DNA from: Candidatus Brennerbacteria bacterium
GTDB taxonomy: Bacteria; Patescibacteriota; Minisyncoccia; UBA6257; GWB1-50-10
Assembly: GCA_043799565.1 (NCBI GenBank)
Contig: JAZDNP010000015.1
Coordinates: 12,557 to 76,556, forward strand
DNA length: 64,000 bases
Direction: 5' to 3'
Every line of letters begins with the position of its first letter. The first letter of the stretch is position 1. Made by a program: the position numbers and the translations under genes. Shown here piece after piece: positions 1 through 64,000 of this stretch. Below the pieces are notes generated by a model. That model did no database searches. It was not told the origin of the DNA and saw only the letters and a program-made list of their open reading frames with translations.

Positions 1-53
1 ACGAATGGATAGAGATAAGAAATAATGGAGCATCTTCCGTAAGTTTTGACGAC

Positions 54-2768
54 GTGAAGTTTTTAGAGGGAGGCACAAATCATCGCCTCTCATCCATGCG
101 GGGGAGCGCTTCTCTTACTGTAGGTGGATACGCGGTCATAGCGGATGACGCTGACCAATTTCTTATCGATTTTCCATTATTCTCGGGAAATCTTTTTGAC
201 AGTTCATTCTCGCTTTCGAACGACGGCGAAGCACTCCCACTCGCCTTCAATGGAAGTTCATTTTACTCCGTGGCGTATGCCTCGAGCACGGGCGCCTACG
301 GCGACGGGAATTCGCTCCAGTTAACTGGAGCAGGGTGGGTGGCAGCAGTGCCGACGCCCGGCGTGGCGAATGTTGCCGTAACTATTTCTACTGGCGGTTC
401 TACGGGCGACACATCAACCTCCACCGTGACCTCATCGCCTCCGACGTCAGGGTTTGGCGCATCTCATGTGGTGATAAGCGAGGTGCAGGTTGATGGTGTT
501 GATGCGGGAGATGAATTTATTGAACTTTACAATCCTACTGATGCCGCGGTAGATCTTTCCGGATGGTCGCTTCAATATGTGAGTGGTGCAGTGGAGACGG
601 TTACTTCGTCCACGGTGAGCAAGAAAAATTTTTTGGCGACCAGCTTTATTGCCGCAAAGGGTTTTTACCTTATTGGGCGCGGGTTTAATGCGGCAGGAGA
701 AGACGGATATCAAGGATATGTGGAACCCAATATGACGCATCGTACCTTCTCACTCTCTGGCGTATCCGCTGGTGCGCGAATTTTCCTTGTACCAAGCGCC
801 ACGTTTATAGAAAGTGAGACCGACCCCAATATTCTTGATGTGCTGGACTACACTTCAACTACTATTCCTGACGCGGGGAGTAGTTTTGAACGCCGCGCGT
901 GGAGTAACAATTTGTGTCACTCTGTGATTCCAAACGGGAGCGGAGAATTTTTAGGAAATGGGTGTGATGCCGGTGTATTTGCGGACGATTTTGAGTTGCG
1001 TTCTATCTCACGCCCACAAAATAGCGGAAGTTTTGTGGAGCCGCGCGCCGCACCTTCAGCGCTCCAGGTACCGACTGGCGCTTTAGCGCTCGCGGAATAT
1101 GTTCGAGATTCTGTTTCAATCAATTTTGCATGGGAACCATCCGCTGATTTCCAAGGAGTCACCTCCACTATGGTCTATCGGATTACGAACGCGTCCACCT
1201 CCGCAGCCATTTTCAATGCAATCTCAACGTCGTTTTCGCAGCGAGTTACCGAAGTGGGGAGATCGCACTCGTTCGTACTTCAAGCATTCGATCGGGACGG
1301 AATGGGGTCTGCAACAACTTCGGTCACAGTGGACGCGCCAAGTTTCGTAAACTCTCTTTATCTTTATCCCGACCCGTTCGCCACGAGTAGCCGTTATGCC
1401 GTTGATCTTTACTATGATTCATATCCGTTTATTCCGCACCGCTGGAGCTCCGGAGACACTTCGCGTGTGGCAGTGTTTTATCTCAATCGAGTTCCCTCAA
1501 CAGAGCGGGATTTTGTAACCTCAGGCGGTGCCGAGGTCCCAGTCGCTATGCGTGAGGGACTTCTCGCAATGAAGTTCCGGGATTGTGGCGGGCAACCGGA
1601 TCAGATAAGCTCACTTCCCATACTTCCTGATTCAAGCGGGAATTGTGAGGGTGCTGGACCGAATGTTGATGATGTTTCATTCTTGCTCCTTGAAGACCCA
1701 CATGTGCGATTCACGCTCGCCTCGCCAAGCGACACACTTGCGCTCTCCGCGGCAGATTATCTTACTTTGGCGTTCTACGATTATTCGTCACCGACGTGGG
1801 CATGTACGTGCCGCATGTTCTCGATCGTCGCGATTGATGCAAATCGCTACTATTTCAGCTCTACCGCGCCCCCCTTTGCGGCTCCAATATTGCCGGATAC
1901 GCTCCAAGTTGAATTCAAACCAACGCAATCGCGCCTTATCACGCGGTGGGAGGCAGCAACGGACCGCGATACACTCGATAACCTCCTCGCCTACGAGATT
2001 AACTTCTCGACGAGCACGGCGCTTGATGAGACGCGGTGGGAGTCAGCGGGCGCCCAGCCAAGCGCTAATCTCGACAACCAAACGTTCATTTCGCACCGCT
2101 TCTTGCGGCACGTAACGCCAGGTGACCCATTTACAGTTGGCGTCCGTGCAAAAGATGAATTTAATGTGACGTCTACATCGCGCATGGTCATGTGGCCGTA
2201 TCCCGCCGTAGCGGAAGTATTTTCCCAAGCGACGAGCACTGGGTGGAGTGTCCAGTGGGGTGATAAAAATCCTAATCGCACCGATTCAAGCGTTGCCTCG
2301 CTTCAAAGCGTTACGCCCGCCACCACCATTATATTCGATGTGGCGTCAGTGCGCGTGTGGGAAGACCAAACGAGGAGGGGTGCTCTCGCAACCCTCCGCC
2401 TCGGGGTGTACGGCGATGATGGGGAGAGTCGGCCGCTTCTTTCATTAAAAATAGGGGAAGCGACGGTAGAGAAAAAAGGGGAAACGCCCACAGCTACCGA
2501 CATTGCGTTCACGTTTTCAAACCCAGTGACGCTCGACGCAGGCACAAAGTACTGGCTCGTGCTCGACGTGGGGAGCTACGATAACGGCATGGCGTACTAT
2601 GATAACCGATGGCGGAACGCCATTTCGGTGGGGAACGACGCGTATCCGGCTGGACAGGCGGGAAAGGGGAGCGCCACTTTATGCACTGACATGGATTTTT
2701 GCAAGGTGGAAGTACCTGCGCCGGCCGGCACGCCCGACTGGTATCTGAAACTTTATCTTAGGCAGTAG
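54..2768 (+). CDS. Large probable extracellular protein with a lamin-tail domain (LTD); the reading frame is open to the window edge, so the gene may be 5'-partial
   Basis: 904-aa ORF. The segment VVISEVQVDGVDAGDEFIELYNPTDAAVDLSGWSLQY matches the LTD signature (ISEV...EFIEL.N.....DLSGW.L) typical of CPR surface proteins. No signal peptide follows the first in-window start (GTG at 54), and there is no in-frame stop between 3 and 53. Confidence 0.6.
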   Translation: MKFLEGGTNHRLSSMRGSASLTVGGYAVIADDADQFLIDFPLFSGNLFDSSFSLSNDGEALPLAFNGSSFYSVAYASSTGAYGDGNSLQLTGAGWVAAVPTPGVANVAVTISTGGSTGDTSTSTVTSSPPTSGFGASHVVISEVQVDGVDAGDEFIELYNPTDAAVDLSGWSLQYVSGAVETVTSSTVSKKNFLATSFIAAKGFYLIGRGFNAAGEDGYQGYVEPNMTHRTFSLSGVSAGARIFLVPSATFIESETDPNILDVLDYTSTTIPDAGSSFERRAWSNNLCHSVIPNGSGEFLGNGCDAGVFADDFELRSISRPQNSGSFVEPRAAPSALQVPTGALALAEYVRDSVSINFAWEPSADFQGVTSTMVYRITNASTSAAIFNAISTSFSQRVTEVGRSHSFVLQAFDRDGMGSATTSVTVDAPSFVNSLYLYPDPFATSSRYAVDLYYDSYPFIPHRWSSGDTSRVAVFYLNRVPSTERDFVTSGGAEVPVAMREGLLAMKFRDCGGQPDQISSLPILPDSSGNCEGAGPNVDDVSFLLLEDPHVRFTLASPSDTLALSAADYLTLAFYDYSSPTWACTCRMFSIVAIDANRYYFSSTAPPFAAPILPDTLQVEFKPTQSRLITRWEAATDRDTLDNLLAYEINFSTSTALDETRWESAGAQPSANLDNQTFISHRFLRHVTPGDPFTVGVRAKDEFNVTSTSRMVMWPYPAVAEVFSQATSTGWSVQWGDKNPNRTDSSVASLQSVTPATTIIFDVASVRVWEDQTRRGALATLRLGVYGDDGESRPLLSLKIGEATVEKKGETPTATDIAFTFSNPVTLDAGTKYWLVLDVGSYDNGMAYYDNRWRNAISVGNDAYPAGQAGKGSATLCTDMDFCKVEVPAPAGTPDWYLKLYLRQ

Positions 2769-2775
2769 CAGACGG

Positions 2776-2815
2776 TTCACTCACTTTTGATGCATATGCA
2801 TAGAAAGTGAGTGAA
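2776..2815 (+). terminator. Stem-loop immediately after the stop of the LTD gene: 12-bp perfect stem ttcactcacttt/aaagtgagtgaa with a palindromic ATGCATATGCAT loop; there is no clear U-tract
   Basis: Inverted repeat read directly from the sequence, located 8 nt after the stop at 2768. It is followed by a tandem 10-bp repeat gaataccgtt x2 at 2838-2857. Confidence 0.35.
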
Positions 2816-2885
2816 GTGGTGTTGTGTCTGAGTGCTGTTGAATACCGTTGAATACCGTTGTGCTACCGGGTATGCTCCTCCATAG

Positions 2886-4091
2886 ATGGATACGAAGAAA
2901 CTATGGAGCACCATGCCGGAGACGCCCGGGGTATATCTCATGCGGGACACCGCGAAGCGGCTCCTTTATATAGGCAAAGCGGCGAATTTGCGGAGGCGCG
3001 TGCAAAGCTATTTCACGCGGCCCCACGACGCGCGGATTTCCAAACTCGTTGCGCACATACGGACGATAGACCACAAAAAGACCGCAACCGCGCTTGAGGC
3101 GCTCATATTGGAAGCGGCGCTCATCAAAAAATACCAGCCGCCCTATAACATTCAGGAAAAAGACGACACAAGCTTTCTCTATGTTGTTATCACGAAGGAG
3201 AAATTTCCGCGCCTCATACTTACACGAGGGAAAGTGGTGGGGAAATCGCGTGGCGACGTGTTCGGACCGTTCATCCAGGGCGGGAGCATCCGCGAAGCGC
3301 TCCGCCTTCTCCGGCGAATATTTCCATGGAGCGTGCATAGCCCCTCGGAGATTGGCACGTTCAAACGGCCGTGCTTTGAATATGAACTCGGACTTTGCCC
3401 CGGCACGTGCGTGAATGTGGCGGACAAGGCGGAATATGCCGCGAACATCCGCCGCCTCAAGCAACTTTTCCGGGGCAAGCGGCCTACGATTCTCCGCGAG
3501 CTCGCGCGCGCGATGAAAACAGCGGCGAAGCACGAGGAATTCGAAAAAGCGGCAATCTATCGGAAACAGCTTTTTGCGCTGAAACACATCCAAGACGTTG
3601 CGCTCATAAAAGACAACGAGTTTACGCTCCCGCAAGCGCCGGTCCGGACGCTGCGCATTGAGGGGTATGACGTTTCAAACATTTCCGGCACATCGGCAAC
3701 CGGGGCCATGGTGGTGTTCCGCGGTGACCGGAGCGCAAGGGAGGGATACCGACTTTTCAAAATCCATTCGCTCCATACGCCGAACGACGTGGGGATGCTC
3801 CGCGAGGTATTGACGAGGAGGTTCAAAAACAACTGGCCACTCCCCGACCTTCTCTTAATAGACGGCGGGAAGGGACAGGTAAACGCGGCGCATGTGGCAA
3901 TGAAAGACGCGGGGCTTTTCATCCCTATTGTGGGGCTTGCGAAGGGGCCGACACGCAAACGGACGGATGTAATAGGGGAAGCGCCAAAAGGAGTTTCACT
4001 TCGCACTTTGGTGCGCGTACGCGACGAGGCACATCGTTTCGCGCGAAGTTTTCACATCCGGCTCCGAAGCAGGAATTTTGTGAAAAAGTAG
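2886..4091 (+). CDS. uvrC: Excinuclease ABC subunit C-like protein (GIY-YIG domain plus the UvrC RNase-H-like endonuclease domain); short form without the C-terminal HhH region
   Basis: N-terminus PGVYLMRD...LYIGKAANLRRRVQSYF is a GIY-YIG motif. The C-terminal YDVSNISGTSATGAMVVF...LLLIDGGKGQVNAA...IVGLAKG matches the UvrC endonuclease domain. The protein is 401 aa versus about 600 aa for canonical UvrC. Confidence 0.7.
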   Translation: MDTKKLWSTMPETPGVYLMRDTAKRLLYIGKAANLRRRVQSYFTRPHDARISKLVAHIRTIDHKKTATALEALILEAALIKKYQPPYNIQEKDDTSFLYVVITKEKFPRLILTRGKVVGKSRGDVFGPFIQGGSIREALRLLRRIFPWSVHSPSEIGTFKRPCFEYELGLCPGTCVNVADKAEYAANIRRLKQLFRGKRPTILRELARAMKTAAKHEEFEKAAIYRKQLFALKHIQDVALIKDNEFTLPQAPVRTLRIEGYDVSNISGTSATGAMVVFRGDRSAREGYRLFKIHSLHTPNDVGMLREVLTRRFKNNWPLPDLLLIDGGKGQVNAAHVAMKDAGLFIPIVGLAKGPTRKRTDVIGEAPKGVSLRTLVRVRDEAHRFARSFHIRLRSRNFVKK

Positions 4092-4165
4092 AGCTTCAGT
4101 TACATCGCATATGCGATGAAAGTGAAGTCGCTTTCCGTCGGGCAAAAGTATAAAACCGCGTATTG

Positions 4166-4558
4166 CTACGCGGCTTCTTCCAGCTCCGTATCCTGCGGGG
4201 TTTCAATCCCGTGTTTTATTTCGGCTTCTTTTACCGTGTCTTTCGCGAGTTCCGCGAAATCCTGGAAAGCCGCCGAGCAAAACTCAATTTCATCAATAAA
4301 GCGTGCGCCCACCTCGCGCGCAAATTCCTCGCCTTCCTCCACACTTACCACGCCAATAGCGCGGTCAATGAGTGCGGCGAGGTCCTGTTCCACGATGCCG
4401 CGCTCTCCGCGCCGCAGTTGTTCCAGGTGTTTTTTCGTAAATTCGGCGAGGAGCGTTGATACCAGCTCTCCCGCAACCTCCTTCGCGTTTTGAGGTTCCA
4501 TTTCCGGTTTCGGCGTCCTTTCCATTCCCATGCCGTTATTTTCATGCTGATGCCGCAA
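4166..4558 (-). CDS. Hypothetical small acidic protein
   Basis: 130-aa ORF convergent with uvrC, acidic and predicted helical. The overlapping plus-strand ORFs are low-complexity and less protein-like. Confidence 0.4.
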   Translation of the reverse strand: MRHQHENNGMGMERTPKPEMEPQNAKEVAGELVSTLLAEFTKKHLEQLRRGERGIVEQDLAALIDRAIGVVSVEEGEEFAREVGARFIDEIEFCSAAFQDFAELAKDTVKEAEIKHGIETPQDTELEEAA

Positions 4559-4606
4559 AAAAACAAGCGCCGTGTCCTTTGGTAAGGAACGGCGCTCATA
4601 TTATCG

Positions 4607-4864
4607 TCAGCTCCCATGAGTGTGGAGCAGCATATTCACCACCCTTTTCAGGCCCTCCTTACCGTACTTGCGGTACATCTTGCCGCAGGTGACGCAGAGT
4701 TCCGGGGTGAGTTCACTCTCGGTCTCGCGGTCGGTATGCTCGGGGCAGTGCGGGATGCCGCAGTTGCTGCATGGTGCGTCGCCGAACTGTGCGTCAAACA
4801 TCTGTAAGCAGATGCCGCACTTTTCGGAGCCGACCGTCTCGGGACCTACGGTGATCTGTGGCAT
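4607..4864 (-). CDS. Hypothetical small Cys-rich (zinc-ribbon-like) protein
   Basis: 85 aa with CGIC...CSNC...HCPEH...CVTC motifs; possibly co-transcribed with 4166-4558. Confidence 0.45.
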   Translation of the reverse strand: MPQITVGPETVGSEKCGICLQMFDAQFGDAPCSNCGIPHCPEHTDRETESELTPELCVTCGKMYRKYGKEGLKRVVNMLLHTHGS

Positions 4865-4956
4865 AGGATTTCCCTCTGGTTGGATGTTCTATGAGTGACA
4901 ATATAGTGGCGCGGGCGCGATGTAAAGAGGAGATTCCCGTGGTGTAGAATGGAGGC

Positions 4957-6636
4957 ATGACGTTTTCGGAGACGCTGCGAGCAAAAGGGTTGGAAGTTTC
5001 GGATGATGCAGTAACGCGCACCCGCTACGCGCGTGACGCGAGTTTATTTGAGGTAATGCCCGCGGCCATCACGTACCCAAAGAGTGCGGAAGACGTAAAA
5101 ACGCTCGTGCGATATGTCGCGGAACGCACCGGAGCGGGCGAAAAGGTTTCGCTTACGCCCCGCGGCGGTGGAAGCTGTATGAGCGGCGGTCCCCTAACCG
5201 AGTCGCTCGTGGTGGATGTTACGAAATATATGAATCGCGTTCTTGAAGTGGGCGACCGCGTGAATACCACTGGCGGATCTCCGGAAGGGTATGCGACCGC
5301 GGAACCGGGATGTTTCTATCGCGATTTTGAAAAAGCGACACTTGCGAAAGGGTATCTTATGCCCGCGTTTCCCGCATCGCGCGAGATGTGCACCATCGGT
5401 GGCATGGTGGGGAACGATGCGGCGGGTGAGAAAACGCTGAAATACGGCAAAGTGCACAACTTCGTGACAAAACTGAAGGCCGTACTTGCAGACGGGAACG
5501 AGTACGAGATAAAGCCGCTTACCGCACGCGAACTCTCAGCAAAAGAAGCGCTCGGCACGTTTGAGGGAGACATATATAAGAGGCTCCACGCGCTCCTTGA
5601 GGCAAATTACGAAAAAGTGAAGGCGGCGAAGCCGAACGTCGCTAAAAATTCCGCCGGATTCAACCTTTGGGATGTGTGGGACCGAAAAACTTTTGATATC
5701 ACAAAGCTTTTCACAGGATCGCAAGGCACGCTTGGTATCGCGACCGAAGCGACATTCCGCCTCGTAACACCCGAGGCGCACTCAGGGATGCTCGTGATTT
5801 TTCTCAAAGACATTGCGCCTTTGGTCGATATCATCCGCACGGTGCTTACTCTCACACCTTCCAGCGTGGAGTCGTTCGACCGCTACACCTTCTCGCTCGC
5901 GCTGAAACATTTCTGGGGATTTTTCAAATTATTCGCGCGGAATCCCTTCTCACTCCTCTTCGCCTTCGTGCCCGAGGCCTTGACTGTGATGGTCCACGGG
6001 ATGCCCGCGTTCATCGTGATGGTGGAATTTGAAGAGACGACCGTTACTGCGGTTATGGAAAAGCTTGCTGCACTCAAAACAGCGCTCATCGACTTGGAGG
6101 CACGCGGACATTTTAAAACTGTCATGCACACGTTGAAGAGCGCGCGTGCCGCACGAAAGTTCTGGGTCATCCGCCACGAGAGCTTCAATTTGCTGCGCCA
6201 CAAGGTGCAGGGACTCCAGACCGCGCCGTTCATTGACGATATCGTGGTGAACCCCGAGTACCTTTCTACGTTCCTTCCCGAGGTCTACGCGATACTCGCC
6301 CGCTACGGATTTCTTGCTACCGTGGCGGGGCATGTGGGCGAGGGGAATTTCCACGTCATCCCGCTCATGCGGCTTGCGGACGAGAGCGAGCGCGCAAAGA
6401 TAAAGCCCGCGATGGATGAGGTCTACGCGCTCGTCCTCCGCTACCACGGCTCCATCACCGGAGAACACAACGACGGACTGGTGCGGAGCCCGTACCTTTC
6501 GCAAATGTTCGGCGCGGACATCTACGCGCTCTTTGAAGAGGTGAAGCGCATTTTTGACCCGCATAATATTTTCAACCCAGGGAAGAAAGTGGGGGCTTCG
6601 ATTGAATACGCGCTCGCGCACTTGAAAAAAGGATAG
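4957..6636 (+). CDS. FAD-binding oxidoreductase (FAD-linked oxidase, GlcD / D-lactate dehydrogenase-like family)
   Basis: N-terminal PCMH-type FAD-binding region (RGGGSCMSGG, TIGGMVGNDAAGEK) and a C-terminal FAD-linked-oxidase-like region (GHVGEGNFHV...ITGEHNDGL). Confidence 0.7.
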   Translation: MTFSETLRAKGLEVSDDAVTRTRYARDASLFEVMPAAITYPKSAEDVKTLVRYVAERTGAGEKVSLTPRGGGSCMSGGPLTESLVVDVTKYMNRVLEVGDRVNTTGGSPEGYATAEPGCFYRDFEKATLAKGYLMPAFPASREMCTIGGMVGNDAAGEKTLKYGKVHNFVTKLKAVLADGNEYEIKPLTARELSAKEALGTFEGDIYKRLHALLEANYEKVKAAKPNVAKNSAGFNLWDVWDRKTFDITKLFTGSQGTLGIATEATFRLVTPEAHSGMLVIFLKDIAPLVDIIRTVLTLTPSSVESFDRYTFSLALKHFWGFFKLFARNPFSLLFAFVPEALTVMVHGMPAFIVMVEFEETTVTAVMEKLAALKTALIDLEARGHFKTVMHTLKSARAARKFWVIRHESFNLLRHKVQGLQTAPFIDDIVVNPEYLSTFLPEVYAILARYGFLATVAGHVGEGNFHVIPLMRLADESERAKIKPAMDEVYALVLRYHGSITGEHNDGLVRSPYLSQMFGADIYALFEEVKRIFDPHNIFNPGKKVGASIEYALAHLKKG

Positions 6637-6666
6637 TTTTTCTCTACACTAACCGTACTTTCAACA

Positions 6667-7908
6667 ATGCTTCGTTCCCGACTTATAGGCATTCTCACAT
6701 TCCTCGTCATCCTCTCCGCCCTTGCGGGGGTTTTTTCGTACGAGCCGCTGTGGAACAAAATAAGCTCCGTCAGACCTTGGGCATTGGGGTTGGACCTTTC
6801 GGGCGGCACCGTACTTACATATTCCATCGACCTTTCCAACGTGGGTTCAGGCGACCGCAGTTCGGTGGTGGAATGGCTCCGCGATGTAATTGAACGGCGG
6901 GTGAATCTCTTCGGCGTGCAGGAGCCTCGCGTATATCTTGCGCGTGCGGGCGGCGAGGACCGGCTCGTGGTAGAGCTCGCGGGTACGCGAGATGTGACCG
7001 CGGCCGCGCAAGAAATCGGCGCCACTCCCTTTTTGGAATTTCGCGAAGTGAAGGAAACTACCGCGAATGGTACGACGACTGCGGCGTTCGTTTCCACCCC
7101 GTTGAATGGGCGTTATGTGAAGGCGGCGCAGGTCGGCTTCAGTCAGGTGGGGCGGAAGCCGGAAATCTATCTCCAATTTAACGACGAAGGCGCCGATCTT
7201 TTTGAACAGCTGACCGAGGCGAACATCGGGAAACCCTTAGGCATTTTCTTGGACGGCGAACTTTTGGAAGCGCCGACCGTGCAGGGGAAGATCCCCGGCG
7301 GGACCGCGGTCATTACCGGGAGCTACACGTTGGACGAAGCGCGCGCATTCGTGGAGCGTTTCAACGCCGGTGCGCTTCCCGCGCCCATTATGCTGGTGCA
7401 CCAGGAGACCATAAGCCCGGATTTCGGCGCCGATTCGCTCGCAAAAGCGATATTTGCGGGTGCCGTGGGTACGCTTGTGGTGATGCTTTTCATGCTTATC
7501 TACTACCGCCGGCTCGGGATTTTCGCGGTTGCGGCGCTCCTTATGTATGTGGCGCTCACGCTCGCGGTCTTCAAGCTTGTGCCCGTCACCATGACGCTTG
7601 CGGGCATCGCGGGCTTTATTCTCTCCATCGGTATGGCGGTGGATGCAAATATCCTCGTCTTTGAGCGAATGAAGGAAGAATTGAAAAGAGGGATGGAGAG
7701 AAAAGCGGCAATGGAAGAGGGGTTCAAGCGGGCATGGACCTCTATCCGCGACTCCAACATTTCCACCATGATCACCGCGATCGTGCTCTACACCTTTACC
7801 TCAAGCTTTGTGCAGGGTTTTGCGCTCGCGCTTTTTATTGGTGTCTTTATGTCCATGTTCTCCGCCATCACGGTCACCCGTACCCTCATGCGCGTATTCA
7901 TCAAATAA
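6667..7908 (+). CDS. secD: Protein translocase subunit SecD
   Basis: N-terminal TM helix followed by GLDLSGGT and a periplasmic domain, then a C-terminal six-TM bundle. It sits immediately upstream of secF. Confidence 0.8.
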   Translation: MLRSRLIGILTFLVILSALAGVFSYEPLWNKISSVRPWALGLDLSGGTVLTYSIDLSNVGSGDRSSVVEWLRDVIERRVNLFGVQEPRVYLARAGGEDRLVVELAGTRDVTAAAQEIGATPFLEFREVKETTANGTTTAAFVSTPLNGRYVKAAQVGFSQVGRKPEIYLQFNDEGADLFEQLTEANIGKPLGIFLDGELLEAPTVQGKIPGGTAVITGSYTLDEARAFVERFNAGALPAPIMLVHQETISPDFGADSLAKAIFAGAVGTLVVMLFMLIYYRRLGIFAVAALLMYVALTLAVFKLVPVTMTLAGIAGFILSIGMAVDANILVFERMKEELKRGMERKAAMEEGFKRAWTSIRDSNISTMITAIVLYTFTSSFVQGFALALFIGVFMSMFSAITVTRTLMRVFIK

Positions 7909-7909
7909 C

Positions 7910-8803
7910 ATGTTCGAGCTCATCAAAAACCGCAAAATATTTCTCGGCATCTCGGGCGTGCTACTTGTCGCGAGCATCGCGTGCGTCATCGTTTTTGGCC
8001 TCACCCCGGGCACCGACCTTGTGGGAGGCACGCGCTGGCAAGTGAAGTTCAGCGATGGCGCGGTTTCCACTTCTGCGATACATGAAACGTTGAAAAATGC
8101 AGGAGCGGAAACGCTTGCGACCGTGAACGACGAGAATATCATCACCATCCGTCTTGGCGTCATAGACGAACCCGTGCATGCGGCGTACCGCACCGCGCTT
8201 ATGGCCTTGGGCGACATGCAGGAATTGAGCTTCTCTTCCATCGGTCCCACGGTCGGCGCGGAGCTTCAGAAGAAAGCGATGAACGCCATTCTCTTCGTGC
8301 TCATCGGCATCTCGCTCTACATTGCGTGGGCATTCCGCAAGGTCTCAGCGCCCGTGAAGTCGTGGAAGTACGGAATGGCAACACTCATCTCACTGTTCCA
8401 TGACGTCGTGATACCCACCGGTCTCCTCGCGGTTCTTGGCGCATGGAAGGGGATAGAAGTGGATACGAACTTTATTGTTGCGCTTCTCGTCGTTATGGGG
8501 TTTTCTGTGCACGACACTATCGTGGTATTTGACCGTATCCGTGAGAATCTTCTTCGGGCGCAGGGAAAGTTCGATTTTGCGGAGGTGATAAACCGGAGCG
8601 TTCGCGAGACCTTCGTGAGGTCTCTCAATACCTCGCTTACCCTCGTGTTGGTGCTCATCGCGCTCATCGTGGCAGGGCCTTCATCGCTCTTCTACTTCGT
8701 GCTCGTTATCCTCGTCGGTACCGTGGTAGGCACCTACTCCTCCATCTTTGTGGCGAGCCCGCTTCTTTACCTTTTTGGACATGGGGCGGTAAGGAAAGGA
8801 TAG
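7910..8803 (+). CDS. secF: Protein translocase subunit SecF
   Basis: MFELIKNRKIFLGISGVLL... SecF-like N-terminus and six TM helices. The ATG is at 7910, one nt after the secD stop; the ORF-track start at 7808 lies inside secD. Confidence 0.8.
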   Translation: MFELIKNRKIFLGISGVLLVASIACVIVFGLTPGTDLVGGTRWQVKFSDGAVSTSAIHETLKNAGAETLATVNDENIITIRLGVIDEPVHAAYRTALMALGDMQELSFSSIGPTVGAELQKKAMNAILFVLIGISLYIAWAFRKVSAPVKSWKYGMATLISLFHDVVIPTGLLAVLGAWKGIEVDTNFIVALLVVMGFSVHDTIVVFDRIRENLLRAQGKFDFAEVINRSVRETFVRSLNTSLTLVLVLIALIVAGPSSLFYFVLVILVGTVVGTYSSIFVASPLLYLFGHGAVRKG

Positions 8804-8817
8804 GGGGTTGGAAGGAG

Positions 8818-8846
8818 TTGACGGCTTAAAAGGGGTGTGGTATCAT
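8818..8846 (+). promoter_or_regulatory. Sigma70-like promoter TTGACG-17-TATCAT overlapping the first ATG of the next gene; the predicted transcription start is near the second ATG (8854), i.e. a leaderless mRNA
   Basis: -35 at 8818-8823, 17-nt spacer, -10 at 8841-8846. There is no Shine-Dalgarno sequence at a usable distance. Confidence 0.4.
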
Positions 8847-9873
8847 GAAACTAATGAAATCTATTGATCGATTTCTTGAAGATTGTTTTGTAGCGCTCTC
8901 ACCGAAACAGCGCCGCGTTGTTGTTGGCCGGTTTGGCCTGAAAGGAGGTGCCAAATCCACCCTACAGGAGATCGGCGACGAGCTCGGGGTGACCCGGGAG
9001 CGCGTCCGCCAAATAGAGGCACAGACGATGAAAAAGCTCGCGCCCTTGGTACGCGCTGAGGCGAAGTCGTTCGTGGAAGCGGCCGTGAAGCACCTCGTCG
9101 GTGTGGGCGGCGTCCGCCGCGACGATAACTTCATGGAGGACCTCCGTGAAGCGCTTCTCAAGGGAGACCGTGAAGTGAAGAATCTTGCTGAGAAAGTGCG
9201 CTTTGTACTTCTTGCGGCAGGCGAGCCCCGCTATATGCCGGCGACCGATGACATGCACGCCTATTGGGCGGTGAACGCGGCGGCGGAAAAGAAATTCCAG
9301 GATTTTGTAAAGAAAATCACCGACTTTTTCAAAAAGGCGGGTCCGACCAAAGTCATCAACGAAAAAGCACACCTTGCGTTTTGCAAGGATATGGTGACGT
9401 GCCACTACCTTTCCATCCCGAAGCACATCGGTACGAACGTGTTCGGCGACGTGGGACTCCGCGAATGGGCGGAAATAGAGCCGAAGACGGTGCGCGACAA
9501 GGCATACTTGGTGTTGAAGAAACACACAGAACCACTTCACTTTGAAGAGATTGCGAAGCACATCGCAAAATACCGTTTGGCGGCGAAGCCGGCGCACGTG
9601 CAGACCGTGCACAACGAGCTTATCAAAGACGTTCGGTTCGTGCTTGTGGGGCGCGGTATCTACGGGCTTGAAGAGCACGGATACGAGCGCGGCACGGTGC
9701 GTGAGGTCATCGCAAAACTTTTGAAGCGTAACGGCCCGATGGATGCGAAGCGCGTGCTCACCCTCGTGAACGAGCAGCGTTTCTTGAAGCAGAACACGGT
9801 GCTTTTGGCTCTCCAGAACCGCAAGCATTTTGCTCGACTGGACGACGGAAAATACCGAGTGAAGGAAGCGTAA
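8845..9873 (+). CDS. Protein with an N-terminal sigma-70 region-4-like HTH followed by about 270 aa of unknown function (the start may be at 8854)
   Basis: LSPKQRRVVVGRFGLKGGAKSTLQEIGDELGVTRERVRQIEAQTMKKL resembles sigma-70 region 4.2; the rest of the protein is unassigned. Confidence 0.55.
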   Translation: MKLMKSIDRFLEDCFVALSPKQRRVVVGRFGLKGGAKSTLQEIGDELGVTRERVRQIEAQTMKKLAPLVRAEAKSFVEAAVKHLVGVGGVRRDDNFMEDLREALLKGDREVKNLAEKVRFVLLAAGEPRYMPATDDMHAYWAVNAAAEKKFQDFVKKITDFFKKAGPTKVINEKAHLAFCKDMVTCHYLSIPKHIGTNVFGDVGLREWAEIEPKTVRDKAYLVLKKHTEPLHFEEIAKHIAKYRLAAKPAHVQTVHNELIKDVRFVLVGRGIYGLEEHGYERGTVREVIAKLLKRNGPMDAKRVLTLVNEQRFLKQNTVLLALQNRKHFARLDDGKYRVKEA

Positions 9874-9876
9874 GGA

Positions 9877-9905
9877 ATGGTCGCCTCAGGCGACCATTTT
9901 TCGTT
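9877..9905 (+). terminator. Rho-independent terminator (9-bp stem atggtcgcc/ggcgaccat, loop tca, then TTTTTCGTT)
   Basis: Read directly from the sequence, 4 nt after the stop at 9873. Confidence 0.7.
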
Positions 9906-10018
9906 GGGTTTCAGAAATGATGGAGCTACACCTCGTTCGAGGCAGGTCGCCCCATGGCGACCGTAGCCGCGCCTTTGGCGGTGCGGCCTCGAACGGGGTA
10001 CAATAGAGGTAATTTACG

Positions 10019-11416
10019 ATGCTAAAGGAATCCTTTGAGCACGTCTTAGAGTTCTTTTCCGAATTCTTCAAAAAAGAGGAGGTGTGGGCACTACTCCTTT
10101 TTGTTGGGTTCGGGGTGTGGATCATCTACGCTTTTTTTGACGCGCTCTGGGAGATCCTTGTGAACTTTTTCCGCTACGCGTGGCCCATCATCCTTTTCTT
10201 CGTGGTACTCCCGCTCCTCTCGTCGCTTTGGCTTTTTATACGCCAGGCGCAGTACAAAGAAGCCATGAAGTGGGTGCTTCTTGAGATTCGCATTCCGCGC
10301 GAGGTGAAGAAGAGTCCGCAGGGGATGGAGCAGGTGCTCGCCGCCATCCATTCTTTGAGGAATGCGGCAGGCGACATTAAGGAAAAATATTGGGAAGGCG
10401 AGGTCACACGGTGGTACACGCTTGAGATGGTGAGTTTCGGCGGCGAAATCCGTTTCTTTATCCGCGTGTATAAGGGTCAGGTGAAACTTGTACAATCGTC
10501 CCTCTTCTCGTATTACCCGGATGTTGAAATTGCGGAAGTGGAGGATTACATGTCGCTCTTTCCCCAGACGGTGGAGGAAATGTATGAGAGCAAGCGCGAC
10601 CTGTGGGGTACCGAAATGATACTCACAAAGCCGGCGGCGTACCCTATCAAGACCTATGAGGACTTTGAAAATCTGGCGGAAGAAAAACAGTTTGACCCCA
10701 TCTCCACCTTCTTGGAAATATTGGGAAACATCAAAAAAGAGGAAACGGTTGCCATTCACATTCTTGTAGCTCCCGCCGGGGCGGGGTGGGGAGAAAAGTA
10801 TGAGGATGTGGTGGAAGATCTTAAAACGCCAAAGACCGTGATTGTTGGAGGGGACGCGGAGACGGAAGGGCGAGAAGTGCCAATCTCACATTCTGAAGTG
10901 CATAAGGACGTGTTAAAGATAGTGGAGGAAAACCTTTCCAAGCCCGCTTTTGATACGATCGTTCGCTTTGTGTATCTCTCACCGAAAGAAGGGTTCTCCG
11001 ATACATTCCCTCGCCGCGGACTCGCAGGCGCGTTCAACCAGTACAGCGCACTGAACTTGAACGGATTCCGCCAGAACCACAAGGTTGGTACCCGTACCCG
11101 CATCTGGAACAAGCCGTATGTGTTTCCGAAAATACGTTTGGAATACCGCAAACAGCGCATGCTCCATTGGATCAGGAAGCGTGAAATTCCGCCCGAGACA
11201 TGGATGGGGAAATTCATGACCTCGTACTTTTTCTGCTGGAATTTTGGCTCAAAGCGGTTTCTCTTGAACACAAAATCTGTTGCCACGCTTTTCCACCCGC
11301 CGACCTCTGTGGTATTGACCGCCCCCCACATCAAGCGCGTAGAGAGCCGCCGCGCGGGGCCTCCTGCGGGACTCGCAATATTCGGAGAGGAAAAAGACAT
11401 AGAGCGATTCGGCTAA
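10019..11416 (+). CDS. Hypothetical polytopic membrane protein, first gene of a membrane-protein plus P-loop-ATPase cluster
   Basis: 465 aa with hydrophobic N-terminal helices. SD AGAGGT lies 8 nt upstream and a TACAAT -10-like hexamer at 9998-10003. Confidence 0.5.
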   Translation: MLKESFEHVLEFFSEFFKKEEVWALLLFVGFGVWIIYAFFDALWEILVNFFRYAWPIILFFVVLPLLSSLWLFIRQAQYKEAMKWVLLEIRIPREVKKSPQGMEQVLAAIHSLRNAAGDIKEKYWEGEVTRWYTLEMVSFGGEIRFFIRVYKGQVKLVQSSLFSYYPDVEIAEVEDYMSLFPQTVEEMYESKRDLWGTEMILTKPAAYPIKTYEDFENLAEEKQFDPISTFLEILGNIKKEETVAIHILVAPAGAGWGEKYEDVVEDLKTPKTVIVGGDAETEGREVPISHSEVHKDVLKIVEENLSKPAFDTIVRFVYLSPKEGFSDTFPRRGLAGAFNQYSALNLNGFRQNHKVGTRTRIWNKPYVFPKIRLEYRKQRMLHWIRKREIPPETWMGKFMTSYFFCWNFGSKRFLLNTKSVATLFHPPTSVVLTAPHIKRVESRRAGPPAGLAIFGEEKDIERFG

Positions 11417-11422
11417 AATTTT

Positions 11423-11959
11423 ATGGACCAAGTTATTCAAACATTTGAACATCTTGCGCTTGGTGTTTTGGACGCACCATGGGCGCGGTTTCTCTACGGG
11501 GTTCGCTGGCTTTTTATATTCTTGGACATCGCGGTCATCGTTGCGTTCGTCATACTTTTTGTGAAAGCGCTGAACTATCGGCCCAAGTTCACTCGCAGCC
11601 ACAAAAAAGCGGGGGGAAAATCTCCCTTCGACACTAAACTTTTTTCCGAACGGTGGGCAAAACTGGAGAAACATGCGCTTTCCGCGCCTCCCCAGTCATG
11701 CGTGCTCGCTATCATCGAAGCGGACAAGCTTGTGGACGATGCGCTTCGACTCATGGGACTTGAAGGCGAGCATATGGCGGATCGTCTCCAAAAACTTCGC
11801 GTGGAGGACTACCCTTCGCTTGATCGGCTTTGGCGCGCGCACCGCGTAAGGAACGAACTGGTACATACCCCCGATTTCGGCATTGACGAAGGCGACGCCA
11901 AAGATGTGCTCAAGGCCTACCAAAAATTTCTGAAGGAGTTGGGAGCGCTCACTGAATAA
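11423..11959 (+). CDS. Hypothetical small membrane protein
   Basis: 178 aa with one N-terminal TM segment, tightly packed between the flanking genes. Confidence 0.45.
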   Translation: MDQVIQTFEHLALGVLDAPWARFLYGVRWLFIFLDIAVIVAFVILFVKALNYRPKFTRSHKKAGGKSPFDTKLFSERWAKLEKHALSAPPQSCVLAIIEADKLVDDALRLMGLEGEHMADRLQKLRVEDYPSLDRLWRAHRVRNELVHTPDFGIDEGDAKDVLKAYQKFLKELGALTE

Positions 11960-11960
11960 C

Positions 11961-13403
11961 ATGTCACGCGCAGGAAAGGTACAAATAATCAAATACGCTC
12001 CGCCGCCGCCCGACCTCCCGATGCTCGGGAAGGTGAAGCCGGAGGACTGCTCGTTCATCGGACGCACGAACTACGTGACCGGCATTGAGGAGAAAAAATT
12101 TGTGTTCGGACTGAAGCGTGTGGATCGCCGGCGGCACCTCTACATCGTGGGGAAGAGCGGTGTGGGGAAATCAAAACTTTTGGAGCTTCTCATCCGGCAG
12201 GATGTTGCGTTCGGTCATGGGCTCTGCCTCATGGACCCACACGGCGATGTCATTGAGGCCATTCTGGAGTTCATTCCAGAGGAGCGCCTGGAGGATGTGT
12301 GTATCATTGACCCTTCGGATTCAAAATACCCCATCTCATTCAACCCGCTCGCGAACGTGGATCCCGAGTTTAAGCATCAACTCACCCAAGGGTTGATTGA
12401 AGTCATGGAAAAGCAGTTCGGCGCGAACTGGACGCCGCGCTTGGAACACGTATTCCGTTTCACATGTTTGGCGCTTCTCGACTATCCCCATGCCACCATG
12501 CGGGGGATGATATCCATGCTCACCGACCGCAATTATCGGCAGAAGGTGGTGGAATACATTGAGGACGACATGGTAAAGCGCTTTTGGGCCATTGAATTCG
12601 CTGACTGGTCGGAAAAGTTCGATACGGACGCCATCATTCCTTTAGTAAACAAGCTGGGGCAGTTCCTCTCGAACCCACTCCTCCGGAACGTCTTCGGGCA
12701 GAAGGAGAACAAGGTGGATCTCGAGAAGCTCATGCAGGCGAAGAAGATTATCCTCATCAACCTTTCCAAAGGGAAGCTCGGCGAGGAAAACTCCAGCTTC
12801 TTCGGTTCCATGTTTATCACAAAGATTAAACAGGCGGGCATGGCGCGCGCGGCGATGTCGGAATCCAAGCGGCACGATTTCTACCTCTACGTGGACGAGT
12901 TCCACAATGTGGTCACGGAGACCTTCGAAAACCTCCTTTCCGAAGCGCGCAAGTACGGGCTCTGTCTCACGGTGGCGCACCAATATATGAAGCAGCTTTC
13001 GCAAGAGGTGCAGGGGGCGGTTTTGGGGAACACGGGGTCCATGGTCGTTTTTCGTGTGGGTGGCGAGGATGCGGCGGCCTTGGAATCCGAAATGACCCCA
13101 ATCTTCAAAGCGAAGGATATGATCAATCTCGGGATGCAGGAATTCTACGTGAAGATGACAATAGATGGAGAAACCTACGACCCTTTCTCGGCGGAGACTC
13201 TGAAGGTGCTCCCGTCGCCGCACGGTTCGTTCAAAGAGCGTATCATAGAAGCGTCGCGGCAGAAATACTCCATTTCGGCGGATGCCGCAAAAAAGCTCAT
13301 TGTGGAGGAAGAAGCGGGCATCTTCCGGAGCGCGCAGGAAAAGGCAGCTATTACCGGCGAAAAAGGAGGGGTCGCAACCGACAACCCTGAGCCTTTGATA
13401 TAG
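11961..13403 (+). CDS. FtsK/HerA/TraD-superfamily P-loop ATPase (VirD4/TraD-type coupling-protein-like, soluble domain only)
   Basis: Walker A YIVGKSGVGKSK, Walker B DFYLYVDEFHNV, and overall resemblance to the type IV secretion DNA-binding (TrwB/TraD) ATPase domain. It has no TM segment of its own. Confidence 0.65.
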   Translation: MSRAGKVQIIKYAPPPPDLPMLGKVKPEDCSFIGRTNYVTGIEEKKFVFGLKRVDRRRHLYIVGKSGVGKSKLLELLIRQDVAFGHGLCLMDPHGDVIEAILEFIPEERLEDVCIIDPSDSKYPISFNPLANVDPEFKHQLTQGLIEVMEKQFGANWTPRLEHVFRFTCLALLDYPHATMRGMISMLTDRNYRQKVVEYIEDDMVKRFWAIEFADWSEKFDTDAIIPLVNKLGQFLSNPLLRNVFGQKENKVDLEKLMQAKKIILINLSKGKLGEENSSFFGSMFITKIKQAGMARAAMSESKRHDFYLYVDEFHNVVTETFENLLSEARKYGLCLTVAHQYMKQLSQEVQGAVLGNTGSMVVFRVGGEDAAALESEMTPIFKAKDMINLGMQEFYVKMTIDGETYDPFSAETLKVLPSPHGSFKERIIEASRQKYSISADAAKKLIVEEEAGIFRSAQEKAAITGEKGGVATDNPEPLI

Positions 13404-13437
13404 TTATCAATGAAAGGTCGATAGAGGTACGCACATT

Positions 13438-13743
13438 ATGGTATTCATCTATACAACCTGTCGTGATGCGGAAGAGGGGAAGAAGTTGAGCGAGCTCGTG
13501 GTATCGGGCCATCTCGCGGCGTGCGTGAACATGTGGCCGATAGAATCTTGTTATGAATGGGAAGGCAAAATGAAATGTGAAAAGGAGTACGCGATGCTCA
13601 TAAAGACCAATGAGGCGAAGGTGCCGGACATTGAAGAATTGGTCATGAAGAACCACTCGTATTCCATCCCATTTATCGGTATGGTGGATGTGCGGAGATT
13701 GAACCGAGAATACAAAGAATGGATGTCCCAAGTAGTCCGCTAG
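13438..13743 (+). CDS. cutA: Divalent-cation tolerance protein CutA
   Basis: 101 aa with the HLAACVN motif and the YEWEG / KT pattern typical of CutA1. Confidence 0.65.
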   Translation: MVFIYTTCRDAEEGKKLSELVVSGHLAACVNMWPIESCYEWEGKMKCEKEYAMLIKTNEAKVPDIEELVMKNHSYSIPFIGMVDVRRLNREYKEWMSQVVR

Positions 13744-13964
13744 TTGCTACACTCATTACCGTGTCCAACGCGACGTTTGCCATGCCGTGGTGGCTTCTTG
13801 CCATCATTGCGGTATTTTTTGTCTGCCTCATTGCGAAGATCATCTCGCTCCTTGATGAGCGGCGCAGATTGAAGTCCGAAATAGCGCTCCTGGAGGGAGA
13901 GGAAGAAAAAGGGGGCGGCTCCGTTCCCGATACCGAAATGGGCGGTTCTGAGGACGGGAGCTAG
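13719..13964 (+). CDS. Hypothetical small membrane protein (the true start may be the internal Met at 13782)
   Basis: 81-aa ORF with one hydrophobic helix (WWLLAIIAVFFVCLIAKII) and an acidic tail. It overlaps the cutA 3' end, so it is weakly supported. Confidence 0.3.
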   Translation: MDVPSSPLVATLITVSNATFAMPWWLLAIIAVFFVCLIAKIISLLDERRRLKSEIALLEGEEEKGGGSVPDTEMGGSEDGS

Positions 13965-14056
13965 ACATTATTCGCGATCTTCCGCGGCTTTGCCCGCGGT
14001 GTTTCGCGTACACTCCAGTACCCTCGCATAGGCGGGGATTTTTATCCCGATTTTTA

Positions 14057-14143
14057 CATATCGCAACGGTAAAATGTTGCATTTCTGCTATCGCGGAAAT
14101 GTAACATTTTTAGCGCGGTTGTTTTAGAAAATTACGTTATAAT
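14057..14143 (+). promoter_or_regulatory. Candidate regulatory region of the paralog array: two direct copies of TATCGC-N-AAATGTnnCATTT separated by 25 bp, plus a perfect TATAAT ending 6 nt before the ATG
   Basis: Each copy contains the palindrome AAATG-N3-CATTT, at 14072-14084 and 14097-14109. Their centres are about -72 and -47 relative to a transcription start predicted at the ATG A (14150). There is no -35 hexamer and no SD. Confidence 0.35.
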
Positions 14144-14149
14144 CATCAA

Positions 14150-15814
14150 ATGACTCCCGAAACCAGAGCGTGCCGGAATTGCCAGAACGCCTTCACTATT
14201 GAACCGGACGATTTCACGTTCTATGAGAAAATGGGTGTCCTACCTCCTGTAAGCTGTCCCGATTGCCGCTTCAAAATAAGAGCGCAGTTCAGGAATGAAA
14301 CGACGCTCTATTCGAGGAAGTGCAACTTGTGTGGACGCTCGATCATTTCGATGTATAATCCCCAGTCGCCTTACACGGTCTACTGCGAGGCGTGTTACGT
14401 GTCCGACAAGTGGGACCCTTTTTCCTACGGAATTAATTATGATTTCAACCGGCCGTTTTTCGAGCAGTTCGGAGAGTTGCTAAAGAAAGTTCCAAAAATG
14501 ACCACGTTTTCAGACCGTTCCAGGCCTAGTACCAACAGCGAATATATAAATTATTCCGGCGGTAATAAGGATTGCTACCTCATATTTAATGGTGGGTCGG
14601 CGGAGAATTCTATGTATTGCCGGGGTCTAAGGTTTTGCAAGGATGTCGTGGACATGTATTTCACACAGAAAACGGAGAGGTGTTATGAGGGAATAAATAT
14701 TATGCAGTCCACTGGGGTCCAGTTCGGTAAAAATATTTCAGGCAGCATAGACTCAATGTTTGTATCGGATGGAAGCGATCTCCAGAATTGCCTTGGCTGC
14801 GTGAATCTTCGGCACAAAAGCAATTACTTTTTCAACAAGCCCGTTTCGAAGGAGGAATTGGAAAAGAAGTTGGGGGAAATAAAGGGTAGTTATTCGAAAA
14901 CAACGAATTTTCAGAAGAAATTTGATGATTTTTCGCTTCAATTTCCAAAGAAAGAAAACAACAATATTAAAGCGGTAGATTGCGTCGGGGATTACATCTT
15001 TAGTTCAAAAAATGCCCGTACCTGTTTTGAGGTAACCGACTGCGAGAATTGCAAGTTTGGTTATTTTATCAAGGGTTCGAAGGATTCCTACGATCTAACC
15101 GGTTTTGGCTATGGCGCCGAGCTACTTCTCGAATGCGTTGGGGTCGGCGTTTCGCAGCGGGTCATCGGCACCTATTGGGCCGAGGAGTCCCATGACATCG
15201 ATTATTGTTATTGTGTCATGTCAAGTGAAAATTGTTTTGGTTGTGATGGTTTAAAGCATGCCCAATTTTCGGTCCTGAACAAGAAGTATTCGAAAGAGGA
15301 ATTCGAAAAGGTACGGCAACACATAATCGAGGAAATGAAAGAAAAAGGTACCTACGGACATTTCATTCCGGTTCAACTGGCGCCGTTCGCTTACAACGAG
15401 ACCATTGCGCAAGACAATCTTCCCCTAACAAAGGAGGAGGCGATTCGACAGGGTTTCCGCTGGGAGGAAAATCCCCAGATGACGAAAGGAAAAGAGACAT
15501 TGAAGCCTGGCGACATCCCAGATCATATTCGAGACATTCCCGATTCTATAACCGAGGAAATCCTCGCCTGCATCTCGTGCGGTCGGAACTATAAGATCAC
15601 TGCCCAAGAATTGGGATTGTATAGACGCGAGACCACCCCCATTCCTCGAAAGTGTTTCTATTGTCGCCACAAGGAAAGGATCGAGAAAAGAGGACCCTTC
15701 GCGCTCTATGCGAGAAAATGTGTGCATTGCGGCAAGGCAATCCAAACCACCTACGGCTCAGAAAGGCCAGAAATTGTTTATTGCGAGCAATGTTACCAAG
15801 CGGAGGTCATATGA
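14150..15814 (+). CDS. Cys-rich multi-zinc-ribbon protein, copy 1 of 10 of a lineage-specific tandem paralog family (function unknown)
   Basis: 554 aa. N-terminal CRNC...CPDC and CNLC...CEAC zinc ribbons, central CLGCVNLRHK and CFGCDGLKHA modules, C-terminal CISC...CFYC...CVHC...YCEQCYQAEVI. Its stop overlaps the next ATG as ATGA. Confidence 0.8.
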   Translation: MTPETRACRNCQNAFTIEPDDFTFYEKMGVLPPVSCPDCRFKIRAQFRNETTLYSRKCNLCGRSIISMYNPQSPYTVYCEACYVSDKWDPFSYGINYDFNRPFFEQFGELLKKVPKMTTFSDRSRPSTNSEYINYSGGNKDCYLIFNGGSAENSMYCRGLRFCKDVVDMYFTQKTERCYEGINIMQSTGVQFGKNISGSIDSMFVSDGSDLQNCLGCVNLRHKSNYFFNKPVSKEELEKKLGEIKGSYSKTTNFQKKFDDFSLQFPKKENNNIKAVDCVGDYIFSSKNARTCFEVTDCENCKFGYFIKGSKDSYDLTGFGYGAELLLECVGVGVSQRVIGTYWAEESHDIDYCYCVMSSENCFGCDGLKHAQFSVLNKKYSKEEFEKVRQHIIEEMKEKGTYGHFIPVQLAPFAYNETIAQDNLPLTKEEAIRQGFRWEENPQMTKGKETLKPGDIPDHIRDIPDSITEEILACISCGRNYKITAQELGLYRRETTPIPRKCFYCRHKERIEKRGPFALYARKCVHCGKAIQTTYGSERPEIVYCEQCYQAEVI

Positions 15815-17538
15815 ACGCGGAAACGAGAAATTGCGCGAATTGCAAGAACTCTTTCACGATAGAGCCGGACGATTTTGTGTTCTATGAACGGATAAGCGTG
15901 CCGCCACCCACGTGGTGCCCAGGGTGTCGGCAGCAACGCCGCTATTCGTGGCGTAATGAACGTGTGCTGTATCGTAGGAACTGTGACTTGTGTGGAAAAA
16001 GCACGGTAACAATCTACTCGCCGAGCAAGCCCTACAAGGTATTTTGCCCGCCATGTTGGTGGTCCGATAAATGGGACGCCCTTGAGTATGGGAGGGAATT
16101 TGATTTTTCTCGCCCGTTTTTCGAGCAGTTTCAAGAGGCGCAGCTCCAAGTGCCCCGCATCGCGCTTCTTACGAAGAATAGTGTCAATTCCGAATACACC
16201 AACCACTCCGGCGATAACAAGAACTGTTACCTGAGCTTCAGCACTTTTGGAGGTGAGAACATTATGTATGGTACGAACGTGTGGGCGCCGTCCAAGGATT
16301 CCATGGACCTTTATCTTGTTCGGACAGAAGGAGGTGCGGAGCGTTGCTATGAATGCATCGATTCGTCCAAAATCTACAGTTTGCAGTTCACCAAGCTGGT
16401 CAAAGACTCAAATGACTGTGCATATTGCTTCGATTGTCGCGGGTGCTCCCACTGTTTCCTCTCCTCAAATCTAAGAAACAAGCAGTACTATTTTGAGAAT
16501 CATCCGCTCTCAAAGGAAGAGTACCAAAAGAAAATGGAGGCAATGAATCTTGGTTCGCGAAAAATTCGCGAAAAACTGTATGAAAAATGGCTTGACCTTA
16601 TCAAGAAACGCTCACTTCACAAATTCGCGATCGTAGAAAAATCCACCGGCGTGACAGGGAATATGGTTTTCAATTCCAAGAATTCAGCCGCGATTTTCGA
16701 TGGCGATAAGACGGAAGATTCCAAATATTCCATTATCTGTCCCGATGTGAAGAATAGTATGGATGTATACCACGTTGGTTTTAGCTGCGAGCTAAATTAC
16801 GAAGCTCATGCCTTGGTTCGTGTCTACGACGTGTTCTTTTCCCACTTGAGTTATGACAACTCCCATTTGCAATATTGCGATTCGTGTCACAACAGCGAAA
16901 ACCTTTTCGGATGCGTGGGTTTGCGATCAAAAAAATATTGCATTTTCAACAAACAATATTCGGAAGAAGAATATAAAACGCTTCGCGCGAAAATCATTGA
17001 GCATATGAAGAAGGGCGGGGAGTACGGCGAATTCTTCCCACCCAAACTTTCTCCTTTCGGATATAACGAAACCCAAGGGATTATTTATATGCCCCTCACC
17101 AAAGAAGAAGCGGTGAAGCGTGGATATAAATGGGAAGATGTGGTAACCGGCACATTCAATAAAGAAACCATTTCTCAAAACGAAGTTCCGGACGATATTA
17201 AGGATGTTGAGAATTCAATTCTTAAGGAGGTTCTGAAGTGTGATGAATGTGAAAAAAACTACAACATTGTGGAGCCGGAGCTGGAATTCTATCGCCGAGA
17301 AGGCATTCCTATCCCGCGTTTTTGCCCGAATTGCCGCTATCAGAAACGGCTTAGCCTCCGCCCCCCACGCAGACTTTGGCACCGGCAATGCATGTGCGAC
17401 TATCGAGCGTGGGAGAATAGCGTAAAACACCCGCATCACACCGAAGGGAGATGTTCTAACGAGTTCAAAACTTCCTATGCCCCCGAAAGGCCCGAAGTGG
17501 TGTATTGCGAGCAGTGCTATAACGCAGAAGTCGTATGA
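15811..17538 (+). CDS. Cys-rich multi-zinc-ribbon protein, copy 2 of 10
   Basis: Begins MNAETRNCANCKNSF at the ATGA overlap; the ORF-track extension back to 15652 lies inside copy 1. It ends ...VYCEQCYNAEVV. Confidence 0.8.
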   Translation: MNAETRNCANCKNSFTIEPDDFVFYERISVPPPTWCPGCRQQRRYSWRNERVLYRRNCDLCGKSTVTIYSPSKPYKVFCPPCWWSDKWDALEYGREFDFSRPFFEQFQEAQLQVPRIALLTKNSVNSEYTNHSGDNKNCYLSFSTFGGENIMYGTNVWAPSKDSMDLYLVRTEGGAERCYECIDSSKIYSLQFTKLVKDSNDCAYCFDCRGCSHCFLSSNLRNKQYYFENHPLSKEEYQKKMEAMNLGSRKIREKLYEKWLDLIKKRSLHKFAIVEKSTGVTGNMVFNSKNSAAIFDGDKTEDSKYSIICPDVKNSMDVYHVGFSCELNYEAHALVRVYDVFFSHLSYDNSHLQYCDSCHNSENLFGCVGLRSKKYCIFNKQYSEEEYKTLRAKIIEHMKKGGEYGEFFPPKLSPFGYNETQGIIYMPLTKEEAVKRGYKWEDVVTGTFNKETISQNEVPDDIKDVENSILKEVLKCDECEKNYNIVEPELEFYRREGIPIPRFCPNCRYQKRLSLRPPRRLWHRQCMCDYRAWENSVKHPHHTEGRCSNEFKTSYAPERPEVVYCEQCYNAEVV

Positions 17539-19241
17539 AACAAGAGACGCGAGATTGTCAGAACTGTAAGCAACCGTTCGTCATCGAAGCGGAGGATTTC
17601 TCGTTCTACGAAAAAATGACGGTGCCGGCGCCCACATGGTGCCCCAAGTGCCGGCTCCAGCGGCGCCTCGCATTTTTCAATCTCTTCAATTTGTGGAAGC
17701 GGAAGTGCGACCTTTGCGGAAATGAGATGATTGCCATGTATCCACCGGAGGCATCTTACAAAGTGTACTGTCCCCATTGCTGGTGGGGAGACGGATGGGA
17801 CCCCTACAACTACGGTCGCGAGTACGATTTCTCGCGGCCATTCTTCGCGCAGTTCAGTGAGCTCTGGCACGAAGTTCCCCTCCTTGGGCTCTCGCTCAGC
17901 TTGAATTCCATTGATACGTCGCCCTACAACAACCACGCGGGAGGATTGAAAAATTGTTACCTCCTTTTCCACGCAGATTTTTGCGAGGATTCGGCATACG
18001 GAGCGTACCTCAACCGGTGCAAGTCCGTTTTTGATTCTTCGCTTACCATTTCTTCCGAGCACTGCTACGATATGCTCCATTCTTACCGGAACAACCGATG
18101 TGTCGGTGGGCGGAGCCAAGTCACCGAATCTATTGACTGCGCGTTCTTGAAGGACTCGATGAATTGCCAGCACTGCTTTGCGTCCGCGAACATGCGGAAC
18201 AAGAAATACTACATATTCAATCAGCCATATTCTAAAGAAGGGTACGAGGAGGAAATGAAGAAGTGGGACCTTGGGAGCTATCGCACATACCAGGAAGCGA
18301 AGCGGCGCGCCGAAGAGCATTTGGTAACATTGCCTCCGAAGCCGACAATGGATGAGTTCACAACGAACTGCACGGGGAGCCATGTGTTCCAAGCAAAAAA
18401 CTGCAAGGATTGTTTCGAAGTGGTGGGTGCCGAGGACTGTCGCTACGTCCATATGGTGCAGGACCCCCCAGTCAAGGACTGCTACGACGTTACAAGCTGG
18501 GGCAACAACACGCAGCGTTGCTATGAAGGCTGTGTGGTGGGGGAGTTCGTAAGCGACCTGAAATTTTGCCAGGAAAGCGGCATTAATCTCTACTTTGCGG
18601 AGTACTGCAAGCTTTCGACGGGAGGCTCGCGTCACTTCGGGTGTGTGTCGGTGAAGAAAGGCGAATACGCCATTTTGAACAAGCATTACTCCAAAGAAGA
18701 ATACAGGGCACTCACCGAGAAGATACGGAAGCATATGGATGAGATGCCGTATGTGGATAAAAGAGGAGGAGTCTATAAATACGGTGAATTTTTCCCGGTG
18801 GAGTTGTCACCGTTCGCATACAACAAAACGATTGCAGATATATTCTTCCCGCTCTCAAAACGGGAGGCAGAGGAGCGGGGATATGTATATATGGAGCCGG
18901 AGGTGCGGACCTACACCGTAACGAAACAAGCGAAGAACCTTCCGGATCATATCAAAGATGCGCCGAACGATATCGTAAAAGAGACCATCGCGTGCGAGAA
19001 ATGCGGGAAAGGATACAAGGTGACCGAGATGGAGCTTGCGTTCCTGCGGAACATGAACCTGCCGCTCCCGCGCCGGTGCCCCTTCTGCCGCATCCAGGAA
19101 AAATTCGCGCAGTGGGTGAAGAATCTCCGCGTCATTGACCGGACGTGCGGCAAATGCGGCGTTACATTCCAAACGAATTATCCCAAGGAGGAGGCGCCGC
19201 ACATTCTCTGCAAACGGTGTTATCTTAAAGAAATCGTATGA
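17535..19241 (+). CDS. Cys-rich multi-zinc-ribbon protein, copy 3 of 10
   Basis: 568 aa, MKQETRDCQNCKQPF...; ATGA overlaps at both ends; C-terminal zinc-ribbon variant CEKCGKGYKV...CPFCRIQEK...CGKCG. Confidence 0.8.
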   Translation: MKQETRDCQNCKQPFVIEAEDFSFYEKMTVPAPTWCPKCRLQRRLAFFNLFNLWKRKCDLCGNEMIAMYPPEASYKVYCPHCWWGDGWDPYNYGREYDFSRPFFAQFSELWHEVPLLGLSLSLNSIDTSPYNNHAGGLKNCYLLFHADFCEDSAYGAYLNRCKSVFDSSLTISSEHCYDMLHSYRNNRCVGGRSQVTESIDCAFLKDSMNCQHCFASANMRNKKYYIFNQPYSKEGYEEEMKKWDLGSYRTYQEAKRRAEEHLVTLPPKPTMDEFTTNCTGSHVFQAKNCKDCFEVVGAEDCRYVHMVQDPPVKDCYDVTSWGNNTQRCYEGCVVGEFVSDLKFCQESGINLYFAEYCKLSTGGSRHFGCVSVKKGEYAILNKHYSKEEYRALTEKIRKHMDEMPYVDKRGGVYKYGEFFPVELSPFAYNKTIADIFFPLSKREAEERGYVYMEPEVRTYTVTKQAKNLPDHIKDAPNDIVKETIACEKCGKGYKVTEMELAFLRNMNLPLPRRCPFCRIQEKFAQWVKNLRVIDRTCGKCGVTFQTNYPKEEAPHILCKRCYLKEIV

Positions 19242-20893
19242 CGAGCGAAACTAAAATCTGCCAGAATTGTCATGGTTCCTTCACCATCGAACCGGACGAT
19301 TTTGGATTTTATCAAAGGTTGGACCTCCCCGCGCCTTTCCGTTGCCCGAAATGTGAGTGGCAATATCTCCTCGCGTTTTGGATTTTCGGTCGCTTCCGCA
19401 TCTCCGTATCAGCGTTGAGCGGAAAGCGTATTATTACCGCGCTTCCGGAAAGCGTACCCTTCCCAATTTACGAGCGCGATGAATTCGTTTCTGATGCGTG
19501 GGATCCGTTGTCGTATGGACGCGACCACGACCCTCGTCGACCTTTTCTCACACGGCTTCTTGAACTTCAAGCAAGTGTTCCTCATCCGCACCAAACCGGT
19601 ATCAAGAACGTGAATTGTGACTGGACCGATGACGTGTGGGAATCTCGGGACGCCTATCTTACACGTTCCGGACTGGGCATGGAATCCGTGAGCTACTGCT
19701 ATCGGGCATTCTACTGCAAGAATTCCATTGATCTTACTTATTGTTTCAATACCGAGCACTCTTACGACTGCCTTCATTGCTTCAATGGTTATGGCCTAAA
19801 GTACTCATTTAATTGCCGTGCCTGCATTAATAGCGCGTTTCTGTACGACTGTCGCAATTGCACGGATTGTTTCATGTGCTGGAATTTGCGGAACAAACAG
19901 TATCACATTCTCAATCAGCCATACTCGAAAGAAGATTACCTCGTCAAAATCAAGGAATTTGATGTTCGTTCGTATGCGGTTGTAGAGCAGTTGAGGAAAG
20001 AATTTTGGGAGCATATCCGCAACGATGCGACTCATCGTGCGGACTATAACTTTCTCAATTCCCGCTCAACCGGAAATTTTTTGACAGAGGACAAAAACTG
20101 TCACAAGTGCTACTTCCTCGATAAATCGGAAAATTGCCGTTATTGTTTCCGCGGGCTGGGGAGCAAGGACAATATCTATATTATGGGTTCTGTAGGAGAA
20201 AAATGTGGGCGTGGTTCCCTCGATCAATGGGGTTACGAGAATGTGTGCAATCTTTACACTTCATATTGTCGCTACAGCGCCTATTTGGATAATTGCGAGG
20301 AATGCGAACATTGTTTCGGCTGTGTCGGTCTTCGGAAGAGAAGTTATTGCGTTTTGAACAAGCAATATTCGAAAGAGCAATACGAGGAACTTGTTTTGCA
20401 TATTAAGTCGCAAATGAAGGCAACGAACGAATGGGGATTGTTTTTCCCGCTTGCCGGAGCTTACAGTGGGTACAATTATTCACTTGCCCATCTCATGTTC
20501 CCCAAGTTTCGCGAGGAGGCACTTGCCTTTGGCGCAAAGTGGGACGAACTACCGCACGACGGACATGTCGGAGTGCGAAGCGAAGATTTGCCAGACAGAA
20601 TCGACGGAGTTCAGGACGAACTTACCAAGCAGCGGATTATCTGCGCCGCAACGAAGCTGAGCTACAATATTGCGCCCCACGAGCTGCAATTCTATCGAGA
20701 ACACGGAGTTCCGCTGCCGCGCGAGCATTTCGACTGGCGGACCTTTAAACGCTTCAAACCGCTGGCGCTTATGGTAGATCTTCAAAGAGAGGAGTGTGTT
20801 TATTGTGGTAAGGAGATTGAACATTATTATTCTCCGGAGCTCGGCTTTCGGAAGGTCGCTTGCGTGGAATGCTACCAACAAAATTTCTCATGA
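19238..20893 (+). CDS. Cys-rich multi-zinc-ribbon protein, copy 4 of 10 (divergent copy)
   Basis: 551 aa. The first zinc ribbon is retained (CQNC...CPKCEW), the second ribbon has lost its cysteines, and the C-terminal module is replaced, ending CVYCGKEIEHYY...CVECYQQNFS. The ORF is intact. Confidence 0.75.
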   Translation: MTSETKICQNCHGSFTIEPDDFGFYQRLDLPAPFRCPKCEWQYLLAFWIFGRFRISVSALSGKRIITALPESVPFPIYERDEFVSDAWDPLSYGRDHDPRRPFLTRLLELQASVPHPHQTGIKNVNCDWTDDVWESRDAYLTRSGLGMESVSYCYRAFYCKNSIDLTYCFNTEHSYDCLHCFNGYGLKYSFNCRACINSAFLYDCRNCTDCFMCWNLRNKQYHILNQPYSKEDYLVKIKEFDVRSYAVVEQLRKEFWEHIRNDATHRADYNFLNSRSTGNFLTEDKNCHKCYFLDKSENCRYCFRGLGSKDNIYIMGSVGEKCGRGSLDQWGYENVCNLYTSYCRYSAYLDNCEECEHCFGCVGLRKRSYCVLNKQYSKEQYEELVLHIKSQMKATNEWGLFFPLAGAYSGYNYSLAHLMFPKFREEALAFGAKWDELPHDGHVGVRSEDLPDRIDGVQDELTKQRIICAATKLSYNIAPHELQFYREHGVPLPREHFDWRTFKRFKPLALMVDLQREECVYCGKEIEHYYSPELGFRKVACVECYQQNFS

Positions 20894-22629
20894 CAGAAAC
20901 AAGGCAGTGCCAGAATTGTCGAAACCCATTTGTCATCGAGCCGGATGATTTTGCGTTCTACGAGCGCATCAAGGTGCCGCCGCCGACGTGGTGTCCGGAG
21001 TGCCGAATGATACGGCGGATGGCGTTTCGGAGCGAGCGCCCCCTTTTTAAAGATTTCTGCGACCTTTGCAGGAAAGAGATAATTTCCATGTACGGACCGG
21101 AAAAGCCGTATAAAGTGTACTGCAACGCATGCTGGTTTTCGGACAAATGGGACGGGACAGAATATGGACGCGAGTATGATTTTTCGCGCCCGTTTTTCGC
21201 GCAATTCGCCGGTCTCCTGGCGGAAGTGCCAAGGATGGCGCTGGAGGCCTACCAGAACGAAAATTCCCCCTATTCAAATTTCACATGGATGTCCAAAAAT
21301 ATTTATCTTTCGCCCTCCTCGATGTTTTCCGAGAATATTCTGTTCACTTTCGGAGCTTGGTACAGCACGGATCTTGTGGATTGTTTCCGCACCCAAAACT
21401 CTTCGCTTGGCTATTATCTGGTTGAGTCCAACAAGTGTTCGTCGTCGCGCTATTTAACAGATTCGCTCGAGTGTCTTGATTCCGCATTCCTCTTTGATTG
21501 CAGGAATTGTAGGAATTGCTTTATGAGTAGCGGACTTCGAAATAAAACGTTTTATTTCCGCAATACCCAGCTTACGAGAGAGGAATATGAGAAGAAATTT
21601 GCGGAAATCGACATGGGAAGTTTTACGTCCACGCAGAAGCTTATCGCTGAATTCAACGAGCTTATGCTCCACACGATGCGGAAGTATGCCATATTGAGCA
21701 AAGTTGAAAATGTAACAGGCGATATGATTTTCAATTCAAAGAACGTGCACCGGGGTTTTAATGGTAAAGATAGCGAAAATTTGAAGTTTGTGGCGCACTT
21801 TGTGGAAGCAAAGGACTCCATGGACGCGCATGGCGTGGGACCGTCTGGGGAACTCATCTACGAAGTGGTCAATGGTGGTTATAAAGACCAGTCGGTCTTT
21901 TTCGTCACCCATACCTATGAAGGGATGAATTTGGTGTGGTATTGCGATTACTGCCGATTGTCGGGGAAAAATCTTTTCGGGTGCGCAGGTCTAAAACACA
22001 AGCAATACTGCATCCTGAACAAGCAATACACAAAGGAGGAATACGAGGAGCTGGTGCCCAAGATCATCAAGCACATGAACGACATGCCGTATGTGGATGA
22101 GAAGGGGAGAGTATATCGGTATGGAGAGTTTTTCCCGCCAGAGTTGAGCCCCTCGGCATACAACGAAACCATCGCCCAAGAGTACTTCCCCCTCACAAAA
22201 GAACAGGCTCTCTCGCGAGGGTATCGCTGGAGAGACCCCGACACCAAGGAGTACAAGGTGACCAAGCCCCCCCAGGGCCTCCCCGATCACATCAAGGATG
22301 TGGACGACTCAATCCTTCAAGAGACCATTGGTTGCGCCCATGAAGGTTTCTGCACCCACCAGTGCACCACCGCCTTCAAGGTCATCCCCGAAGAGCTCGC
22401 CTTCTACCGCAGAATGAACCTCCCCCTCCCCAGGCTCTGTCCCAACTGCAGACACTATGAACGTCTCTCGGAGCGGAACCCTATGAAGCTTTGGCACCGC
22501 CAATGCATGTGTGATAAGCCAAACCATCCCCACCACGGTCGTTGCCCCAACGAATTTGAGACGAGTTATGCGCCCGAAAGGCCGGAGACGATATATTGTG
22601 AACAGTGTTATAACGCCGAAGTCGCATGA
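20890..22629 (+). CDS. Cys-rich multi-zinc-ribbon protein, copy 5 of 10
   Basis: Begins MTETRQCQNCRNPF at the ATGA overlap. Its C-terminus ...LWHRQCMCDKPNHPHHGRCPNEFETSYAPERPETIYCEQCYNAEVA matches the copy 2 subtype. Confidence 0.8.
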   Translation: MTETRQCQNCRNPFVIEPDDFAFYERIKVPPPTWCPECRMIRRMAFRSERPLFKDFCDLCRKEIISMYGPEKPYKVYCNACWFSDKWDGTEYGREYDFSRPFFAQFAGLLAEVPRMALEAYQNENSPYSNFTWMSKNIYLSPSSMFSENILFTFGAWYSTDLVDCFRTQNSSLGYYLVESNKCSSSRYLTDSLECLDSAFLFDCRNCRNCFMSSGLRNKTFYFRNTQLTREEYEKKFAEIDMGSFTSTQKLIAEFNELMLHTMRKYAILSKVENVTGDMIFNSKNVHRGFNGKDSENLKFVAHFVEAKDSMDAHGVGPSGELIYEVVNGGYKDQSVFFVTHTYEGMNLVWYCDYCRLSGKNLFGCAGLKHKQYCILNKQYTKEEYEELVPKIIKHMNDMPYVDEKGRVYRYGEFFPPELSPSAYNETIAQEYFPLTKEQALSRGYRWRDPDTKEYKVTKPPQGLPDHIKDVDDSILQETIGCAHEGFCTHQCTTAFKVIPEELAFYRRMNLPLPRLCPNCRHYERLSERNPMKLWHRQCMCDKPNHPHHGRCPNEFETSYAPERPETIYCEQCYNAEVA

Positions 22630-24392
22630 ACTCTGAAACCAAAACCTGCCAAAATTGCCACAGCCCGTTCATCATTGAACCGGATGATTTCGCGTTCTAC
22701 GAGCGCATCAAAGTGCCGCCACCGACATTTTGCGCGGAATGCCGCGAAAAGCGGCGTATCGCATCCAGGAACGAACGCTCGCTCTACAGAAGGAAGTGCG
22801 ATATGTGCGGGAAGGAAGTGGTATCGCGAATTTCGCCCGACAAAACTTATCCGATGTATTGCAATAATTGTTGGTGGTCGGATAAGTGGGATGTGCTTTC
22901 CTACGGAAGGGATTTTGACGCCACAAAACCATTTTTCGCGCAGTATAAGGAGTTGCTCTATTTGGTTCCTCACGTTGCGATGTACAACAGCGCAGTGGTG
23001 AACAGCGATTGGGTGAACCAGGAAACCAACGACAAAAACTGCTATCTCAATGTCGGTGGTCACTACAACGAGAATTCCGCATACAACACCTATGAGGTTT
23101 ACGGAAAGGATTCTTTGGACTGTCACTGGCTTCTCAATAGCGAGTTCTGCTACGCCGCCATCAATTGTCACCGGTGTTATAAAGCTTTTTATTCCCAAGA
23201 TTGTTTTGACTGCCAGGACACATATTTTTCATACGATTGCAGGAATTGCACGAACATTCTTGGGTGCGCGGGACTTCGCAACAAGCAGAACTATATATTT
23301 AACAAACCGGTTTCCAAGGAGGAATTCGCGAAATTTTTAGAGGAGAACCCTCTCTCGTCCGCAAAGAACGTTGCCCGATTGGCGGCAGAAGCTCGGAAGA
23401 TAGGGAGTGGCATACCGCGGCGATTCAGCGCGGTTTTCAAGTCGGTGAATTGCAGTGGAAATAATCTCGTGGAGTCTAAGAACGCACACTACGTTTTTGA
23501 TGGGGGAACCATTGAGAATTCCAAATACCTTTTTATCACCGGATGGGTGAAAGACAGCTACGATATGACCTCGAGCGGCGGTTCGGAGTTGAGCTATGAA
23601 TGTTCGAGTGGGGGCGGAGGGTATAACGTGAAGTTTACCGCATATAGCATGTCGCCGAACCCGCTCGAAAAGATGCATTCCCGCGATTTGGAATACTGCT
23701 ACGCCACGGGAGATTGCGATAGTTGTTTTGGGTGCGTGGGTCTCCGGAGTAAAAAATATTGCATTTTGAACAAGCAATATTCCGAAGCGGACTATCAAAA
23801 GAAAGTTGCGGAAATACGGCAGCAGATGATGGCGGTGCCCTATGCGGACGGGATGGGAAGAGAATATCGCTATGGCGAGTTTTTCCCGTCAGAGCTCTCG
23901 CTTTTCGGGTATAACGAAAGCGCGGCGATGGACTACTATCCACTCACGCGCGACGAGGCCCTTGCGCAAGGTTATGTATGGAGCGATTACGAATCGGAAA
24001 CGAGCGTGGCATTCTCGGGCTATGAAATCCCCGACGACATCAAAGACGTGAAGGACGATGTGCTGGAAAAGGTTTTGGAGTGCGAGGTTTCGGGGAAACC
24101 GTACAAGATAATTCCGATGGAGCTCGCATTCTACCGACGCATGGGTTTGCCGCTTCCGCGCCGTGCACCGCTCCAGCGGCACAAGGACCGCACCGCAAAA
24201 CTTTTGCCGCGCAAGCTTTTTGACCGTGCGTGCGAGTGTGGAGGAAAAGCGTCCAACAAGGGCGGTTTTGCAAATACCACTCCGCATTTTCACGGTGACG
24301 GACACTGCCCGAACATAGTACAGACACCCTATGCGCCGGATCGACCGGAAATTGTATATTGCGAGCAATGCTATCAAACTGAAATTATATGA
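22626..24392 (+). CDS. Cys-rich multi-zinc-ribbon protein, copy 6 of 10
   Basis: 588 aa, MNSETKTCQNCHSPF...; two central CxxCxxC-F/L-GCxGLRxK modules; C-terminal CEVSGKPYKI subtype. Confidence 0.8.
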   Translation: MNSETKTCQNCHSPFIIEPDDFAFYERIKVPPPTFCAECREKRRIASRNERSLYRRKCDMCGKEVVSRISPDKTYPMYCNNCWWSDKWDVLSYGRDFDATKPFFAQYKELLYLVPHVAMYNSAVVNSDWVNQETNDKNCYLNVGGHYNENSAYNTYEVYGKDSLDCHWLLNSEFCYAAINCHRCYKAFYSQDCFDCQDTYFSYDCRNCTNILGCAGLRNKQNYIFNKPVSKEEFAKFLEENPLSSAKNVARLAAEARKIGSGIPRRFSAVFKSVNCSGNNLVESKNAHYVFDGGTIENSKYLFITGWVKDSYDMTSSGGSELSYECSSGGGGYNVKFTAYSMSPNPLEKMHSRDLEYCYATGDCDSCFGCVGLRSKKYCILNKQYSEADYQKKVAEIRQQMMAVPYADGMGREYRYGEFFPSELSLFGYNESAAMDYYPLTRDEALAQGYVWSDYESETSVAFSGYEIPDDIKDVKDDVLEKVLECEVSGKPYKIIPMELAFYRRMGLPLPRRAPLQRHKDRTAKLLPRKLFDRACECGGKASNKGGFANTTPHFHGDGHCPNIVQTPYAPDRPEIVYCEQCYQTEII

Positions 24393-26155
24393 CCCCCGAA
24401 ACGCGGCAGTGTCAGAACTGCAAGCAGAATTTCGTCATTGAACCGGACGATTTTGCGTTCTACGAGAAAATGAAGGTTCCTGCGCCGACTTTCTGCCCGG
24501 ATTGCCGCCGACAAAGACGTTTCGCGTGGCGTAATGAACGTACGCTCTATAAACGCGCGTGCGACATGTGCCGCAAAGATGTGATCGCGCTTTACCCGAA
24601 GGACTCGAAATTTCCGGTCTACTGCAACGCGTGTTGGTTTTCGGACAAATGGGATCCGCTCACATACGGAGCCGCATACGACCCCTCAAAGCCGTTTTTC
24701 CGGCAATTCAAGGAATTAAGTGAAAAAGTTCCGCGGCTTGCCATTTGGGTACAACAGTCCACAGATTCGGAATACACCAACCAATCATATTCGAATAAAA
24801 ACGTATATCTTTCCTTCGCGCTTCGAGATTCGGAAGATGTGGCGTATTGTTGCCGCGCGGTGGAGCTCAAGCAGTGCATTGACGATACCTACACTCATCA
24901 TTCGGAGCTTCTATATCAATGTGTTGATACCGACAAATCGTACCGGAGCCAGTTTCTCGAAGAAGCCGATGGATGCGTGGAAAGCGCATTTCTTTCCAAC
25001 GCGCGAAACTGCCAGAACTGTTTCGGGGGAGCGAATCTTCGGTCCGCGTCCAACGTATTTTTTGGCGAGGCGCTCAGCAAAGAGGCGTACGAAGAAAAAT
25101 TGGCGGGCATAGACAAAGGAAGCAGGAAAGTGCTTGAAGAGCTGAAAAAGAAGCTTGCCGAGCTGAAAAAGCGGAGCATTTTCCGTTTTGCCACACTCAC
25201 GAATGCCACCAACGTGACCGGAAACCATCTTTCCAATGCGAAAAATTGCCATTTTGTTTTTGACGGGTTCGAGCTTGAAAATGCCCGCTATTCCTCATGG
25301 GTCTTTACGAGCAAGGAAATATCCGACTGCTACGGCATGGGCGGGAGCGAGTTCATCTACGAGGGGATTGGCGTGGAAGAGGTGAATAACATCAAATTCG
25401 CGACGGTGACCGACAGTTCACACCATGTGGAATATACCGACATGTGCTCCGCTTCATCCAATCTTTTCGGGTGTGTGGGCCTGAGAAACAAAGAGTATTA
25501 CATTCTGAATAAACCATACGCCAAAGAAGAATACGAGAAGAAAGTGGCGGAAATTATCGCCCACATGAATGCGTCACCCTACACAGACAAGAGGGGGAGG
25601 GTATACAGGTACGGGGAATTTTTCCCCGCGGAGCTTTCTCCCTTCGCATACAACGAAACGGTGGCGCAGGAAAACTATCCGTTGAAAAAAGAAGATGCGG
25701 AAGCGCAGGGGTACTTCTGGAGAGAGCCCGAGGCGCACCAATATGCAACAACGCTTACTGCGGAAAACGTGCCGGACAACATAAAGGAAGTTTCGGATTC
25801 AATAACCAACGAGACGATCCAGTGCGCTCATGAAGGCAAGTGTAATGACCAGTGTTCCACCGCGTTCCGCATCACCCCGCTTGAATTACGGCTCCATCGA
25901 GCGCTGAACATGCCATTGCCCCAACTTTGCCCCAACTGCCGGCATTATGAGCGGCTTGCCCAGCGGAATCCCTTGAAGCTTTGGCGCCGGAAATGCCAAT
26001 GTGCGGGCGGAAAGTCCGAGGATGGCGTTTATACGAATACCGCCGTGCATTCGCACAAAGATGGGCGTTGCATAAATGAATTTGAAACAAGCTACGCCCC
26101 CGAAAGGCCGGAGACGATATATTGCGAACAGTGTTATAACGCCGAAGTGATATGA
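24389..26155 (+). CDS. Cys-rich multi-zinc-ribbon protein, copy 7 of 10
   Basis: 588 aa, MTPETRQCQNCKQNF...; C-terminal GCAHEGKCNDQC...LPQLCPNCRHYERLAQRNPLKLWRRKCQCAGG subtype. Confidence 0.8.
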   Translation: MTPETRQCQNCKQNFVIEPDDFAFYEKMKVPAPTFCPDCRRQRRFAWRNERTLYKRACDMCRKDVIALYPKDSKFPVYCNACWFSDKWDPLTYGAAYDPSKPFFRQFKELSEKVPRLAIWVQQSTDSEYTNQSYSNKNVYLSFALRDSEDVAYCCRAVELKQCIDDTYTHHSELLYQCVDTDKSYRSQFLEEADGCVESAFLSNARNCQNCFGGANLRSASNVFFGEALSKEAYEEKLAGIDKGSRKVLEELKKKLAELKKRSIFRFATLTNATNVTGNHLSNAKNCHFVFDGFELENARYSSWVFTSKEISDCYGMGGSEFIYEGIGVEEVNNIKFATVTDSSHHVEYTDMCSASSNLFGCVGLRNKEYYILNKPYAKEEYEKKVAEIIAHMNASPYTDKRGRVYRYGEFFPAELSPFAYNETVAQENYPLKKEDAEAQGYFWREPEAHQYATTLTAENVPDNIKEVSDSITNETIQCAHEGKCNDQCSTAFRITPLELRLHRALNMPLPQLCPNCRHYERLAQRNPLKLWRRKCQCAGGKSEDGVYTNTAVHSHKDGRCINEFETSYAPERPETIYCEQCYNAEVI

Positions 26156-27948
26156 CGAACGAGACAAAGACTTGCCAAAATTGTAAACAGAACTTCGTCA
26201 TTGAACCGGACGACTTTGCGTTCTACGAGAAAATGAAGGTTCCTGCGCCGACGTTCTGTCCCGATTGCCGTCGGCAGAGACGGATGGCCTTTCGGAACGA
26301 GCGAATATTCTACAAACGATCTTGCAATGTGCCTGGGCACACCGAGGAAATAGTATCCACATTTTCTCCAGACAAGTCCGTTACGGTTTATGACGACCGA
26401 TATTGGTGGAGCGATGCATGGAACCCTACGGACTATGGGCGACCGTATGATTTTTCGCGCCCGTTCTTCGAACAGTACAAAGAACTTTTGCGCCGAGTAC
26501 CGCTCATCAATCTTTCCATCACTAATATGGTAAATTGCAGTTATTGCAACGTGTCAGAAGGCGACAAAGATTCATTTTTCATCTCCGGCTCCGAGAGGAA
26601 TGAGAACGTGTCGTACGCGAACCGGGTAGTGTTCAGTAAGGATTCACAGGATCTCTATATCGCGAACGCGTGCGAATTGAGCTACGAGCTTGTAAGTTGC
26701 AACAAGTGTTACCGCGTCTTTTTCAGTAGAAACTGCAGTGATTGCTCGGAGTCGGCATTTTTATGGAACTGCACCAACTGTAGCCACTGTTTTGGATGCA
26801 CAAATCTTCGAAACAAGTCATATCACTTTTTCAATACGCCGCTCTCCAAGGAAGAATTCGAGAAAAAAATGCGCGAGGTGGGTCTTGGAAATTTTGCGGT
26901 GGTTGAGCAATATAGAAAGAAGCTTCGTGGACTCGCCGAGAAATCGCTCCACCGATTCGCGAACATCTTAAAAAGTGTGGAAGTAACCGGTGATAATATC
27001 GCCTTCTCTAAAAACATAAAACAGAGTTTTGACATGGTCGGGAATCCCGCTGCGGAAGACGGCAAGTATCTCACTTGGGGCGGTATGGGAGTGAAAGACG
27101 TATGGGATGCCGGGCCAGGGGTAGGTGTTTCGCTTGAGCGGGCATATGAGGTAACTGATGTCGGCATCCAATCAAACAGTTGTTTCTTTGCGAGTGTGGT
27201 ATACGGTTCCTATGACGTGTACTACAGCATCAACTGTCACGGGTCGCGCCACCTCTTCGGGTGTTACGGTCTTCGCAGCAAGGAGTACTGTATTTTGAAC
27301 AAAGAATATTCAAAAGAAGAGTACGAAGCCCTCGTGCCGAAGATCATTTCTCATATGAACGAGGTTCCCTACGCGGACAAGAAAGAGAGGATGTATCGGT
27401 ACGGCGAGTTTTTCCCGATGGAAATTTCTCCTTACGCCTATAACGAGGTTATTGCACAGGAATACTACCCACTCACAAAAGAACAAGCGCTCGCGAAGGG
27501 GTACGAGTGGAAAGACCAAGACGCGAAGGGGCACCAGATTACCATAGGGTCCGCGGACCTTCCGGACGATATTAAGGATGTTTCGGACAATATCCTGAAA
27601 GAGACGATAGGGTGTGCAGATGGAGGAATATGTAATCATCAGTGCGCGCTTGCGTTCAAAATAATGCCGCAGGAACTCACGTTCTATCAGAAAATGGGAT
27701 TGTCGCTTCCCCGTCACTGCTATAACTGCCGCCACTATGAGCGTTTGGCGCAGAGAAATCCCCTGAAACTGTGGCACCGGAAGTGCCAGTGCGCAGGGGG
27801 AAAAGCAGAGAACGGCACTTACGCAAATACCGTTTCCCATACGCACCACGGCACCGGCCACTGCACAAACGAATTTGAAACGACCTATGCTCCCGACCGC
27901 CCGGAAGTCGTGTATTGCGAGCAATGTTATCAGGCCGAAGTGGTATGA
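26152..27948 (+). CDS. Cys-rich multi-zinc-ribbon protein, copy 8 of 10 (CN-x-PGH subtype)
   Basis: 598 aa. The second zinc ribbon is replaced by CNVPGHTEE...YDDRYWWSDAWNP. The C-terminus has GCADGGICNHQC...CYNCRHYERLAQRNPLKLWHRKCQCAGG. Confidence 0.8.
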   Translation: MTNETKTCQNCKQNFVIEPDDFAFYEKMKVPAPTFCPDCRRQRRMAFRNERIFYKRSCNVPGHTEEIVSTFSPDKSVTVYDDRYWWSDAWNPTDYGRPYDFSRPFFEQYKELLRRVPLINLSITNMVNCSYCNVSEGDKDSFFISGSERNENVSYANRVVFSKDSQDLYIANACELSYELVSCNKCYRVFFSRNCSDCSESAFLWNCTNCSHCFGCTNLRNKSYHFFNTPLSKEEFEKKMREVGLGNFAVVEQYRKKLRGLAEKSLHRFANILKSVEVTGDNIAFSKNIKQSFDMVGNPAAEDGKYLTWGGMGVKDVWDAGPGVGVSLERAYEVTDVGIQSNSCFFASVVYGSYDVYYSINCHGSRHLFGCYGLRSKEYCILNKEYSKEEYEALVPKIISHMNEVPYADKKERMYRYGEFFPMEISPYAYNEVIAQEYYPLTKEQALAKGYEWKDQDAKGHQITIGSADLPDDIKDVSDNILKETIGCADGGICNHQCALAFKIMPQELTFYQKMGLSLPRHCYNCRHYERLAQRNPLKLWHRKCQCAGGKAENGTYANTVSHTHHGTGHCTNEFETTYAPDRPEVVYCEQCYQAEVV

Positions 27949-29681
27949 CCTCCAAAACCCCCACATTTAATGTGGCACTAAATGCGATTTTTGATACGCT
28001 CGTCCCGCACGAACGAACGTGTGCGTGGTGCGGAGAGAAATTCCAGGTGGAGAAGGAGGACATTGATTTCTACCGGATGCTCCGTGTACCTCCACCAACG
28101 TGGTGCCCGGAGTGCCGTGAAAAGAGGCGATTCGGACACTTGATGAGGATGATGAAGTTTTTCAAACGACCGTGTAGCGCGCCAGGTCACAGTGAAAACG
28201 TTATTTCCGTCATTCCACCCGCGGCGCCACATAAAACTTTTGATTTTTCGTATTGGCATTCGGACGCGTGGGATGCGGCAACGTTTGGATGCGCATATGA
28301 CGTTGCGAAACCATTCGGGGAGCAATTCCGTGCTCTATTCCTTGATGTGCCACATGTTCCATTGGAACGAGATCCTGCGGCGGTAAATTCGGACTACGCG
28401 GTGGGTGGAACTGCATCAAAAAACGTTTACTTTTCGGGGATGGCGCTTGATTGCGAGAACATTTTTTATTCCTACGATAGCCGTTACAGCCACGACCTCG
28501 TGGATTGCAATGAAGTAAGCAATTCCGGGAACTGCTATGGCGCGATTTGTTCCGCGTACAGCGAGCGATGCCGTTTTATTATCGGGTGTTCCCATTGTCT
28601 AGACTGCGATTTCCTCTATGAATGCAAGCATTGTTCGCATTGTTTTATGTCGGCGAACTTGAGAAACAAGTCCTACATGTTCCGCAATGAGCAACTCTCA
28701 AAAGAGGAATACGAGGAGCGAATGCGCGAAATTAGGACAGGCGAGCGGATCCAAATAGAGGCACTTCATAAAGAGTTTGAGGACGTTATGGCGCGTTCGT
28801 TGAGGCGCGCGGTTCAGACGGTGCACACCACAGATTCCGTGGGGGACAGTTTGAGCGAATGCAACCGATGTTTCTTTGCCTTCAGATCGGAAAAAGTCGA
28901 AAACGCGCGGTATGTAGCGAACGTTTTTTCCGCGCATGACCTTATGGACACATTGAACAACATACAAACAGAGCAGTCGTACGAAAACATTGTTATCGGA
29001 TGGGGGAGCAAGAATTATTTTTCAATGTACCTCCGCCACTCGTCATCCATGGAGTATTGTTCCGAGTGCCTCCGTTGTGCCGATTGTTTCGGATGCGTTG
29101 GGCTCAAAGATAAGAAATTTCACATTTTTAACGTGCCGCATCCTGAAGATGAATATTGGCGGCGCGTGGATGAGCTGAAGACCGCAATGCTTGCGCGCGG
29201 CGAATATGGAGAATTTTTCCCGCTCACGCTCGGTCTTTTTCCGTACCAAACGTCAAATGCGCAGAAAGAATTTCCTATCACTGAAAAGGAGGCGCAACAG
29301 CGGGAAATCCCCTGGTACGCCGAATCCTCGTCCGATATTTCCACAAACCTACGGGTCCGCAAAGCGCCCGCCGAGGTCCCCAAAGACATTAAGGATGTTA
29401 CCGATGGGATTCTCAATGATGCCATTGCATGCGAGGTAAGCGGCAAGCCATTTCGCATCACAAAAGACGAGCTCGCGTTCTACCGTAAAATGGAACTTCC
29501 GCTCCCCACAAAACATCCTTGGGAACGAATGCGGGAGCGGGGACGATGGGAACATGGATTTTGGCTCTCGCCTTTCATGTGTCCAAAATGCAAGGAACAG
29601 TCCTGGTCGGTGTATAACAAGGAAGAGCAGCGGCGCTTCGAGATCTATTGCGAATCGTGTTATCTCAAGGAGGTGATATAA
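27945..29681 (+). CDS. Cys-rich multi-zinc-ribbon protein, copy 9 of 10 (CS-x-PGH subtype, divergent N-terminus)
   Basis: Begins MTSKTPTFNV at the ATGA overlap. CAWCGEKF...CPECREKRR zinc ribbon, then CSAPGHSEN. C-terminal CEVSGKPFRI subtype with a degenerate terminal ribbon. Confidence 0.75.
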   Translation: MTSKTPTFNVALNAIFDTLVPHERTCAWCGEKFQVEKEDIDFYRMLRVPPPTWCPECREKRRFGHLMRMMKFFKRPCSAPGHSENVISVIPPAAPHKTFDFSYWHSDAWDAATFGCAYDVAKPFGEQFRALFLDVPHVPLERDPAAVNSDYAVGGTASKNVYFSGMALDCENIFYSYDSRYSHDLVDCNEVSNSGNCYGAICSAYSERCRFIIGCSHCLDCDFLYECKHCSHCFMSANLRNKSYMFRNEQLSKEEYEERMREIRTGERIQIEALHKEFEDVMARSLRRAVQTVHTTDSVGDSLSECNRCFFAFRSEKVENARYVANVFSAHDLMDTLNNIQTEQSYENIVIGWGSKNYFSMYLRHSSSMEYCSECLRCADCFGCVGLKDKKFHIFNVPHPEDEYWRRVDELKTAMLARGEYGEFFPLTLGLFPYQTSNAQKEFPITEKEAQQREIPWYAESSSDISTNLRVRKAPAEVPKDIKDVTDGILNDAIACEVSGKPFRITKDELAFYRKMELPLPTKHPWERMRERGRWEHGFWLSPFMCPKCKEQSWSVYNKEEQRRFEIYCESCYLKEVI

Positions 29682-29689
29682 TTGTGCCG

Positions 29690-31057
29690 ATGGCCGAGCA
29701 GAAAAAACCAGGGCGGAGGGTGTCCGATATCGTTCGCCGTAAGGTGAACGTTTCACCGCCGAAACGTGCCGTAAAGAAAGAAGCGGAAGCACCGGAACCG
29801 GTTAAGGAAGAGATGCAGGTGTTTTTTGCTCCCCAAATCCGTGAGATGAGGATAGATGAAGGGCCGCCGCCGAAAGAGGAGGAAGAAATCTCAAAACAGT
29901 TTGTTCGACGCAAACACTCACGGCGAGGCCTCCGTGTGGGAGCGATTGTAATCACGGTGATTATCCTTCTAGGCGCGGGCGCATGGTTTTTGCTTCCGAA
30001 GGCGGTGGTGACGCTTACCATGAAGAAATCTCTGGTCACGCTATCTGAAACGGTGGTGGTTGCCGCGGACATTTTGCTCCACAACGTTCCTTCTGCGGTG
30101 ATGGTGCCCGGCGAAGCATTGGAGGCGAGGGCGAATCTCACGCTCCCTTTCACCGCACAGAATACCGAGACGGTCTCCGCGCGCGCGACCGGCGTTCTTA
30201 CTGTCTACAACTCATACAGTTCCGCACCCCAATCGCTTGTTACGAATACGCGCTTTGAATCACCGGACAAAAAAATATTTCGGCTTACGCGGCAGGTGAT
30301 CGTACCGGGCGCAAAGGTGGAGAACGGCAAAGTAACACCGTCGTCCATTGAGGTGTCGGTAACGGCCGATGAGGCGGGTGAAACCTACAATCTTCCCGCG
30401 TCTTCCGGATGGCGCATCCCGGGATTTGCGGGTAGGCCGCAGTATGAAGGATTCTATGCGGAGGCGAAGCAGGGAATGAAGGGAGGATTTATCGGGGAGC
30501 GCGCGAAACCTTCTGCGGCGGAACTCGCGAATGCGCGTGCGAAACTTCTAGATGGTCTTACCGACGCGCTTCAGGGCCAATTCCTTATCATCCTCTCCGA
30601 CCGCTTCACGGCGCTTCCCGGGAGCAGACGCGTGACACTGGTGGCGGAAGATGTGTCACCAGATGCCGAAGATACTCACACTTTCCATCTTTTCGGCGAG
30701 GCGGTAATGAAGCAAATTGTGTTTGAGGAGCCAACCTTGAAAGACGCTCTTATCGCGAAGGCAAGCGCCTCGCTTCCTAAAGAACTCGCGGTGAAAGAAT
30801 TCTCCTACACGCTCGGCACGAGCACGGTGGATTTCACAAAGAACACGCTCTCAATTCCCGTAACGGGCGAGGGAATATTTACGGAGATATTCGATGCGGA
30901 CGCATTCCGCGCGGAAATGGCGGGGAAGCGCGAGGAAGAATTGAAAGCCGCGGTATTCGCCATTCCCGGTGTAGAAACCGCTACCGTATCGCTCTCGCCG
31001 TTTTTCGTGCGCTCCGTACCCACGGACGTGGATAAAATTGAAGTGATTGTGGAGTAG
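29690..31057 (+). CDS. Hypothetical single-pass membrane protein: basic cytoplasmic N-terminus, one TM segment and a large extracytoplasmic domain. It follows the array by 9 nt and is probably in the same operon.
   Basis: A TM helix GAIVITVIILLGAGAWFLL follows about 95 K/R/E-rich residues. The ATG is at 29690; a GTG at 29684 is also possible. Confidence 0.5.
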   Translation: MAEQKKPGRRVSDIVRRKVNVSPPKRAVKKEAEAPEPVKEEMQVFFAPQIREMRIDEGPPPKEEEEISKQFVRRKHSRRGLRVGAIVITVIILLGAGAWFLLPKAVVTLTMKKSLVTLSETVVVAADILLHNVPSAVMVPGEALEARANLTLPFTAQNTETVSARATGVLTVYNSYSSAPQSLVTNTRFESPDKKIFRLTRQVIVPGAKVENGKVTPSSIEVSVTADEAGETYNLPASSGWRIPGFAGRPQYEGFYAEAKQGMKGGFIGERAKPSAAELANARAKLLDGLTDALQGQFLIILSDRFTALPGSRRVTLVAEDVSPDAEDTHTFHLFGEAVMKQIVFEEPTLKDALIAKASASLPKELAVKEFSYTLGTSTVDFTKNTLSIPVTGEGIFTEIFDADAFRAEMAGKREEELKAAVFAIPGVETATVSLSPFFVRSVPTDVDKIEVIVE

Positions 31058-31242
31058 CAAAGATTCTCCACCTCGCTCAAAATTCTCCGCGCGCTGAAAT
31101 TCTCCTCGTTCACTCGCTCCTCGGCACCCTTGCTCGCCCTTACGGGCGGGGGTCCTGCCTCGGGACGCGGTTTGCTCGGGAATTTTCACGCGCCCTCCGA
31201 ACACATTCGCTCGTTGGGGAATCTTCTTATGCTTTTGTAGGT

Positions 31243-31275
31243 AAAAAAAACGGCAGGCTCCGAGGAACCTGCCGG
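31243..31275 (-). terminator. Rho-independent terminator for the minus-strand gene 31318-31785 (stem cggcagg/cctgccg; the minus-strand RNA ends in UUUUUUUU)
   Basis: The plus strand reads aaaaaaaacggcaggctccgaggaacctgccg. The hairpin may also stop plus-strand read-through from the array. Confidence 0.5.
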
Positions 31276-31317
31276 TAAGATGAAGCCTTTCCTTGTACCT
31301 TGAAGCGGCCGTGGGTG

Positions 31318-31785
31318 TTAGCAGAACGTCGTCGAGAAGTGACTGCCGTTTCGTGCTGTTGCCCTCGTGAGATCTCCGGTCGTCGCGTCATTGGCCATCG
31401 CGAAGTTGGAATCGACTCCGAACGTGGTGTCGCATTCCCGCTGTTCGACGTTCTTCGCGGTCGGGCTGGCGCGGGTCGTGTACGCGTAGTCGTAGGTTGT
31501 CAAAGCGCTCGAGGTGAGGTCCATTTGCCGGATACTCATCGCATCGTACGCTTCGATCGGTGCGGCGCGTGCCACGGGTTCTCCGATGGCGGTCTCCTCG
31601 ATCAGGTCGACGGCGACATACTCCGAGTACTCCATACCGATCTGTATGGGAGCGGCGCGACTCGTTGCCGGCGCTTCGTCGTGCGCACGGGCCACGGATA
31701 TCGCAGGGATCACGGCGAGCATTCCGATGACGAGCACAATGGCCGTAATCGGAGCCCGAATGAGAGCTCTCATGAGGGTCCTCAT
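31318..31785 (-). CDS. Hypothetical secreted protein (signal peptide)
   Basis: 155 aa. N-terminus MRTLMRALIRAPITAIVLVIGMLAVIPAISVARA | HDE. A strong SD AGGAGG lies 4-5 nt upstream on the minus strand. Confidence 0.5.
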   Translation of the reverse strand: MRTLMRALIRAPITAIVLVIGMLAVIPAISVARAHDEAPATSRAAPIQIGMEYSEYVAVDLIEETAIGEPVARAAPIEAYDAMSIRQMDLTSSALTTYDYAYTTRASPTAKNVEQRECDTTFGVDSNFAMANDATTGDLTRATARNGSHFSTTFC

Positions 31786-31922
31786 AGTGCCTCCTGGAGT
31801 TGGTGGTGGTGAAAGGGAAGGTGGTTTGAAAGGTGCATCATGCCCCGGCAGACCTATCTACTCTTGGGACAATAGACAGATAGTACCATATCCTTTCTCA
31901 ATATCAAGAAAGCCCGCTCATA

Positions 31923-31951
31923 TTGACACTTTTCCGCTATTTCCTTATATT
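31923..31951 (+). promoter_or_regulatory. Sigma70-like promoter TTGACA-17-TATATT upstream of infA
   Basis: -35 at 31923-31928 and -10 at 31946-31951, about 21 nt before the infA ATG. Confidence 0.5.
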
Positions 31952-31972
31952 TGAACGGCACATACCGAGTGA

Positions 31973-32194
31973 ATGGCCGAAGAATCACGAACGATACGGT
32001 TAGAGGGGATCGTGGAGGAATCACTCCCGGGGCTTACGTTTCGCGTAACGCTTAAGGAGAAGGGGACGAGCGTCCTCGCACACCTCGGCGGTAAGATGAA
32101 AATAAACCGTATCCGTGTGATACCGGGCGACACGGTGGTGGTTGAGATGAGTCCTTATGATCTTACGAGGGGACGCATCGTGCGGAGACAATAA
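31973..32194 (+). CDS. infA: Translation initiation factor IF-1
   Basis: 73 aa. ...[27 protein letters not shown] is a canonical IF-1 S1-fold. Confidence 0.9.
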
Positions 32195-32210
32195 ATGGCT
32201 TTTTTTGTTT

Positions 32211-32324
32211 ATGAAAGTTCGCGCATCGGTAAAAAAGATATGCATGAAATGCAAAGTCGTCCGCCGCAAGGGTCGGGTGTACGTGATTTGCACGAACAAG
32301 AAACATAAGCAACGCCAAGGCTAA
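32211..32324 (+). CDS. rpmJ: 50S ribosomal protein L36
   Basis: 37 aa, [37 protein letters not shown]. It falls below the ORF-track size cut-off and was found by reading the frame. Confidence 0.85.
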
Positions 32325-32330
32325 CAATAT

Positions 32331-32714
32331 ATGCGCGTAGCAGGAGTCAACATTCCAGACGAAAAAAAGATACCGATAGCGCTTACCTATCTCTATGGGA
32401 TTGGTCGCGCGCGCGCAGAGGAAATAGTGACGGCGGCGAAGGTAGATTCGAAAAAGCGCGCGAAAGAGCTTTCACTTGAAGAAGTGAACCGTATTCAGTC
32501 CGCGATAGAGAAGACGACGAAAATAGAAGGAGAGCTCCGGCAGGTGGTGAAGCAAAACATCGCGCGCCTCAAAGACATCAAGGCATACCGTGGTGTGCGG
32601 CATCTCCGCAAACTTCCGGTACGTGGCCAGCGCACCAAAACGAACTCGCGCACGGTGCGGGGGAACGTGAGAAAGACCGCAGGAAGCGGCAAGCGCAAGG
32701 TTGAACTCAAATAA
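32331..32714 (+). CDS. rpsM: 30S ribosomal protein S13
   Basis: MRVAGVNIPDEKKIPIALTYLYGIGRARAEEI... is a canonical S13 N-terminus. Confidence 0.9.
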   Translation: MRVAGVNIPDEKKIPIALTYLYGIGRARAEEIVTAAKVDSKKRAKELSLEEVNRIQSAIEKTTKIEGELRQVVKQNIARLKDIKAYRGVRHLRKLPVRGQRTKTNSRTVRGNVRKTAGSGKRKVELK

Positions 32715-32715
32715 T

Positions 32716-33168
32716 ATGGGAAAGAAAAAAGTTGCGGCAAAAAGTGAAGCGGAGCTCGTGAAAGAGTCCGAGACGGTGGAAGCCACGGCGGCGAAAGAGG
32801 TAAGTAAAGCCGTTTCCACGCGTCTTTCGCATGGCCGCATCTACGTAAATGCTTCCTATAACAACACCATGATAACCGTGACCAACGACCAGGGCGACGT
32901 GGTTACGTGGATGTCTTCCGGCTCCATCGGATTTTCGGGTCCCAAAAAGGCAACCCCCTTCGCTGCCTCAAAGGTTGCGGAAGCGATCGCAGAGAAGGTG
33001 AAGAAGTCGGGCCCGGTGAATGTGGAGATTTTTGTGCGGGGAATCGGGAAAGGCAGGGATTCCGCGATCCGTACGCTCGCCGCAAAAGGATTCACTGTGG
33101 AGGGAGTGAAAGACATTACGCCAGTGCCGCACAACGGTCCGCGCCCGAGGAAGACGCGCCGCGTTTAA
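32716..33168 (+). CDS. rpsK: 30S ribosomal protein S11
   Basis: ...RIYVNASYNNTMITVTNDQGDVVTWMSSGSIGFSGPKKATPFAA... The ATG at 32716 follows the S13 stop; the ORF-track TTG start at 32701 lies inside rpsM. Confidence 0.9.
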   Translation: MGKKKVAAKSEAELVKESETVEATAAKEVSKAVSTRLSHGRIYVNASYNNTMITVTNDQGDVVTWMSSGSIGFSGPKKATPFAASKVAEAIAEKVKKSGPVNVEIFVRGIGKGRDSAIRTLAAKGFTVEGVKDITPVPHNGPRPRKTRRV

Positions 33169-33178
33169 TTTCAATACT

Positions 33179-33781
33179 ATGGCAGTCATACACGCAAAAG
33201 AAAAAAGGGAGAGGTCGCTCGGAGTAAAACTTTTCTTGAAGGGCGATCGTTGTAATTCTCCGAAATGCGCAACGGTACGTCGGCCGGAACGGCCCGGGCA
33301 ACACAAAGATGCGCGCCGTAACCTCTCGGAATACGGAAAGCAGTTGCAGGAGAAACAACGCATCCGAATATATTTTGGAATCACCAATCAGCAAATGGAA
33401 AAAATCTTCAGCGGTTCTCCCGTGGAAATCGCGAACCGGCTTGAAGGAAGGTTGGACCACACCGTGTTTGCGCTCGGAATTGCAAAATCTCCCCGCATCG
33501 GGCGTCAGCTCGTGTCGCATGGTCACATTGTCGTGAATGGTCGGAAGGTCAGCGCTTCATCCTATCAAGTGAGGGTAGGGGACGTGGTGGGCATCCGCCC
33601 GGAATCGCGCGGGTACAAACTCTTTGAGGAACTTGCGGAGAGGCTCAAGGAATACACGCCCCCCGGATGGCTTACGCTCGATATAGAAAAAAAAGAGGGA
33701 AAATGCGTGAAACTTCCGAGTCAGGATGACCACATGTTCCCGTTCGAAATAGCCCTCGCGAGCCAGTTCTACGCCAGATAA
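33179..33781 (+). CDS. rpsD: 30S ribosomal protein S4
   Basis: GVKLFLKGDRCNSPKCA...EKQRIRIYFGITNQQ... plus a C-terminal S4 RNA-binding domain. Confidence 0.9.
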   Translation: MAVIHAKEKRERSLGVKLFLKGDRCNSPKCATVRRPERPGQHKDARRNLSEYGKQLQEKQRIRIYFGITNQQMEKIFSGSPVEIANRLEGRLDHTVFALGIAKSPRIGRQLVSHGHIVVNGRKVSASSYQVRVGDVVGIRPESRGYKLFEELAERLKEYTPPGWLTLDIEKKEGKCVKLPSQDDHMFPFEIALASQFYAR

Positions 33782-33824
33782 CCATTGCCACTCGAAGCAT
33801 TTTAGGTTACGATAAAAACCGCCC

Positions 33825-34589
33825 ATGAAATACTCACACCTCAGCGAAACCGTTTCTATAAAGACCATTTCCGAAAAAGGGAATATGGGAGTGTTCCACA
33901 TTGAGGGCCTCTACACGGGGTATGGACACACGGTAGGCACCGCGTTCCGCAGGGCGCTCCTCTCCTCGCTTCCCGGAGCCGCCATCACACAAATAAAAGT
34001 GAAGGGAGTGGATCACGAGTTTTCAACCGTTCCGGGAATGATGGAGGACGTGGTGGAATTTACACTGAACCTGAAGAAGGTTCGCTTTCATTTTTTTGCG
34101 GACGAGCCGCAGGTACTGACATTGAAAGTAAAAGGAGAACGGGAGGTCACTGCGGCGGACATTGAAACAACGACGCTCGCAAAAGTGGTGAATCCCTCGC
34201 TCCACCTCTCAACGCTTACTAAGAAAACAGCAGAGTTGGATATGGAGATCACCGTGGAGAAGGGTTTGGGATATGTGCCGGCAGAGGCGCGCCGTTTGGA
34301 GCGGCTCCCGGTGGGAACCGTGGTCTTAGACGCCATCTTTTCGCCCGTGGTGCGCGTGTCGGCGACCGTGGAGAGCATGCGTGTCGGCGACCGCACCGAC
34401 TTCAACCGTCTCATCCTCGAGATAGAGACCGATGGATCCATTTCTCCTTCCGAGGCGCTCCATAAAGCGGGGAACATTTTGAAGGACCATTTTGAAAAAA
34501 TAGCCGCAGTCGAGGTGAAACCGCTCGCCGAAGCTCCCGAAGAGGGAAAGCGTGAAGGGACGAAGCGGAAGAAGTCCGCGAAGGAATAA
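33825..34589 (+). CDS. rpoA: DNA-directed RNA polymerase subunit alpha; only 254 aa, N-terminal domain with no recognisable alpha-CTD
   Basis: NTD-like HIEGLYTGYGHTVGTAFRRALLSSLPGAAITQIKVKGVDHEFST...; the protein ends in a short lysine-rich tail. Confidence 0.85.
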   Translation: MKYSHLSETVSIKTISEKGNMGVFHIEGLYTGYGHTVGTAFRRALLSSLPGAAITQIKVKGVDHEFSTVPGMMEDVVEFTLNLKKVRFHFFADEPQVLTLKVKGEREVTAADIETTTLAKVVNPSLHLSTLTKKTAELDMEITVEKGLGYVPAEARRLERLPVGTVVLDAIFSPVVRVSATVESMRVGDRTDFNRLILEIETDGSISPSEALHKAGNILKDHFEKIAAVEVKPLAEAPEEGKREGTKRKKSAKE

Positions 34590-34590
34590 C

Positions 34591-34941
34591 GTGCGGCACG
34601 CAAATAAGGGAAGGAAATTCGGCCGTGAGCGCGGACAGCGCAAAGCATTCCTCCGTAATCTTGCGGGGCAGCTCATCACTCGTGAGCGCATTACCACCAC
34701 CGAAGCGCGCGCAAAGGAGCTTCGCATGGTGGTTGAACGGTTTGTGACATACGGAAAGAAACAGAACGTGGCATCGCTCCGCAAACTCATCGAAAAACTT
34801 CCGAAGGCAGCAGCGTACAAGGCATATCACGAGCTTGGAGTCCGATACGCATCGCGTGCGGGCGGATACACACGCGTGATAAAAAGTGCGCGTGCAAGAA
34901 AGAGCGACGGTGCAAGAATGGCCGTCATAGAATTCGTATAA
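34591..34941 (+). CDS. rplQ: 50S ribosomal protein L17
   Basis: VRHANKGRKFGRERGQRKAFLRNLAGQLITRERITTTEARAKELR... A GTG start at 34591 follows the rpoA stop; the ORF-track start at 34552 lies inside rpoA. Confidence 0.85.
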   Translation: MRHANKGRKFGRERGQRKAFLRNLAGQLITRERITTTEARAKELRMVVERFVTYGKKQNVASLRKLIEKLPKAAAYKAYHELGVRYASRAGGYTRVIKSARARKSDGARMAVIEFV

Positions 34942-34943
34942 CC

Positions 34944-35285
34944 ATGGAACACACCATTGACGCAAAAGGGAAGAGGCTTGGGCGGATAGCGTCCGAAATC
35001 GCGGGCATTCTCCAAGGGAAGCATTCCACCTCATACGAGCCACGCGTGGAAGGGAGCGACCATGTGGTGGTAACAAATGTAAAGGCACTTGCACTCTCTG
35101 AGCGGAAACTCATAGGGAAGTTCTACTATCGCCACACCGGCCCTCTGGGGCACCTTAAAGTGCGTTCCATGAAGGACGTGTTTGCAAAGAATCCCGCATG
35201 GGTTTTGCGGAATGCGGTGCGTCTTATGCTTCCGAAAAACAAATTGCTTGCCCGCAGAATGAAGCGGCTCACCGTCAGCAAATAA
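34944..35285 (+). CDS. rplM: 50S ribosomal protein L13
   Basis: 113 aa, ...RLGRIASEIAGILQGKH... canonical L13 fold. Confidence 0.9.
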   Translation: MEHTIDAKGKRLGRIASEIAGILQGKHSTSYEPRVEGSDHVVVTNVKALALSERKLIGKFYYRHTGPLGHLKVRSMKDVFAKNPAWVLRNAVRLMLPKNKLLARRMKRLTVSK

Positions 35286-35288
35286 TTT

Positions 35289-35723
35289 ATGACCAAAGTT
35301 ACAGCAAAAAAGCCGCAACCGGCGAAAAGGGAAGAGCGCTACGTATCCGCGGTGGGGCGCCGCAAGACCGCGGTAGCCACCGCCAAACTTACCGTAGGCG
35401 GCAAGGGCATCGTAGTTATAGTGAATGATCGTGAACTCAAAAAGTATTTTCCCTTGAAGAAACTTCAGACAACGGTAACCGCGCCTTTCGTGGCGTCCTC
35501 CATGAATGATTGCGCGGTTTATGTACGCGCGCACGGAGGCGGCATACGTGCACAAGCGGAAGCGGTACGGCTCGCGATTGCCCGTGCACTCGTGACCATT
35601 GATGCCGCGAACCGCCCCCGCCTCAAAACGCTCGGATTTTTGAAGCGCGATCCGCGCATGGTGGAACGTAAGAAACCAGGACTTCGGAAAGCACGCCGGC
35701 CGCAACAGTGGAGAAAGCGTTAG
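35289..35723 (+). CDS. rpsI: 30S ribosomal protein S9
   Basis: ...AVGRRKTAVATAKL...GGGIRAQAEAVRLAIARAL...RDPRMVERKKPGLRKARRPQQWRKR. Confidence 0.9.
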   Translation: MTKVTAKKPQPAKREERYVSAVGRRKTAVATAKLTVGGKGIVVIVNDRELKKYFPLKKLQTTVTAPFVASSMNDCAVYVRAHGGGIRAQAEAVRLAIARALVTIDAANRPRLKTLGFLKRDPRMVERKKPGLRKARRPQQWRKR

Positions 35724-35726
35724 CAT

Positions 35727-35757
35727 AAACCCCGCCATCGGCGGGGTTTATGTTATT
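35727..35757 (+). terminator. Rho-independent terminator after rpsI (stem ccccgcc/ggcgggg, loop atc, then TTTATGTTATT)
   Basis: Read directly; it lies between two convergent genes. Confidence 0.55.
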
Positions 35758-37090
35758 CCTCAAACGAAAGCGCCACAAGCGTTCCGTCTTCTCTAACGAG
35801 ATATGCGGTGAAGCCGGTAAGTGCGAATGAACGGACATTTTCCGCGAGCACCGTGTGGTTCCGCTCGCCATAAAGCCCGACCTCCGCGGCAACAAGTTTT
35901 CCGCCGGAGACGAAGAAGAGATAGCGCGAGAGCGATGAGTTCCATTGGACTCCGCGCGGCACGGCGGACCCTTCCCATATGTGGAGCGTGGCGCCCTTAA
36001 GGGCGAGCGCGTCTCCTTCGTAGCGGTCGAGGAAATATACCGAGACGGTGTTGTCGCTCACGTAGGAAAGGCGGTTGCCGCTCTGGCTTAGTGCGAATTC
36101 CGATACATTTTCCGCTACTTTGACGTGCTCACCGCTCGCGCGGTAGTAAGCAAAGAGTGCATGGTCCTCTGTAAGCGCGGTAAGGATTCCGCCGTCCGCG
36201 GTGGTGGTGAGGCGGGATACGGTGCTTGAGGTGAAAGGAGCGGTATCCGCCGTCTTGAATATGAGGTCTACCGCGGTCAGATTTCCGTCCGAGCCGAGGA
36301 GGAGAACCTCCGAGTCGTTGAATGCCGTAGCGGCGATATCAGGGAGGGTAACGAGGCGTTCCAGTGAAATGCGGCGCGTATCAAGGGAATAGAGGGAGGT
36401 TTCCGTGACAATTATGAATTTCCCTGCGCTGAAAGGGTGTGGACGCACTTCTACGAGAGGGACGATGCCGGGAAGTCCGAGTTCACGTTCTTTGAGCGAG
36501 TGGAAGAGGGAAGTGAGGTTGATGGTGGAATCCGAGGGCCCGTTTCCTACGAGATATATGGTGTTTCCGGTACGGGTGATAAGCGTTGCGGAGTCGTCGG
36601 ATGCATACATAATCTCCTCGCCGGGTATTCGGACCCCATCAATAAAGAGCGTGCCGCTTTCGGTTCGTATCGCCGGGATGCCTACAGAGAGAGAGAAGGA
36701 ATTCGTATTCGATGCGACGAGCGTTGAGGTCGCTTGTTTTGGCCAGAGGAATACGTCGGTGGCGCGCGTCACAAGGCCGGCACTCACGGGAAGTTCTGCG
36801 CGCCACGTAACCCTACCTTCGTGTTCCGCGCGGACCTCGTACGTTTTTGGGGTAAGGGTTTTTATGAGCGTGCCGCCCGAGAGAAAGCGTGGGCTTTCTT
36901 CCACCAACGCTCCTCCGAGGAATAGGTCAGCGTCGCGGGGAATAGGTGCCACAAAGAGCGACCCTGTGCGCATAATGGTGCCGCCGGTCGCTACGGTGAG
37001 GCCAAGAGCGGAGAGTACCGCATAGAGGCCTCCCACAATGAAGATGGCGACGAGGGAGTAAAAAACAATGCGGCGGGCGGTGATATGCAT
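35753..37090 (-). CDS. Hypothetical membrane-anchored protein (N-terminal TM segment, large extracytoplasmic domain)
   Basis: 445 aa. A TM helix IVFYSLVAIFIVGGLYAVLSALGL follows a short N-terminus; no recognisable domain. Confidence 0.45.
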   Translation of the reverse strand: MHITARRIVFYSLVAIFIVGGLYAVLSALGLTVATGGTIMRTGSLFVAPIPRDADLFLGGALVEESPRFLSGGTLIKTLTPKTYEVRAEHEGRVTWRAELPVSAGLVTRATDVFLWPKQATSTLVASNTNSFSLSVGIPAIRTESGTLFIDGVRIPGEEIMYASDDSATLITRTGNTIYLVGNGPSDSTINLTSLFHSLKERELGLPGIVPLVEVRPHPFSAGKFIIVTETSLYSLDTRRISLERLVTLPDIAATAFNDSEVLLLGSDGNLTAVDLIFKTADTAPFTSSTVSRLTTTADGGILTALTEDHALFAYYRASGEHVKVAENVSEFALSQSGNRLSYVSDNTVSVYFLDRYEGDALALKGATLHIWEGSAVPRGVQWNSSLSRYLFFVSGGKLVAAEVGLYGERNHTVLAENVRSFALTGFTAYLVREDGTLVALSFEE

Positions 37091-37152
37091 GCACTCACCC
37101 TACCTCCAACATTTGAATTTTGAAAGGGCGGGAGGTAGCATAAGGACACTAT

Positions 37153-38160
37153 ATGTTCATCAGGAAGATCGGCATCGACCTTGGCACCACGAACACGCTT
37201 GTGTTCCTTCCGGACCGAGGCATTGTCATTAACGAACCGACTGTGGTGGCGCTTCGAAAACCGGGCGAGGAAGTTTTAGCGGTGGGTGCCGAAGCGAAAG
37301 AAATGGTGGGGCGCACGCCCGATGATATCGTGACCTACCGTCCGCTCAAAGACGGCGTCATCGCGGAGTATTACATCACGCGGTCCATGTTGAAGTATTT
37401 CATCGCGAAGAGCGTCGGTGCATGGAATCTCATTCGTCCCGAAGTGGTCATCTCGGTACCCGCGGGCATCACCTCCACCGAGTATCGCGCGGTGATGAAC
37501 GCGGCGCGCGAAGCGGGAGCGAAAGAGGTGTACCTCGTAAAAGAACCGCTCCTCGCGTCTCTGGGAGCCGGCATCCCAATCCATTCGGCGGAAGGGAACA
37601 TGATTGTGAACATCGGCGGCGGTACCACGGAAGTGGCGGTCATTTCCTTGGGCGGCATCGTGACGTGGGAGAGTTTGAGGGTCGCGGGAAACCGTTTTGA
37701 CGTCGCCATTATTGATTTTATACGCAAAAAATATGGGCTCGCGATAGGGGAAACGAGCGCCGAAAACATCAAAATAGGCATAGGAACGGCGGTACCGAAC
37801 CGGAATCGGCTTGAAATGAAGGTGCGGGGACGCGACCTTCGTTCTGGGCTCCCAAGGGACCTTGTGGTGAATTCAAACGAGATTGCCGAGGCTGTGAACC
37901 CCCATTTAGTTGATATCACGAACGCCATTCAGGCTGTTTTCAACGTGACGCCTCCCGAGCTCGCGGCGGACATCATGGAAAAGGGCATCATCCTTTCGGG
38001 TGGTTCCGCGCAACTCCGCGACCTTCCAGAGTTCCTGCGCCGCACGCTCGGCGTTTCGGCGTTCGTTGCGGAGGATGCGATACTTTGTGTTGCAAAAGGC
38101 ACCGCCATCATTCTCGGCCATCTTGATGTCTACAAGCGCACGCTTCTCCATCGGAGATAA
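37153..38160 (+). CDS. mreB: Rod shape-determining protein MreB (actin homologue), copy 1
   Basis: [13 protein letters not shown]...INEPTVVA... plus the complete actin-fold motifs. Confidence 0.85.
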   Translation: MFIRKIGIDLGTTNTLVFLPDRGIVINEPTVVALRKPGEEVLAVGAEAKEMVGRTPDDIVTYRPLKDGVIAEYYITRSMLKYFIAKSVGAWNLIRPEVVISVPAGITSTEYRAVMNAAREAGAKEVYLVKEPLLASLGAGIPIHSAEGNMIVNIGGGTTEVAVISLGGIVTWESLRVAGNRFDVAIIDFIRKKYGLAIGETSAENIKIGIGTAVPNRNRLEMKVRGRDLRSGLPRDLVVNSNEIAEAVNPHLVDITNAIQAVFNVTPPELAADIMEKGIILSGGSAQLRDLPEFLRRTLGVSAFVAEDAILCVAKGTAIILGHLDVYKRTLLHRR

Positions 38161-38977
38161 TATATTTCTCGGGCATGAGGAGCAGGCCCGTGATTTTCCC
38201 CGGCTCGTGAATGCCGGACTTCTCGGGCACGCATATCTTTTCTTCGGCGACGAAGGAGTGGGAAAATTTCGCTTTGCGCACGCACTCGCGAACTTCCTTG
38301 AACGTGGTGCATTGAATGTGGAAGAGCACGAGACGCTTACCGATGCGCTCTTTGTGGAGGCGAAGGAAGCCGCCCAGCGGAGTGGGGCGAGCCTCGCCCC
38401 TTCGGGGCGGGAATCCTCGCTCGGCATTGATACGGTGCGCGCGATACGAAAGTTCCTCTCTACGACACCGTTCCATTCTTCGCGCCGCACCGTCGTCATT
38501 CGCGATGCCGAACTTCTTACCTGGGAAGCGGAAAGCGCCCTTTTGAAGATCATGGAGGAGCCGCCGGTGCATGCGCTTATCATTATGATTGCGCGCTCGC
38601 CTGAAGCGCTTTTTCCGCCGCTCGTAAGTCGTATGGCGAAGATATATTTCTCAAGAGTTCCACGCACCATACTTGCCGATTTTCTCGTGACAGAGGCCAG
38701 AGTTCCCGCACGGGAAGCGTCCGCGCTCGCGGCGCGTTCGTTCGGAAGATTGGGGTATGCCCTCGCGCTCATGAAGAATAAGAAGCGGGCAGGAACCAAA
38801 AGCGACGCTACGCTTGCGGAAAAGCTTGAGGAGCTCATTCTCGAGCATTGGGAGAAAGGGGCAAAAAGGGAGGCGGGGACGCTTGCATTCCTCCTCTCGC
38901 GCCTTGAGGCCGCGAGCCGTTTCAATCTCAACGCGCGGCTCCAAGAAAAGGCCGTTGCACATATAATGACCGTTTAA
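38126..38977 (+). CDS. holB: DNA polymerase III delta-prime subunit-like (clamp-loader AAA+)
   Basis: ...LLGHAYLFFGDEGVGKFRFAHALANFL... is delta-prime-like. Start assigned to the ATG at 38126 (in frame with the ORF-track ORF); it overlaps the mreB 3' end by 35 nt, so the start is uncertain. Confidence 0.55.
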   Translation: MSTSARFSIGDNIFLGHEEQARDFPRLVNAGLLGHAYLFFGDEGVGKFRFAHALANFLERGALNVEEHETLTDALFVEAKEAAQRSGASLAPSGRESSLGIDTVRAIRKFLSTTPFHSSRRTVVIRDAELLTWEAESALLKIMEEPPVHALIIMIARSPEALFPPLVSRMAKIYFSRVPRTILADFLVTEARVPAREASALAARSFGRLGYALALMKNKKRAGTKSDATLAEKLEELILEHWEKGAKREAGTLAFLLSRLEAASRFNLNARLQEKAVAHIMTV

Positions 38978-39000
38978 CCGTTACCTGTTACCTTTTACAT

Positions 39001-39549
39001 ATGGAAATATTGAACGAATTCAAATCGATGCTCGCGAAGCTTTTGGAAGAAGTGAAAGCGGGGGTTTCGAGCGTGCGCACCAACCGGCCGCACTCGGGAC
39101 TCGTGGAAGAGATTAAGGTGAATCACTACGGAGGCATATTCCCCATTAAACAGCTTGGTTCGGTGGGGGTGACGCCGCCGCGTGAAATACACATTGAAGC
39201 GTGGGATGCAAGCGCGGTACCCGCTATCGCAAAGGCGATAGAAGCCTCCCCGCTCGGTCTCACCGCGAATGTGGAAGGGAACGTGCTCCGTATATTCCTC
39301 CCGGCGCTTTCCGACGAGCGGCGTAAAGAGCTTACGAAATACGTAGGGACAATCGCAGAGGAGCATCGCATCAAGGTTCGGCATGTGCGCGATGACGCGA
39401 ACAAAAACGTACAGAAAGCGCTTGATGCCGATGAATTGACCGAGGACCAGAAGTTCCGATTGAAAGAAGATATCCAGAAAGCGACGGACGAGTGGAATAA
39501 AAACGTGGAAAAATTGGTTGAAACAAAGATTGCGGAAATCAGCAACTAA
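39001..39549 (+). CDS. frr: Ribosome recycling factor
   Basis: 182 aa with a canonical RRF sequence (...RTNRPHSGLVEEIKVNHYGG...). Confidence 0.9.
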   Translation: MEILNEFKSMLAKLLEEVKAGVSSVRTNRPHSGLVEEIKVNHYGGIFPIKQLGSVGVTPPREIHIEAWDASAVPAIAKAIEASPLGLTANVEGNVLRIFLPALSDERRKELTKYVGTIAEEHRIKVRHVRDDANKNVQKALDADELTEDQKFRLKEDIQKATDEWNKNVEKLVETKIAEISN

Positions 39550-39555
39550 ATATCC

Positions 39556-40617
39556 GTGACCATACTTCTCGTTATCATTGCGCTCGCGCTCCTCATCCTC
39601 ATCCACGAGTTTGGCCACTTTGCGGCCGCGAAGCTTTTTGGCATCCGTGTGGACGAATTTGGGTTCGGATTTCCGCCAAAAGTTTTTTCGCGTGTTCATG
39701 GTGAGACCCGTTACAGTTTTAACCTCCTTCCGTTCGGCGGATTCGTACGTATTTTCGGAGAAGAACTTGCGCCTCCCGTGGGCGATCCGGATGCGGCGCG
39801 TGCCTTCGTATCAAAGTCCCTCCCGGTCCGCGCACTTGTAATGGCGGGGGGAGTGCTTATGAACTTTCTTGCGGGATGGCTCCTGCTCTCCGTGGTTTTT
39901 ATGATCGGTTCCGATTCCCACCTCGGACTTTCCTACGTGGCGCCCGGTTCTCCCGCCGAAGTGGCGGGACTTGTTCCTGGTGACCTCGTGCTTCGTGCGG
40001 AGATCGGCGGTGTCACGCTTTCCGACCCTGTTCCACTGCAGGCATTCGTAGATACGGTAGGGAAGGCGGCCGCAGGAAATATTCCCGTTTCGCTTACGGT
40101 GCTCCGAAGCGGTGATGAACTTTCATTTACGCTTGTGGGACGCGAAGCCCCGCCAGACGGCGAGGGAGCACTTGGCGTTGCACTTTTTGACACCGGCATG
40201 CCACGCACCGGAATTCTCCAAAGTTTTGTAAAAGGCGCTGAGGCAACCCTTTCACTTTTGAAAGCAATTATCGTAGGACTTGCGGAATTCTTCATCGGAC
40301 TTTTTACCGAGGCTGACACCTTCAAATTGGTAACCGGACCGGTGGGAGTAGTAGCGGTTGCGGCGGGGAGCGTGGCGTTCGGAGTCGCGCCTTTCCTGAA
40401 TCTTATGGCACTTATCTCGCTCCACCTCGCGCTTTTGAATTTTCTCCCGCTCCCGGCACTGGACGGAGGACGGCTTTTCTTCCTTGTGCTTGAGGCATTG
40501 AAGGGGAGTCCCGTTTCGCGGAACGTGGAAAAAGTGACGCACGCGGTTGGGTTTGCGCTCCTCCTTCTCCTTATGGTGGTGGTTACCGTGCGTGACGTTG
40601 GGCGGTTGACCCCGTAG
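39556..40617 (+). CDS. rseP: RIP metalloprotease RseP (site-2 protease, M50 family)
   Basis: HEFGHF zinc-binding motif in the first TM helix, a PDZ-like middle region, and a LDGG motif near the C-terminus. GTG start. Confidence 0.8.
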   Translation: MTILLVIIALALLILIHEFGHFAAAKLFGIRVDEFGFGFPPKVFSRVHGETRYSFNLLPFGGFVRIFGEELAPPVGDPDAARAFVSKSLPVRALVMAGGVLMNFLAGWLLLSVVFMIGSDSHLGLSYVAPGSPAEVAGLVPGDLVLRAEIGGVTLSDPVPLQAFVDTVGKAAAGNIPVSLTVLRSGDELSFTLVGREAPPDGEGALGVALFDTGMPRTGILQSFVKGAEATLSLLKAIIVGLAEFFIGLFTEADTFKLVTGPVGVVAVAAGSVAFGVAPFLNLMALISLHLALLNFLPLPALDGGRLFFLVLEALKGSPVSRNVEKVTHAVGFALLLLLMVVVTVRDVGRLTP

Positions 40618-40632
40618 TCGTACAACGTTCAT

Positions 40633-42420
40633 ATGGCTGAAACGCAAACTAGGGATTGTCAAAATTGCCACGGTTCATTCGTCATTGAACCGGACGACTT
40701 CGCGTTCTACGAAAAGATTAAAGTCCCGGCGCCCACCTTTTGTCCGGAGTGCAGACTGCAAAGGCGGATCGTGTGGCGAAACGAGAGGATTCTTTATAAA
40801 AGGCCATGCAACGCTTCTGGGCATGCGGAAAACTTGATCTCTAACTATGACAGCGAGGTACCATCCCCCATCTACGATCAGGACCACTGGTGGTCTGATA
40901 ATTGGGATCCTTCGTCGCATAGTCGTGATTACGATTTTTCAAAGCCATTTTTCGAACAATTCAAAGAATTGCTCACCATATCGCCGTTACCCAATCTTTC
41001 GAATCTTCAGTCGGTGGCAAGCGATTACTGTAATTTCACATATCAATGCAAAAATTGCTATCTGGTTTTTGCAAGCGACCTTAATGAGGACTGTTCGTAC
41101 TTATATCACACTATCAACAGCAAAAATTCTCTTGATCTCCTAGGCTGCAATAATCTGGAGTCCTCCTACGAGAGCATCCATTCCAAAGACTGTTATCACT
41201 GCACCTTCGTGCTTTTTTCAAGCCAGTGTCTGAACTCGTCCTTTCTTTATAACTGCCATAACTGCCAAAATTGTTTTGGATGCGTGAATTTACGAAACGC
41301 CAATTATCAGATATTGAACACGCCGTATTCAAAAGAAGCGTATGAGGAGAAGATAAGAAAACTGAATAGCGGGACGTTCAGCGGCCTAAATAATGTACGG
41401 CAGGAGTTTTTAAAGCTCATACTCGCATTTCCGCATCGTTTTGCGACCATCGTTCATTCAACTAATGTTTCCGGCGAATACATAACTAATTCAAAAAATT
41501 GCCATAATTGCTACGATGTCGATGGAATTGCCGAGGATTCTCGATTCATTACCTACACCATACCGGGCGTGAAAGATTGTTACGATGTTTATGGCGCTGG
41601 CTCGAATATCGAGCGGGCCTACGAAGTGACCAGTTCGGGTGCTTCGCTGCAGAATGCGTTCTTTTCGCCCCTTTCGTGGACGGGAGATTCGATTCAATAC
41701 TCACATTTTTGCAAAGCGTGCTCGAATATTTTTGGCTGCATTGGTCTTCGCGACAAGCAGTATTGCATCTTGAACAAACAATATACCAAGGAAGATTTCG
41801 AGTCGTTTTTGCCTCGTATTATCCAGCACATGAACGACGCGCCTTACATAGATAAAAAAGGCAGAGTGTACAAGTACGGTGAATTTTTCCCGATAGAAAT
41901 TTCTCCTTTCGCCTATAACGAGACCATTGCTCAAGAATACTTTCCGTTGACCAAAGCGCAGGCTATAGAGCAGGGGTATAAATGGAAAGATTCGGATACC
42001 AAGGAATATCAGATAACCATTTTTCCTAAAGACCTTCCGGACAATATTGAGGACGCTCCTGATTCCATTCTCAAAAAAACGATCGGCTGTGCTCACGAGG
42101 GCAAATGCATGGAACAGTGCACTACCGCTTTCAGAATTACGCCGGAAGAACTTTCGTTCTACAAACGGCTTAATTTGCCCCTGCCGAGATTGTGCCCCAA
42201 CTGTCGGCATTACCAAAGATTGGCCCAGAGAAACCCACTGAAGCTCTGGCACAGAAAGTGCCAGTGTGCCGGAAATGGAAGCGAGAACGGTATTTATCGG
42301 AACGTCTCTCCCCATCAGCATGGAACAGGGAAATGTCCGAACGAGTTTAAGACGAGCTATGCCGCTGACCGGAAAGAGATCGTCTACTGTGAGCAGTGCT
42401 ATCAAGCGGAGGTGGTTTGA
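40633..42420 (+). CDS. Cys-rich multi-zinc-ribbon protein, copy 10 of 10 (dispersed copy, CN-x-SGH subtype)
   Basis: 595 aa. MAETQTRDCQNCHGSF...CPECRLQRR...CNASGHAEN. The C-terminal GCAHEGKCMEQC...CPNCRHYQRLAQRNPLKLWHRKCQCAG...YCEQCYQAEVV is closest to copies 7 and 8. Confidence 0.8.
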   Translation: MAETQTRDCQNCHGSFVIEPDDFAFYEKIKVPAPTFCPECRLQRRIVWRNERILYKRPCNASGHAENLISNYDSEVPSPIYDQDHWWSDNWDPSSHSRDYDFSKPFFEQFKELLTISPLPNLSNLQSVASDYCNFTYQCKNCYLVFASDLNEDCSYLYHTINSKNSLDLLGCNNLESSYESIHSKDCYHCTFVLFSSQCLNSSFLYNCHNCQNCFGCVNLRNANYQILNTPYSKEAYEEKIRKLNSGTFSGLNNVRQEFLKLILAFPHRFATIVHSTNVSGEYITNSKNCHNCYDVDGIAEDSRFITYTIPGVKDCYDVYGAGSNIERAYEVTSSGASLQNAFFSPLSWTGDSIQYSHFCKACSNIFGCIGLRDKQYCILNKQYTKEDFESFLPRIIQHMNDAPYIDKKGRVYKYGEFFPIEISPFAYNETIAQEYFPLTKAQAIEQGYKWKDSDTKEYQITIFPKDLPDNIEDAPDSILKKTIGCAHEGKCMEQCTTAFRITPEELSFYKRLNLPLPRLCPNCRHYQRLAQRNPLKLWHRKCQCAGNGSENGIYRNVSPHQHGTGKCPNEFKTSYAADRKEIVYCEQCYQAEVV

Positions 42421-42458
42421 TTGCAAAGAACACACAAACCAACGTATCATTGCGATAT

Positions 42459-43706
42459 ATGAGGCAGTCACAACTTTTCCTTAAAACCGCACGTGAGGCG
42501 CCGAAGGACGAAGCGGCGGTGAACGCAAAGCTTCTCATCAGGGCAAATTTCATCCACAAGCTCATGGCGGGAGTGTACTCCATGCTCCCCTTGGGGTTCC
42601 GTGTCCGTGAGAAGGTCATTGCGATTATTCGTGATGAGATGGACAAGCTTGGCGCCGAGATGCTCATGCCCGCGCTTCACCCGCGCGCGGTGTGGGATGC
42701 GACCGGCCGGTGGGAGGGGATGGCGAAGGTGATGTACCAATTTAAGGACCACGGCGGCCGCGACGTGGGCTTGGGCCCCACGCACGAAGAGGTTATTGCG
42801 GAGATTGCAAAGTCGGTCATCGCTTCGTACCAGGACCTTCCGAAGGCCATCTATCAGATACAGACGAAGTTTCGCGACGAGGAACGCCCCAAGTCGGGCC
42901 TCTTGCGTGGCCGTGAATTCACCATGAAGGACCTCTACAGTTTCCACGCCGATGCCGCGTCATTGGAAGAATATTATGACCGCGTAAAAGACGCATATCA
43001 TGCAGTGTTCAAACGTGCAGGACTTGTGGCACACCTCACCGAGGCTTCCGGAGGCGACTTTTCCAAATACTCGCACGAGTTCATGGTGGAAGCAGATGCG
43101 GGCGAAGATTCCATTCTTCTCTGCCGCCTATGCGGTTTCGCACGGAACACGGAGATAGCGGACGAGAAGAAGAAGGACGCATGCCCTAAGTGTAAGGAGG
43201 GTGTTTTGGAGGCCGTTTCCGCCATTGAGGTGGGGAATATTTTTAAGCTTGGAACGAGGTTTTCGGAGCCCGTAGGACTAGTGTTCAAGGACGAGAAAGG
43301 GGGAACAAATCCCGTCATCATGGCCTCCTACGGCATTGGGGTTGAGCGTTTGATCGGCACCATTGCGGAAATCCACCACGACGACAAAGGGCTTATGTGG
43401 CCCGAAGAAGTGGCGCCGTTCGCTGCACACCTTCTTATGGTGGGAGCCGATACCGACGAACTTCACGCGTTCGCGGACAATATCTATAATGACCTCGCAA
43501 AGAAAGGGATTGAGGTTCTTTACGACGACCGGACCGGAGTTTCCGCGGGAGAAAAATTTGCAGACGCGGACCTCATCGGAATCCCGTGGCGCGTGGTCGC
43601 AAGCGAGCGTACCCAGGCATCCGGGAAAGTGGAGGTGAAGAAAAGAAGTGAATCCGATGCCGCACTCATGAAACTTTCCGAGTTCGTCGCATTGCTCAAA
43701 AAATAA
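42459..43706 (+). CDS. proS: Proline--tRNA ligase
   Basis: MRQSQLFLKTAREAPKDEA...YSMLPLGFRV... class II ProRS motifs. The ATG at 42459 is in frame with the ORF-track start at 42396. Confidence 0.85.
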   Translation: MRQSQLFLKTAREAPKDEAAVNAKLLIRANFIHKLMAGVYSMLPLGFRVREKVIAIIRDEMDKLGAEMLMPALHPRAVWDATGRWEGMAKVMYQFKDHGGRDVGLGPTHEEVIAEIAKSVIASYQDLPKAIYQIQTKFRDEERPKSGLLRGREFTMKDLYSFHADAASLEEYYDRVKDAYHAVFKRAGLVAHLTEASGGDFSKYSHEFMVEADAGEDSILLCRLCGFARNTEIADEKKKDACPKCKEGVLEAVSAIEVGNIFKLGTRFSEPVGLVFKDEKGGTNPVIMASYGIGVERLIGTIAEIHHDDKGLMWPEEVAPFAAHLLMVGADTDELHAFADNIYNDLAKKGIEVLYDDRTGVSAGEKFADADLIGIPWRVVASERTQASGKVEVKKRSESDAALMKLSEFVALLKK

Positions 43707-43710
43707 TCAC

Positions 43711-44742
43711 ATGGCGTTTCACATAAAAAAAATTCTCGGCATTGATCTTGGCACGGACACCACGCAGGTGTATCTGAAAGGGGTGGGGCTTGTAGTGAAC
43801 GAGCCGTCCATCGTGGCGTTCAATAATCGCACGAACCGTGTGGTGGCGGTGGGGAGTGAGGCAAAAAAAATGCTTGCCCGCACTCCTGCACACATTACGG
43901 CGCTCCGTCCCATAACGCACGGCATCATCGCCGATTTTGACATGGCACGAGAGATGTTGGAGCGGTTTCTTAAGCGCGAGAAGCTCCCGTGGTCATGGGC
44001 GACCGAGGCGGTGGTTTCGGTGCCGACCAATCTCACTGAGGTGGAGCGGAAATCGGTGGAAGATCTGCTCCATGAAGTGGGTGCCTCGCCGGTCCACCTT
44101 ATCGAGCAGCCGCTTGCGGCGGCATTTGGCATCCGGCTCGCGGTGGACGAACCGACCGCGTTTCTCATCATCGATATAGGTGCGGGGACGACCGATGCAG
44201 CCATCCTTTCCCTAAACGGCATTGTGGTGTCCCGAAGATTGAAGATAGGGGGGGATTACCTGAATGCGGAGATCATCCGGGGCATGCGCGAAGAGTTCAA
44301 GCTTGCCGTGGGAGAACCGACCGCGGAAGAGATAAAACTCGCAGTAGGTTCCGTGGTTGCCACCGGAGAGCGCCTTGAGGTTGTGGTGCGCGGCCGCGAC
44401 ATCGCGAGCGGACTTCCACGTGAAGTGGCGGTGAAGGATTCCCATGTGCGAATGTGGCTCCTGCGCCCCATGCGCGCGATTGTGGATGCCCTGAAGGACA
44501 TGATAGAAACGGCGCCACCGGAACTCGCGGGCGATATTTATAAGAACGGAATGCACCTTTGTGGCGGTGCGGCGCTCCTGCGCGGCATTGCAGACCTCCT
44601 CTCTAAAGAAATAGGGGTGCGGGTGATGTTGGTGGAAGACCCACTCACGTGCGTGGTACGTGGTGTGGGCGTAGTAGCCGAGGACATCCCCAAACATTCC
44701 CATCTCATAAACAATTTTCCCGGACCGAAGATAAAAGATTAG
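43711..44742 (+). CDS. mreB: Rod shape-determining protein MreB, copy 2 (heads the mreBCD-mrdA block)
   Basis: [14 protein letters not shown]...VNEPSIVA... is an MreB paralog about 45% identical to copy 1 by eye. Confidence 0.75.
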   Translation: MAFHIKKILGIDLGTDTTQVYLKGVGLVVNEPSIVAFNNRTNRVVAVGSEAKKMLARTPAHITALRPITHGIIADFDMAREMLERFLKREKLPWSWATEAVVSVPTNLTEVERKSVEDLLHEVGASPVHLIEQPLAAAFGIRLAVDEPTAFLIIDIGAGTTDAAILSLNGIVVSRRLKIGGDYLNAEIIRGMREEFKLAVGEPTAEEIKLAVGSVVATGERLEVVVRGRDIASGLPREVAVKDSHVRMWLLRPMRAIVDALKDMIETAPPELAGDIYKNGMHLCGGAALLRGIADLLSKEIGVRVMLVEDPLTCVVRGVGVVAEDIPKHSHLINNFPGPKIKD

Positions 44743-44746
44743 GAAT

Positions 44747-45442
44747 ATGCGGTCCTTGAAAACGGTCATCGGGGCGATTGCCGCACTTGTCCTCGGGGTG
44801 CTCATCATTGTGATGCAGGGCAATATGTTTGAGGGCGTGGGCGATGTCCGCGCATTTTTTGCGAGCTTCACCGACCGTACATTCTCATACGGCGAACTTT
44901 CCCGTTTGCGTACCGAGGTTGAGGCGCTCCGCGCCGAGCGTGCCGTACTCATTGAAGCGGGGATCCCCCCTTTTTCCGCGGATCTTCGGAAAGCCCCGGT
45001 CTACTCGCGCTATCCTTATGGTGCCGAAGGGCTTCTTACCATTGCGTTGGGCGCGCATGACGGCATAAAGGAAGGATTTCCTGTATTTGCGACTCCCGGT
45101 ACGCTCTTGGGGCGCGTGACGCGCGTGGAGCAGACAAGGAGCGAGGTAATGACCATATTCAATCCCGCGTGGCGCTCCAGCGTGCGTTTCGGCACGAGCG
45201 ATGTGAAAGCGCTCCTTGAGGGTGGTGAGTCGCCACGTCTTACGCTCATTCCGCGAGGAAAAGAACTCGCCGAACACACAAGAGTGGTGAGTGTGGACCC
45301 CACGTTTCCTTTCGGTCTTTTTATCGGCACGAGCGGCGCGGTCCAAGAAGAAACTGCAGAGCCGTGGCGTACCGCGGCATTTGAAGCGCCCTACCGAGAA
45401 TCGGATCTTGAGGAGGTGTTGGTGCTCGTGAACTTCCCTTAA
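44747..45442 (+). CDS. mreC: Rod shape-determining protein MreC-like
   Basis: N-terminal TM segment, a coiled-coil segment (LSRLRTEVEALRAERAVL), then a beta-rich domain. It sits directly after mreB. Confidence 0.55.
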   Translation: MRSLKTVIGAIAALVLGVLIIVMQGNMFEGVGDVRAFFASFTDRTFSYGELSRLRTEVEALRAERAVLIEAGIPPFSADLRKAPVYSRYPYGAEGLLTIALGAHDGIKEGFPVFATPGTLLGRVTRVEQTRSEVMTIFNPAWRSSVRFGTSDVKALLEGGESPRLTLIPRGKELAEHTRVVSVDPTFPFGLFIGTSGAVQEETAEPWRTAAFEAPYRESDLEEVLVLVNFP

Positions 45443-45448
45443 CGACTC

Positions 45449-45925
45449 ATGACACTCAGCCGCATTCACGTTTTTGCATGGATTTCGGCGGCACTCACTG
45501 CCGCATTTGTATTTGAGCTTTCCGGGGCTTTTCGTATCGGTGCCGCGGGCGTCTACGTTGCACTTCTTGTCATCCTTCTTGCGGGCTTTTTCAGCGTGCG
45601 GTGGTTTGCGGGATTTCTCGCGTTCCTTCTTCTTGTGCTTTCGTTCCTCGTGGCACCCTTTTGGGTCCTGGAAACCGGCGCAGTGGCACTTCTTGCGATT
45701 TTTCTTCTTATTGTCGCCCCTTTTCTCACCGGGAATCGGTTTTATGATTTTCTCATACTGGTTGGCGGTGGAGCGTGCGCGATAGCGGTCTTCGGTGGTG
45801 CGGTGCACGGAGGGGTTTCACTTCAAACGGTGGTGCTCACGCTCATCATGAACCTTGCGGTCGGCGCGGGGCTCTTTCTTATTGTGGAAAGAAATTCGGG
45901 GAAGGCGAGTACGTTCGCGCTATGA
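45449..45925 (+). CDS. mreD: MreD-like polytopic membrane protein
   Basis: 158 aa, entirely hydrophobic, positioned between mreC and the PBP2 gene. Confidence 0.4.
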   Translation: MTLSRIHVFAWISAALTAAFVFELSGAFRIGAAGVYVALLVILLAGFFSVRWFAGFLAFLLLVLSFLVAPFWVLETGAVALLAIFLLIVAPFLTGNRFYDFLILVGGGACAIAVFGGAVHGGVSLQTVVLTLIMNLAVGAGLFLIVERNSGKASTFAL

Positions 45926-47793
45926 CGAAGTCGCCTTTCGGACTGGAGGATGTGCTTGCCGACCGCGCCCTAGAGGACACCCTTCTTGAGGTACCACTTG
46001 GCCCCCAAGCGTTCCGCGTGTTCGTAGCGCTTTCCGCCGCGATTGCACTTGCGGTGGGGTTTCAGGTTTTCTATCTGTCTGTTGCAAAGCACGATCTCTA
46101 TGAGGCGCGGTCCGAAGCAAACGTTATGGATGTGCGTGTGGAACCGGCTCCACGCGGCATCATCCGCGACCGTTTTGGAGATGCGCTCGTGGAAAACATT
46201 CCTTCGTGGAGCGCGATTCTCGTGCCGCGCGATTTGCCCACGGATTCGGACGAACGGAATGCCATCATCACCCGCATTGCCGCGCTTCTCGGAGAAGATT
46301 CCGAGGCGCTTCGTGCGCGCGTTGCCGCAAAAGATTGGAGCGTTTCGGACCGGTTCGTTCTCTCCGACTCGCTCCCGCAAGAGGCGCTTCTTGTGCTTTC
46401 CACCGAAACCATTCCCGGGATACTCGTAGAACGTTCATTCCAGCGCGTACAAGCCGAAAAGTTCGCTTACGCACACCTTGTAGGGTATACGGGGCGGGTA
46501 GGAAACGCCGACCTCGCGCGGGACCCCACGCTGAATCCAGAGGGCGTTATCGGAAGAGCGGGAATCGAGGCGGAATACGACGAATTCCTCCGCGGCGGCG
46601 ACGGGCAGACCGTCACGTATTGGAACGCGCACGGCGAAGAGCAGGGCACCGCGCATTATGAAGCGCCCACGCCGGGCGCGGAAATAAAGACCTTCATTGA
46701 CGGTGAGCTTCAGGAACTTCTTTATGAACGTTTTTCCCGCGCGCTTCGCGAGCTCGGGAGAATTTCCGGAGTGGCGCTTGCGATGGACCCGCGAAACGGA
46801 GAAGTAAAAGCGCTGGTATCCATTCCGAGCTTTGACTCCACGAATATCGCGAAATATCTTTCCGCGTCCCACAATCCACTTTTCAATCGGGCGTCCCAAG
46901 GTACCTACAATCCCGGTTCAACCATCAAACCGCTGGTCGGTACCGCTGCGCTCGCCGAGGGAGTCATCACGCCGGAGGCCCAAATATTCTCTGCGGGTTT
47001 CATTGAAGTGCCGAACCCGTACGACCCTACGAATCCGAGCCGTTTTCTTGATAACAAAGCGCACGGATGGGTGGACATCCACTCCGCGCTCGCAAAATCT
47101 TCCAACATCTACTTCTACGAAGTGGCGGGAGGTTTTGAAAAGCAACGCGGCATCGGGATCGAGACGCTGAAAGATTGGTGGGAGCGTTTTGGGTTGGGAA
47201 AGCTGACTGGTATTGACCTCCCTGGAGAAAAAGAAGGATTACTTCCGGACCCCGCATGGAAAGAAGACGAACGCTCCGAGCCGTGGCGCGTGGGCGATAC
47301 CTACAACGTTGCGATAGGCCAAGGGGATCTCCTCGTCACGCCTTTGGAGCTTTTGAACTATATCGCCGCGGTGGGGAATGGCGGTACGCTTTGGCGCCCA
47401 CGCGTGGTCCGCTCTGTGGTGGAGAATGGCGACATTAAATTCACGAACGAACCCGAGGTTCTCTCGGACCTCACGGAGCTCGTGCGGGACGCGCTCCCCG
47501 AGGTGCAGGAGGGAATGAGGGACGTGGTGCGTCAAAGTTACGGCACTGCCCACTCGCTTTCCGACCTGCCGCTCGCGGTTGCGGCAAAAACCGGTACCGC
47601 GCAGGTGGAAGGGAATACCAAAATAAACGCCCTTTTCGTCGGGTATGCTCCGGCGAACGACCCCGAGCTCGCGCTCCTCATCCTCGTGGAGGACGCACGG
47701 GAAGGGAGCCTGAACACGGTGCCCGTAGCGCACGATATATTCCTGTGGTACTATAACGAGCGAATCAGAAACGCACCTCTTATCCATCAATAA
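45922..47793 (+). CDS. mrdA: Penicillin-binding protein 2 (peptidoglycan D,D-transpeptidase)
   Basis: GSTIKP (SxxK), KSSN (SxN) and KTGTAQ (KTG) motifs. The ATG at 45922 overlaps the mreD stop as ATGA. Confidence 0.8.
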   Translation: MTKSPFGLEDVLADRALEDTLLEVPLGPQAFRVFVALSAAIALAVGFQVFYLSVAKHDLYEARSEANVMDVRVEPAPRGIIRDRFGDALVENIPSWSAILVPRDLPTDSDERNAIITRIAALLGEDSEALRARVAAKDWSVSDRFVLSDSLPQEALLVLSTETIPGILVERSFQRVQAEKFAYAHLVGYTGRVGNADLARDPTLNPEGVIGRAGIEAEYDEFLRGGDGQTVTYWNAHGEEQGTAHYEAPTPGAEIKTFIDGELQELLYERFSRALRELGRISGVALAMDPRNGEVKALVSIPSFDSTNIAKYLSASHNPLFNRASQGTYNPGSTIKPLVGTAALAEGVITPEAQIFSAGFIEVPNPYDPTNPSRFLDNKAHGWVDIHSALAKSSNIYFYEVAGGFEKQRGIGIETLKDWWERFGLGKLTGIDLPGEKEGLLPDPAWKEDERSEPWRVGDTYNVAIGQGDLLVTPLELLNYIAAVGNGGTLWRPRVVRSVVENGDIKFTNEPEVLSDLTELVRDALPEVQEGMRDVVRQSYGTAHSLSDLPLAVAAKTGTAQVEGNTKINALFVGYAPANDPELALLILVEDAREGSLNTVPVAHDIFLWYYNERIRNAPLIHQ

Positions 47794-47796
47794 ACG

Positions 47797-48267
47797 ATGC
47801 TGAGCCATGCCTATCTCACCCAAGAGCGATATGATGAGGTCGTTCGTGAGGTGAACAAACTAAAAACGGAAGAGCGAAGGCGCGTTGCGGAACGCCTGAA
47901 AAATGCGAAAGACCTCGGAGATCTCTCCGAGAATTTTGATTATCACGAGGCACGCGAGGAGCAGGCACGCCTGGAAGCGCGCATCCACGAGTTGGAGGAG
48001 CTTCTCCGGAACTCCGTCATCATCAAAAAAGCATCCGGTAACTCCACGGTGCGCATCGGCGGCAAGGTAACCGTGACGAAACTTGGCGAGGGGCTGGGCG
48101 GAACAGCATTCACCATTGTGGGTTCAAGCGAAGCAAAGCCCGCAGAAGGTTTTATATCCAACGAATCTCCGCTCGGGCGGGCACTCCTCGGGAAAAAGGT
48201 AGGGGACAGCGTGTCGGTCACTACGCCGAAAGGCGCGAGCACATATCAGGTGGTAAGGATAGAATAA
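47797..48267 (+). CDS. greA: Transcription elongation factor GreA
   Basis: 156 aa with a canonical GreA coiled-coil and FKBP-like domain (...LSENFDYHEAREEQ...). Confidence 0.85.
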   Translation: MLSHAYLTQERYDEVVREVNKLKTEERRRVAERLKNAKDLGDLSENFDYHEAREEQARLEARIHELEELLRNSVIIKKASGNSTVRIGGKVTVTKLGEGLGGTAFTIVGSSEAKPAEGFISNESPLGRALLGKKVGDSVSVTTPKGASTYQVVRIE

Positions 48268-48271
48268 AAGC

Positions 48272-49714
48272 ATGAAAGAGGAGCTTCTTCGGGAACGTGC
48301 ACGGAAGCGGGAGCGGTATGAAAAAATCGCCGATCCTTACCCCGCACGTGTGGCGCGCGATAAAAGCATCGCGGAAGCGCTCGCGTCGTTCGGGAAAAAA
48401 GGAAATCGTCCGCTTTCTCTTGTGGGGCGCATAACCTCGCTTCGGGACCAAGGAAAAATTATTTTTGCGAACTGCACGGACGAAAGCGGCACCATACAAC
48501 TCGTACTGGAGAACGGTATAACAAAACAATTTGATATCGTGAAGGACGCATGGGACGTCGGTGACTTCGTGGAAGCGAAGGGGAAGCTTATGACAACGAA
48601 GCGCGGCACCAAGAGCCTTGCGGTCCAAACAACCCGCGTCATTGCAAAGAGCATGCGTCCGCTCCCAGTGCACTGGTATGGGCTTGAAGATATTGAGACG
48701 CGTCTCCGCAAGCGCTACCTGGACCTCCTGGTCCATCCGGAGACAAAAGAGCTTTTCATCAAAAAGGAACGATTTTGGAATGCGGTTAGGCGTTCGCTTG
48801 CGGCGGAAGGATTTCACGAGGTGGAAACGGGTGTTTTGGAAGCGGTACCGGGAGGCGCCGATGCTGAACCTTTCATCACACATCACAATGCGCTCAATAC
48901 CGATTTCTACCTCCGTATTTCCCTGGAGCTTCCGTTGAAGCGTCTCCTGGTTGGTGGGTTCGAAAAAGTGTGTGAAATCGGGCGCGTGTTTCGCAATGAG
49001 GGGATAGACCGCGAACATCTTCAGGATTACACCGCGATGGAATGCTACGCGGCGTATTGGGACGAGGAGCGGATGATGAAATTCGTGCAAGCGATGTATC
49101 AACGCGTGGTGAAAGAAACCACACAAGGTCTCACCACGACATACGAAGGAGTGCAGTTGAAGTGGGGAGGAAAATGGAAAAAGGTGGACTATTTTGAAGC
49201 GTTCAAGAAGGGAACCGGAATTGATCTTACGAAAGCCACGGATATGGAACTCCGCGCGAAAGCAAAGGTGCTCGGGCTTGCCCCCGAAGCGGGTGCATTA
49301 CGTGGCCGGCTCATTGACCTCATATATAAAAAGACGGTGAGACCCAAGCTCGTGCAACCGTCGTTCCTTGTCGGACACCCAACGGAAATTTCACCGCTCG
49401 CGAAAAAAGACCCAAAGCGACCGGGACGAGCACTCCGATTTCAGCCTATGGCGGCGGGAAGCGAGATGGGGAACGGCTGGGCGGAACAGAACGATCCCAA
49501 AGAGCAGCGCGAGCGTTTTGAGGAGCAGGAGCGTGCACGCGCGGCGGGAGACAAGGAAGCGCAGCGGCTGGACGAGGATTTCATTGAAGCGCTTGAATAC
49601 GGCATGCCGCCCGCGGCGGGATTCGGGCTTTCGGAACGCCTTTTCGCCATACTTATGGATAAGCCGATGCGTGAAACAACCATCTTCCCGCTTATGAAAG
49701 CGGAAGGTAAATAA
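48272..49714 (+). CDS. lysS: Lysine--tRNA ligase (class II)
   Basis: Anticodon-binding OB fold plus class II motifs (...FHEVETGVLE...GGADAEPFITHHNALN...RVFRNEGID...). Confidence 0.9.
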   Translation: MKEELLRERARKRERYEKIADPYPARVARDKSIAEALASFGKKGNRPLSLVGRITSLRDQGKIIFANCTDESGTIQLVLENGITKQFDIVKDAWDVGDFVEAKGKLMTTKRGTKSLAVQTTRVIAKSMRPLPVHWYGLEDIETRLRKRYLDLLVHPETKELFIKKERFWNAVRRSLAAEGFHEVETGVLEAVPGGADAEPFITHHNALNTDFYLRISLELPLKRLLVGGFEKVCEIGRVFRNEGIDREHLQDYTAMECYAAYWDEERMMKFVQAMYQRVVKETTQGLTTTYEGVQLKWGGKWKKVDYFEAFKKGTGIDLTKATDMELRAKAKVLGLAPEAGALRGRLIDLIYKKTVRPKLVQPSFLVGHPTEISPLAKKDPKRPGRALRFQPMAAGSEMGNGWAEQNDPKEQRERFEEQERARAAGDKEAQRLDEDFIEALEYGMPPAAGFGLSERLFAILMDKPMRETTIFPLMKAEGK

Positions 49715-49719
49715 TCAAT

Positions 49720-50976
49720 ATGATTGACGTTCATTTTTTGAGAGAACATACGGAGGAGGCGAAGAAGGCGCTCGCGCGGAAGAGGGTGGACGAAAAGCTC
49801 GTGGATAAGTTCCTTCGCGTGGACCAGAACTGGCGCACGAAGCGTGCGGCGTTGGACGGACTTCAGGCGGAGCAGAAAGTCGTGTCAAAGACGCTTGCGG
49901 GCGGCAAGAACGAGGAATTAATCTCGCAGGCGCAGATATTGAAGGCCCGCATCGCGGAGGTGACGGAATCGCTCGTTGATGTGGAGAAGAAGCGCACTGT
50001 GCTCCTTGAGCAATTCCCCAATCCTCCATTCCCAGACGTTCCCGAAGGTCCCAACGCATCCGGCAATCGTGTGCTTCGCGAAGTGGGCGAGAAGCCGGAG
50101 TTTGATTTTAAGCCGGAGGATTATTTGGAAATCGCGGAACACCTCGGCATTATTGACGTGAAACGCGCGGCGAACGTTGCGGGAAGCCGCTTTGGATATC
50201 TCATGGGTGACGGCGCGCTCCTTGAATTCGCGCTCGTGAAGCTTGCAATGGATACGCTCGGCGAACACGGATTTATACCGGTGGTGCCGCCCGTGATGAT
50301 ACGCCCCGAGGTTTTCATGGGCATGGGACGGCTCGCCTCCGATCAAAAAGAGGAGCGCTACTATCTTCCAAAGGATGAATTGTATCTTGTGGGGAGCGGG
50401 GAGCACACCATGGGCCCCATCCATATGGATGAAACGCTGGAAGTGAAAGACCTCCCGCGCCGCTATGCCGGTTTCTCCACATGCTTCCGGCGCGAAGCGG
50501 GGAGTTATGGCAAGGACACTAAGGGAATTTTGCGCGTACACCAATTCGACAAGGTTGAAATGTTCTCATTTGCTGACCCGGCGGTATCCGAGAAGGAGCA
50601 TCGTTTTCTTGTGGACCGGCAGGAAGAGCTTATGCAAAAACTAGAGCTTCCGTACCGCGTAGTGGAAATCTGCACGGGAGATATGGGGTGGACCGACGCG
50701 CGGCAGTTCGACATTGAAACATGGTTTCCAGGAACAAACGAGTATCGTGAGACGCAGTCGGCTTCCAATACCACCGATTTCCAGTCGCGCGGCATCAACG
50801 TAAAAGTGAAGGGGAAAGACGGGGAGAAGATATTCGCGCATATGCTCAACGCGACGGCGTTCGCGATAGGCCGAACGCTCTCCGCCATCATTGAGAACAA
50901 CCAGACAAAGAATGGTACGGTGAAGATACCGAAGGCGCTCCAGGCGTATTTAGGAAAGAAAGAGATAGTAAAGTAA
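49720..50976 (+). CDS. serS: Serine--tRNA ligase
   Basis: N-terminal coiled coil plus class II core (...RFGYLMGDGALLE...FRREAGSYGKDTKGI...). Confidence 0.9.
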   Translation: MIDVHFLREHTEEAKKALARKRVDEKLVDKFLRVDQNWRTKRAALDGLQAEQKVVSKTLAGGKNEELISQAQILKARIAEVTESLVDVEKKRTVLLEQFPNPPFPDVPEGPNASGNRVLREVGEKPEFDFKPEDYLEIAEHLGIIDVKRAANVAGSRFGYLMGDGALLEFALVKLAMDTLGEHGFIPVVPPVMIRPEVFMGMGRLASDQKEERYYLPKDELYLVGSGEHTMGPIHMDETLEVKDLPRRYAGFSTCFRREAGSYGKDTKGILRVHQFDKVEMFSFADPAVSEKEHRFLVDRQEELMQKLELPYRVVEICTGDMGWTDARQFDIETWFPGTNEYRETQSASNTTDFQSRGINVKVKGKDGEKIFAHMLNATAFAIGRTLSAIIENNQTKNGTVKIPKALQAYLGKKEIVK

Positions 50977-51001
50977 AAACCGCGCACACCGCGGTTTTTT
51001 C
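50977..51001 (+). terminator. Rho-independent terminator ending the long plus-strand gene string (aaccgcg-cacac-cgcggtt then TTTTTC)
   Basis: Read directly, 0-2 nt after the serS stop. Confidence 0.6.
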
Positions 51002-51018
51002 TTGTACAATATAGAGAA

Positions 51019-51618
51019 ATGCGGACATTAGTGACGCGGATGTTGTGGCTCGCGGTGGCGTGTGCACTCCTCTATGGGGGTTTTGTAGCGTATGAGCGCT
51101 GGTGGGATGGCGATCTTTCGTTCATGAAAGATCGTGTGCTTTCGTTTGTGAGCGACAAAACCGATGAGGTGAAGGGACGTGCGGAGGAAGTGGGGGGAGA
51201 GGTTTTGGAGACCGTGAAAGAAGAAGCGACCGAACAAGCAAAGAGCGCTGTTTCGTCGCTCATTAGAGGCGCGATAGGGTCCATCGGCGAAGCGATACAA
51301 AAATATGGCGAAACGGTTGCGGGGAATCCTTCTGCGGAATCCGCACCCGCCGCAACTGGAGACACGTTTTCTGTGCCTCCACCACCCGTGGCGCTTACCG
51401 CAAAGGCGAATGCCGCACTTTCATTCGTGGTGAATGAGGGAGAAAGTTACTCTGCGGCATGGGGAGACGGCGCATTCGATGAGGGTACCAAGGAGGTGAA
51501 TGTGGGAGTGATTCTTCGTCATGCGTGGAGTACGCCCGGTGATTACACTATGACACTTATAACAAAAGCGAACGGCAACACACGCACGCAAACATTCCCC
51601 ATTCGTATCTACGAGTAA
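51019..51618 (+). CDS. Hypothetical membrane-anchored protein
   Basis: 199 aa with an N-terminal TM segment (WLAVACALLYGGFVAY); function unknown. Confidence 0.45.
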   Translation: MRTLVTRMLWLAVACALLYGGFVAYERWWDGDLSFMKDRVLSFVSDKTDEVKGRAEEVGGEVLETVKEEATEQAKSAVSSLIRGAIGSIGEAIQKYGETVAGNPSAESAPAATGDTFSVPPPPVALTAKANAALSFVVNEGESYSAAWGDGAFDEGTKEVNVGVILRHAWSTPGDYTMTLITKANGNTRTQTFPIRIYE

Positions 51619-51619
51619 T

Positions 51620-52429
51620 ATGGCGCGATTTTCTGAACAGCATGAAATATTGAAAGGTTCTCGCACGAGAGCCCGCCGCCGGATGTTCTTCAAAATTATT
51701 ATTGGGTGGGTGGTAGTGCTCGCGCTTCTCGGCGGCGGTATTTACACACTTATTGTCACTGATGCACTTAAAGTGCGCGAGGTGCGTGTGGAAGGCGTCC
51801 GCCTTGCGGACCACGCGAAAGTGAAATCCGTACTCGCGGAGAGCGTAGGCGGCGAAGCGCCTCGTTCGTGGTTTGCGGACGACCTTACGTTGTTTTGGCT
51901 ATTTCTGAAACCGCCCGAGTCGTTCCTTAACGCGTTCCCAATGTTCAGAAAGGTTGATGTGGTAACACATCTTTTTTCGCGGGAAGTGGTGATACGCGTT
52001 GCCGAAAGAGAACTCTACGGCGTGTGGTGCATCGTCGGAGGGGAATGCTTTGCGTTCGATGACGAGGGAGTGGTATTCGGCAAGGCGCCCGCGACGTACG
52101 GTACGCTCGTCACTAAAGTAACCGACGTCCGAACGGCCACCTTCTCCGCCGGGGAATCGGTACTTTCCGACGCAGAGTGGCGAGGCCGGATGCTTCGCAC
52201 GCTCGGGGTCCTCCGTGAGTTGAGGCTTACTCCGCGCGCCATCACAGTGCGGGAACCCGCGCTCCGCGAATGGGAGGTGGTTCTTGCGGAAGGTCCGACG
52301 TTGAAATTTTCCTTTGCGTTCGCGCCGGAACGTTTAGATGAAACACTTACCACGCTTTCTCGGCGTGCCGATTTTCGCGCGCTCACATACCTTGATTTCC
52401 GGGTTCAGGACCGTCTCTACTATAAATAA
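51620..52429 (+). CDS. ftsQ: Cell division protein FtsQ/DivIB-like (POTRA domain)
   Basis: Short cytoplasmic tail, one TM segment, then ...LKVREVRVEGVRLADHAKVKSVL..., which is POTRA-like. Confidence 0.5.
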   Translation: MARFSEQHEILKGSRTRARRRMFFKIIIGWVVVLALLGGGIYTLIVTDALKVREVRVEGVRLADHAKVKSVLAESVGGEAPRSWFADDLTLFWLFLKPPESFLNAFPMFRKVDVVTHLFSREVVIRVAERELYGVWCIVGGECFAFDDEGVVFGKAPATYGTLVTKVTDVRTATFSAGESVLSDAEWRGRMLRTLGVLRELRLTPRAITVREPALREWEVVLAEGPTLKFSFAFAPERLDETLTTLSRRADFRALTYLDFRVQDRLYYK

Positions 52430-52437
52430 CAAATGGT

Positions 52438-53253
52438 ATGATGAAAGAAATGAAGCATCGCGAGGGCTTTACGCTCATTGAACTCATTATTTACATGGCC
52501 ATCTTTGGGGTGAGCGCGGTGTTTTTGGTTTCCATTCTGACCGCGGTGACGCGCACCCAAGTGCGCCAGGCATCCGGGAACGAGGTGAACCAGCAGCTTT
52601 CGTTCGTTGCATCCACCATCCAGCGTCTCGTGCGGAGCGCGTCGGTCATCGCGAATGATGCAGGAGTGGCGTCCACCACGCTCGTGTTGCGCATGGCGTC
52701 GTCCACCGTGGATCCCACGTACATCTATGTAGACGCTTCTTCCACTGCCATCTATCTCCAGGAGGCGACGTCTACGCCTATACGTCTTACCGACGACAAA
52801 GTAGCGGTGGGAAATTTTTCTGTGACGAAGCAAGAGCCGTCCGGCGGTCTCGCGGTAGTACATGTGGATCTCACGCTGGAATACCAATCAGCGTCAACTC
52901 AATCTCAAGCGACGCGCACGTGGAGCGGTGCCATCGCGCGCATTTCCGCCGCTATGTTCGATACCGGCATCGTCCCGAACTTAGACAACAACATTGACCT
53001 CGGAAGCACACTGCTCCGGTGGAAGGATGCTTATTTTTCAAATAGCGTTACGATAGGGACGAACGGCGAACTTGGGGTAGGGGGGAGCCCCTCCGCACTT
53101 TCCACGACGAAGATATTTGTGACGGGCGGTGATGTGGGATTTGCCACCAGTACCTACGGCATTCTTCTGATGGCCCCAGGAGGCACTTGTTATCGCCTTA
53201 AAATGGCGAACGGGGGCGCACTTACGACCTCAACGGAAACCTGCCCGAATTAG
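52438..53253 (+). CDS. Type IV pilin / pseudopilin (prepilin-type N-terminal cleavage/methylation domain)
   Basis: HREG | FTLIELIIYMAIFGVSAV is a class III signal; the C-terminal domain is Thr/Ser-rich. Confidence 0.7.
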   Translation: MMKEMKHREGFTLIELIIYMAIFGVSAVFLVSILTAVTRTQVRQASGNEVNQQLSFVASTIQRLVRSASVIANDAGVASTTLVLRMASSTVDPTYIYVDASSTAIYLQEATSTPIRLTDDKVAVGNFSVTKQEPSGGLAVVHVDLTLEYQSASTQSQATRTWSGAIARISAAMFDTGIVPNLDNNIDLGSTLLRWKDAYFSNSVTIGTNGELGVGGSPSALSTTKIFVTGGDVGFATSTYGILLMAPGGTCYRLKMANGGALTTSTETCPN

Positions 53254-53276
53254 CGCTTGACACCGTTGAGCGCTAA
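53250..53276 (+). promoter_or_regulatory. CIRCE-like operator (TTAGCGCTT-N9-GAGCGCTAA) overlapping a TTGACA -35 hexamer
   Basis: The CIRCE consensus is TTAGCACTC-N9-GAGTGCTAA; 7/9 and 8/9 arm matches. It sits upstream of hrcA-grpE-dnaK. Confidence 0.5.
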
Positions 53277-53415
53277 TACTATCCTTGGAGGATATGAATC
53301 CCGTTAGAGATAACCGGATTATATATGTTATGGATGGTAATGTTTGTATGCACAATAAGTTAGAGTGGAAAGGCCGTGGTGTTGCGGTCGCCTCGGGCGG
53401 CCTATCTCTAACGGG

Positions 53416-54123
53416 ATGAAGGAGCGTACGCGTACTATCCTTGAAACCGCGGTCCGTGACTTTATCCACGAGGGCCGTCCGCTCACGTCCGATTACCTCT
53501 ACGAGCGGTACGATTTCGGGATAAAACCCGCAATGATACGGTGGGAGCTCCAAAAGCTCGCGGATGAGGGGTTTCTTTACCAACTGCGCCCATCGGGAGG
53601 GCGATTTCCCACACGGAAGGCCTACGCCGCATACGTGGAGAGCATTGAATCCCGTGCCGATGCCTATTCGGGCATCGAGCATCCACGACGGCTTCGCCGT
53701 CGGGACAAGGTACGTGCCATAACTCCGCCCCGCACCATGGCGGAATTCCCGAAGGAAATCGCGGAAGAGTTGAATGTAATGGGTGCGGGGTATGACCCGC
53801 GCAGGCGGGTATTCCACGAATGTGGGCTCACCAATCTTATTGAGGAGCTCGAGACAGATGTGCGGGAGGAACTACTTGGCGTGGTCCGCGATGTGGAGCG
53901 TTTGGAAGAGCGTCTCGTTTCGCACCTCGGTGCATGGGAGGACGACGACGTGTGGCCAAAGATTTTCGTGGGTGAAACGCCACTTACCAAAACCAAGCTT
54001 CTTTCCGTGCTGGTAGGACGGATGGGGAGCTCGCGCGACCCGTTCTTCGTGCTTGCAGTGGGGCCACTTCGTATGGATTACGAAAAATCACTTGCGCTTT
54101 TTAGAACATTTGACGAGATGTAA
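53416..54123 (+). CDS. hrcA: Heat-inducible transcription repressor HrcA-like (short form)
   Basis: The N-terminal winged helix MKERTRTILETAVRDFIHEGRPLTSDYL...GIKPAMIRWELQKLADEGFLYQLRPSGGRFPTRKAYAAYV resembles HrcA. Context supports it: CIRCE upstream, grpE-dnaK-dnaJ downstream. The protein is 235 aa versus about 340 aa for typical HrcA. Confidence 0.55.
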   Translation: MKERTRTILETAVRDFIHEGRPLTSDYLYERYDFGIKPAMIRWELQKLADEGFLYQLRPSGGRFPTRKAYAAYVESIESRADAYSGIEHPRRLRRRDKVRAITPPRTMAEFPKEIAEELNVMGAGYDPRRRVFHECGLTNLIEELETDVREELLGVVRDVERLEERLVSHLGAWEDDDVWPKIFVGETPLTKTKLLSVLVGRMGSSRDPFFVLAVGPLRMDYEKSLALFRTFDEM

Positions 54124-54127
54124 CACT

Positions 54128-54625
54128 ATGAACGACACACCAGAGAAAAAATTGACGGTTGAGGAACTCGAACAGGCGCTCGCGGAGTGTGAGCGTGTGC
54201 GCGACGAATATCTGGACGGCTGGAAGCGCGCCAAGGCGGATTTTGCGAACTACAAGAAAGACGAAGAGGTGCGTGCGACAACACTTGTGAAATTCGCGAA
54301 CGAAATAGTACTTTCCGATCTCCTTCATGTGCTTGACAGTTTTGACCTTGGTCTTGCAACCGTTTCCGAAACCGACCCTGCGCGGAAAGGAATGGAACTT
54401 ATCCGGGGGCAACTAGAAGAGGCCTTGAGACGCCACGGAGTTGAGAGGATTCAGGTGAGACCGGGCGATGCGTTTGACCCGGCACGCCATGAAGCGATAG
54501 GTGAAATCGCCGCCGGAGTACCGCCTGGCACCATAGTGGAGGAGGGCGGTGCCGGATATCTCCTCAATGGTAAGCTCGTAAGGCCGGTGCGCGTAAAACT
54601 ATCCAAAGGTCCTGGAACGAAATAA
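54128..54625 (+). CDS. grpE: Nucleotide exchange factor GrpE
   Basis: [16 protein letters not shown]...[15 protein letters not shown]... coiled coil plus a beta domain. The ORF-track start at 54053 lies inside hrcA. Confidence 0.85.
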
Positions 54626-54645
54626 CAAATCAAACACAATCAACT

Positions 54646-56556
54646 ATGGCAAAAATATTAGGAATTGACCTCGGCACGACGAACTCCGCGATGGCGGTGA
54701 TGGAGGGCGGGAGTCCCCGCGTATTGGAAAATCACGAAGGGAATCGCACGACCCCGTCCATTGTCGCGCTCTCCAAGTCCAGCGAGCGTCTCGTGGGCAC
54801 CACCGCAAAGCGGCAGGGCGTGGTGAATCCGAAAAATACTATTTTCTCCATCAAGCGCCTAATCGGCCGTCCGTGGAAGGATCCGGAGGTCGCGCGCGAC
54901 AAGGAGTGGTTCCCGTTCACCATCAAAGAATCGAGCTCTCACGGTGTGGAAATCATGATGGGGGAGCGCGGGTACAAGCCGGAGGAAATCTCGGCAATGG
55001 TGCTTCAAAAACTGAAAGCGGATGCGGAGGCGAAGTTGGGAGAAAAGATAGATGAGGCGGTCATCACGGTGCCGGCATATTTTGATGATTCACAGCGGCA
55101 AGCGACCAAGAACGCGGGTGAGATCGCCGGATTCAAGGTGCGCCGCATTTTGAACGAACCGACTGCGGCGGCGCTTGCCTATGGTTTGGACAAACAAAAG
55201 AACGAAAAAATAGTGGTCTATGACTTCGGGGGCGGCACGTTCGATATCTCCGTGCTTGAAGTGGGAGATAACACGGTGGAAGTGAAGGCGACGGGCGGTG
55301 ATACGCACCTCGGGGGCGACGACTTTGATAAGAAGATCATTGAATATCTCGTGGCTGAATATAAGAGCCGCGAGGGCGTGGACATCGCAAAGGATCCTCT
55401 CGCTGTACAACGCCTGAAGGAAGCGGCCGAGCGCGCGAAGCACGAACTTTCCACGGCGGTGGAGACGGAAATCAATCTTCCGTACATCACCTCCGGTGCC
55501 GATGGCCCCAAGCACTTTGTGATGAAGCTCACACGGGCGAAATTGGAAGACCTCGTGCGGGGCGAGATAGCGCGCTCCATCGTGCTTGTGAAGGAGGCGG
55601 TGACCGCCGTTGCTCCGAAGGGTGCGGGGCTGAAGCTTTCCGACATTGATGAGGTGGTTCTCGTCGGCGGCCAAACGCGCATGCCGCTTATCCAGGAGGA
55701 GGTGAAAAAACTTTTTGGAAAAGAGCCGCACCAGGGCATTAACCCCGATGAAGTGGTTGCGGTAGGCGCCGCCATACAAGCAGGCATTCTCCAAGGGGAT
55801 GTAAAGGATATTCTTCTTCTGGACGTTACTCCTCTCACGCTTGCGATAGAAACCTTAGGAGGCGTTGCAACACCTATGATAGCGAAGAACACCACCGTGC
55901 CGACCGCAAAAACGCAGGTGTTTTCCACTGCGGCGGACAACCAAACATCCGTGGAAATCCACATAAGTCAGGGGGAACGGCCTATGACGGCGGACAACAA
56001 AACGCTTGCGCGTTTCATTTTGGACGGTATTCCACCCTCGCCGCGCGGCATGCCGCAAGTGGAAGTAACGTTCGATATAGACGCGAACGGAATCTTGACC
56101 GTGTCCGCGAAGGACAAGGCGACTGGTAAGGCGCAATCGGTAAAGATAGAAGCGTCTACCTCGCTCTCCAAGGAAGAGATTGAACGGCTGAAAAAGGAAG
56201 CGGAGCTTCATGCCGCGGAAGACGCGAAGAAGCGCGAACTCATTGATGCGCGGAACCAGGCAGAGTCATTGCTGTATATTGCGGAGAAAAGTTTGAAGGA
56301 TGCAGGCGAGAAAGTTGCGGAAGACATTAAGAAAGCGGTGACGGAAAAAATAGATGCGCTGAAGGGCGTAAAAGACGCGGAAGATATGGAAGCCATCAAG
56401 GCAAAAACTCAGGAACTTTCCACTGAGCTCCAAAAGATAGGAGAGGCGCTCTATAAGAATCCCTCGCCTCCTCAAGGTGAAGGCTCGGGACCTGCGGTCG
56501 AGAACGAACCCAAAACACCGCCCGAAACACCTCCCGAAACGTCTCCGAACGGTTAG
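54646..56556 (+). CDS. dnaK: Molecular chaperone DnaK (Hsp70)
   Basis: [14 protein letters not shown]..., DLGGGTFD, and an EEVD-less C-terminus; full-length Hsp70. Confidence 0.95.
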
Positions 56557-56565
56557 AATGAATAC

Positions 56566-57639
56566 ATGCAAAACCACGTGAACGTAGTGAGCCAGTCGAA
56601 AGACGAAGAGCGCGACGGTGCGCTGTGGAAGGTCATTCTTCTTGCGATAGTGGGAGTTGGCGCGAACCTTCTTGCGACGAGCGCGCTTAACACCTACCTC
56701 GCCACCGCAACCTCCGAACTCCTTTTCGTTATCGCGGGTGCGGCGCTTGTGGCTACTTCCGTATTCGTGCTCCAAGCGCTCTTTGTGAAATCCGCACTTC
56801 TCCTCCGGGTCGTGGTGCTTATAGAAACGTTCGTGCCTCTTGCGCTTTTTACCGGAAAACTTTTTCCAGACACCTCGCTCGTGCTTCTCGGCGCGGTAGC
56901 ACTCTTTTTCTTTTTTGCGAACATGGGTTCCGTGCGAGGGCTTCGGCAGGCGGCGGCGAATATGTCCGTCCATTTTTTTGACACCGCACGTACCGTGATA
57001 CCGAAAGTTTTGACCGGCGCGCTCCTTTTCATGACCGCGCTTATCTATCTCACGTATTTTTCATGGGGCACGCTGAACGAAGCGGTGGGGCGGAGGTTTG
57101 TGAATCAGGTGCTTACCTCCGCGGACCCGGTGCTTCGGCTCTACTTCTCCACCGTTTCGGTGGACCAGAACGTGGAGAAATTCATTCGCGAGGTAGTGCG
57201 CTCGCAGCTTTTGGGAGAGAAGAACAATATACTTGGTTCTCTCGTGGAGGATTCTAATCTGCCCGGTCAGGCAGGAGATGAGATTGAGGTATTCCGGAAT
57301 CTTCCCGTGCCACAGCGCGATGCCATCATCGCGCGGGTAGCGGAGAACTTCCGGGCGTCGCTCACCCCTATTCTCGGAGCATTGGACCCGCAGGAGCCCG
57401 TGCGCGACGTGGCATATCGGATTTTGGAGGAGCGTTTCAGCTCGCTCTCGCCGTCGCAGTCCGCAACATTCACGATAGGCGGATTGCTGCTCGTATTCTT
57501 TGCGCTCAAAGGATTTCTGTCGCTCTTCCATTGGCTTATCGCGGCCGTGGCGTATCTCATTTTCAAGCTACTTGTGACATTCGGGTTTGCGCGCATGGGA
57601 GTTTCCACACAGACGCGTGAGTTCGTTATTCTTTCGTAA
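56566..57639 (+). CDS. Hypothetical polytopic membrane protein inserted between dnaK and dnaJ
   Basis: 357 aa with multiple hydrophobic helices and no recognisable motif. Confidence 0.5.
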   Translation: MQNHVNVVSQSKDEERDGALWKVILLAIVGVGANLLATSALNTYLATATSELLFVIAGAALVATSVFVLQALFVKSALLLRVVVLIETFVPLALFTGKLFPDTSLVLLGAVALFFFFANMGSVRGLRQAAANMSVHFFDTARTVIPKVLTGALLFMTALIYLTYFSWGTLNEAVGRRFVNQVLTSADPVLRLYFSTVSVDQNVEKFIREVVRSQLLGEKNNILGSLVEDSNLPGQAGDEIEVFRNLPVPQRDAIIARVAENFRASLTPILGALDPQEPVRDVAYRILEERFSSLSPSQSATFTIGGLLLVFFALKGFLSLFHWLIAAVAYLIFKLLVTFGFARMGVSTQTREFVILS

Positions 57640-57654
57640 GCACGCAAGGTATTT

Positions 57655-58752
57655 ATGAGTAAGGATTATTACAAAATTTTGGGCGTGGTGAAGAGCGCTT
57701 CGGAAGAAGAGGTAAAGAAAGCGTACCGCAAGCTCGCGCACGAACATCACCCCGACAAATCGGGCGGCTCTGAGGCGAAGTTCAAGGAAGTAAACGAGGC
57801 CTACCAGGTGCTGGGGAACAAGGAGAAGCGCGCACAATATGACAGATTCGGACAGGTGTTCGAGGGCGGTCCCTCGGGGTACTCGGGACAAAGCCCCTTC
57901 GGTGGCTTTGGGGGATTCAACCCGCAGGGTTTCCACGTGAACATGGAGGACTTTGGCGACCTCGGCGATATATTTGAAGGAATGTTCGAGCAGTTCGGCG
58001 GTGGGCGCCGGCGCGAAACATATAAGCGCGGGTCGGACGTGGAAGTGGTGGCGGAACTTTCGCTTTTGGAAGCGTTCCAGGGTATGACGCGCACCATTCG
58101 ATTTGCGACCGCGGTTACGTGCGCGAAATGCAAAGGAATCGGGTACGACAAAACGAAGGGCACGGCACAGTGTGAAACGTGCAAAGGGAAAGGCGAGGTG
58201 CGCGAGGCGCGCCGCACATTCTTCGGGAACTTTACGCAGGTGCGGAGCTGCCCCACGTGTAAAGGGAGAGGCGAGACGCCGAACGAGGAATGCAAGCTTT
58301 GCGGGGGCACGGGACGCACTACGGGCACGCGTGAAGTGAACATACAGATTGCCGCGGGCGTTGAAGACGGGCAGGTCATCAAAGTGACAGGTATGGGCGA
58401 GGCGGGGGAACAGGGAGCGTCTGCCGGAGACCTCTACGTCATTGTTCGCGTGAAGCCACACGGAACATTTGAAAGGAAACGTATGGATCTTTTCACATCG
58501 CACGAAATAAAACTTACCGACCTCGCGCTCGGAAAGTCGTTCACGATTGAGGGCGTGGACGGCGAGCATGTCAAAGTTGAGATACCCGCCGGGTACGATA
58601 TCCACGAACTCTTGAAGGTTTCAGGGAAGGGGATGCCGCGCTTCGGCTCTTTCGGCCGCGGCGACCTTTACCTTACGCTCCGCGTGACAACACCGAAGAA
58701 ACTTTCCACGAAGGCGAAGAAATTACTTGACGAGTTGGAAGGAGAATTGTAA
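57655..58752 (+). CDS. dnaJ: Molecular chaperone DnaJ
   Basis: J domain with HPD (YRKLAHEHHPDK), a G/F region, four CxxCxGxG zinc-finger repeats, and a C-terminal domain. Confidence 0.9.
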   Translation: MSKDYYKILGVVKSASEEEVKKAYRKLAHEHHPDKSGGSEAKFKEVNEAYQVLGNKEKRAQYDRFGQVFEGGPSGYSGQSPFGGFGGFNPQGFHVNMEDFGDLGDIFEGMFEQFGGGRRRETYKRGSDVEVVAELSLLEAFQGMTRTIRFATAVTCAKCKGIGYDKTKGTAQCETCKGKGEVREARRTFFGNFTQVRSCPTCKGRGETPNEECKLCGGTGRTTGTREVNIQIAAGVEDGQVIKVTGMGEAGEQGASAGDLYVIVRVKPHGTFERKRMDLFTSHEIKLTDLALGKSFTIEGVDGEHVKVEIPAGYDIHELLKVSGKGMPRFGSFGRGDLYLTLRVTTPKKLSTKAKKLLDELEGEL

Positions 58753-58761
58753 AGTGCAGAT

Positions 58762-59454
58762 ATGAAAAATGAGAATCCCTTTGAGAGGGAAGAACGGAAA
58801 GTACAGGAAAACCCAGTCCATGAAAGGTTGGGGAGGACCGAGTTGCCGTCGGAGCATTATCAAGTTCCGGAAGAGTTGAAGGAAGAAGTGCGCGCCGAAG
58901 ACGACGCAATCCTTCTTGAAGAATCCGAAGAACGGCAAAAAGAAAAACGCGGTGAAAATTTCGTGCAGATAGAAGAACTACCCGATGACTCATTAAGGAA
59001 CCTTGAAGAAGAAATTCTTGCAAAAGTTGACGCAGGTATCAATGGTCAGGCGGCTGATGAAGTGGTCCGCCTGTTCTTAGAGGGGAAAATAGACATTGAT
59101 GAGGATATCCTCGGAGAGTTGGTCGCTGCGGGCGTGATCAGTGAGGAAGAAACGCGCGACGCCTCGCGGAATAACGGGAAACACACAGGTTCTAAGCCAA
59201 AGCTGCCGAAGGCTCTCTGGGAGAAGGTAAAGGAGTTTTCCCTTCCTGCGCCGAAATGGAATGCGCTCCCTTCGGAGGAGCAGGAGCGGCGGAAAGATGA
59301 AGTGAGAAAAGCAAAACGGGAGTATTTTGATCAGAAGCTAAAGAATATTGTGGAACTGGCGAGAAGCGGTTTGAGCCCGAGCGGGTGGGACCTCCTCACG
59401 AAACAAGAAAAAGCCAAGCGCCTTGAGGACGCGCGGAATTTCTACGAGCGATAG
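58762..59454 (+). CDS. Hypothetical acidic protein
   Basis: 230 aa, rich in E/K/R, likely helical; no motif. Confidence 0.45.
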   Translation: MKNENPFEREERKVQENPVHERLGRTELPSEHYQVPEELKEEVRAEDDAILLEESEERQKEKRGENFVQIEELPDDSLRNLEEEILAKVDAGINGQAADEVVRLFLEGKIDIDEDILGELVAAGVISEEETRDASRNNGKHTGSKPKLPKALWEKVKEFSLPAPKWNALPSEEQERRKDEVRKAKREYFDQKLKNIVELARSGLSPSGWDLLTKQEKAKRLEDARNFYER

Positions 59455-59484
59455 CGGTTTCTAAAAAGCCGTACCCGCTTTTTA

Positions 59485-59514
59485 TTGACAAGTAGCATTT
59501 TCAAGTGCTATTCT
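59485..59514 (+). promoter_or_regulatory. Sigma70-like promoter TTGACA-18-TATTCT upstream of gene 59558-60166
   Basis: -35 at 59485-59490 and -10 at 59509-59514. SD GGAGGG lies 8 nt before the ATG at 59558. Confidence 0.4.
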
Positions 59515-59557
59515 ATTTTTTAGCATCCAACAAAATCCCGTCTCGGAGGGAACACTT

Positions 59558-60166
59558 ATGGCGGATAGGCGCGAAGTGGTTGCGATAATAGGCTCCGGAT
59601 TCCGAAGCTCTCAAGACGATCGATTGGACATATGGGGTTATCGTCGGTTGATGAAGGCGATTGAGGTGTTCGATTTCTGCGACTTACCTGAAAATCGGAT
59701 CAACCTAATCATCACTGGTCTTGTACAACATCCGAAGACAAAGAGGAGCTTTAGCGACGCGGCCCAAAAATTGGCGCAGAGCAAAGGCATCTGTCCTTTG
59801 TCAATCTGGCGCTTTGAGAACGATGCGACAGACAAGTACACACTGAATACTCTCGGTGATGTCAAGGCGATTCTTGTTTGCGTGAATACATTTCATGTGG
59901 AACGTCTGACGGTGATAACGGAGACCCCGCATTGGTTGTTTCGGGTCAGACGTCTCTTTCGGAAGGAAGCGCCAAGCTTGGAAATTCGTTTTCTGTCGAG
60001 TGCGTCCGCACCGTTATGGTACTGGGCGAAGGAGTTCCTTGCGGGTATTTTGTCGCGAATACCTCTTGTTGGCAAAACGGATTCCAGATTTAACCGATTT
60101 TTTGTAAGAAGGTGGAGGAGCGTTGCTTCATACTTCGGGCTCTATGTAGTAGATCCCGACCGGTAG
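59558..60166 (+). CDS. Hypothetical protein encoded in a locally lower-GC segment
   Basis: 202 aa. It has its own promoter, a strong SD and a terminator. A/T-rich third codon positions contrast with the neighbouring genes. Confidence 0.5.
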   Translation: MADRREVVAIIGSGFRSSQDDRLDIWGYRRLMKAIEVFDFCDLPENRINLIITGLVQHPKTKRSFSDAAQKLAQSKGICPLSIWRFENDATDKYTLNTLGDVKAILVCVNTFHVERLTVITETPHWLFRVRRLFRKEAPSLEIRFLSSASAPLWYWAKEFLAGILSRIPLVGKTDSRFNRFFVRRWRSVASYFGLYVVDPDR

Positions 60167-60188
60167 CGACATCTCTTATGTGGCGGCG

Positions 60189-60220
60189 GCGAGGAGTCAT
60201 TCCTCGCCGTTTTTGTTTTG
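60189..60220 (+). terminator. Rho-independent terminator (stem ggcgagga/tcctcgcc, loop gtcat, then GTTTTTGTTTT)
   Basis: Read directly, 23 nt after the stop at 60166. Confidence 0.55.
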
Positions 60221-60233
60221 CGGTGTGATTTGT

Positions 60234-60261
60234 TGACACTTTCAATATTTTTGCTATATTA
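60234..60261 (+). promoter_or_regulatory. Sigma70-like promoter TTGACA-16-TATATT for the rplJ-rplL operon
   Basis: -35 at 60234-60239 and -10 at 60256-60261. The predicted transcription start lies about 270 nt upstream of rplJ. Confidence 0.45.
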
Positions 60262-60536
60262 AAAAGGTCCGTAGACCGTAGGCGGGGGATACCCGGAAGT
60301 CCTACCGAGGCTAGATACCGAGCTTCGCTCGATATCGCCCGATTGTGCGAGAGCACAATTTAGGGGTGCGCCGCTAATAGGCGCGTACCACTACGGCTCA
60401 AAGGTCGTGGTTTTTTGTTTAATTTTATTGAAAATTAAACATCCTGAACGTAGTGAAGGACTATAAAATTGAGCAATCCCTCCTTTGTTGGGATACTGAG
60501 TTTTGTAGCATCGCTTTGCTCAGACAAAATTCGTAA
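60262..60536 (+). ncRNA. Long structured 5' leader of rplJ (candidate L10(L12)4 autoregulatory leader), with an internal hairpin plus T-tract attenuator-like element near 60380-60412
   Basis: About 270-nt untranslated leader with several GC stems (e.g. gcgcc-gctaata-ggcgc at about 60362-60380) and ...ggtcgtggttttttgttt. Position and length fit the known L10 leader mechanism; no covariance evidence is available. Confidence 0.35.
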
Positions 60537-61058
60537 ATGAAAACAAAAGCACAAAAGAAAATACAGATAGAGAGCGGTGTGAAGGGTATCGCGAAGAGCG
60601 AAACCCTGGTTCTCGCCGATTTCACCGGCGTGCCGACCTCGGAACTCAATGCGTTCCGTAAAACGCTCCGCACCATGGGGGCGGCGTTCACGGTGGTGAA
60701 AAAGCGGCTCTTTAAGCTAATGTTGAAAGAGGGCGGGATAGAATTTGACCCGAAGTCGCTGAATGGCCAGCTCGGGGTCGTATTCTCGCCGAAGGACCTC
60801 GTGGAAACCGCGGGAGCGACGTACCGTTTCTCCACTCGCCTCGCTGGAGCTATGGCGAAGCGGGAAGGCAAGGAGGCGTTCAAAATATTGGGTGGTTTCG
60901 ACCTTAAGGAGAAACGGTTTATTGAAGGCGCAGATGTGATTCGCTACGGTGCGCTTCCCTCGCGTGAAGTACTCCTTGGGCAGCTCGTGGGTATGCTCAC
61001 AGTTCCCATCCGTCAATTCATGACCGTGATGAACGAAAGGGCGAAGAAATTAAATTAA
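60537..61058 (+). CDS. rplJ: 50S ribosomal protein L10
   Basis: 173 aa with a canonical L10 fold (...[19 protein letters not shown]...). Confidence 0.9.
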
Positions 61059-61062
61059 TCAT

Positions 61063-61428
61063 ATGGAAAAATACAACGACATAATCGAAAAAGTTGAGAA
61101 GTTGACCGTGATGGAGCTTTCCGAGCTCGTAAAGGCGCTTGAAGAGAAGTTCGGCGTATCGGCGGCCGCGATGGCGGTTGCAGGAGGCGGCTCAGGCACT
61201 GAGGCGGCGGAAGAGAAGACCGCGTGGACGGTAGTTCTCAAGGCCGCGGGCGATCTCAAAATCAACGTCATCAAGGCGGTGAAGGAAGCGACTGGTCTTG
61301 GCCTCAAAGAGGCGAAGGACATCGTGGACAGCGCTCCGAAGCCGGTGAAGGAGGGGATGAAGAAAGACGAGGCCGAAGAGCTGAAGAAAAAGCTTGAGGC
61401 GGCCGGAGCAACGGTAGAATTGCTTTAG
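61063..61428 (+). CDS. rplL: 50S ribosomal protein L7/L12
   Basis: N-terminal dimerisation helix, an Ala/Gly hinge, and a C-terminal domain ...[33 protein letters not shown]...[16 protein letters not shown]. Confidence 0.9.
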
Positions 61429-61442
61429 TTCTCACCAGCGAA

Positions 61443-61489
61443 CAAAAAAGGCGCCTGTCGACATGTTGTCGGCGGGCGCCTTTACGTTT
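61443..61489. terminator. Bidirectional terminator between rplL and the convergent minus-strand gene (GGCGCC...GGCGCC stem; the minus-strand reading ends in TTTTTTGTT)
   Basis: aaaaaaggcgcctgtcgacatgttgtcggcgggcgcctttacgttt. The minus strand has a good U-tract; the plus strand has a weaker T-rich tail. Confidence 0.55.
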
Positions 61490-62627
61490 GATTGCCGTTT
61501 GCACGGCCCTTCCTCGTTCTCGGTTTGATATGGTGTTGCCAATCAATGCCGGGAAAGAGTTCCTGATGGTATGGCACACGTTCCATTGGAAGGAGGATGC
61601 CCACGTCGTAGTAGATGGCGGCGGGGGCGACCTTCGTACACCAGCTCTCCACCGGGCAAATACCGCAGGGATCGCGATAGTTTTTTGGCCATAACCCGGG
61701 GTTCTTTTTCAGCTCTTCGGGAAGAACGAACGTTTTTCCCGCGTCGCGCGAGATGTTCTGGTGGTGCTCCGCGCAGAGACGCCGACTTAAGGTCCAGAGC
61801 GCAGGATTCACGTGCATGTGAGAGATGTGGTTCTTCACGAGAAATCCTTGCGACCAGATGGCAACCGTATCCATTATCTCTTCGCTCACGCGAGCAAAGG
61901 GAAATCCGTAGAGCATCTTCGGGTAGCGTGGGTTTTCGGGCAACGGCTTCGTCTCGATATCAATGACGCCGAGTGTCCAAAGCGCGCGAAGTGCGTGAAA
62001 ATCCACGGGAATCGGAGTAGGGAACTTCGGAACGACATTTTGTTCCTGGAGCCATATGGTGAAGAGCGAGAATATTTTCCGCCGCATCCCCTTGATGCCG
62101 GTGCCGTTGAGATGTTTCCAGTCAATGCGGGCAAAAGCTTCTTCAAAATCGGAAACGCCCTCGAATATATTCAAGATGTTTCCGTCCCAGTGCTCGCTCA
62201 ATACTTTGGAGTTGTGGCACCAATGTTCCGAGAGTTCCTCGAGCTTGTAGCCAAGTGGGCCGACTCCTTGCGTCTCCGTTCTGCGTTGCGTGCCGCGTAT
62301 CTCCGTTGTGACTGCTTGAATCGCGACCCGTAAACGATTTGGATTCCAGATACTTCTCACCCTGTGTGGTTGGAAAGCGCTGGGGTATCGTTCGCGGAGC
62401 GCGAGCAGCCACTTGAAAGGATCTTCACTCACAATTCCTCCCCGCATAGTATGTGCGGAGTAAAAGTAGTAAAGTGCCTTCTCCTGCCTGGTTCCGTCAA
62501 CATCCCAAATCTCCTCAGGGAGTCTTTCTCCCTTGAATATTCCTTCTCGCCGCTCCCAAAGCGGGGCGAGAATGCTGAACACCTGAAGCGCGCGTTCCTC
62601 ATTGAAACGCACCTTGCTGGTTTTCAT
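61482..62627 (-). CDS. Hypothetical protein with a C-terminal Cys cluster; possibly an HhH-type DNA-repair glycosylase-like fold (weak)
   Basis: Start assigned to the ATG at 62627, which has SD AGGGAG 6 nt upstream on the minus strand; the ORF-track start at 62738 lacks an SD. A Gly-rich HhH-like segment LNGTGIKGMRRKIF and CAEHH...CGICPVESWC hint at an Fe-S-containing HhH-GPD-like enzyme. Confidence 0.45.
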   Translation of the reverse strand: MKTSKVRFNEERALQVFSILAPLWERREGIFKGERLPEEIWDVDGTRQEKALYYFYSAHTMRGGIVSEDPFKWLLALRERYPSAFQPHRVRSIWNPNRLRVAIQAVTTEIRGTQRRTETQGVGPLGYKLEELSEHWCHNSKVLSEHWDGNILNIFEGVSDFEEAFARIDWKHLNGTGIKGMRRKIFSLFTIWLQEQNVVPKFPTPIPVDFHALRALWTLGVIDIETKPLPENPRYPKMLYGFPFARVSEEIMDTVAIWSQGFLVKNHISHMHVNPALWTLSRRLCAEHHQNISRDAGKTFVLPEELKKNPGLWPKNYRDPCGICPVESWCTKVAPAAIYYDVGILLPMERVPYHQELFPGIDWQHHIKPRTRKGRANGNQT

Positions 62628-62783
62628 ACTCGTCTCCCTGAACGGTGGATGGATGTGAATTAACTGCGACCACTCTAACAGGGGAGCGGCGTGGAGGGCA
62701 AGCGATGCGTTGACGTGGGTCGGACTTCGGTGGCACACTGACCGCAGTAACCCAACAATTCAAGAACCAAAAAGGAGCTCGCC

Positions 62784-64000
62784 ATGAAGCGACCCGATGG
62801 TACGAATGGCCAAAACGGCCAGAACGGCATCGAGGCGCTCGCAAAGCTCCTCGGTGACTCAGAACATATCCCGCGTTATCGTGGGGCCCATATCCGGTTT
62901 CAAGCGATTAACGTGTTGCCGCAACCGCGCAAGACGTTCGAATCCATCTCCGAACTCGCGCTCGACATTGCCGAGAAGGGGCAGTTGAATCCGCTCATTG
63001 TTGCGCGGTTCGATACACAACACTATGGACGCTATCTCGAGGTCATTAATCGCCTGTGGGGAACGTCATTTTCCCTGAAAGATGCGCACTCCGTGCGTGA
63101 GAAGGGGAAAGCGGTGTTCTACGTACTGCTTGCGGGAGAGCGGCGTTATCGCTCAATGAAGCTTCTCCGTGAAAAGGGATACGAAGCGTTGCACCGTACC
63201 GTATTCGGCAACCTGCCGGTGAACGTACGTGCGCTTCCCAAGCAGGGCGATACGATCGAAGTGCGTTTATGTGACCGCACATCCCCGCTCTTCGCGCTGT
63301 ATGTCCAGCTTTCGGAGAACACTCACATGCAGGTACCGCCGCACGAGGAGGCGCATGCCTACTCGTTGCTCTTCCGTCTCGTACGGCAGGCAGACGAGAG
63401 TTACTCGATTGCCCAGTTCGCACGGCGCATCGGGAGAAGCCCGGAAACGGTGCGGAACGCACTGCGATTTTTCGAACTTCCCGTGGGTCCGCGGAGCTAT
63501 GTGGAGCGAGGGGCACTTCCCTACGGTATTGGCGTAGAACTCACGCGCCTCCATCGCATAGGGCTCAAAGCAAGAGAGCTCGACTGGTGGGCGATGCGCG
63601 CCATTACTGGACGGAAGAAAGTGCCGGATTTCCATGACCTCATATCGAGGTATCTCACCGACCAAACGTCGGAACAGATGACGCTTCTCGATATTATGGA
63701 CGGCAAGAACGAAGCGTTGGTACGGCGCATGCACATTCGGAAGACTGTGCAGGCGCATCTCGTTCGGGCCGTTTGGGGATATGCGGAATACTTCAGGAAG
63801 GTTCTCGGCCTTTTTGAAGAGGGAAAGCTAGGAAAAGAGGATTCCCCCTTTTCCGTGCGGAGTCCCATTCGGGCGTTTCTTTCGCTCATTGGCATCCTTG
63901 AACGGCTTCTGCCGCACCTTCGTGGCCTCATCTCGCATGCAAAGCATGGACATGCGACCGAGGTCCTAGGGCGTGCGCGTGAACTGGCAAGTCAGGCAGA
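62784..64000 (+). CDS. ParB-like N-terminal-domain protein (ParB/Srx-fold nuclease-like), 3'-partial because it runs off the window edge
   Basis: The frame was read by hand and is open from the ATG at 62784 (SD AAAGGAG 7 nt upstream) to position 64000 with no stop. IRFQAINVLPQPRKTFESISELALDIAEKGQLNPLIVARF...VLLAGERRYRSMK matches the ParB N-terminal signature (GERRYRA box). It is absent from the ORF track because no in-window stop exists. Confidence 0.6.
   Translation, partial: MKRPDGTNGQNGQNGIEALAKLLGDSEHIPRYRGAHIRFQAINVLPQPRKTFESISELALDIAEKGQLNPLIVARFDTQHYGRYLEVINRLWGTSFSLKDAHSVREKGKAVFYVLLAGERRYRSMKLLREKGYEALHRTVFGNLPVNVRALPKQGDTIEVRLCDRTSPLFALYVQLSENTHMQVPPHEEAHAYSLLFRLVRQADESYSIAQFARRIGRSPETVRNALRFFELPVGPRSYVERGALPYGIGVELTRLHRIGLKARELDWWAMRAITGRKKVPDFHDLISRYLTDQTSEQMTLLDIMDGKNEALVRRMHIRKTVQAHLVRAVWGYAEYFRKVLGLFEEGKLGKEDSPFSVRSPIRAFLSLIGILERLLPHLRGLISHAKHGHATEVLGRARELASQA

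Follow-up and report, generated by a model that had tools for sequence, protein, structure and literature searches.

Among prokaryotic gene overlaps the 4-nt ATGA type is the commonest, and it is an established means of coupling translation tightly: experiments in E. coli and Haloferax volcanii demonstrated strict termination-reinitiation coupling at such −4 overlaps (Huber et al. 2019, PMC6728339; Huber et al. 2023, PMC10666635). In a 64,000-nucleotide stretch of a Candidatus Brennerbacteria contig (hereafter the window), this overlap recurs at every junction of a long array of paralogous genes, which raises the question of how the genes behind the first are translated and of why all of their junctions should be alike.

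The array consists of nine family genes arranged head to tail on the + strand, each of which reads through without an internal stop, and all of its internal junctions (8/8) are ATGA stop/start overlaps (Table 1). A first-pass annotation of the region had claimed exactly this, and it is borne out to the nucleotide; the PGAP (NCBI) proteins V1885_03385 to V1885_03420 are the exact sequences of copies 2–9 and give the same boundaries. The annotation also spoke of nine junctions, a count that is correct for the genes and should read eight for the junctions. Elsewhere in the window, ATGA was found at only about 1 of 34 same-strand junctions (Fisher p = 8e-8 against the array), the lone case being at 45922, and the usual same-strand junction is TAA followed by 1–16 nt. 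Likewise, TGA is the stop codon of eight of the nine array genes versus 4 of the 40 other genes of the window. The exact sequence of copy 1 is absent from the protein collection, and its annotated start may differ; in copy 4, several of the zinc-ligand cysteines are gone.

Table 1. Coordinates of the array genes and of associated features in the window
Feature	Position	Strand	Length (aa)	PGAP protein	ATGA at start	Remarks
Type A VirD4/TrwB/HerA-like P-loop ATPase	11961-13403	+				upstream of array; Pfam TrwB_AAD_bind
TATAAT −10-like hexamer	14138-14143	+				6 nt before copy 1 ATG (−12 to −7)
Copy 1	14150-15814	+	554			ends CYQAEVI, TGA; N-terminus aligns with family
Copy 2	15811-17538	+	575	V1885_03385	15811-15814	sole junction after a real SD (GGAGGT, 15802-15807)
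Copy 3	17535-19241	+	568	V1885_03390	17535-17538	
Copy 4	19238-20893	+	551	V1885_03395	19238-19241	ends QQNFS, without xEVx tail
Copy 5	20890-22629	+	579	V1885_03400	20890-20893	
Copy 6	22626-24392	+	588	V1885_03405	22626-22629	
Copy 7	24389-26155	+	588	V1885_03410 (identical)	24389-24392	structure modelled
Copy 8	26152-27948	+	598	V1885_03415	26152-26155	
Copy 9	27945-29681	+	578	V1885_03420	27945-27948	ends CYLKEVI, TAA
Perfect SD AAGGAGGTGAT	29667-29677	+				K-E-V-I codons of copy 9; −18.5 kcal/mol; ahead of next, non-family gene
Tenth family member, solo	40633-42420	+				ends CYQAEVV, TGA, though without a following family copy

Several other readings of the region were rejected. TGA is not used as a sense codon (code 25): under code 11 the conserved genes of the window (SecD, an aminoacyl-tRNA synthetase, an M50 peptidase) run to full length, and other genes also end in TGA. 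Fusion of the copies by a programmed −1 frameshift was rejected because no slippery heptamer precedes any junction, and an assembly artefact is incompatible with copies that share only 29–54% pairwise amino-acid identity. The antisense 405-aa ORF at 17517-18734 is a shadow ORF that is not conserved in orthologues, and no RNA gene came up when the window was scanned with Rfam models and for tRNAs.

The uniformity of the junctions is a property of the array, neither of the family nor of the genome. Across related arrays, ATGA is found at 33 of 164 junctions (20%), and these cases are clustered by array (permutation p = 5e-5, with the window left out), including runs of five in L011 and five in L044; GC content was ruled out as the driver of TGA and ATGA usage, since ATGA junctions were found in loci of 37% to 53% GC. 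About 45% of family junctions have a spacer of 11–300 nt without an SD. Every array copy is closer to orthologues from other genomes than to any paralogue within the array (the orthologues of copy 4, for example, reach 62–67% identity in L025, L008 and L062), and the nine copies are old, diverged paralogues. In the closest relatives, the orthologues of copy 7 follow spacers of 2–63 nt or are solo, as in L082, L086 and L088. Family arrays as a whole contain 1–12 copies, their order, copy number, spacing and junction type vary by genome, and no conserved pairing or order of subfamilies was seen across genomes. This variability leaves a fixed stoichiometric complex unsupported, and the proposal of the first-pass annotation that the array encodes a co-stoichiometric multisubunit assembly does not agree with single-copy orthologues that occur solo or in arrays of such different composition. 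The annotation had further held that coupling would be incidental if orthologous arrays carried spacers and independent SDs in place of ATGA; spacers without ATGA are indeed present in L080, L084 and L087, and independent SDs are absent there.

We then consider whether Shine-Dalgarno pairing could direct ribosomes to the internal starts, as it would if the codons of a shared A-E-V end doubled as an SD-like element before each ATG. The A-E-V end is present in five of the eight upstream copies, the others having KEIV, QNFS and TEII, and of the SD-like strings GGAGGT occurs once and GAAGT four times, leaving three junctions with nothing SD-like. Duplex energies were computed against the canonical anti-SD, which was assumed and may not be the host's own 16S tail; on this basis the eight internal starts have a median of −2.2 kcal/mol, compared with −4.7 kcal/mol for random 21-mers of the window, and seven of them pair no better than, or worse than, random. 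Junction 1 is the only strong SD among the eight (GGAGGT, −10.7 kcal/mol), while the values for junction 7 (GAAGUGAU) and junction 8 (GAAGUGGU) are −5.9 and −5.3 kcal/mol, respectively. Moreover, when the Glu codon three positions ahead of the stop was compared over the ATGA junctions of the whole family, GAG, the SD-improving synonym, was seen in 6 of 37, whereas the codon usage of the individual genes predicts 15.5 (z = −3.25), a significant depletion. The frequency of SD cores is likewise flat across the family (leading genes, 12%; ATGA starts, 15%; background, 13%), and SD use among the window genes in general was not above background. Thus, with the canonical anti-SD assumed, SD-led initiation or re-initiation fails at the internal starts, junction 1 excepted, and the idea that C-terminal codons double as SDs is contradicted by both the pairing and the codon choice. 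Just 48% of 16S rRNAs from Parcubacteria were found to carry the anti-SD motif (PMC9297842), and a 16S 3′ end was found neither in the window nor in any of the family loci examined. GGAGG precedes a few other genes of the window; because it does so, and because the SD of junction 1 is good, the ribosome may still use SDs. The non-family gene behind copy 9 has GTG 29684 or ATG 29690 as its candidate start, of which PGAP takes ATG 29690.

The conservation of the C-terminal tail is instead accounted for by the protein. Copies that have no copy downstream, whether solo or last in their array, conserve the xEVx tail just as well, and in alignments the tail matches the acidic position behind the CxxC[WY] knuckle of the N-terminal zinc finger, to which the C-terminal one is homologous; constraint at the protein level is therefore sufficient to explain it, and the nucleotide-level constraint on A-E-V that had been suggested is not needed. 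The xEVx residues would thus form part of the last treble-clef-like zinc finger and be kept for the protein, with no role in ribosome binding. A class II aminoacyl-tRNA synthetase gene comes after the solo tenth member of the window, and the same neighbourhood is seen in L087. Near both gene ends, the copies agree in their synonymous codons slightly more often (observed/expected 1.16–1.21) than in the gene body (1.04), so some nucleotide-level constraint near the junctions may still exist. Recent gene conversion homogenising the junctions was rejected, because the final codons of the copies differ freely at their synonymous sites.

The start of the first gene suggests a different mode of initiation. 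Of 152 leading family genes, 23 have a TATAAT-like hexamer (at least five of six positions) whose first base lies exactly at −12, compared with about 1–2 for any other position, and copy 1 carries such a box in this place. From the position of the box, the mRNA of copy 1 is probably leaderless or near-leaderless; transcription would start 6–7 nt after TATAAT. Leaderless mRNAs with a −10 box about 6–7 nt upstream of the start codon occur in Actinobacteria, Deinococcus and haloarchaea, and the array resembles them in the box of copy 1 (−12 to −7) and in the sharp positional peak before leading family genes. A search of a literature collection for leaderless mRNAs in Parcubacteria gave no match, and to our knowledge translation initiation in Patescibacteria is unstudied. 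A generic two-hexamer promoter scan made no call at 14138-14143. Within the array, consensus scans, a weak method, returned 16 promoter-like sites versus 18.5 in shuffles and 19 terminator-like sites versus 22.5, and no significantly stable RNA structure was detected at the junctions (z −1.07 to +1.12), values that rule out a hairpin hiding the starts.

We infer from these features that the array is probably a single operon of about 15.5 kb, in which nine anciently diverged paralogues would be expressed from a leaderless first gene by SD-independent termination-reinitiation at junctions inherited in uniform type. Copies 2–9 lack a spacer and an SD, and promoter-like sites inside the array are not in excess, which makes coupling the simplest route to their translation: with neither a usable SD nor stable local structure, a ribosome ending at UGA would re-initiate on the overlapping AUG, and re-initiation at each junction would chain expression along the array. 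As for the uniformity, one junction type may have been inherited while the array grew by unequal crossing-over, which copied existing junctions, and ATGA may then have been hard to lose, since all four of its bases are fixed by the start codon or the stop codon; this last step is weakened by the other junction types seen with copy 7 orthologues in the closest relatives. In known ATGA termination-reinitiation pairs, the genes are likewise co-directional, with an exact 4-nt overlap and no spacer. The array differs in having eight overlaps in series and between paralogues, its genes are unlike subunits of a conserved heteromer, and its coupling is putative. Such pairs also usually carry an intragenic SD, which most array junctions lack; Bacteroidetes provide a described SD-free pattern. 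Eight overlaps in a row are unusually many, SD use is at background and the first gene is apparently leaderless, so that the array is a natural example on which SD-independent re-initiation in Patescibacteria could be studied cleanly.

The main competitor of this account is that the overlaps are compaction only and play no part in coupling, each cistron being initiated de novo, without an SD, on A/U-rich unstructured starts, as in Bacteroidetes. The background level of SD use in the window and the family fits this view, as do the starts free of occluding structure, the preference for A/T-ending codons (GAA, TAT) just upstream of starts, and the family junctions with SD-free spacers of 11–300 nt, which must initiate independently. 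Compaction alone, however, fails to predict eight ATGA junctions out of eight, because the other junctions of the genome compact as TAA plus 1–16 nt and not as ATGA with the rare TGA; in addition, −4 overlaps were strictly coupled in 13 of 14 tested pairs, with an SD not always needed (PMC6728339), and coupling is lost with a spacer of about 20 nt (PMC10666635). We therefore regard compaction without coupling as unlikely.

The uniformity could also be adaptive, the Brennerbacteria lineage having turned all junctions to ATGA since neighbouring paralogues cooperate, as hetero-oligomers or as a graded set. Orthologues elsewhere with other junction types and neighbours are compatible with gains in this lineage, ATGA runs are found in other arrays too, and use of the otherwise rare TGA stop suggests a tolerated cost. 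Yet the same clustering is expected from junctions copied during array growth, and subfamily pairing is not conserved across genomes, which makes active selection very unlikely. Still less credible, and largely refuted, is the complete model of the first-pass annotation, in which dual-coding A-E-V codons, strict coupling and selection on junction nucleotides would deliver nine heteromer subunits in fixed ratio. It can draw on GGAGGT 4 nt before the copy 2 ATG, on the duplex energies at junctions 7 and 8, on the mild excess of synonymous identity in the last 12 codons and on the general enrichment of short overlaps among heteromeric-complex genes (PMC10666635); against it stand the poor pairing at seven of the eight junctions, the avoidance of GAG, a tail that is kept without a downstream copy, and single paralogues that occur solo among arrays of differing copy number, order and junction type.

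The junction thus represents a known mechanism, and it is the protein family that is uncharacterised. The family is specific to Paceibacteria and comprises about 2,300 clusters at 50% identity; its proteins are internally duplicated and carry four zinc fingers, of which the N-terminal pair is homologous to the C-terminal pair (hhalign 99.4%), with C8, C11, C36 and C39 invariant and C579 and C582 likewise. CxxC...CxxC modules at both ends of each copy, with two knuckles about 17–25 residues apart, resemble zf_Tbcl and zf_Tbcl_2 (PF13451, PF23477). The Pfam matches are weak, however, the window copies scoring 16.4–18.6 bits, under the gathering cut-offs of 24 and 27, and the remaining ~400 residues (two homologous Cys-rich repeat halves and a middle domain) matched nothing in Pfam, NCBIfam, PADLOC or PDB; some homologues (P0052, P0070) come with a precomputed PF23477 match. 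An AlphaFold2 model of copy 7 (pLDDT 84, pTM 0.85) was available, and sequence searches of the same four collections and Foldseek against PDB and BFVD returned zinc-finger-level matches or none. No signal peptide or transmembrane segment was seen in the family proteins, which are probably cytoplasmic, and a literature search on the zinc-finger family gave no match. The array exposes a very large uncharacterised family without a fold match, and with at least 10 copies in the genome, about 17 kb of the 64-kb stretch, the family is a heavy investment for a reduced genome.

A comparable organisation is provided by the tandem arrays of VirB2 pilin paralogues in Patescibacteria, which contain 2–11 genes with a mean identity of 25% (PMC12102498). 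They too are strongly diverged and variable in copy number, and they are interpreted as a diversified repertoire and not as a fixed complex. In contrast, the array proteins are about 570 aa long, rich in zinc fingers and devoid of any signal peptide or transmembrane segment that could be seen, and the pilin arrays belong mainly to Microgenomatia and Saccharimonadia, the zinc-finger arrays to Paceibacteria.

The family genes also keep company with VirD4-like ATPases. The type A ATPase upstream of the array scores 39.4 bits for PF10412 (TrwB_AAD_bind; cut-off 20.5) and 26.0 bits for PF02534 (cut-off 20.1), a hydrophobic N-terminus is not visible in its translation, and in 20 other loci an orthologue of it neighbours family genes in the same orientation. 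Patescibacterial VirD4 homologues are mostly not near virB4 (PMC12102498). It is conceivable, though in our estimate quite unlikely, that the arrays supply a repertoire of cargo or adaptor proteins to an undescribed system of Paceibacteria centred on the two orphan VirD4-like ATPases that bracket them, in which a leaderless start and SD-free AUGA re-initiations would let one loaded 70S ribosome read nine cistrons one after another and so fix a graded output of diversified paralogues. The repeated flanking by orphan VirD4-like ATPases gives a first functional handle on both gene sets; a type B VirD4-like ATPase lies downstream of arrays, and its zinc finger is of the same kind as that of the family.

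The array consists of nine co-directional, paralogous zinc-finger genes (copies 1-9) of 551-598 codons each, spanning 14150-29681 of the window, and all eight internal junctions are ATGA overlaps in which a TGA stop lies over an ATG start, at precisely the eight positions listed by the first-pass annotation, although that annotation had spoken of nine junctions. Copy 9, the last of the array, ends in TAA. Because the translations of copies 2-9 are identical to proteins V1885_03385 to V1885_03420 of the NCBI annotation (Candidatus Brennerbacteria MAG), these boundaries are independent of our own choice of starts. Outside the array, the usual same-strand junction in the window is TAA followed by 1-16 nt, and ATGA occurs at about 1 of 34 same-strand non-array junctions (45922) versus 8/8 in the array (Fisher p = 8e-8); TGA stops are likewise used by 8/9 array genes versus 4/40 other window genes. 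Across 60 related loci, 164 pairs of family genes are adjacent, and ATGA joins 33 of these (20%). Thus, the array exceeds chance relative to both the window baseline and the family norm, and the ATGA chain is real and array-specific.

Coordinates of features in the window and of ATPase genes in two related loci (L054, L080)
Feature	Position	Remarks
Sigma-70 region-4-like protein	8845-9873	upstream of type A ATPase
Protein with N-terminal hydrophobic segment	10019-11416	upstream of type A ATPase
Protein with N-terminal hydrophobic segment	11423-11959	upstream of type A ATPase
VirD4/TrwB/HerA-like ATPase, type A	11961-13403	same strand as array, upstream; Pfam TrwB_AAD_bind above threshold
TATAAT hexamer	14138-14143	
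Copy 1	14150-15814	
Copy 2	15811-17538	
Antisense ORF, 405 aa	17517-18734 (-)	inside copy 3
Copy 3	17535-19241	
Copy 4	19238-20893	
Copy 5	20890-22629	
Copy 6	22626-24392	
Copy 7	24389-26155	
Copy 8	26152-27948	
AAGGAGGTGAT	29667-29677	K-E-V-I codons, end of copy 9
Copy 9	27945-29681	
Tenth family copy, solo	40633-42420	between an M50 peptidase and the synthetase below
Class II aminoacyl-tRNA synthetase	42396-43706	
Probable ATGA overlap, sole other in window	45922-45925	genes ending at 45925 and 47793
Intergenic region, 370 nt	60166-60537	GC-rich, self-complementary-looking stretches
ATPase genes, L054	4609-6183; 16113-18416	
ATPase gene, L080	19326-21476	

The first-pass annotation had proposed that the A-E-V codons ending each copy double as a Shine-Dalgarno (SD) element for the next. 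A-E-V does precede five junctions, but at the other three the upstream copies end in KEIV, QNFS and TEII; SD-like elements (GGAGGT once, GAAGT four times) were present in part, with nothing SD-like at three junctions. Assuming a canonical anti-SD, from which this genome's own 16S tail may differ, the median duplex energy 5' of the eight internal starts was -2.2 kcal/mol versus -4.7 for random 21-mers of the window, the sole credible SD lay at junction 1, between copies 1 and 2 (-10.7 kcal/mol), and non-array window genes showed no SD enrichment. The 16S rRNA of this genome is absent from the window and from every fetched locus, and only 48% of Parcubacteria 16S rRNAs were reported to carry an anti-SD motif (PMC9297842). 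Family-wide, the Glu codon three before the stop was GAG at 6 of the 37 ATGA junctions, where the codon usage of each gene predicts 15.5 (z = -3.25), and no such depletion was seen in family copies without a nearby downstream copy (40 observed, 34.7 expected); the synonymous change giving GAGGT is avoided at exactly the sites where the SD hypothesis requires it. In addition, solo copies and those that close an array conserve the C-terminal xEVx tail equally well, and the frequency of SD-core motifs is 12% ahead of leading family genes and 15% ahead of ATGA starts, with a background of 13%. Together, these results argue against a dual-coding role of the C-terminal codons. The single strong SD that such codons do form, a perfect one (AAGGAGGTGAT), sits in the last codons of copy 9 and precedes a non-family gene for a GlxA/kelch-like protein. 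PGAP starts this gene at the ATG at 29690, 12 nt past the SD; an in-frame GTG (29684), 6 nt past it, may be the true start.

An ATGA overlap by definition fixes the stop as TGA and a last sense codon ending in A. Among the nine copies, the observed/expected ratio for synonymous codon identity was 1.16-1.21 in the last 12 codons, 1.16 in the first 45 alignment columns and 1.04 in the gene body; this is weak evidence, and the gene pairs compared are non-independent. The synonymous codons shared near gene ends are A/T-ending (TAT, GAA), and the modestly raised identity is more consistent with an A/U-rich start-region preference than with an SD. No significant RNA structure was detected at the junction regions. 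At junctions 2, 4, 5, 6 and 7 (e.g. 24389-24438), five of the eight, the minimum-free-energy fold joins the start's AUGA(C) to a (G)UCAU that lies some 45 nt further downstream within the conserved F-x-I codons; since these folds are no more stable than shuffles, the pairing is probably incidental.

A TATAAT hexamer ends 6 nt upstream of the copy 1 ATG, and given the usual distance from a -10 box, transcription would start at or beside the A of this codon, from which we infer a leaderless mRNA. Leading family genes with 60 nt or more of upstream space number 152 in related loci L001-L085. In 23 of them a hexamer that shares at least five of its six bases with TATAAT begins exactly at -12 and in 6 at -13, compared with about 1-2 at any other position, a pattern suggesting that the family often uses leaderless mRNAs in Paceibacteria. 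Promoter-like and terminator-like sites inside the array showed no excess over shuffled expectation. With neither leader, SD nor spacers, the most economical reading is that ribosomes would initiate at the 5' AUG of the array mRNA and then undergo termination-reinitiation at each AUGA in series. In experiments in E. coli and Haloferax volcanii, overlapping pairs were strictly coupled in 13 of 14 cases with a variable, at times dispensable, SD contribution, and a spacing of about 20 nt was enough to abolish coupling (PMC6728339, PMC10666635). The ATGA chain is a good candidate for SD-independent translational coupling, a mechanism that is already known.

Why all eight junctions are alike is a separate question. 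Among 172 adjacent family gene pairs spaced by no more than 300 nt, window included, 41 are ATGA (-4), 53 lie at -1 to +10 nt and 78 at 11-300 nt, and ATGA is strongly clustered in certain arrays, such as L011 and L044 with five each (permutation p = 5e-5, window excluded); GC content does not account for the clustering. We favor inheritance combined with a junction that is hard to mutate: unequal crossing-over within gene bodies would copy existing junctions, so that an array would tend to one junction type, matching the observed clustering, and each ATGA base, being held by a start or stop codon, could change by indels only. Counting against this explanation, junction types differ between genomes at 65-75% protein identity. 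The closest copy 7 relatives occur in arrays with spacers of 2-28 nt (L080) or 63-257 nt (L084), as a gene pair 35 nt apart (L087) and solo amid housekeeping genes (L082, L086, L088). No syntenic orthologous array that would show the direction of junction change was found among the related loci, and lineage-specific selection for coupling is thus a live rival. The fixed, co-stoichiometric assembly envisaged by the first-pass annotation is not supported, as paralogue sets, order and linkage all vary between genomes.

The nearest relative of each window copy is a protein of another genome (50-67% identity, versus 34-54% within the window), so the paralogues are older than these lineages. Family genes frequently form tandem arrays of as many as 12 copies within 21 kb, and subfamily order is not conserved across these arrays. 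In the L044 array, two junction pairs with identical flanking sequence point to a recent duplication of a roughly two-gene unit, or to an assembly repeat. Three genomes (L031, L033, L036) share a near-identical 24-nt spacer between family genes, AGTATTTGGTATATAGTATTTAGT, which includes a TATATA element and may hold an internal promoter. The solo tenth copy of the window retains a ...QAEVV tail and a TGA stop, and its neighborhood, a family gene followed by a synthetase, is also found in L087; a TTG over its stop (TTGA at 42417) is possible, but is probably not the start of the synthetase.

The uncharacterized protein family and its gene neighborhood are of more interest than the ATGA chain. 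A search with copy 7 retrieves over 5,000 relatives with E-values below 1e-5, every one annotated as hypothetical, and the named matches all belong to Paceibacteria/Parcubacteria lineages (Jorgensen-, Nomura-, Lipton-, Staskawiczbacteria and others) bar one labelled Woesearchaeota; an exhaustive profile search (E at or below 1e-30) gave 2,332 clusters at 50% identity. Pfam returned only sub-threshold treble-clef zinc-finger matches, and NCBIfam, PADLOC and PDB sequence searches gave no useful match. AlphaFold2 modelled copy 7 with confidence (pLDDT 84, pTM 0.85); Foldseek found no PDB match for the model and only zinc-finger-sized matches in BFVD. Profile-profile comparison reveals an internal duplication: of the four zinc fingers, the two at the N-terminus are homologous to the two at the C-terminus (99.4%, E = 5e-22), and homology likewise links the two Cys-rich halves of the central region (99.9%, E = 4e-32). 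The last CxxC knuckle lies six residues before the C-terminus; the segment behind the equivalent N-terminal knuckle, CW-x-S-D, is the alignment partner of the xEVx tail, which hence belongs to a folded finger. Individual zinc sites seem to have been given up in some subfamilies: in copy 4, fingers 2 and 3 are missing most of their zinc-ligand cysteines and the xEVx tail is absent, despite which copy 4 has orthologues elsewhere at 62-67%, and in copies 8 and 9 the first CxxC of finger 2 is replaced.

VirD4-like ATPases accompany the family in 30 loci in all, window included, and every ATPase gene found is on the strand of the family genes. Besides the window, 20 loci have an orthologue of type A (about 500 aa), mostly immediately upstream of family genes; its paralogue, type B, of about 700 aa, is present at 18 loci, mostly immediately downstream, and carries an inserted zinc finger (zf_Tbcl_2-like) that weakly matches the second finger of the family. 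Ten loci have both, mostly with A upstream and B downstream (e.g. L054, L059, L075). A 2025 survey counted 5,713 VirD4 homologues spread over 2,918 genomes of Patescibacteria, with just 148 near virB4, and its authors considered exaptation for another function possible (PMC12102498); the array-flanking ATPases may be among these 'orphan' T4CP/VirD4 homologues. The three genes upstream of the type A ATPase recur with it as a set in L003, L009, L014, L025 and L048, and partially in L055 (without the third) and L038 (the third only).

The intergenic region at 60166-60537, with its GC-rich stretches, matched no Rfam family at gathering thresholds and contained neither tRNA nor tmRNA. The antisense ORF inside copy 3 is a shadow ORF rather than a gene; copy 3 orthologues do not preserve it (74-267 aa), and long antisense ORFs in the family nearly always lie in the codon-antisense frame.

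What the first reader, a model, noticed from the sequence alone, without database searches (positions are those of the whole stretch)
24389..26155. Each paralog contains an internal tandem duplication: two Cys-rich C-x2-C-x2-C-F-G-C-x-[GN]-L-R-x-K...[IL]-[LF]-N-[KQ]-x-Y-S-K-E-E-[YF] modules
In every copy a module ending in L-R-N-K-x-Y-x-[IF]-x-N-[KQ]-P-x-S-K-E-E-[YF]-E-x-K occurs twice, about 170-200 residues apart. In copy 7 these are NCQNCFGGANLRSAS...LSKEAYEEKL and SNLFGCVGLRNKEYYILNKPYAKEEYEKKV. In copy 6 they are CTNILGCAGLRNKQNYIFNKPVSKEEF and CDSCFGCVGLRSKKYCILNKQYSEADY. Upstream of each module is a run of Y/F-x-C and C-x2-C motifs spaced every 7-20 residues, such as YCYRAFYCKNSIDLTYCFNTEHSYDCLHCF in copy 4. 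That spacing suggests a repetitive Cys-ladder fold, possibly a beta-helix or zinc-knuckle-like solenoid. So the family is built from an ancient intragenic duplication, and the present tandem gene amplification is layered on top of it.
Basis: seen in the sequence. Interest (0 to 1): 0.6.

Follow-up and report, generated by a model that had tools for sequence, protein, structure and literature searches.

The report
Duplicated beta-helix protein family, Patescibacteria
The gene encodes an uncharacterised, zinc-ribbon-flanked protein of ultra-small (Patescibacteria) bacteria whose core is an ancient internal duplication of a narrow 12-residue-per-turn beta-helix, and genes of this family often sit in arrays interleaved with an orphan secretion-type (VirD4-like) ATPase whose role in these bacteria is unknown.

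Summary
The spacing is 148-156 residues, not 170-200. The motif is only the C-terminal end of a ~140-residue module that is duplicated as a whole (profile-profile P 100%, E 7e-43).

Each module is about eight 12-residue coils. Positions 1, 4, 7 and 10 are small (Cys/Ser/Ala/Val/Thr) and almost never charged or aromatic. This is the in-out-out pattern of the beetle antifreeze beta-helix. AlphaFold2 gives period-12 strands (pLDDT 89-95 in c10 over residues 121-180). Foldseek finds no solved equivalent.

The ladder cysteines are poorly conserved and do not co-vary, unlike the true zinc sites. They look like core-filling residues, not zinc knuckles, except possibly one C-x2-C-x2-C-x2-C turn at each helix end in some members.

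The N-terminal pair of zinc ribbons is also repeated at the C-terminus.

The family has more than 3,800 50%-identity clusters and is essentially Patescibacteria-specific. Every complete member examined has two modules, and it has no Pfam model for the core and no published description that I could find. Function is unknown. The best lead is operon-level linkage to a split VirD4/TraD-like ATPase.

The parts
24389..26155 (+). c7, the gene of the finding: 588 aa. Architecture: ZnR-A, ZnR-B, module 1, module 2, middle domain, ZnR-A', ZnR-B'.
   Evidence: ORF and translation; identical to an NCBI hypothetical protein of Ca. Brennerbacteria; AF2 model with pLDDT 86.5, pTM 0.87.
24401..24520 (+). ZnR-A (residues 5-44): treble-clef-type zinc ribbon, C8/C11...C36/C39, motif CxNCxxxFxIEPDDFxFYEKxxVPxPTxCPxCR.
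   Evidence: The four Cys are invariant in 88 sequences. Sub-threshold Pfam PF13451 zf_Tbcl (16.4 bits against a cutoff of 24). Foldseek on the c10 model matched viral 'putative zinc-ribbon domain' models (0.7 A rmsd over ~40 residues, E 0.2-1.4, not significant); which ribbon was matched is not shown.
24551..24643 (+). ZnR-B (residues 55-85): C58-x2-C61-x17-C79-x2-C82 zinc ribbon.
   Evidence: Exact CxxC-x17-CxxC spacing. Sub-threshold PF23477/TIGR04272 hits in c6. Ligands 61/79/82 are lost or kept together (phi 0.96-0.98). The domain type was shown to bind Zn in M. mazei small proteins (PMC12704099).
24698..25117 (+). Module 1 (residues 104-243): lead-in helix FxQFxELxxxVP, about 8 coils of beta-helix, and a C-terminal cap.
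   Evidence: hhalign against module 2: P 99.8-100%, E 2.6e-28 to 6.6e-43; alignment A3.
24758..25045 (+). Beta-helix 1 (residues 124-219): 8 x 12-residue coils, consensus [SC]-x-[ND]-[CSV]-[YF]-x-[SC]-x-x-small-x-x.
   Evidence: Period 3 with super-period 12 in the profile autocorrelation. Positions 1/4/7/10 are 72-90% small, <=2% charged, <=1% aromatic. The c10 AF2 model shows EEEE--E--E-- with period 12 and pLDDT 89-95 over residues 121-180, falling to 65-82 towards the end of helix 1.
25001..25108 (+). Read as the last rung plus a beta-hairpin and alpha-helix cap.
   Evidence: Motif position. DSSP shows a short hairpin then helix 231-239 in c7 and 234-243 in c10. This is the most conserved part of the module.
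25145..25561 (+). Module 2 (residues 253-391): duplicate of module 1.
25202..25489 (+). Beta-helix 2 (residues 272-367): same 12-residue coil pattern, less regular, with a one-residue register shift near invariant G278.
   Evidence: AF2 confidence is lower here (block-mean pLDDT 70-79 over 271-370 in c7 and 70-86 in c10).
25445..25552 (+).
   Evidence: C362 is present in 98-99% of sequences and F360 and N374 are invariant in the 88-sequence alignment.
25574..25804 (+). Middle domain (residues 396-472): conserved PYxDxxGxxYxYGEFFPxELSPFAYNET...PLTKEEA...GYxW; acidic; no known family.
   Evidence: No similarity to the 86-123 linker.
25805..26152 (+). ZnR-A' plus ZnR-B' (residues 473-588): C-terminal copy of the N-terminal double zinc ribbon (C479/C489...C514/C517; C536...C561...C579/C582).
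   Evidence: hhalign N-terminus against C-terminus: P 99.4-99.8%, E 8.3e-22 to 1.7e-28. Ligands 489/514/517 co-vary at phi 0.89-0.97.
14150..29681 (+). Nine-gene tandem array c1-c9 (c1 14150-15814, c2 15811-17538, c3 17535-19241, c4 19238-20893, c5 20890-22629, c6 22626-24392, c7 24389-26155, c8 26152-27948, c9 27945-29681).
   Evidence: All eight junctions are ATGA stop/start overlaps.
40633..42420 (+). Tenth, unlinked paralog c10 (595 aa), between an M50 peptidase gene and a class II aminoacyl-tRNA synthetase gene.
   Evidence: AF2 model with pLDDT 88, pTM 0.88.
10019..13403 (+). Upstream context, a probable partner system: membrane protein (10019-11416, 465 aa), 178-aa protein (11423-11959), VirD4/TraD-like ATPase (11961-13403).
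   Evidence: Pfam TrwB_AAD_bind, TraG-D_C, T4SS-DNA_transf. NCBIfam TraD/VirD4/CedD hits, all sub-threshold. phrog_5156 spans both the membrane protein and the ATPase. The system is adjacent to or interleaved with family genes in other genomes.

Best explanation
c7 belongs to a large, uncharacterised, essentially Patescibacteria-specific family. The protein has no N-terminal signal peptide or membrane segment that I could see (it starts directly with a zinc ribbon), so it is presumably cytoplasmic.

Architecture: [treble-clef Zn ribbon + CxxC-x17-CxxC Zn ribbon] - [module] - [module] - middle domain - [the same two Zn ribbons again].

Each ~140-residue module is a lead-in alpha-helix, about eight coils of a very narrow beta-helix with 12 residues per coil, and a terminal cap. 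The cap is the last rung C-x2-C-x2-C-F-G-C-x-[GN]-L-R, then a beta-hairpin, then the SKEEYE helix. It is the best-conserved part because it closes the solenoid.

The 'Cys ladder' is the set of four inward-pointing positions per coil (1, 4, 7, 10). The lumen is so narrow that only Cys/Ser/Ala/Thr/Val fit, as in the Tenebrio antifreeze beta-helix (inward C2, S5, C8, A11). Here the cysteines act mainly as small core residues, not as ligands or disulfides.

The two modules arose by one ancient intragenic duplication that predates the radiation of the family. The terminal zinc-ribbon pairs are a separate duplication. The gene array is itself old, with subfamilies conserved across genomes.

Inferred, not shown (about 0.3): the protein is a rigid two-barrel scaffold with a conserved face (coil positions 1-6), a variable face (positions 7-12) and basic zinc-ribbon 'hands'. 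It works together with, or is cargo or adaptor of, the split VirD4/TraD-like membrane ATPase that is encoded beside or inside many of these arrays.
For: Duplication:
- hhalign P 99.8-100%, E 2.6e-28 to 6.6e-43 over 136-138 columns.
- BLASTP of half against half gives E down to 6e-15.
- The alignment of 20 modules has few gaps.

Age of the duplication:
- 198 of 198 complete ORFs have two modules.
- All of the top 150 of 3,816 representatives match the module profile in 2-3 stretches.

Beta-helix:
- Autocorrelation is elevated at every multiple of 3, with maxima at lags 12 and 36 (and 33, 15, 24 in core 1), not at 18. The signal is absent in control regions.
- Positions 1/4/7/10 are 72-90% small, <=2% charged and <=1% aromatic in helix 1.
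- A K/E/K/E ladder sits at coil position 2.
- The AF2 c10 model has pLDDT 89-95 over residues 121-180 with DSSP 'EEEE--E--E--' at period 12. The c7 model shows strands every ~6 residues over 137-164.
- Foldseek returns almost only beta-helix proteins, though none significantly.
- The TmAFP coil is TCTxSxNCxxAx with an out-in-out-out-in... pattern and inward C2, S5, C8, A11 (PMC8038014).

Cysteines are not ligands:
- Ladder Cys frequency is 10-60%, with Ser/Ala/Val/Thr as alternatives.
- Ladder phi is <=0.5, against 0.89-0.98 for zinc-ribbon ligands.

Zinc ribbons: invariant CxxC pairs, sub-threshold PF13451/PF23477/TIGR04272 hits, and a domain type shown to bind Zn (PMC12704099).

ATPase link:
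- A VirD4-like ATPase is present in 27 of 80 loci (L001 and L004-L083 minus those without usable sequence are counted once; the two redundant copies of L001 were excluded). The best-scoring ATPase hit is on the same strand as the family genes in all 27.
- It lies <=300 nt from a family gene in 21 loci and is flanked by family genes on both sides in 12.
- The gene order membrane protein - p178 - family genes - ATPase - family genes is seen in L019, L035 and L078.
- A second, ~45%-identical ATPase subtype is also adjacent to family genes.
- 5,713 VirD4-like T4CPs have been reported in 2,918 Patescibacteria genomes, only 148 of them near virB4, and their function is open (PMC12102498).
Against: - No coordinates were available, so coil handedness, the relative placement of the two helices and any pseudo-symmetry are untested.
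- AF2 confidence is only 63-86 (10-residue block means) for the end of helix 1 and all of helix 2. AF2 can over-regularise repetitive sequence.
- No significant structural match exists: best PDB E 0.015, TM <= 0.24. TmAFP itself is not among the 50 listed hits of either PDB search.
- A complete C-x2-C-x2-C-x2-C turn at the last coil is more frequent than a margin-preserving null. Positions 205-214 are all Cys in 90 of 227 sequences against 64 expected from column frequencies, and 353-362 in 42 against 17. Counting all four-Cys runs, the swap null gives z about 3.4 (helix 1) and 6.6 (helix 2). A facultative metal site in some members is therefore not excluded.
- The ATPase link is associative only. 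About two thirds of loci have no such ATPase within 10 kb. c10 and several single-copy homologs sit among housekeeping or metabolic genes. Conserved synteny among related genomes inflates the counts.
Confidence: 0.72

Rival explanations
1. Metal-binding solenoid. The periodic CxxC pairs of successive coils ligate zinc (or Fe-S or other soft metals), so the ladder is a stack of zinc knuckles or a lumenal metal chain.
For: - Cysteines sit at i, i+3 in a fixed register.
- Four consecutive inward positions span exactly one coil.
- Complete Cys4 turns at the last coil of each helix are enriched over a row- and column-preserving null (z 3.4 and 6.6).
- Paralogs c4, c8 and c10 have CCCC at 205-214, and c4 and c9 have it at 353-362.
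- A CutA divalent-cation-tolerance gene lies just upstream, and similar genes occur in 11 loci.
Against: - Ladder Cys are present in only 10-60% of sequences and are freely replaced by Ser/Ala/Val/Thr.
- Co-occurrence is phi <= 0.5, against 0.89-0.98 for the real zinc ribbons in the same proteins.
- There is no i/i+6 coupling.
- c7 has no complete Cys4 turn.
- The enrichment may reflect lineage-wide Cys richness and shared ancestry.
Confidence: 0.12
2. The family acts independently of the VirD4-like ATPase. It would be a housekeeping cytoplasmic nucleic-acid- or protein-binding scaffold that uses four zinc ribbons as binding hands, and the ATPase adjacency would only be conserved synteny.
For: - About two thirds of loci lack the ATPase within 10 kb.
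- c10 and other copies lie next to aminoacyl-tRNA synthetase, enolase, DnaK and ribosomal protein genes.
- Orthologous subfamilies are well conserved across genomes (51-75% identity), which is more like core cell biology than fast-evolving effectors.
- The zinc-ribbon segments are basic: net +1 to +5 for three of the four, and about -1 for ZnR-B'.
Against: - Family genes are inserted between the membrane component and the ATPase of one cluster in several genomes.
- The ATPase is <=300 nt away and co-directional in 21 loci.
- Two distinct ATPase subtypes show the same adjacency.
- With about two T4CP genes per ~1 Mb genome (PMC12102498; genome size is my own estimate), chance adjacency would be well under 1%.
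Confidence: 0.25
3. The core is an ordinary left-handed hexapeptide-repeat beta-helix (LpxA, GlmU or gamma-carbonic-anhydrase type) and the protein is an acyltransferase-like enzyme.
For: The top Foldseek PDB hits for both models are almost all hexapeptide-repeat beta-helix proteins.
Against: - None is significant (best E 0.015). TM-scores are 0.04-0.24 with rmsd mostly 7-17 A.
- The sequence super-period is 12, not 18.
- Small residues fall at i and i+3 rather than the [LIV]-G-x2-[STAV]-x pattern.
- There is no Pfam Hexapep hit even at E <= 1.
- No conserved catalytic residues were seen.
Confidence: 0.03
4. The two motifs are short convergent motifs and there is no real internal duplication.
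For: None found.
Against: Homology extends over ~138 aligned columns with E down to 6.6e-43 and is detectable by single-sequence BLASTP in all ten paralogs.
Confidence: 0.01

Closest known systems
Beetle hyperactive antifreeze proteins (Tenebrio molitor TmAFP, PDB 1EZG; DcAFP, DhbAFP)
   Same: Both have 12 residues per coil and about 7-8 coils. Both show the out-in-out-out-in side-chain pattern with four small inward residues per coil (C2, S5, C8, A11 in TmAFP; positions 1, 4, 7, 10 = S/C, C/S/V, S/C, small here). The sub-pattern S-x-N-C-x-x-[A/S]-x-x-[C/small] matches. Basis: PMC8038014.
   Different: - No detectable sequence homology: PDB profile searches at E <= 10 do not find 1EZG, and it is not among the 50 listed Foldseek hits.
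- No TCT/TxT ice-binding rank.
- No evidence of C(i)-C(i+6) disulfide pairing.
- No signal peptide seen, and the protein is embedded in a 590-aa multidomain bacterial protein.
- Handedness was not determined.
- Most likely convergence on the same minimal solenoid geometry.
CxxC-x17-CxxC domain proteins (TIGR04272 / Pfam PF23477 zf_Tbcl_2) and PF13451 zf_Tbcl 'probable treble clef' domains
   Same: ZnR-B has the exact C-x2-C-x17-C-x2-C spacing and a ...P.YC..C[YW] ending. ZnR-A fits the PF13451 profile over 41 of 48 positions. Some homologs carry a precomputed PF23477 hit, and JGI names one 'CxxC-x17-CxxC domain-containing protein'. M. mazei small proteins of this type bind zinc (PMC12704099).
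   Different: The window proteins score below the curated cutoffs (16.4 against 24 and 27 bits; 15.8 against 36). Here the two ribbons form a fixed pair that occurs at both ends of a large protein. The function of these domains is unknown anywhere.
Left-handed hexapeptide-repeat beta-helices (LpxA, LpxD, GlmU, gamma-carbonic anhydrase) and TBCC/CARP beta-helices
   Same: Parallel beta-solenoids with small residues and Asn ladders. They are the only kind of solved structure that Foldseek retrieves for the core. There is a weak TBCC hit in c4 (13.1 bits).
   Different: They have 18-residue (or longer) coils against 12 here. All matches are non-significant. No Hexapep or TBCC hit reaches threshold.
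Secretion ATPase plus adjacent substrate arrays (VirD4-type T4CP with nearby effectors; the T7SS EssC/EccC FtsK-like ATPase followed by paralogous substrate genes). This comparison rests on my own knowledge.
   Same: A membrane-associated FtsK/HerA-superfamily ATPase is encoded in the same operon as variable numbers of paralogous, signal-peptide-less proteins.
   Different: No channel components (VirB4, VirB6, VirB8) were seen in the window. No secretion signal is defined. The family proteins are zinc-stabilised and well conserved, unlike typical effectors. The relationship is purely genomic.

Membership tests
TmAFP-type 12-residue beta-helix (beetle antifreeze proteins) | 12-residue coil repeat | tested here: met
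   Autocorrelation maxima at lags 12 and 36, with lag 18 weaker. DSSP period 12 in the c10 model.
TmAFP-type 12-residue beta-helix (beetle antifreeze proteins) | Inward-pointing small residues at every third position (C2, S5, C8, A11) | tested here: met
   Positions 1/4/7/10 are 72-90% small, <=2% charged and <=1% aromatic in helix 1. Orientation is inferred from sequence and DSSP, not from coordinates.
TmAFP-type 12-residue beta-helix (beetle antifreeze proteins) | T-C-T / TxT ice-binding rank on one face | tested here: not met
   Outward positions are K/E, N/D and aromatic. No Thr rank appears in the coil consensus.
TmAFP-type 12-residue beta-helix (beetle antifreeze proteins) | One C(i)-C(i+6) disulfide per coil; secreted protein with signal peptide | tested here: not met
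   No i/i+6 Cys pair is among the correlated pairs. Cys are not conserved. The N-terminus is a zinc ribbon, not a signal peptide.
TmAFP-type 12-residue beta-helix (beetle antifreeze proteins) | Sequence or structural homology to 1EZG; right-handed coil | tested here: inconclusive
CxxC-x17-CxxC domain (TIGR04272 / PF23477) | C-x2-C-x17-C-x2-C spacing | tested here: met
   C58, C61, C79, C82 in c7.
CxxC-x17-CxxC domain (TIGR04272 / PF23477) | Score above the curated cutoff | tested here: not met
   c6 scores 16.4 bits against 27 (PF23477) and 15.8 against 36 (TIGR04272). Some homologs (P0052, P0070) do carry PF23477.
CxxC-x17-CxxC domain (TIGR04272 / PF23477) | Zinc binding | not testable with these tools
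   Shown only for M. mazei small proteins by ICP-MS (PMC12704099). Here the all-or-none co-variation of ligands (phi 0.96-0.98) is consistent with a metal site.
PF13451 zf_Tbcl treble-clef domain | Profile match above the gathering score | tested here: not met
   c7 residues 5-44 match profile positions 4-44 of 48, but at 16.4 bits against a cutoff of 24.
Hexapeptide-repeat left-handed beta-helix (Pfam Hexapep) | [LIV]-G-x2-[STAV]-x hexads with 18-residue coils; Pfam hit | tested here: not met
   No Pfam hit at E <= 1. Super-period is 12. Foldseek E >= 0.015 and TM <= 0.24.
Type IV secretion coupling protein (VirD4/TraD/TraG), for the neighbouring ATPase 11961-13403 | TrwB/TraG-type nucleotide-binding and all-alpha domains | tested here: met
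   Pfam PF10412 (39.4 against 20.5), PF12696 (27.8 against 22) and PF02534 (26 against 20.1).
Type IV secretion coupling protein (VirD4/TraD/TraG), for the neighbouring ATPase 11961-13403 | Equivalog-level match; N-terminal membrane anchor in the same polypeptide; linkage to virB4 or a relaxase | tested here: not met
   All NCBIfam hits are far below cutoff. The membrane part is a separate upstream gene, fused in phrog_5156. No VirB4 or relaxase appeared among the window ORFs that I scanned.

The most novel reading that the evidence does not exclude
The arrays of double-beta-helix/zinc-ribbon proteins are the missing clients of the thousands of 'orphan' VirD4-like coupling ATPases of Patescibacteria. 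They would be cargo, or cargo adaptors whose variable beta-helix face gives specificity. Together with the split membrane ATPase they would form a previously unrecognised translocation system. Episymbiotic ultra-small bacteria could use it to move proteins or nucleic acids to or from their hosts.
Probability: 0.2. Interest if true: 0.85.

Novelty: new variant of a known kind. Interest (0 to 1): 0.55.

Why it matters
Patescibacteria make up a large share of bacterial diversity, yet most of their lineage-specific proteins are unexplained. This family has more than 3,800 50%-identity clusters and at least 583 relatives among species-representative genomes. In this window it takes up about 17.5 kb across ten genes, which by my estimate is 1-2% of a typical ~1 Mb genome. 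It has no Pfam model for its core and no literature that I could find.

Three points matter:
- It gives a domain map and a fold hypothesis: a minimal 12-residue-per-turn beta-helix, so far associated with beetle antifreeze proteins, built here with a reduced Cys/Ser core instead of disulfides.
- It shows how to tell structural 'Cys ladders' from metal sites, by comparing their co-variation with that of the bona fide zinc ribbons in the same protein.
- It links the family to the VirD4-like ATPases. A 2025 survey reported 5,713 copies, almost all away from virB4, possibly 'exapted for other functions' (PMC12102498). That open question now has a concrete candidate partner to test.

Tried and rejected
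- hhalign in self-comparison mode returned nothing. This is a tool quirk, so I sliced the alignment instead.
- Pfam, NCBIfam, PADLOC and PHROGs gave no family for the core.
- PDB sequence searches with the full-length and the module profiles gave only chance-level hits to LIM domains and HIV gp120.
- The hexapeptide-repeat and TBCC/CARP readings were rejected on period and scores.
- The antifreeze function was rejected: no TxT rank and no signal peptide.
- The disulfide reading was rejected: no i/i+6 co-variation.
- I tested whether the 86-123 linker is related to the 396-472 middle domain. It is not.
- I looked for genuine single-module relatives in 83 loci and found only short one-module ORFs, most of them at locus or contig ends. 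Hits 151-3,816 of the representative search could not be listed, so weaker single-module relatives cannot be excluded.
- Literature searches found no description of the family.
- Clustering of neighbouring ORFs also returned clusters of apparently antisense ORFs, which I ignored.

Full report
**What is at the coordinates**

Window 24389-26155 (+) is an ORF of 588 codons, here called c7. It is the seventh of nine head-to-tail paralogs:
- c1 14150-15814
- c2 15811-17538
- c3 17535-19241
- c4 19238-20893
- c5 20890-22629
- c6 22626-24392
- c7 24389-26155
- c8 26152-27948
- c9 27945-29681

All eight junctions between them are ATGA stop/start overlaps, so the array is one translationally coupled operon. 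A tenth paralog (c10, 595 aa) lies apart at 40633-42420. Pairwise identities among the ten are 27-54%. c7 is identical to an NCBI 'hypothetical protein' of a Candidatus Brennerbacteria MAG.

**Checking the observation**

The ...[FLI]x[GCS]x[GNS][LMV][RK]...N..YSKEEYE motif occurs exactly twice in each of the ten paralogs. The two copies are 148-156 residues apart, not 170-200.

The similarity is not confined to the motif:
- c7 residues 104-243 align with 253-391 over 138 columns at hhalign probability 99.8%, E 2.6e-28, using the nine tandem paralogs alone.
- With 227 family members the figures are 100% and E 6.6e-43.
- Single-sequence BLASTP of half 1 against half 2 is significant in all ten paralogs (E 5e-3 to 6e-15).
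- The 20 modules align with few gaps.

The internal duplication is therefore real and far beyond chance.

The N-terminal ~85 residues contain two zinc ribbons. They recur at the C-terminus (residues 473-585) at P 99.4-99.8%, E 8e-22 to 2e-28. The architecture is therefore ZZ - module - module - middle domain - ZZ.

**What the module is**

In an 88-sequence alignment, every column of the core that ever holds Cys falls in a single register modulo 3 (124...214 in module 1; 284...371 in module 2). The power spectrum of the Cys+Ser fraction peaks at period 3.0.

Autocorrelation of the profile columns is raised at every multiple of 3. It has maxima at lags 12 and 36, not at 18. Nothing comparable appears in control regions.

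Laid out in 12-mers, each module has about eight coils with consensus [SC]-x-[ND]-[CSV]-[YF]-x-[SC]-x-x-small-x-x. Over 227 sequences:
- Positions 1, 4, 7 and 10 of helix 1 are 72-90% small (C/S/A/T/V/G), <=2% charged and <=1% aromatic.
- Positions 2-6 are conserved, including a K/E/K/E ladder at position 2.
- Positions 8-12 are the most variable.

This matches the geometry published for the Tenebrio antifreeze beta-helix. [quoted passage not shown]

AlphaFold2 models agree in outline:
- c7: pLDDT 86.5, pTM 0.87, with short strands every ~6 residues over 137-164.
- c10: pLDDT 88, pTM 0.88. Over residues 143-200, DSSP reads a 4-residue strand followed by single beta-bridges every third residue, repeating every 12 residues. 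Ten-residue block means of pLDDT are 89-95 over 121-180.

Confidence is lower for the end of helix 1 and for helix 2 (block means 63-86).

Foldseek against PDB returns almost only beta-helix proteins for both models (LpxA, LpxD, GlmU, gamma-carbonic anhydrase). None is significant: best E 0.015, TM <= 0.24, rmsd mostly above 7 A. Profile searches of PDB sequences find nothing. The local conformation is beta-helical, but no solved structure shares the fold at detectable level.

After the last rung, DSSP shows a short hairpin and a helix (231-239 in c7).

**Are the cysteines metal ligands?**

The protein carries an internal positive control. The ligands of zinc ribbons that some members have lost are kept or lost together: phi 0.96-0.98 for positions 61/79/82 and 0.89-0.97 for 489/514/517.

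The ladder cysteines behave differently:
- They are present in only 10-60% of sequences.
- They alternate with Ser/Ala/Val/Thr.
- They co-occur weakly (phi <= 0.5, with one pair, 356/359, at 0.69). No i/i+6 pair that would suggest disulfides is among the correlated pairs.

They look like small core-filling residues.

There is one caveat. A full turn C-x2-C-x2-C-x2-C at the last coil is commoner than expected. Positions 205-214 are all Cys in 90 of 227 sequences against 64 expected from column frequencies, and 353-362 in 42 against 17. Counting all four-Cys runs, a null that preserves row and column totals gives z of about 3.4 (helix 1) and 6.6 (helix 2). A facultative metal site at the helix end in some members (c4, c8, c9, c10, but not c7) cannot be excluded.

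**The end domains**

ZnR-A (C8, C11, C36, C39) matches Pfam PF13451 below threshold. ZnR-B has the exact C-x2-C-x17-C-x2-C spacing of TIGR04272/PF23477. That domain type was shown by ICP-MS to bind zinc in Methanosarcina small proteins (PMC12704099). Foldseek on the c10 model matched viral 'putative zinc-ribbon domain' models at 0.7 A rmsd over ~40 residues, though not at significant E-values.

**Evolution**

The family is large:
- More than 5,050 hits at 90% clustering among the 8,000 candidates that were scored.
- 3,816 50%-identity representatives match the module profile, 1,467 of them at E <= 1e-30.
- At least 583 relatives occur in species-representative genomes, with record titles that are almost all Patescibacteria of the Parcubacteria/Paceibacteria type.

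All 150 best representatives match the module profile in 2-3 stretches. In 83 loci from other genomes (two of them redundant copies of L001) plus the window, 198 ORFs carry two modules. The 13 ORFs with one module are short (183-360 aa) and most abut a locus or contig end.

The arrays are also old. Each window paralog has a closer relative in another genome (51-75% identity) than any in-genome paralog (<=54%). Subfamilies c1, c2, c3, c4 and c9 are recognisable across genomes. Arrays are common: more than half of the loci hold two or more copies, and some hold up to nine.

**Function**

No catalytic signature, signal peptide or membrane segment was seen. The helices are acidic (net about -5 each). 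Three of the four zinc-ribbon segments are basic (net about +1 to +5), and ZnR-B' is about -1.

The only functional lead is genomic. Upstream of the array lie three genes:
- a 465-aa membrane protein (10019-11416);
- a 178-aa protein (11423-11959);
- a VirD4/TraD/TraG-like ATPase (11961-13403), with Pfam TrwB_AAD_bind, TraG-D_C and T4SS-DNA_transf and NCBIfam TraD/VirD4/CedD hits, all sub-threshold.

One PHROG family (phrog_5156, 824 aa) covers both the membrane protein and the ATPase, so the two act together.

Among 80 loci from other genomes (the two redundant copies of L001 excluded), a homolog of this ATPase occurs in 27. The best-scoring hit is on the same strand as the family genes in all 27. 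It is <=300 nt from a family gene in 21 and has family genes on both sides in 12. In L019, L035 and L078 the order is membrane protein - p178 - family gene(s) - ATPase - family gene(s). A second ATPase subtype, ~45% identical, shows the same adjacency.

A 2025 survey counted 5,713 VirD4-like T4CPs in 2,918 Patescibacteria genomes. Only 148 were near virB4, and the authors suggested they may have been exapted (PMC12102498).

I therefore propose, as inference only (about 0.3), that the family proteins are partners, adaptors or cargo of this split T4CP-like ATPase. Three things argue against this:
- About two thirds of loci lack the ATPase within 10 kb.
- Several copies sit among housekeeping genes.
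- The proteins are zinc-stabilised and well conserved, which is unusual for secreted effectors.

**Comparison with known things**

The fold resembles the beetle AFP 12-residue beta-helix in geometry, but the family is not a member of it. There is no sequence or structural hit, no TxT rank, no disulfide pattern and no signal peptide. It is not a hexapeptide-repeat beta-helix, because both the period and the residue pattern are wrong. The terminal domains are relatives of PF13451 and PF23477/TIGR04272, but they score below the curated cutoffs.

**Verdict**

An ancient intragenic duplication of a solenoid module is supported. A zinc-knuckle ladder is not, for c7 and for most members. A recent amplification is not.
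- The internal duplication alone is ordinary.
- The interest lies in an abundant, undescribed Patescibacteria family with an unusual minimal beta-helix and an operonic link to orphan T4CP-like ATPases.

Noticed in passing
window 40633-42420 (+): A tenth paralog (c10, 595 aa, 32-54% identical to the others) lies 11 kb downstream of the array. It sits between an M50/RseP-type peptidase gene (39556-40617) and a class II aminoacyl-tRNA synthetase gene (42396-43706). It has the strongest internal repeat signal (BLASTP E 5.6e-15).
   Followed up: yes
window 24389-24643 and 25805-26152 (c7 residues 1-85 and 473-588); the same in all paralogs: The N-terminal pair of zinc ribbons is duplicated at the C-terminus (hhalign E 8e-22 to 2e-28). 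This gives a ZZ-core-core-ZZ layout that a single tandem duplication of one unit cannot explain.
   Followed up: yes
window 15811, 17535, 19238, 20890, 22626, 24389, 26152, 27945: All eight gene junctions of the nine-gene array are ATGA overlaps, where the stop of one gene overlaps the start of the next. This implies one operon with translational coupling.
   Followed up: yes
window 10019-13403 (+); loci L019, L035, L078, L025, L011 and others: There is a cluster of a membrane protein (465 aa), a 178-aa protein and a VirD4/TraD-like ATPase directly upstream. In other genomes family genes are inserted between these components. The ATPase occurs in 27 of 80 loci, with the best-scoring hit co-directional in all 27 and <=300 nt from a family gene in 21.
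   Followed up: yes
window 10019-11416 and 11961-13403: phrog_5156 (an 824-aa phage protein family of unknown function) matches both the membrane protein (residues 136-273) and the ATPase (residues 33-459, E 1e-59). A fused version therefore exists in phages. PADLOC also gives a 'mad8' hit (E 8e-12) for the ATPase.
   Followed up: partly
window 13438-13743 (+) and 13719-13964 (+): A CutA1 divalent-cation-tolerance gene and a small single-pass membrane ORF lie between the ATPase and the array. A CutA-like neighbour cluster occurs in 11 loci. Whether this relates to the Cys-rich proteins is unknown.
   Followed up: partly
c7 residues 205-214 and 353-362 (window 25001-25030, 25445-25474) and the equivalent positions in the other paralogs: A complete C-x2-C-x2-C-x2-C turn at the last coil of each helix is enriched in the family (90 of 227 and 42 of 227 sequences). 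It is present in c4, c8 and c10 (helix 1) and in c4 and c9 (helix 2), but absent from c7. This could be a facultative metal site.
   Followed up: partly
window 17517-18734 (-): A 405-aa antisense ORF overlaps c3. Other long antisense ORFs lie inside family genes and recur in other loci. They are probably artefacts of the codon composition of the family genes rather than real genes.
   Followed up: no
window 37153-38160 (+) and 43711-44742 (+): Two MreB/Mbl paralogs lie 5.5 kb apart, flanking the c10 region. A PBP2-type transpeptidase gene is at 45775-47793.
   Followed up: no
window 54-2768 (+) and 8845-9873 (+): There is a 904-aa protein with a lamin-tail domain, and a protein combining sigma-70 region 4 with a HARE-HTH domain. 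Homologs of the latter recur near family arrays in 11-12 loci.
   Followed up: no
loci L064, L065, L075: Three family-bearing contigs are labelled Gammaproteobacteria, Burkholderiales (a 268-kb contig) and Woesearchaeota. These are probably binning or labelling errors, but the taxonomy was not verified.
   Followed up: no
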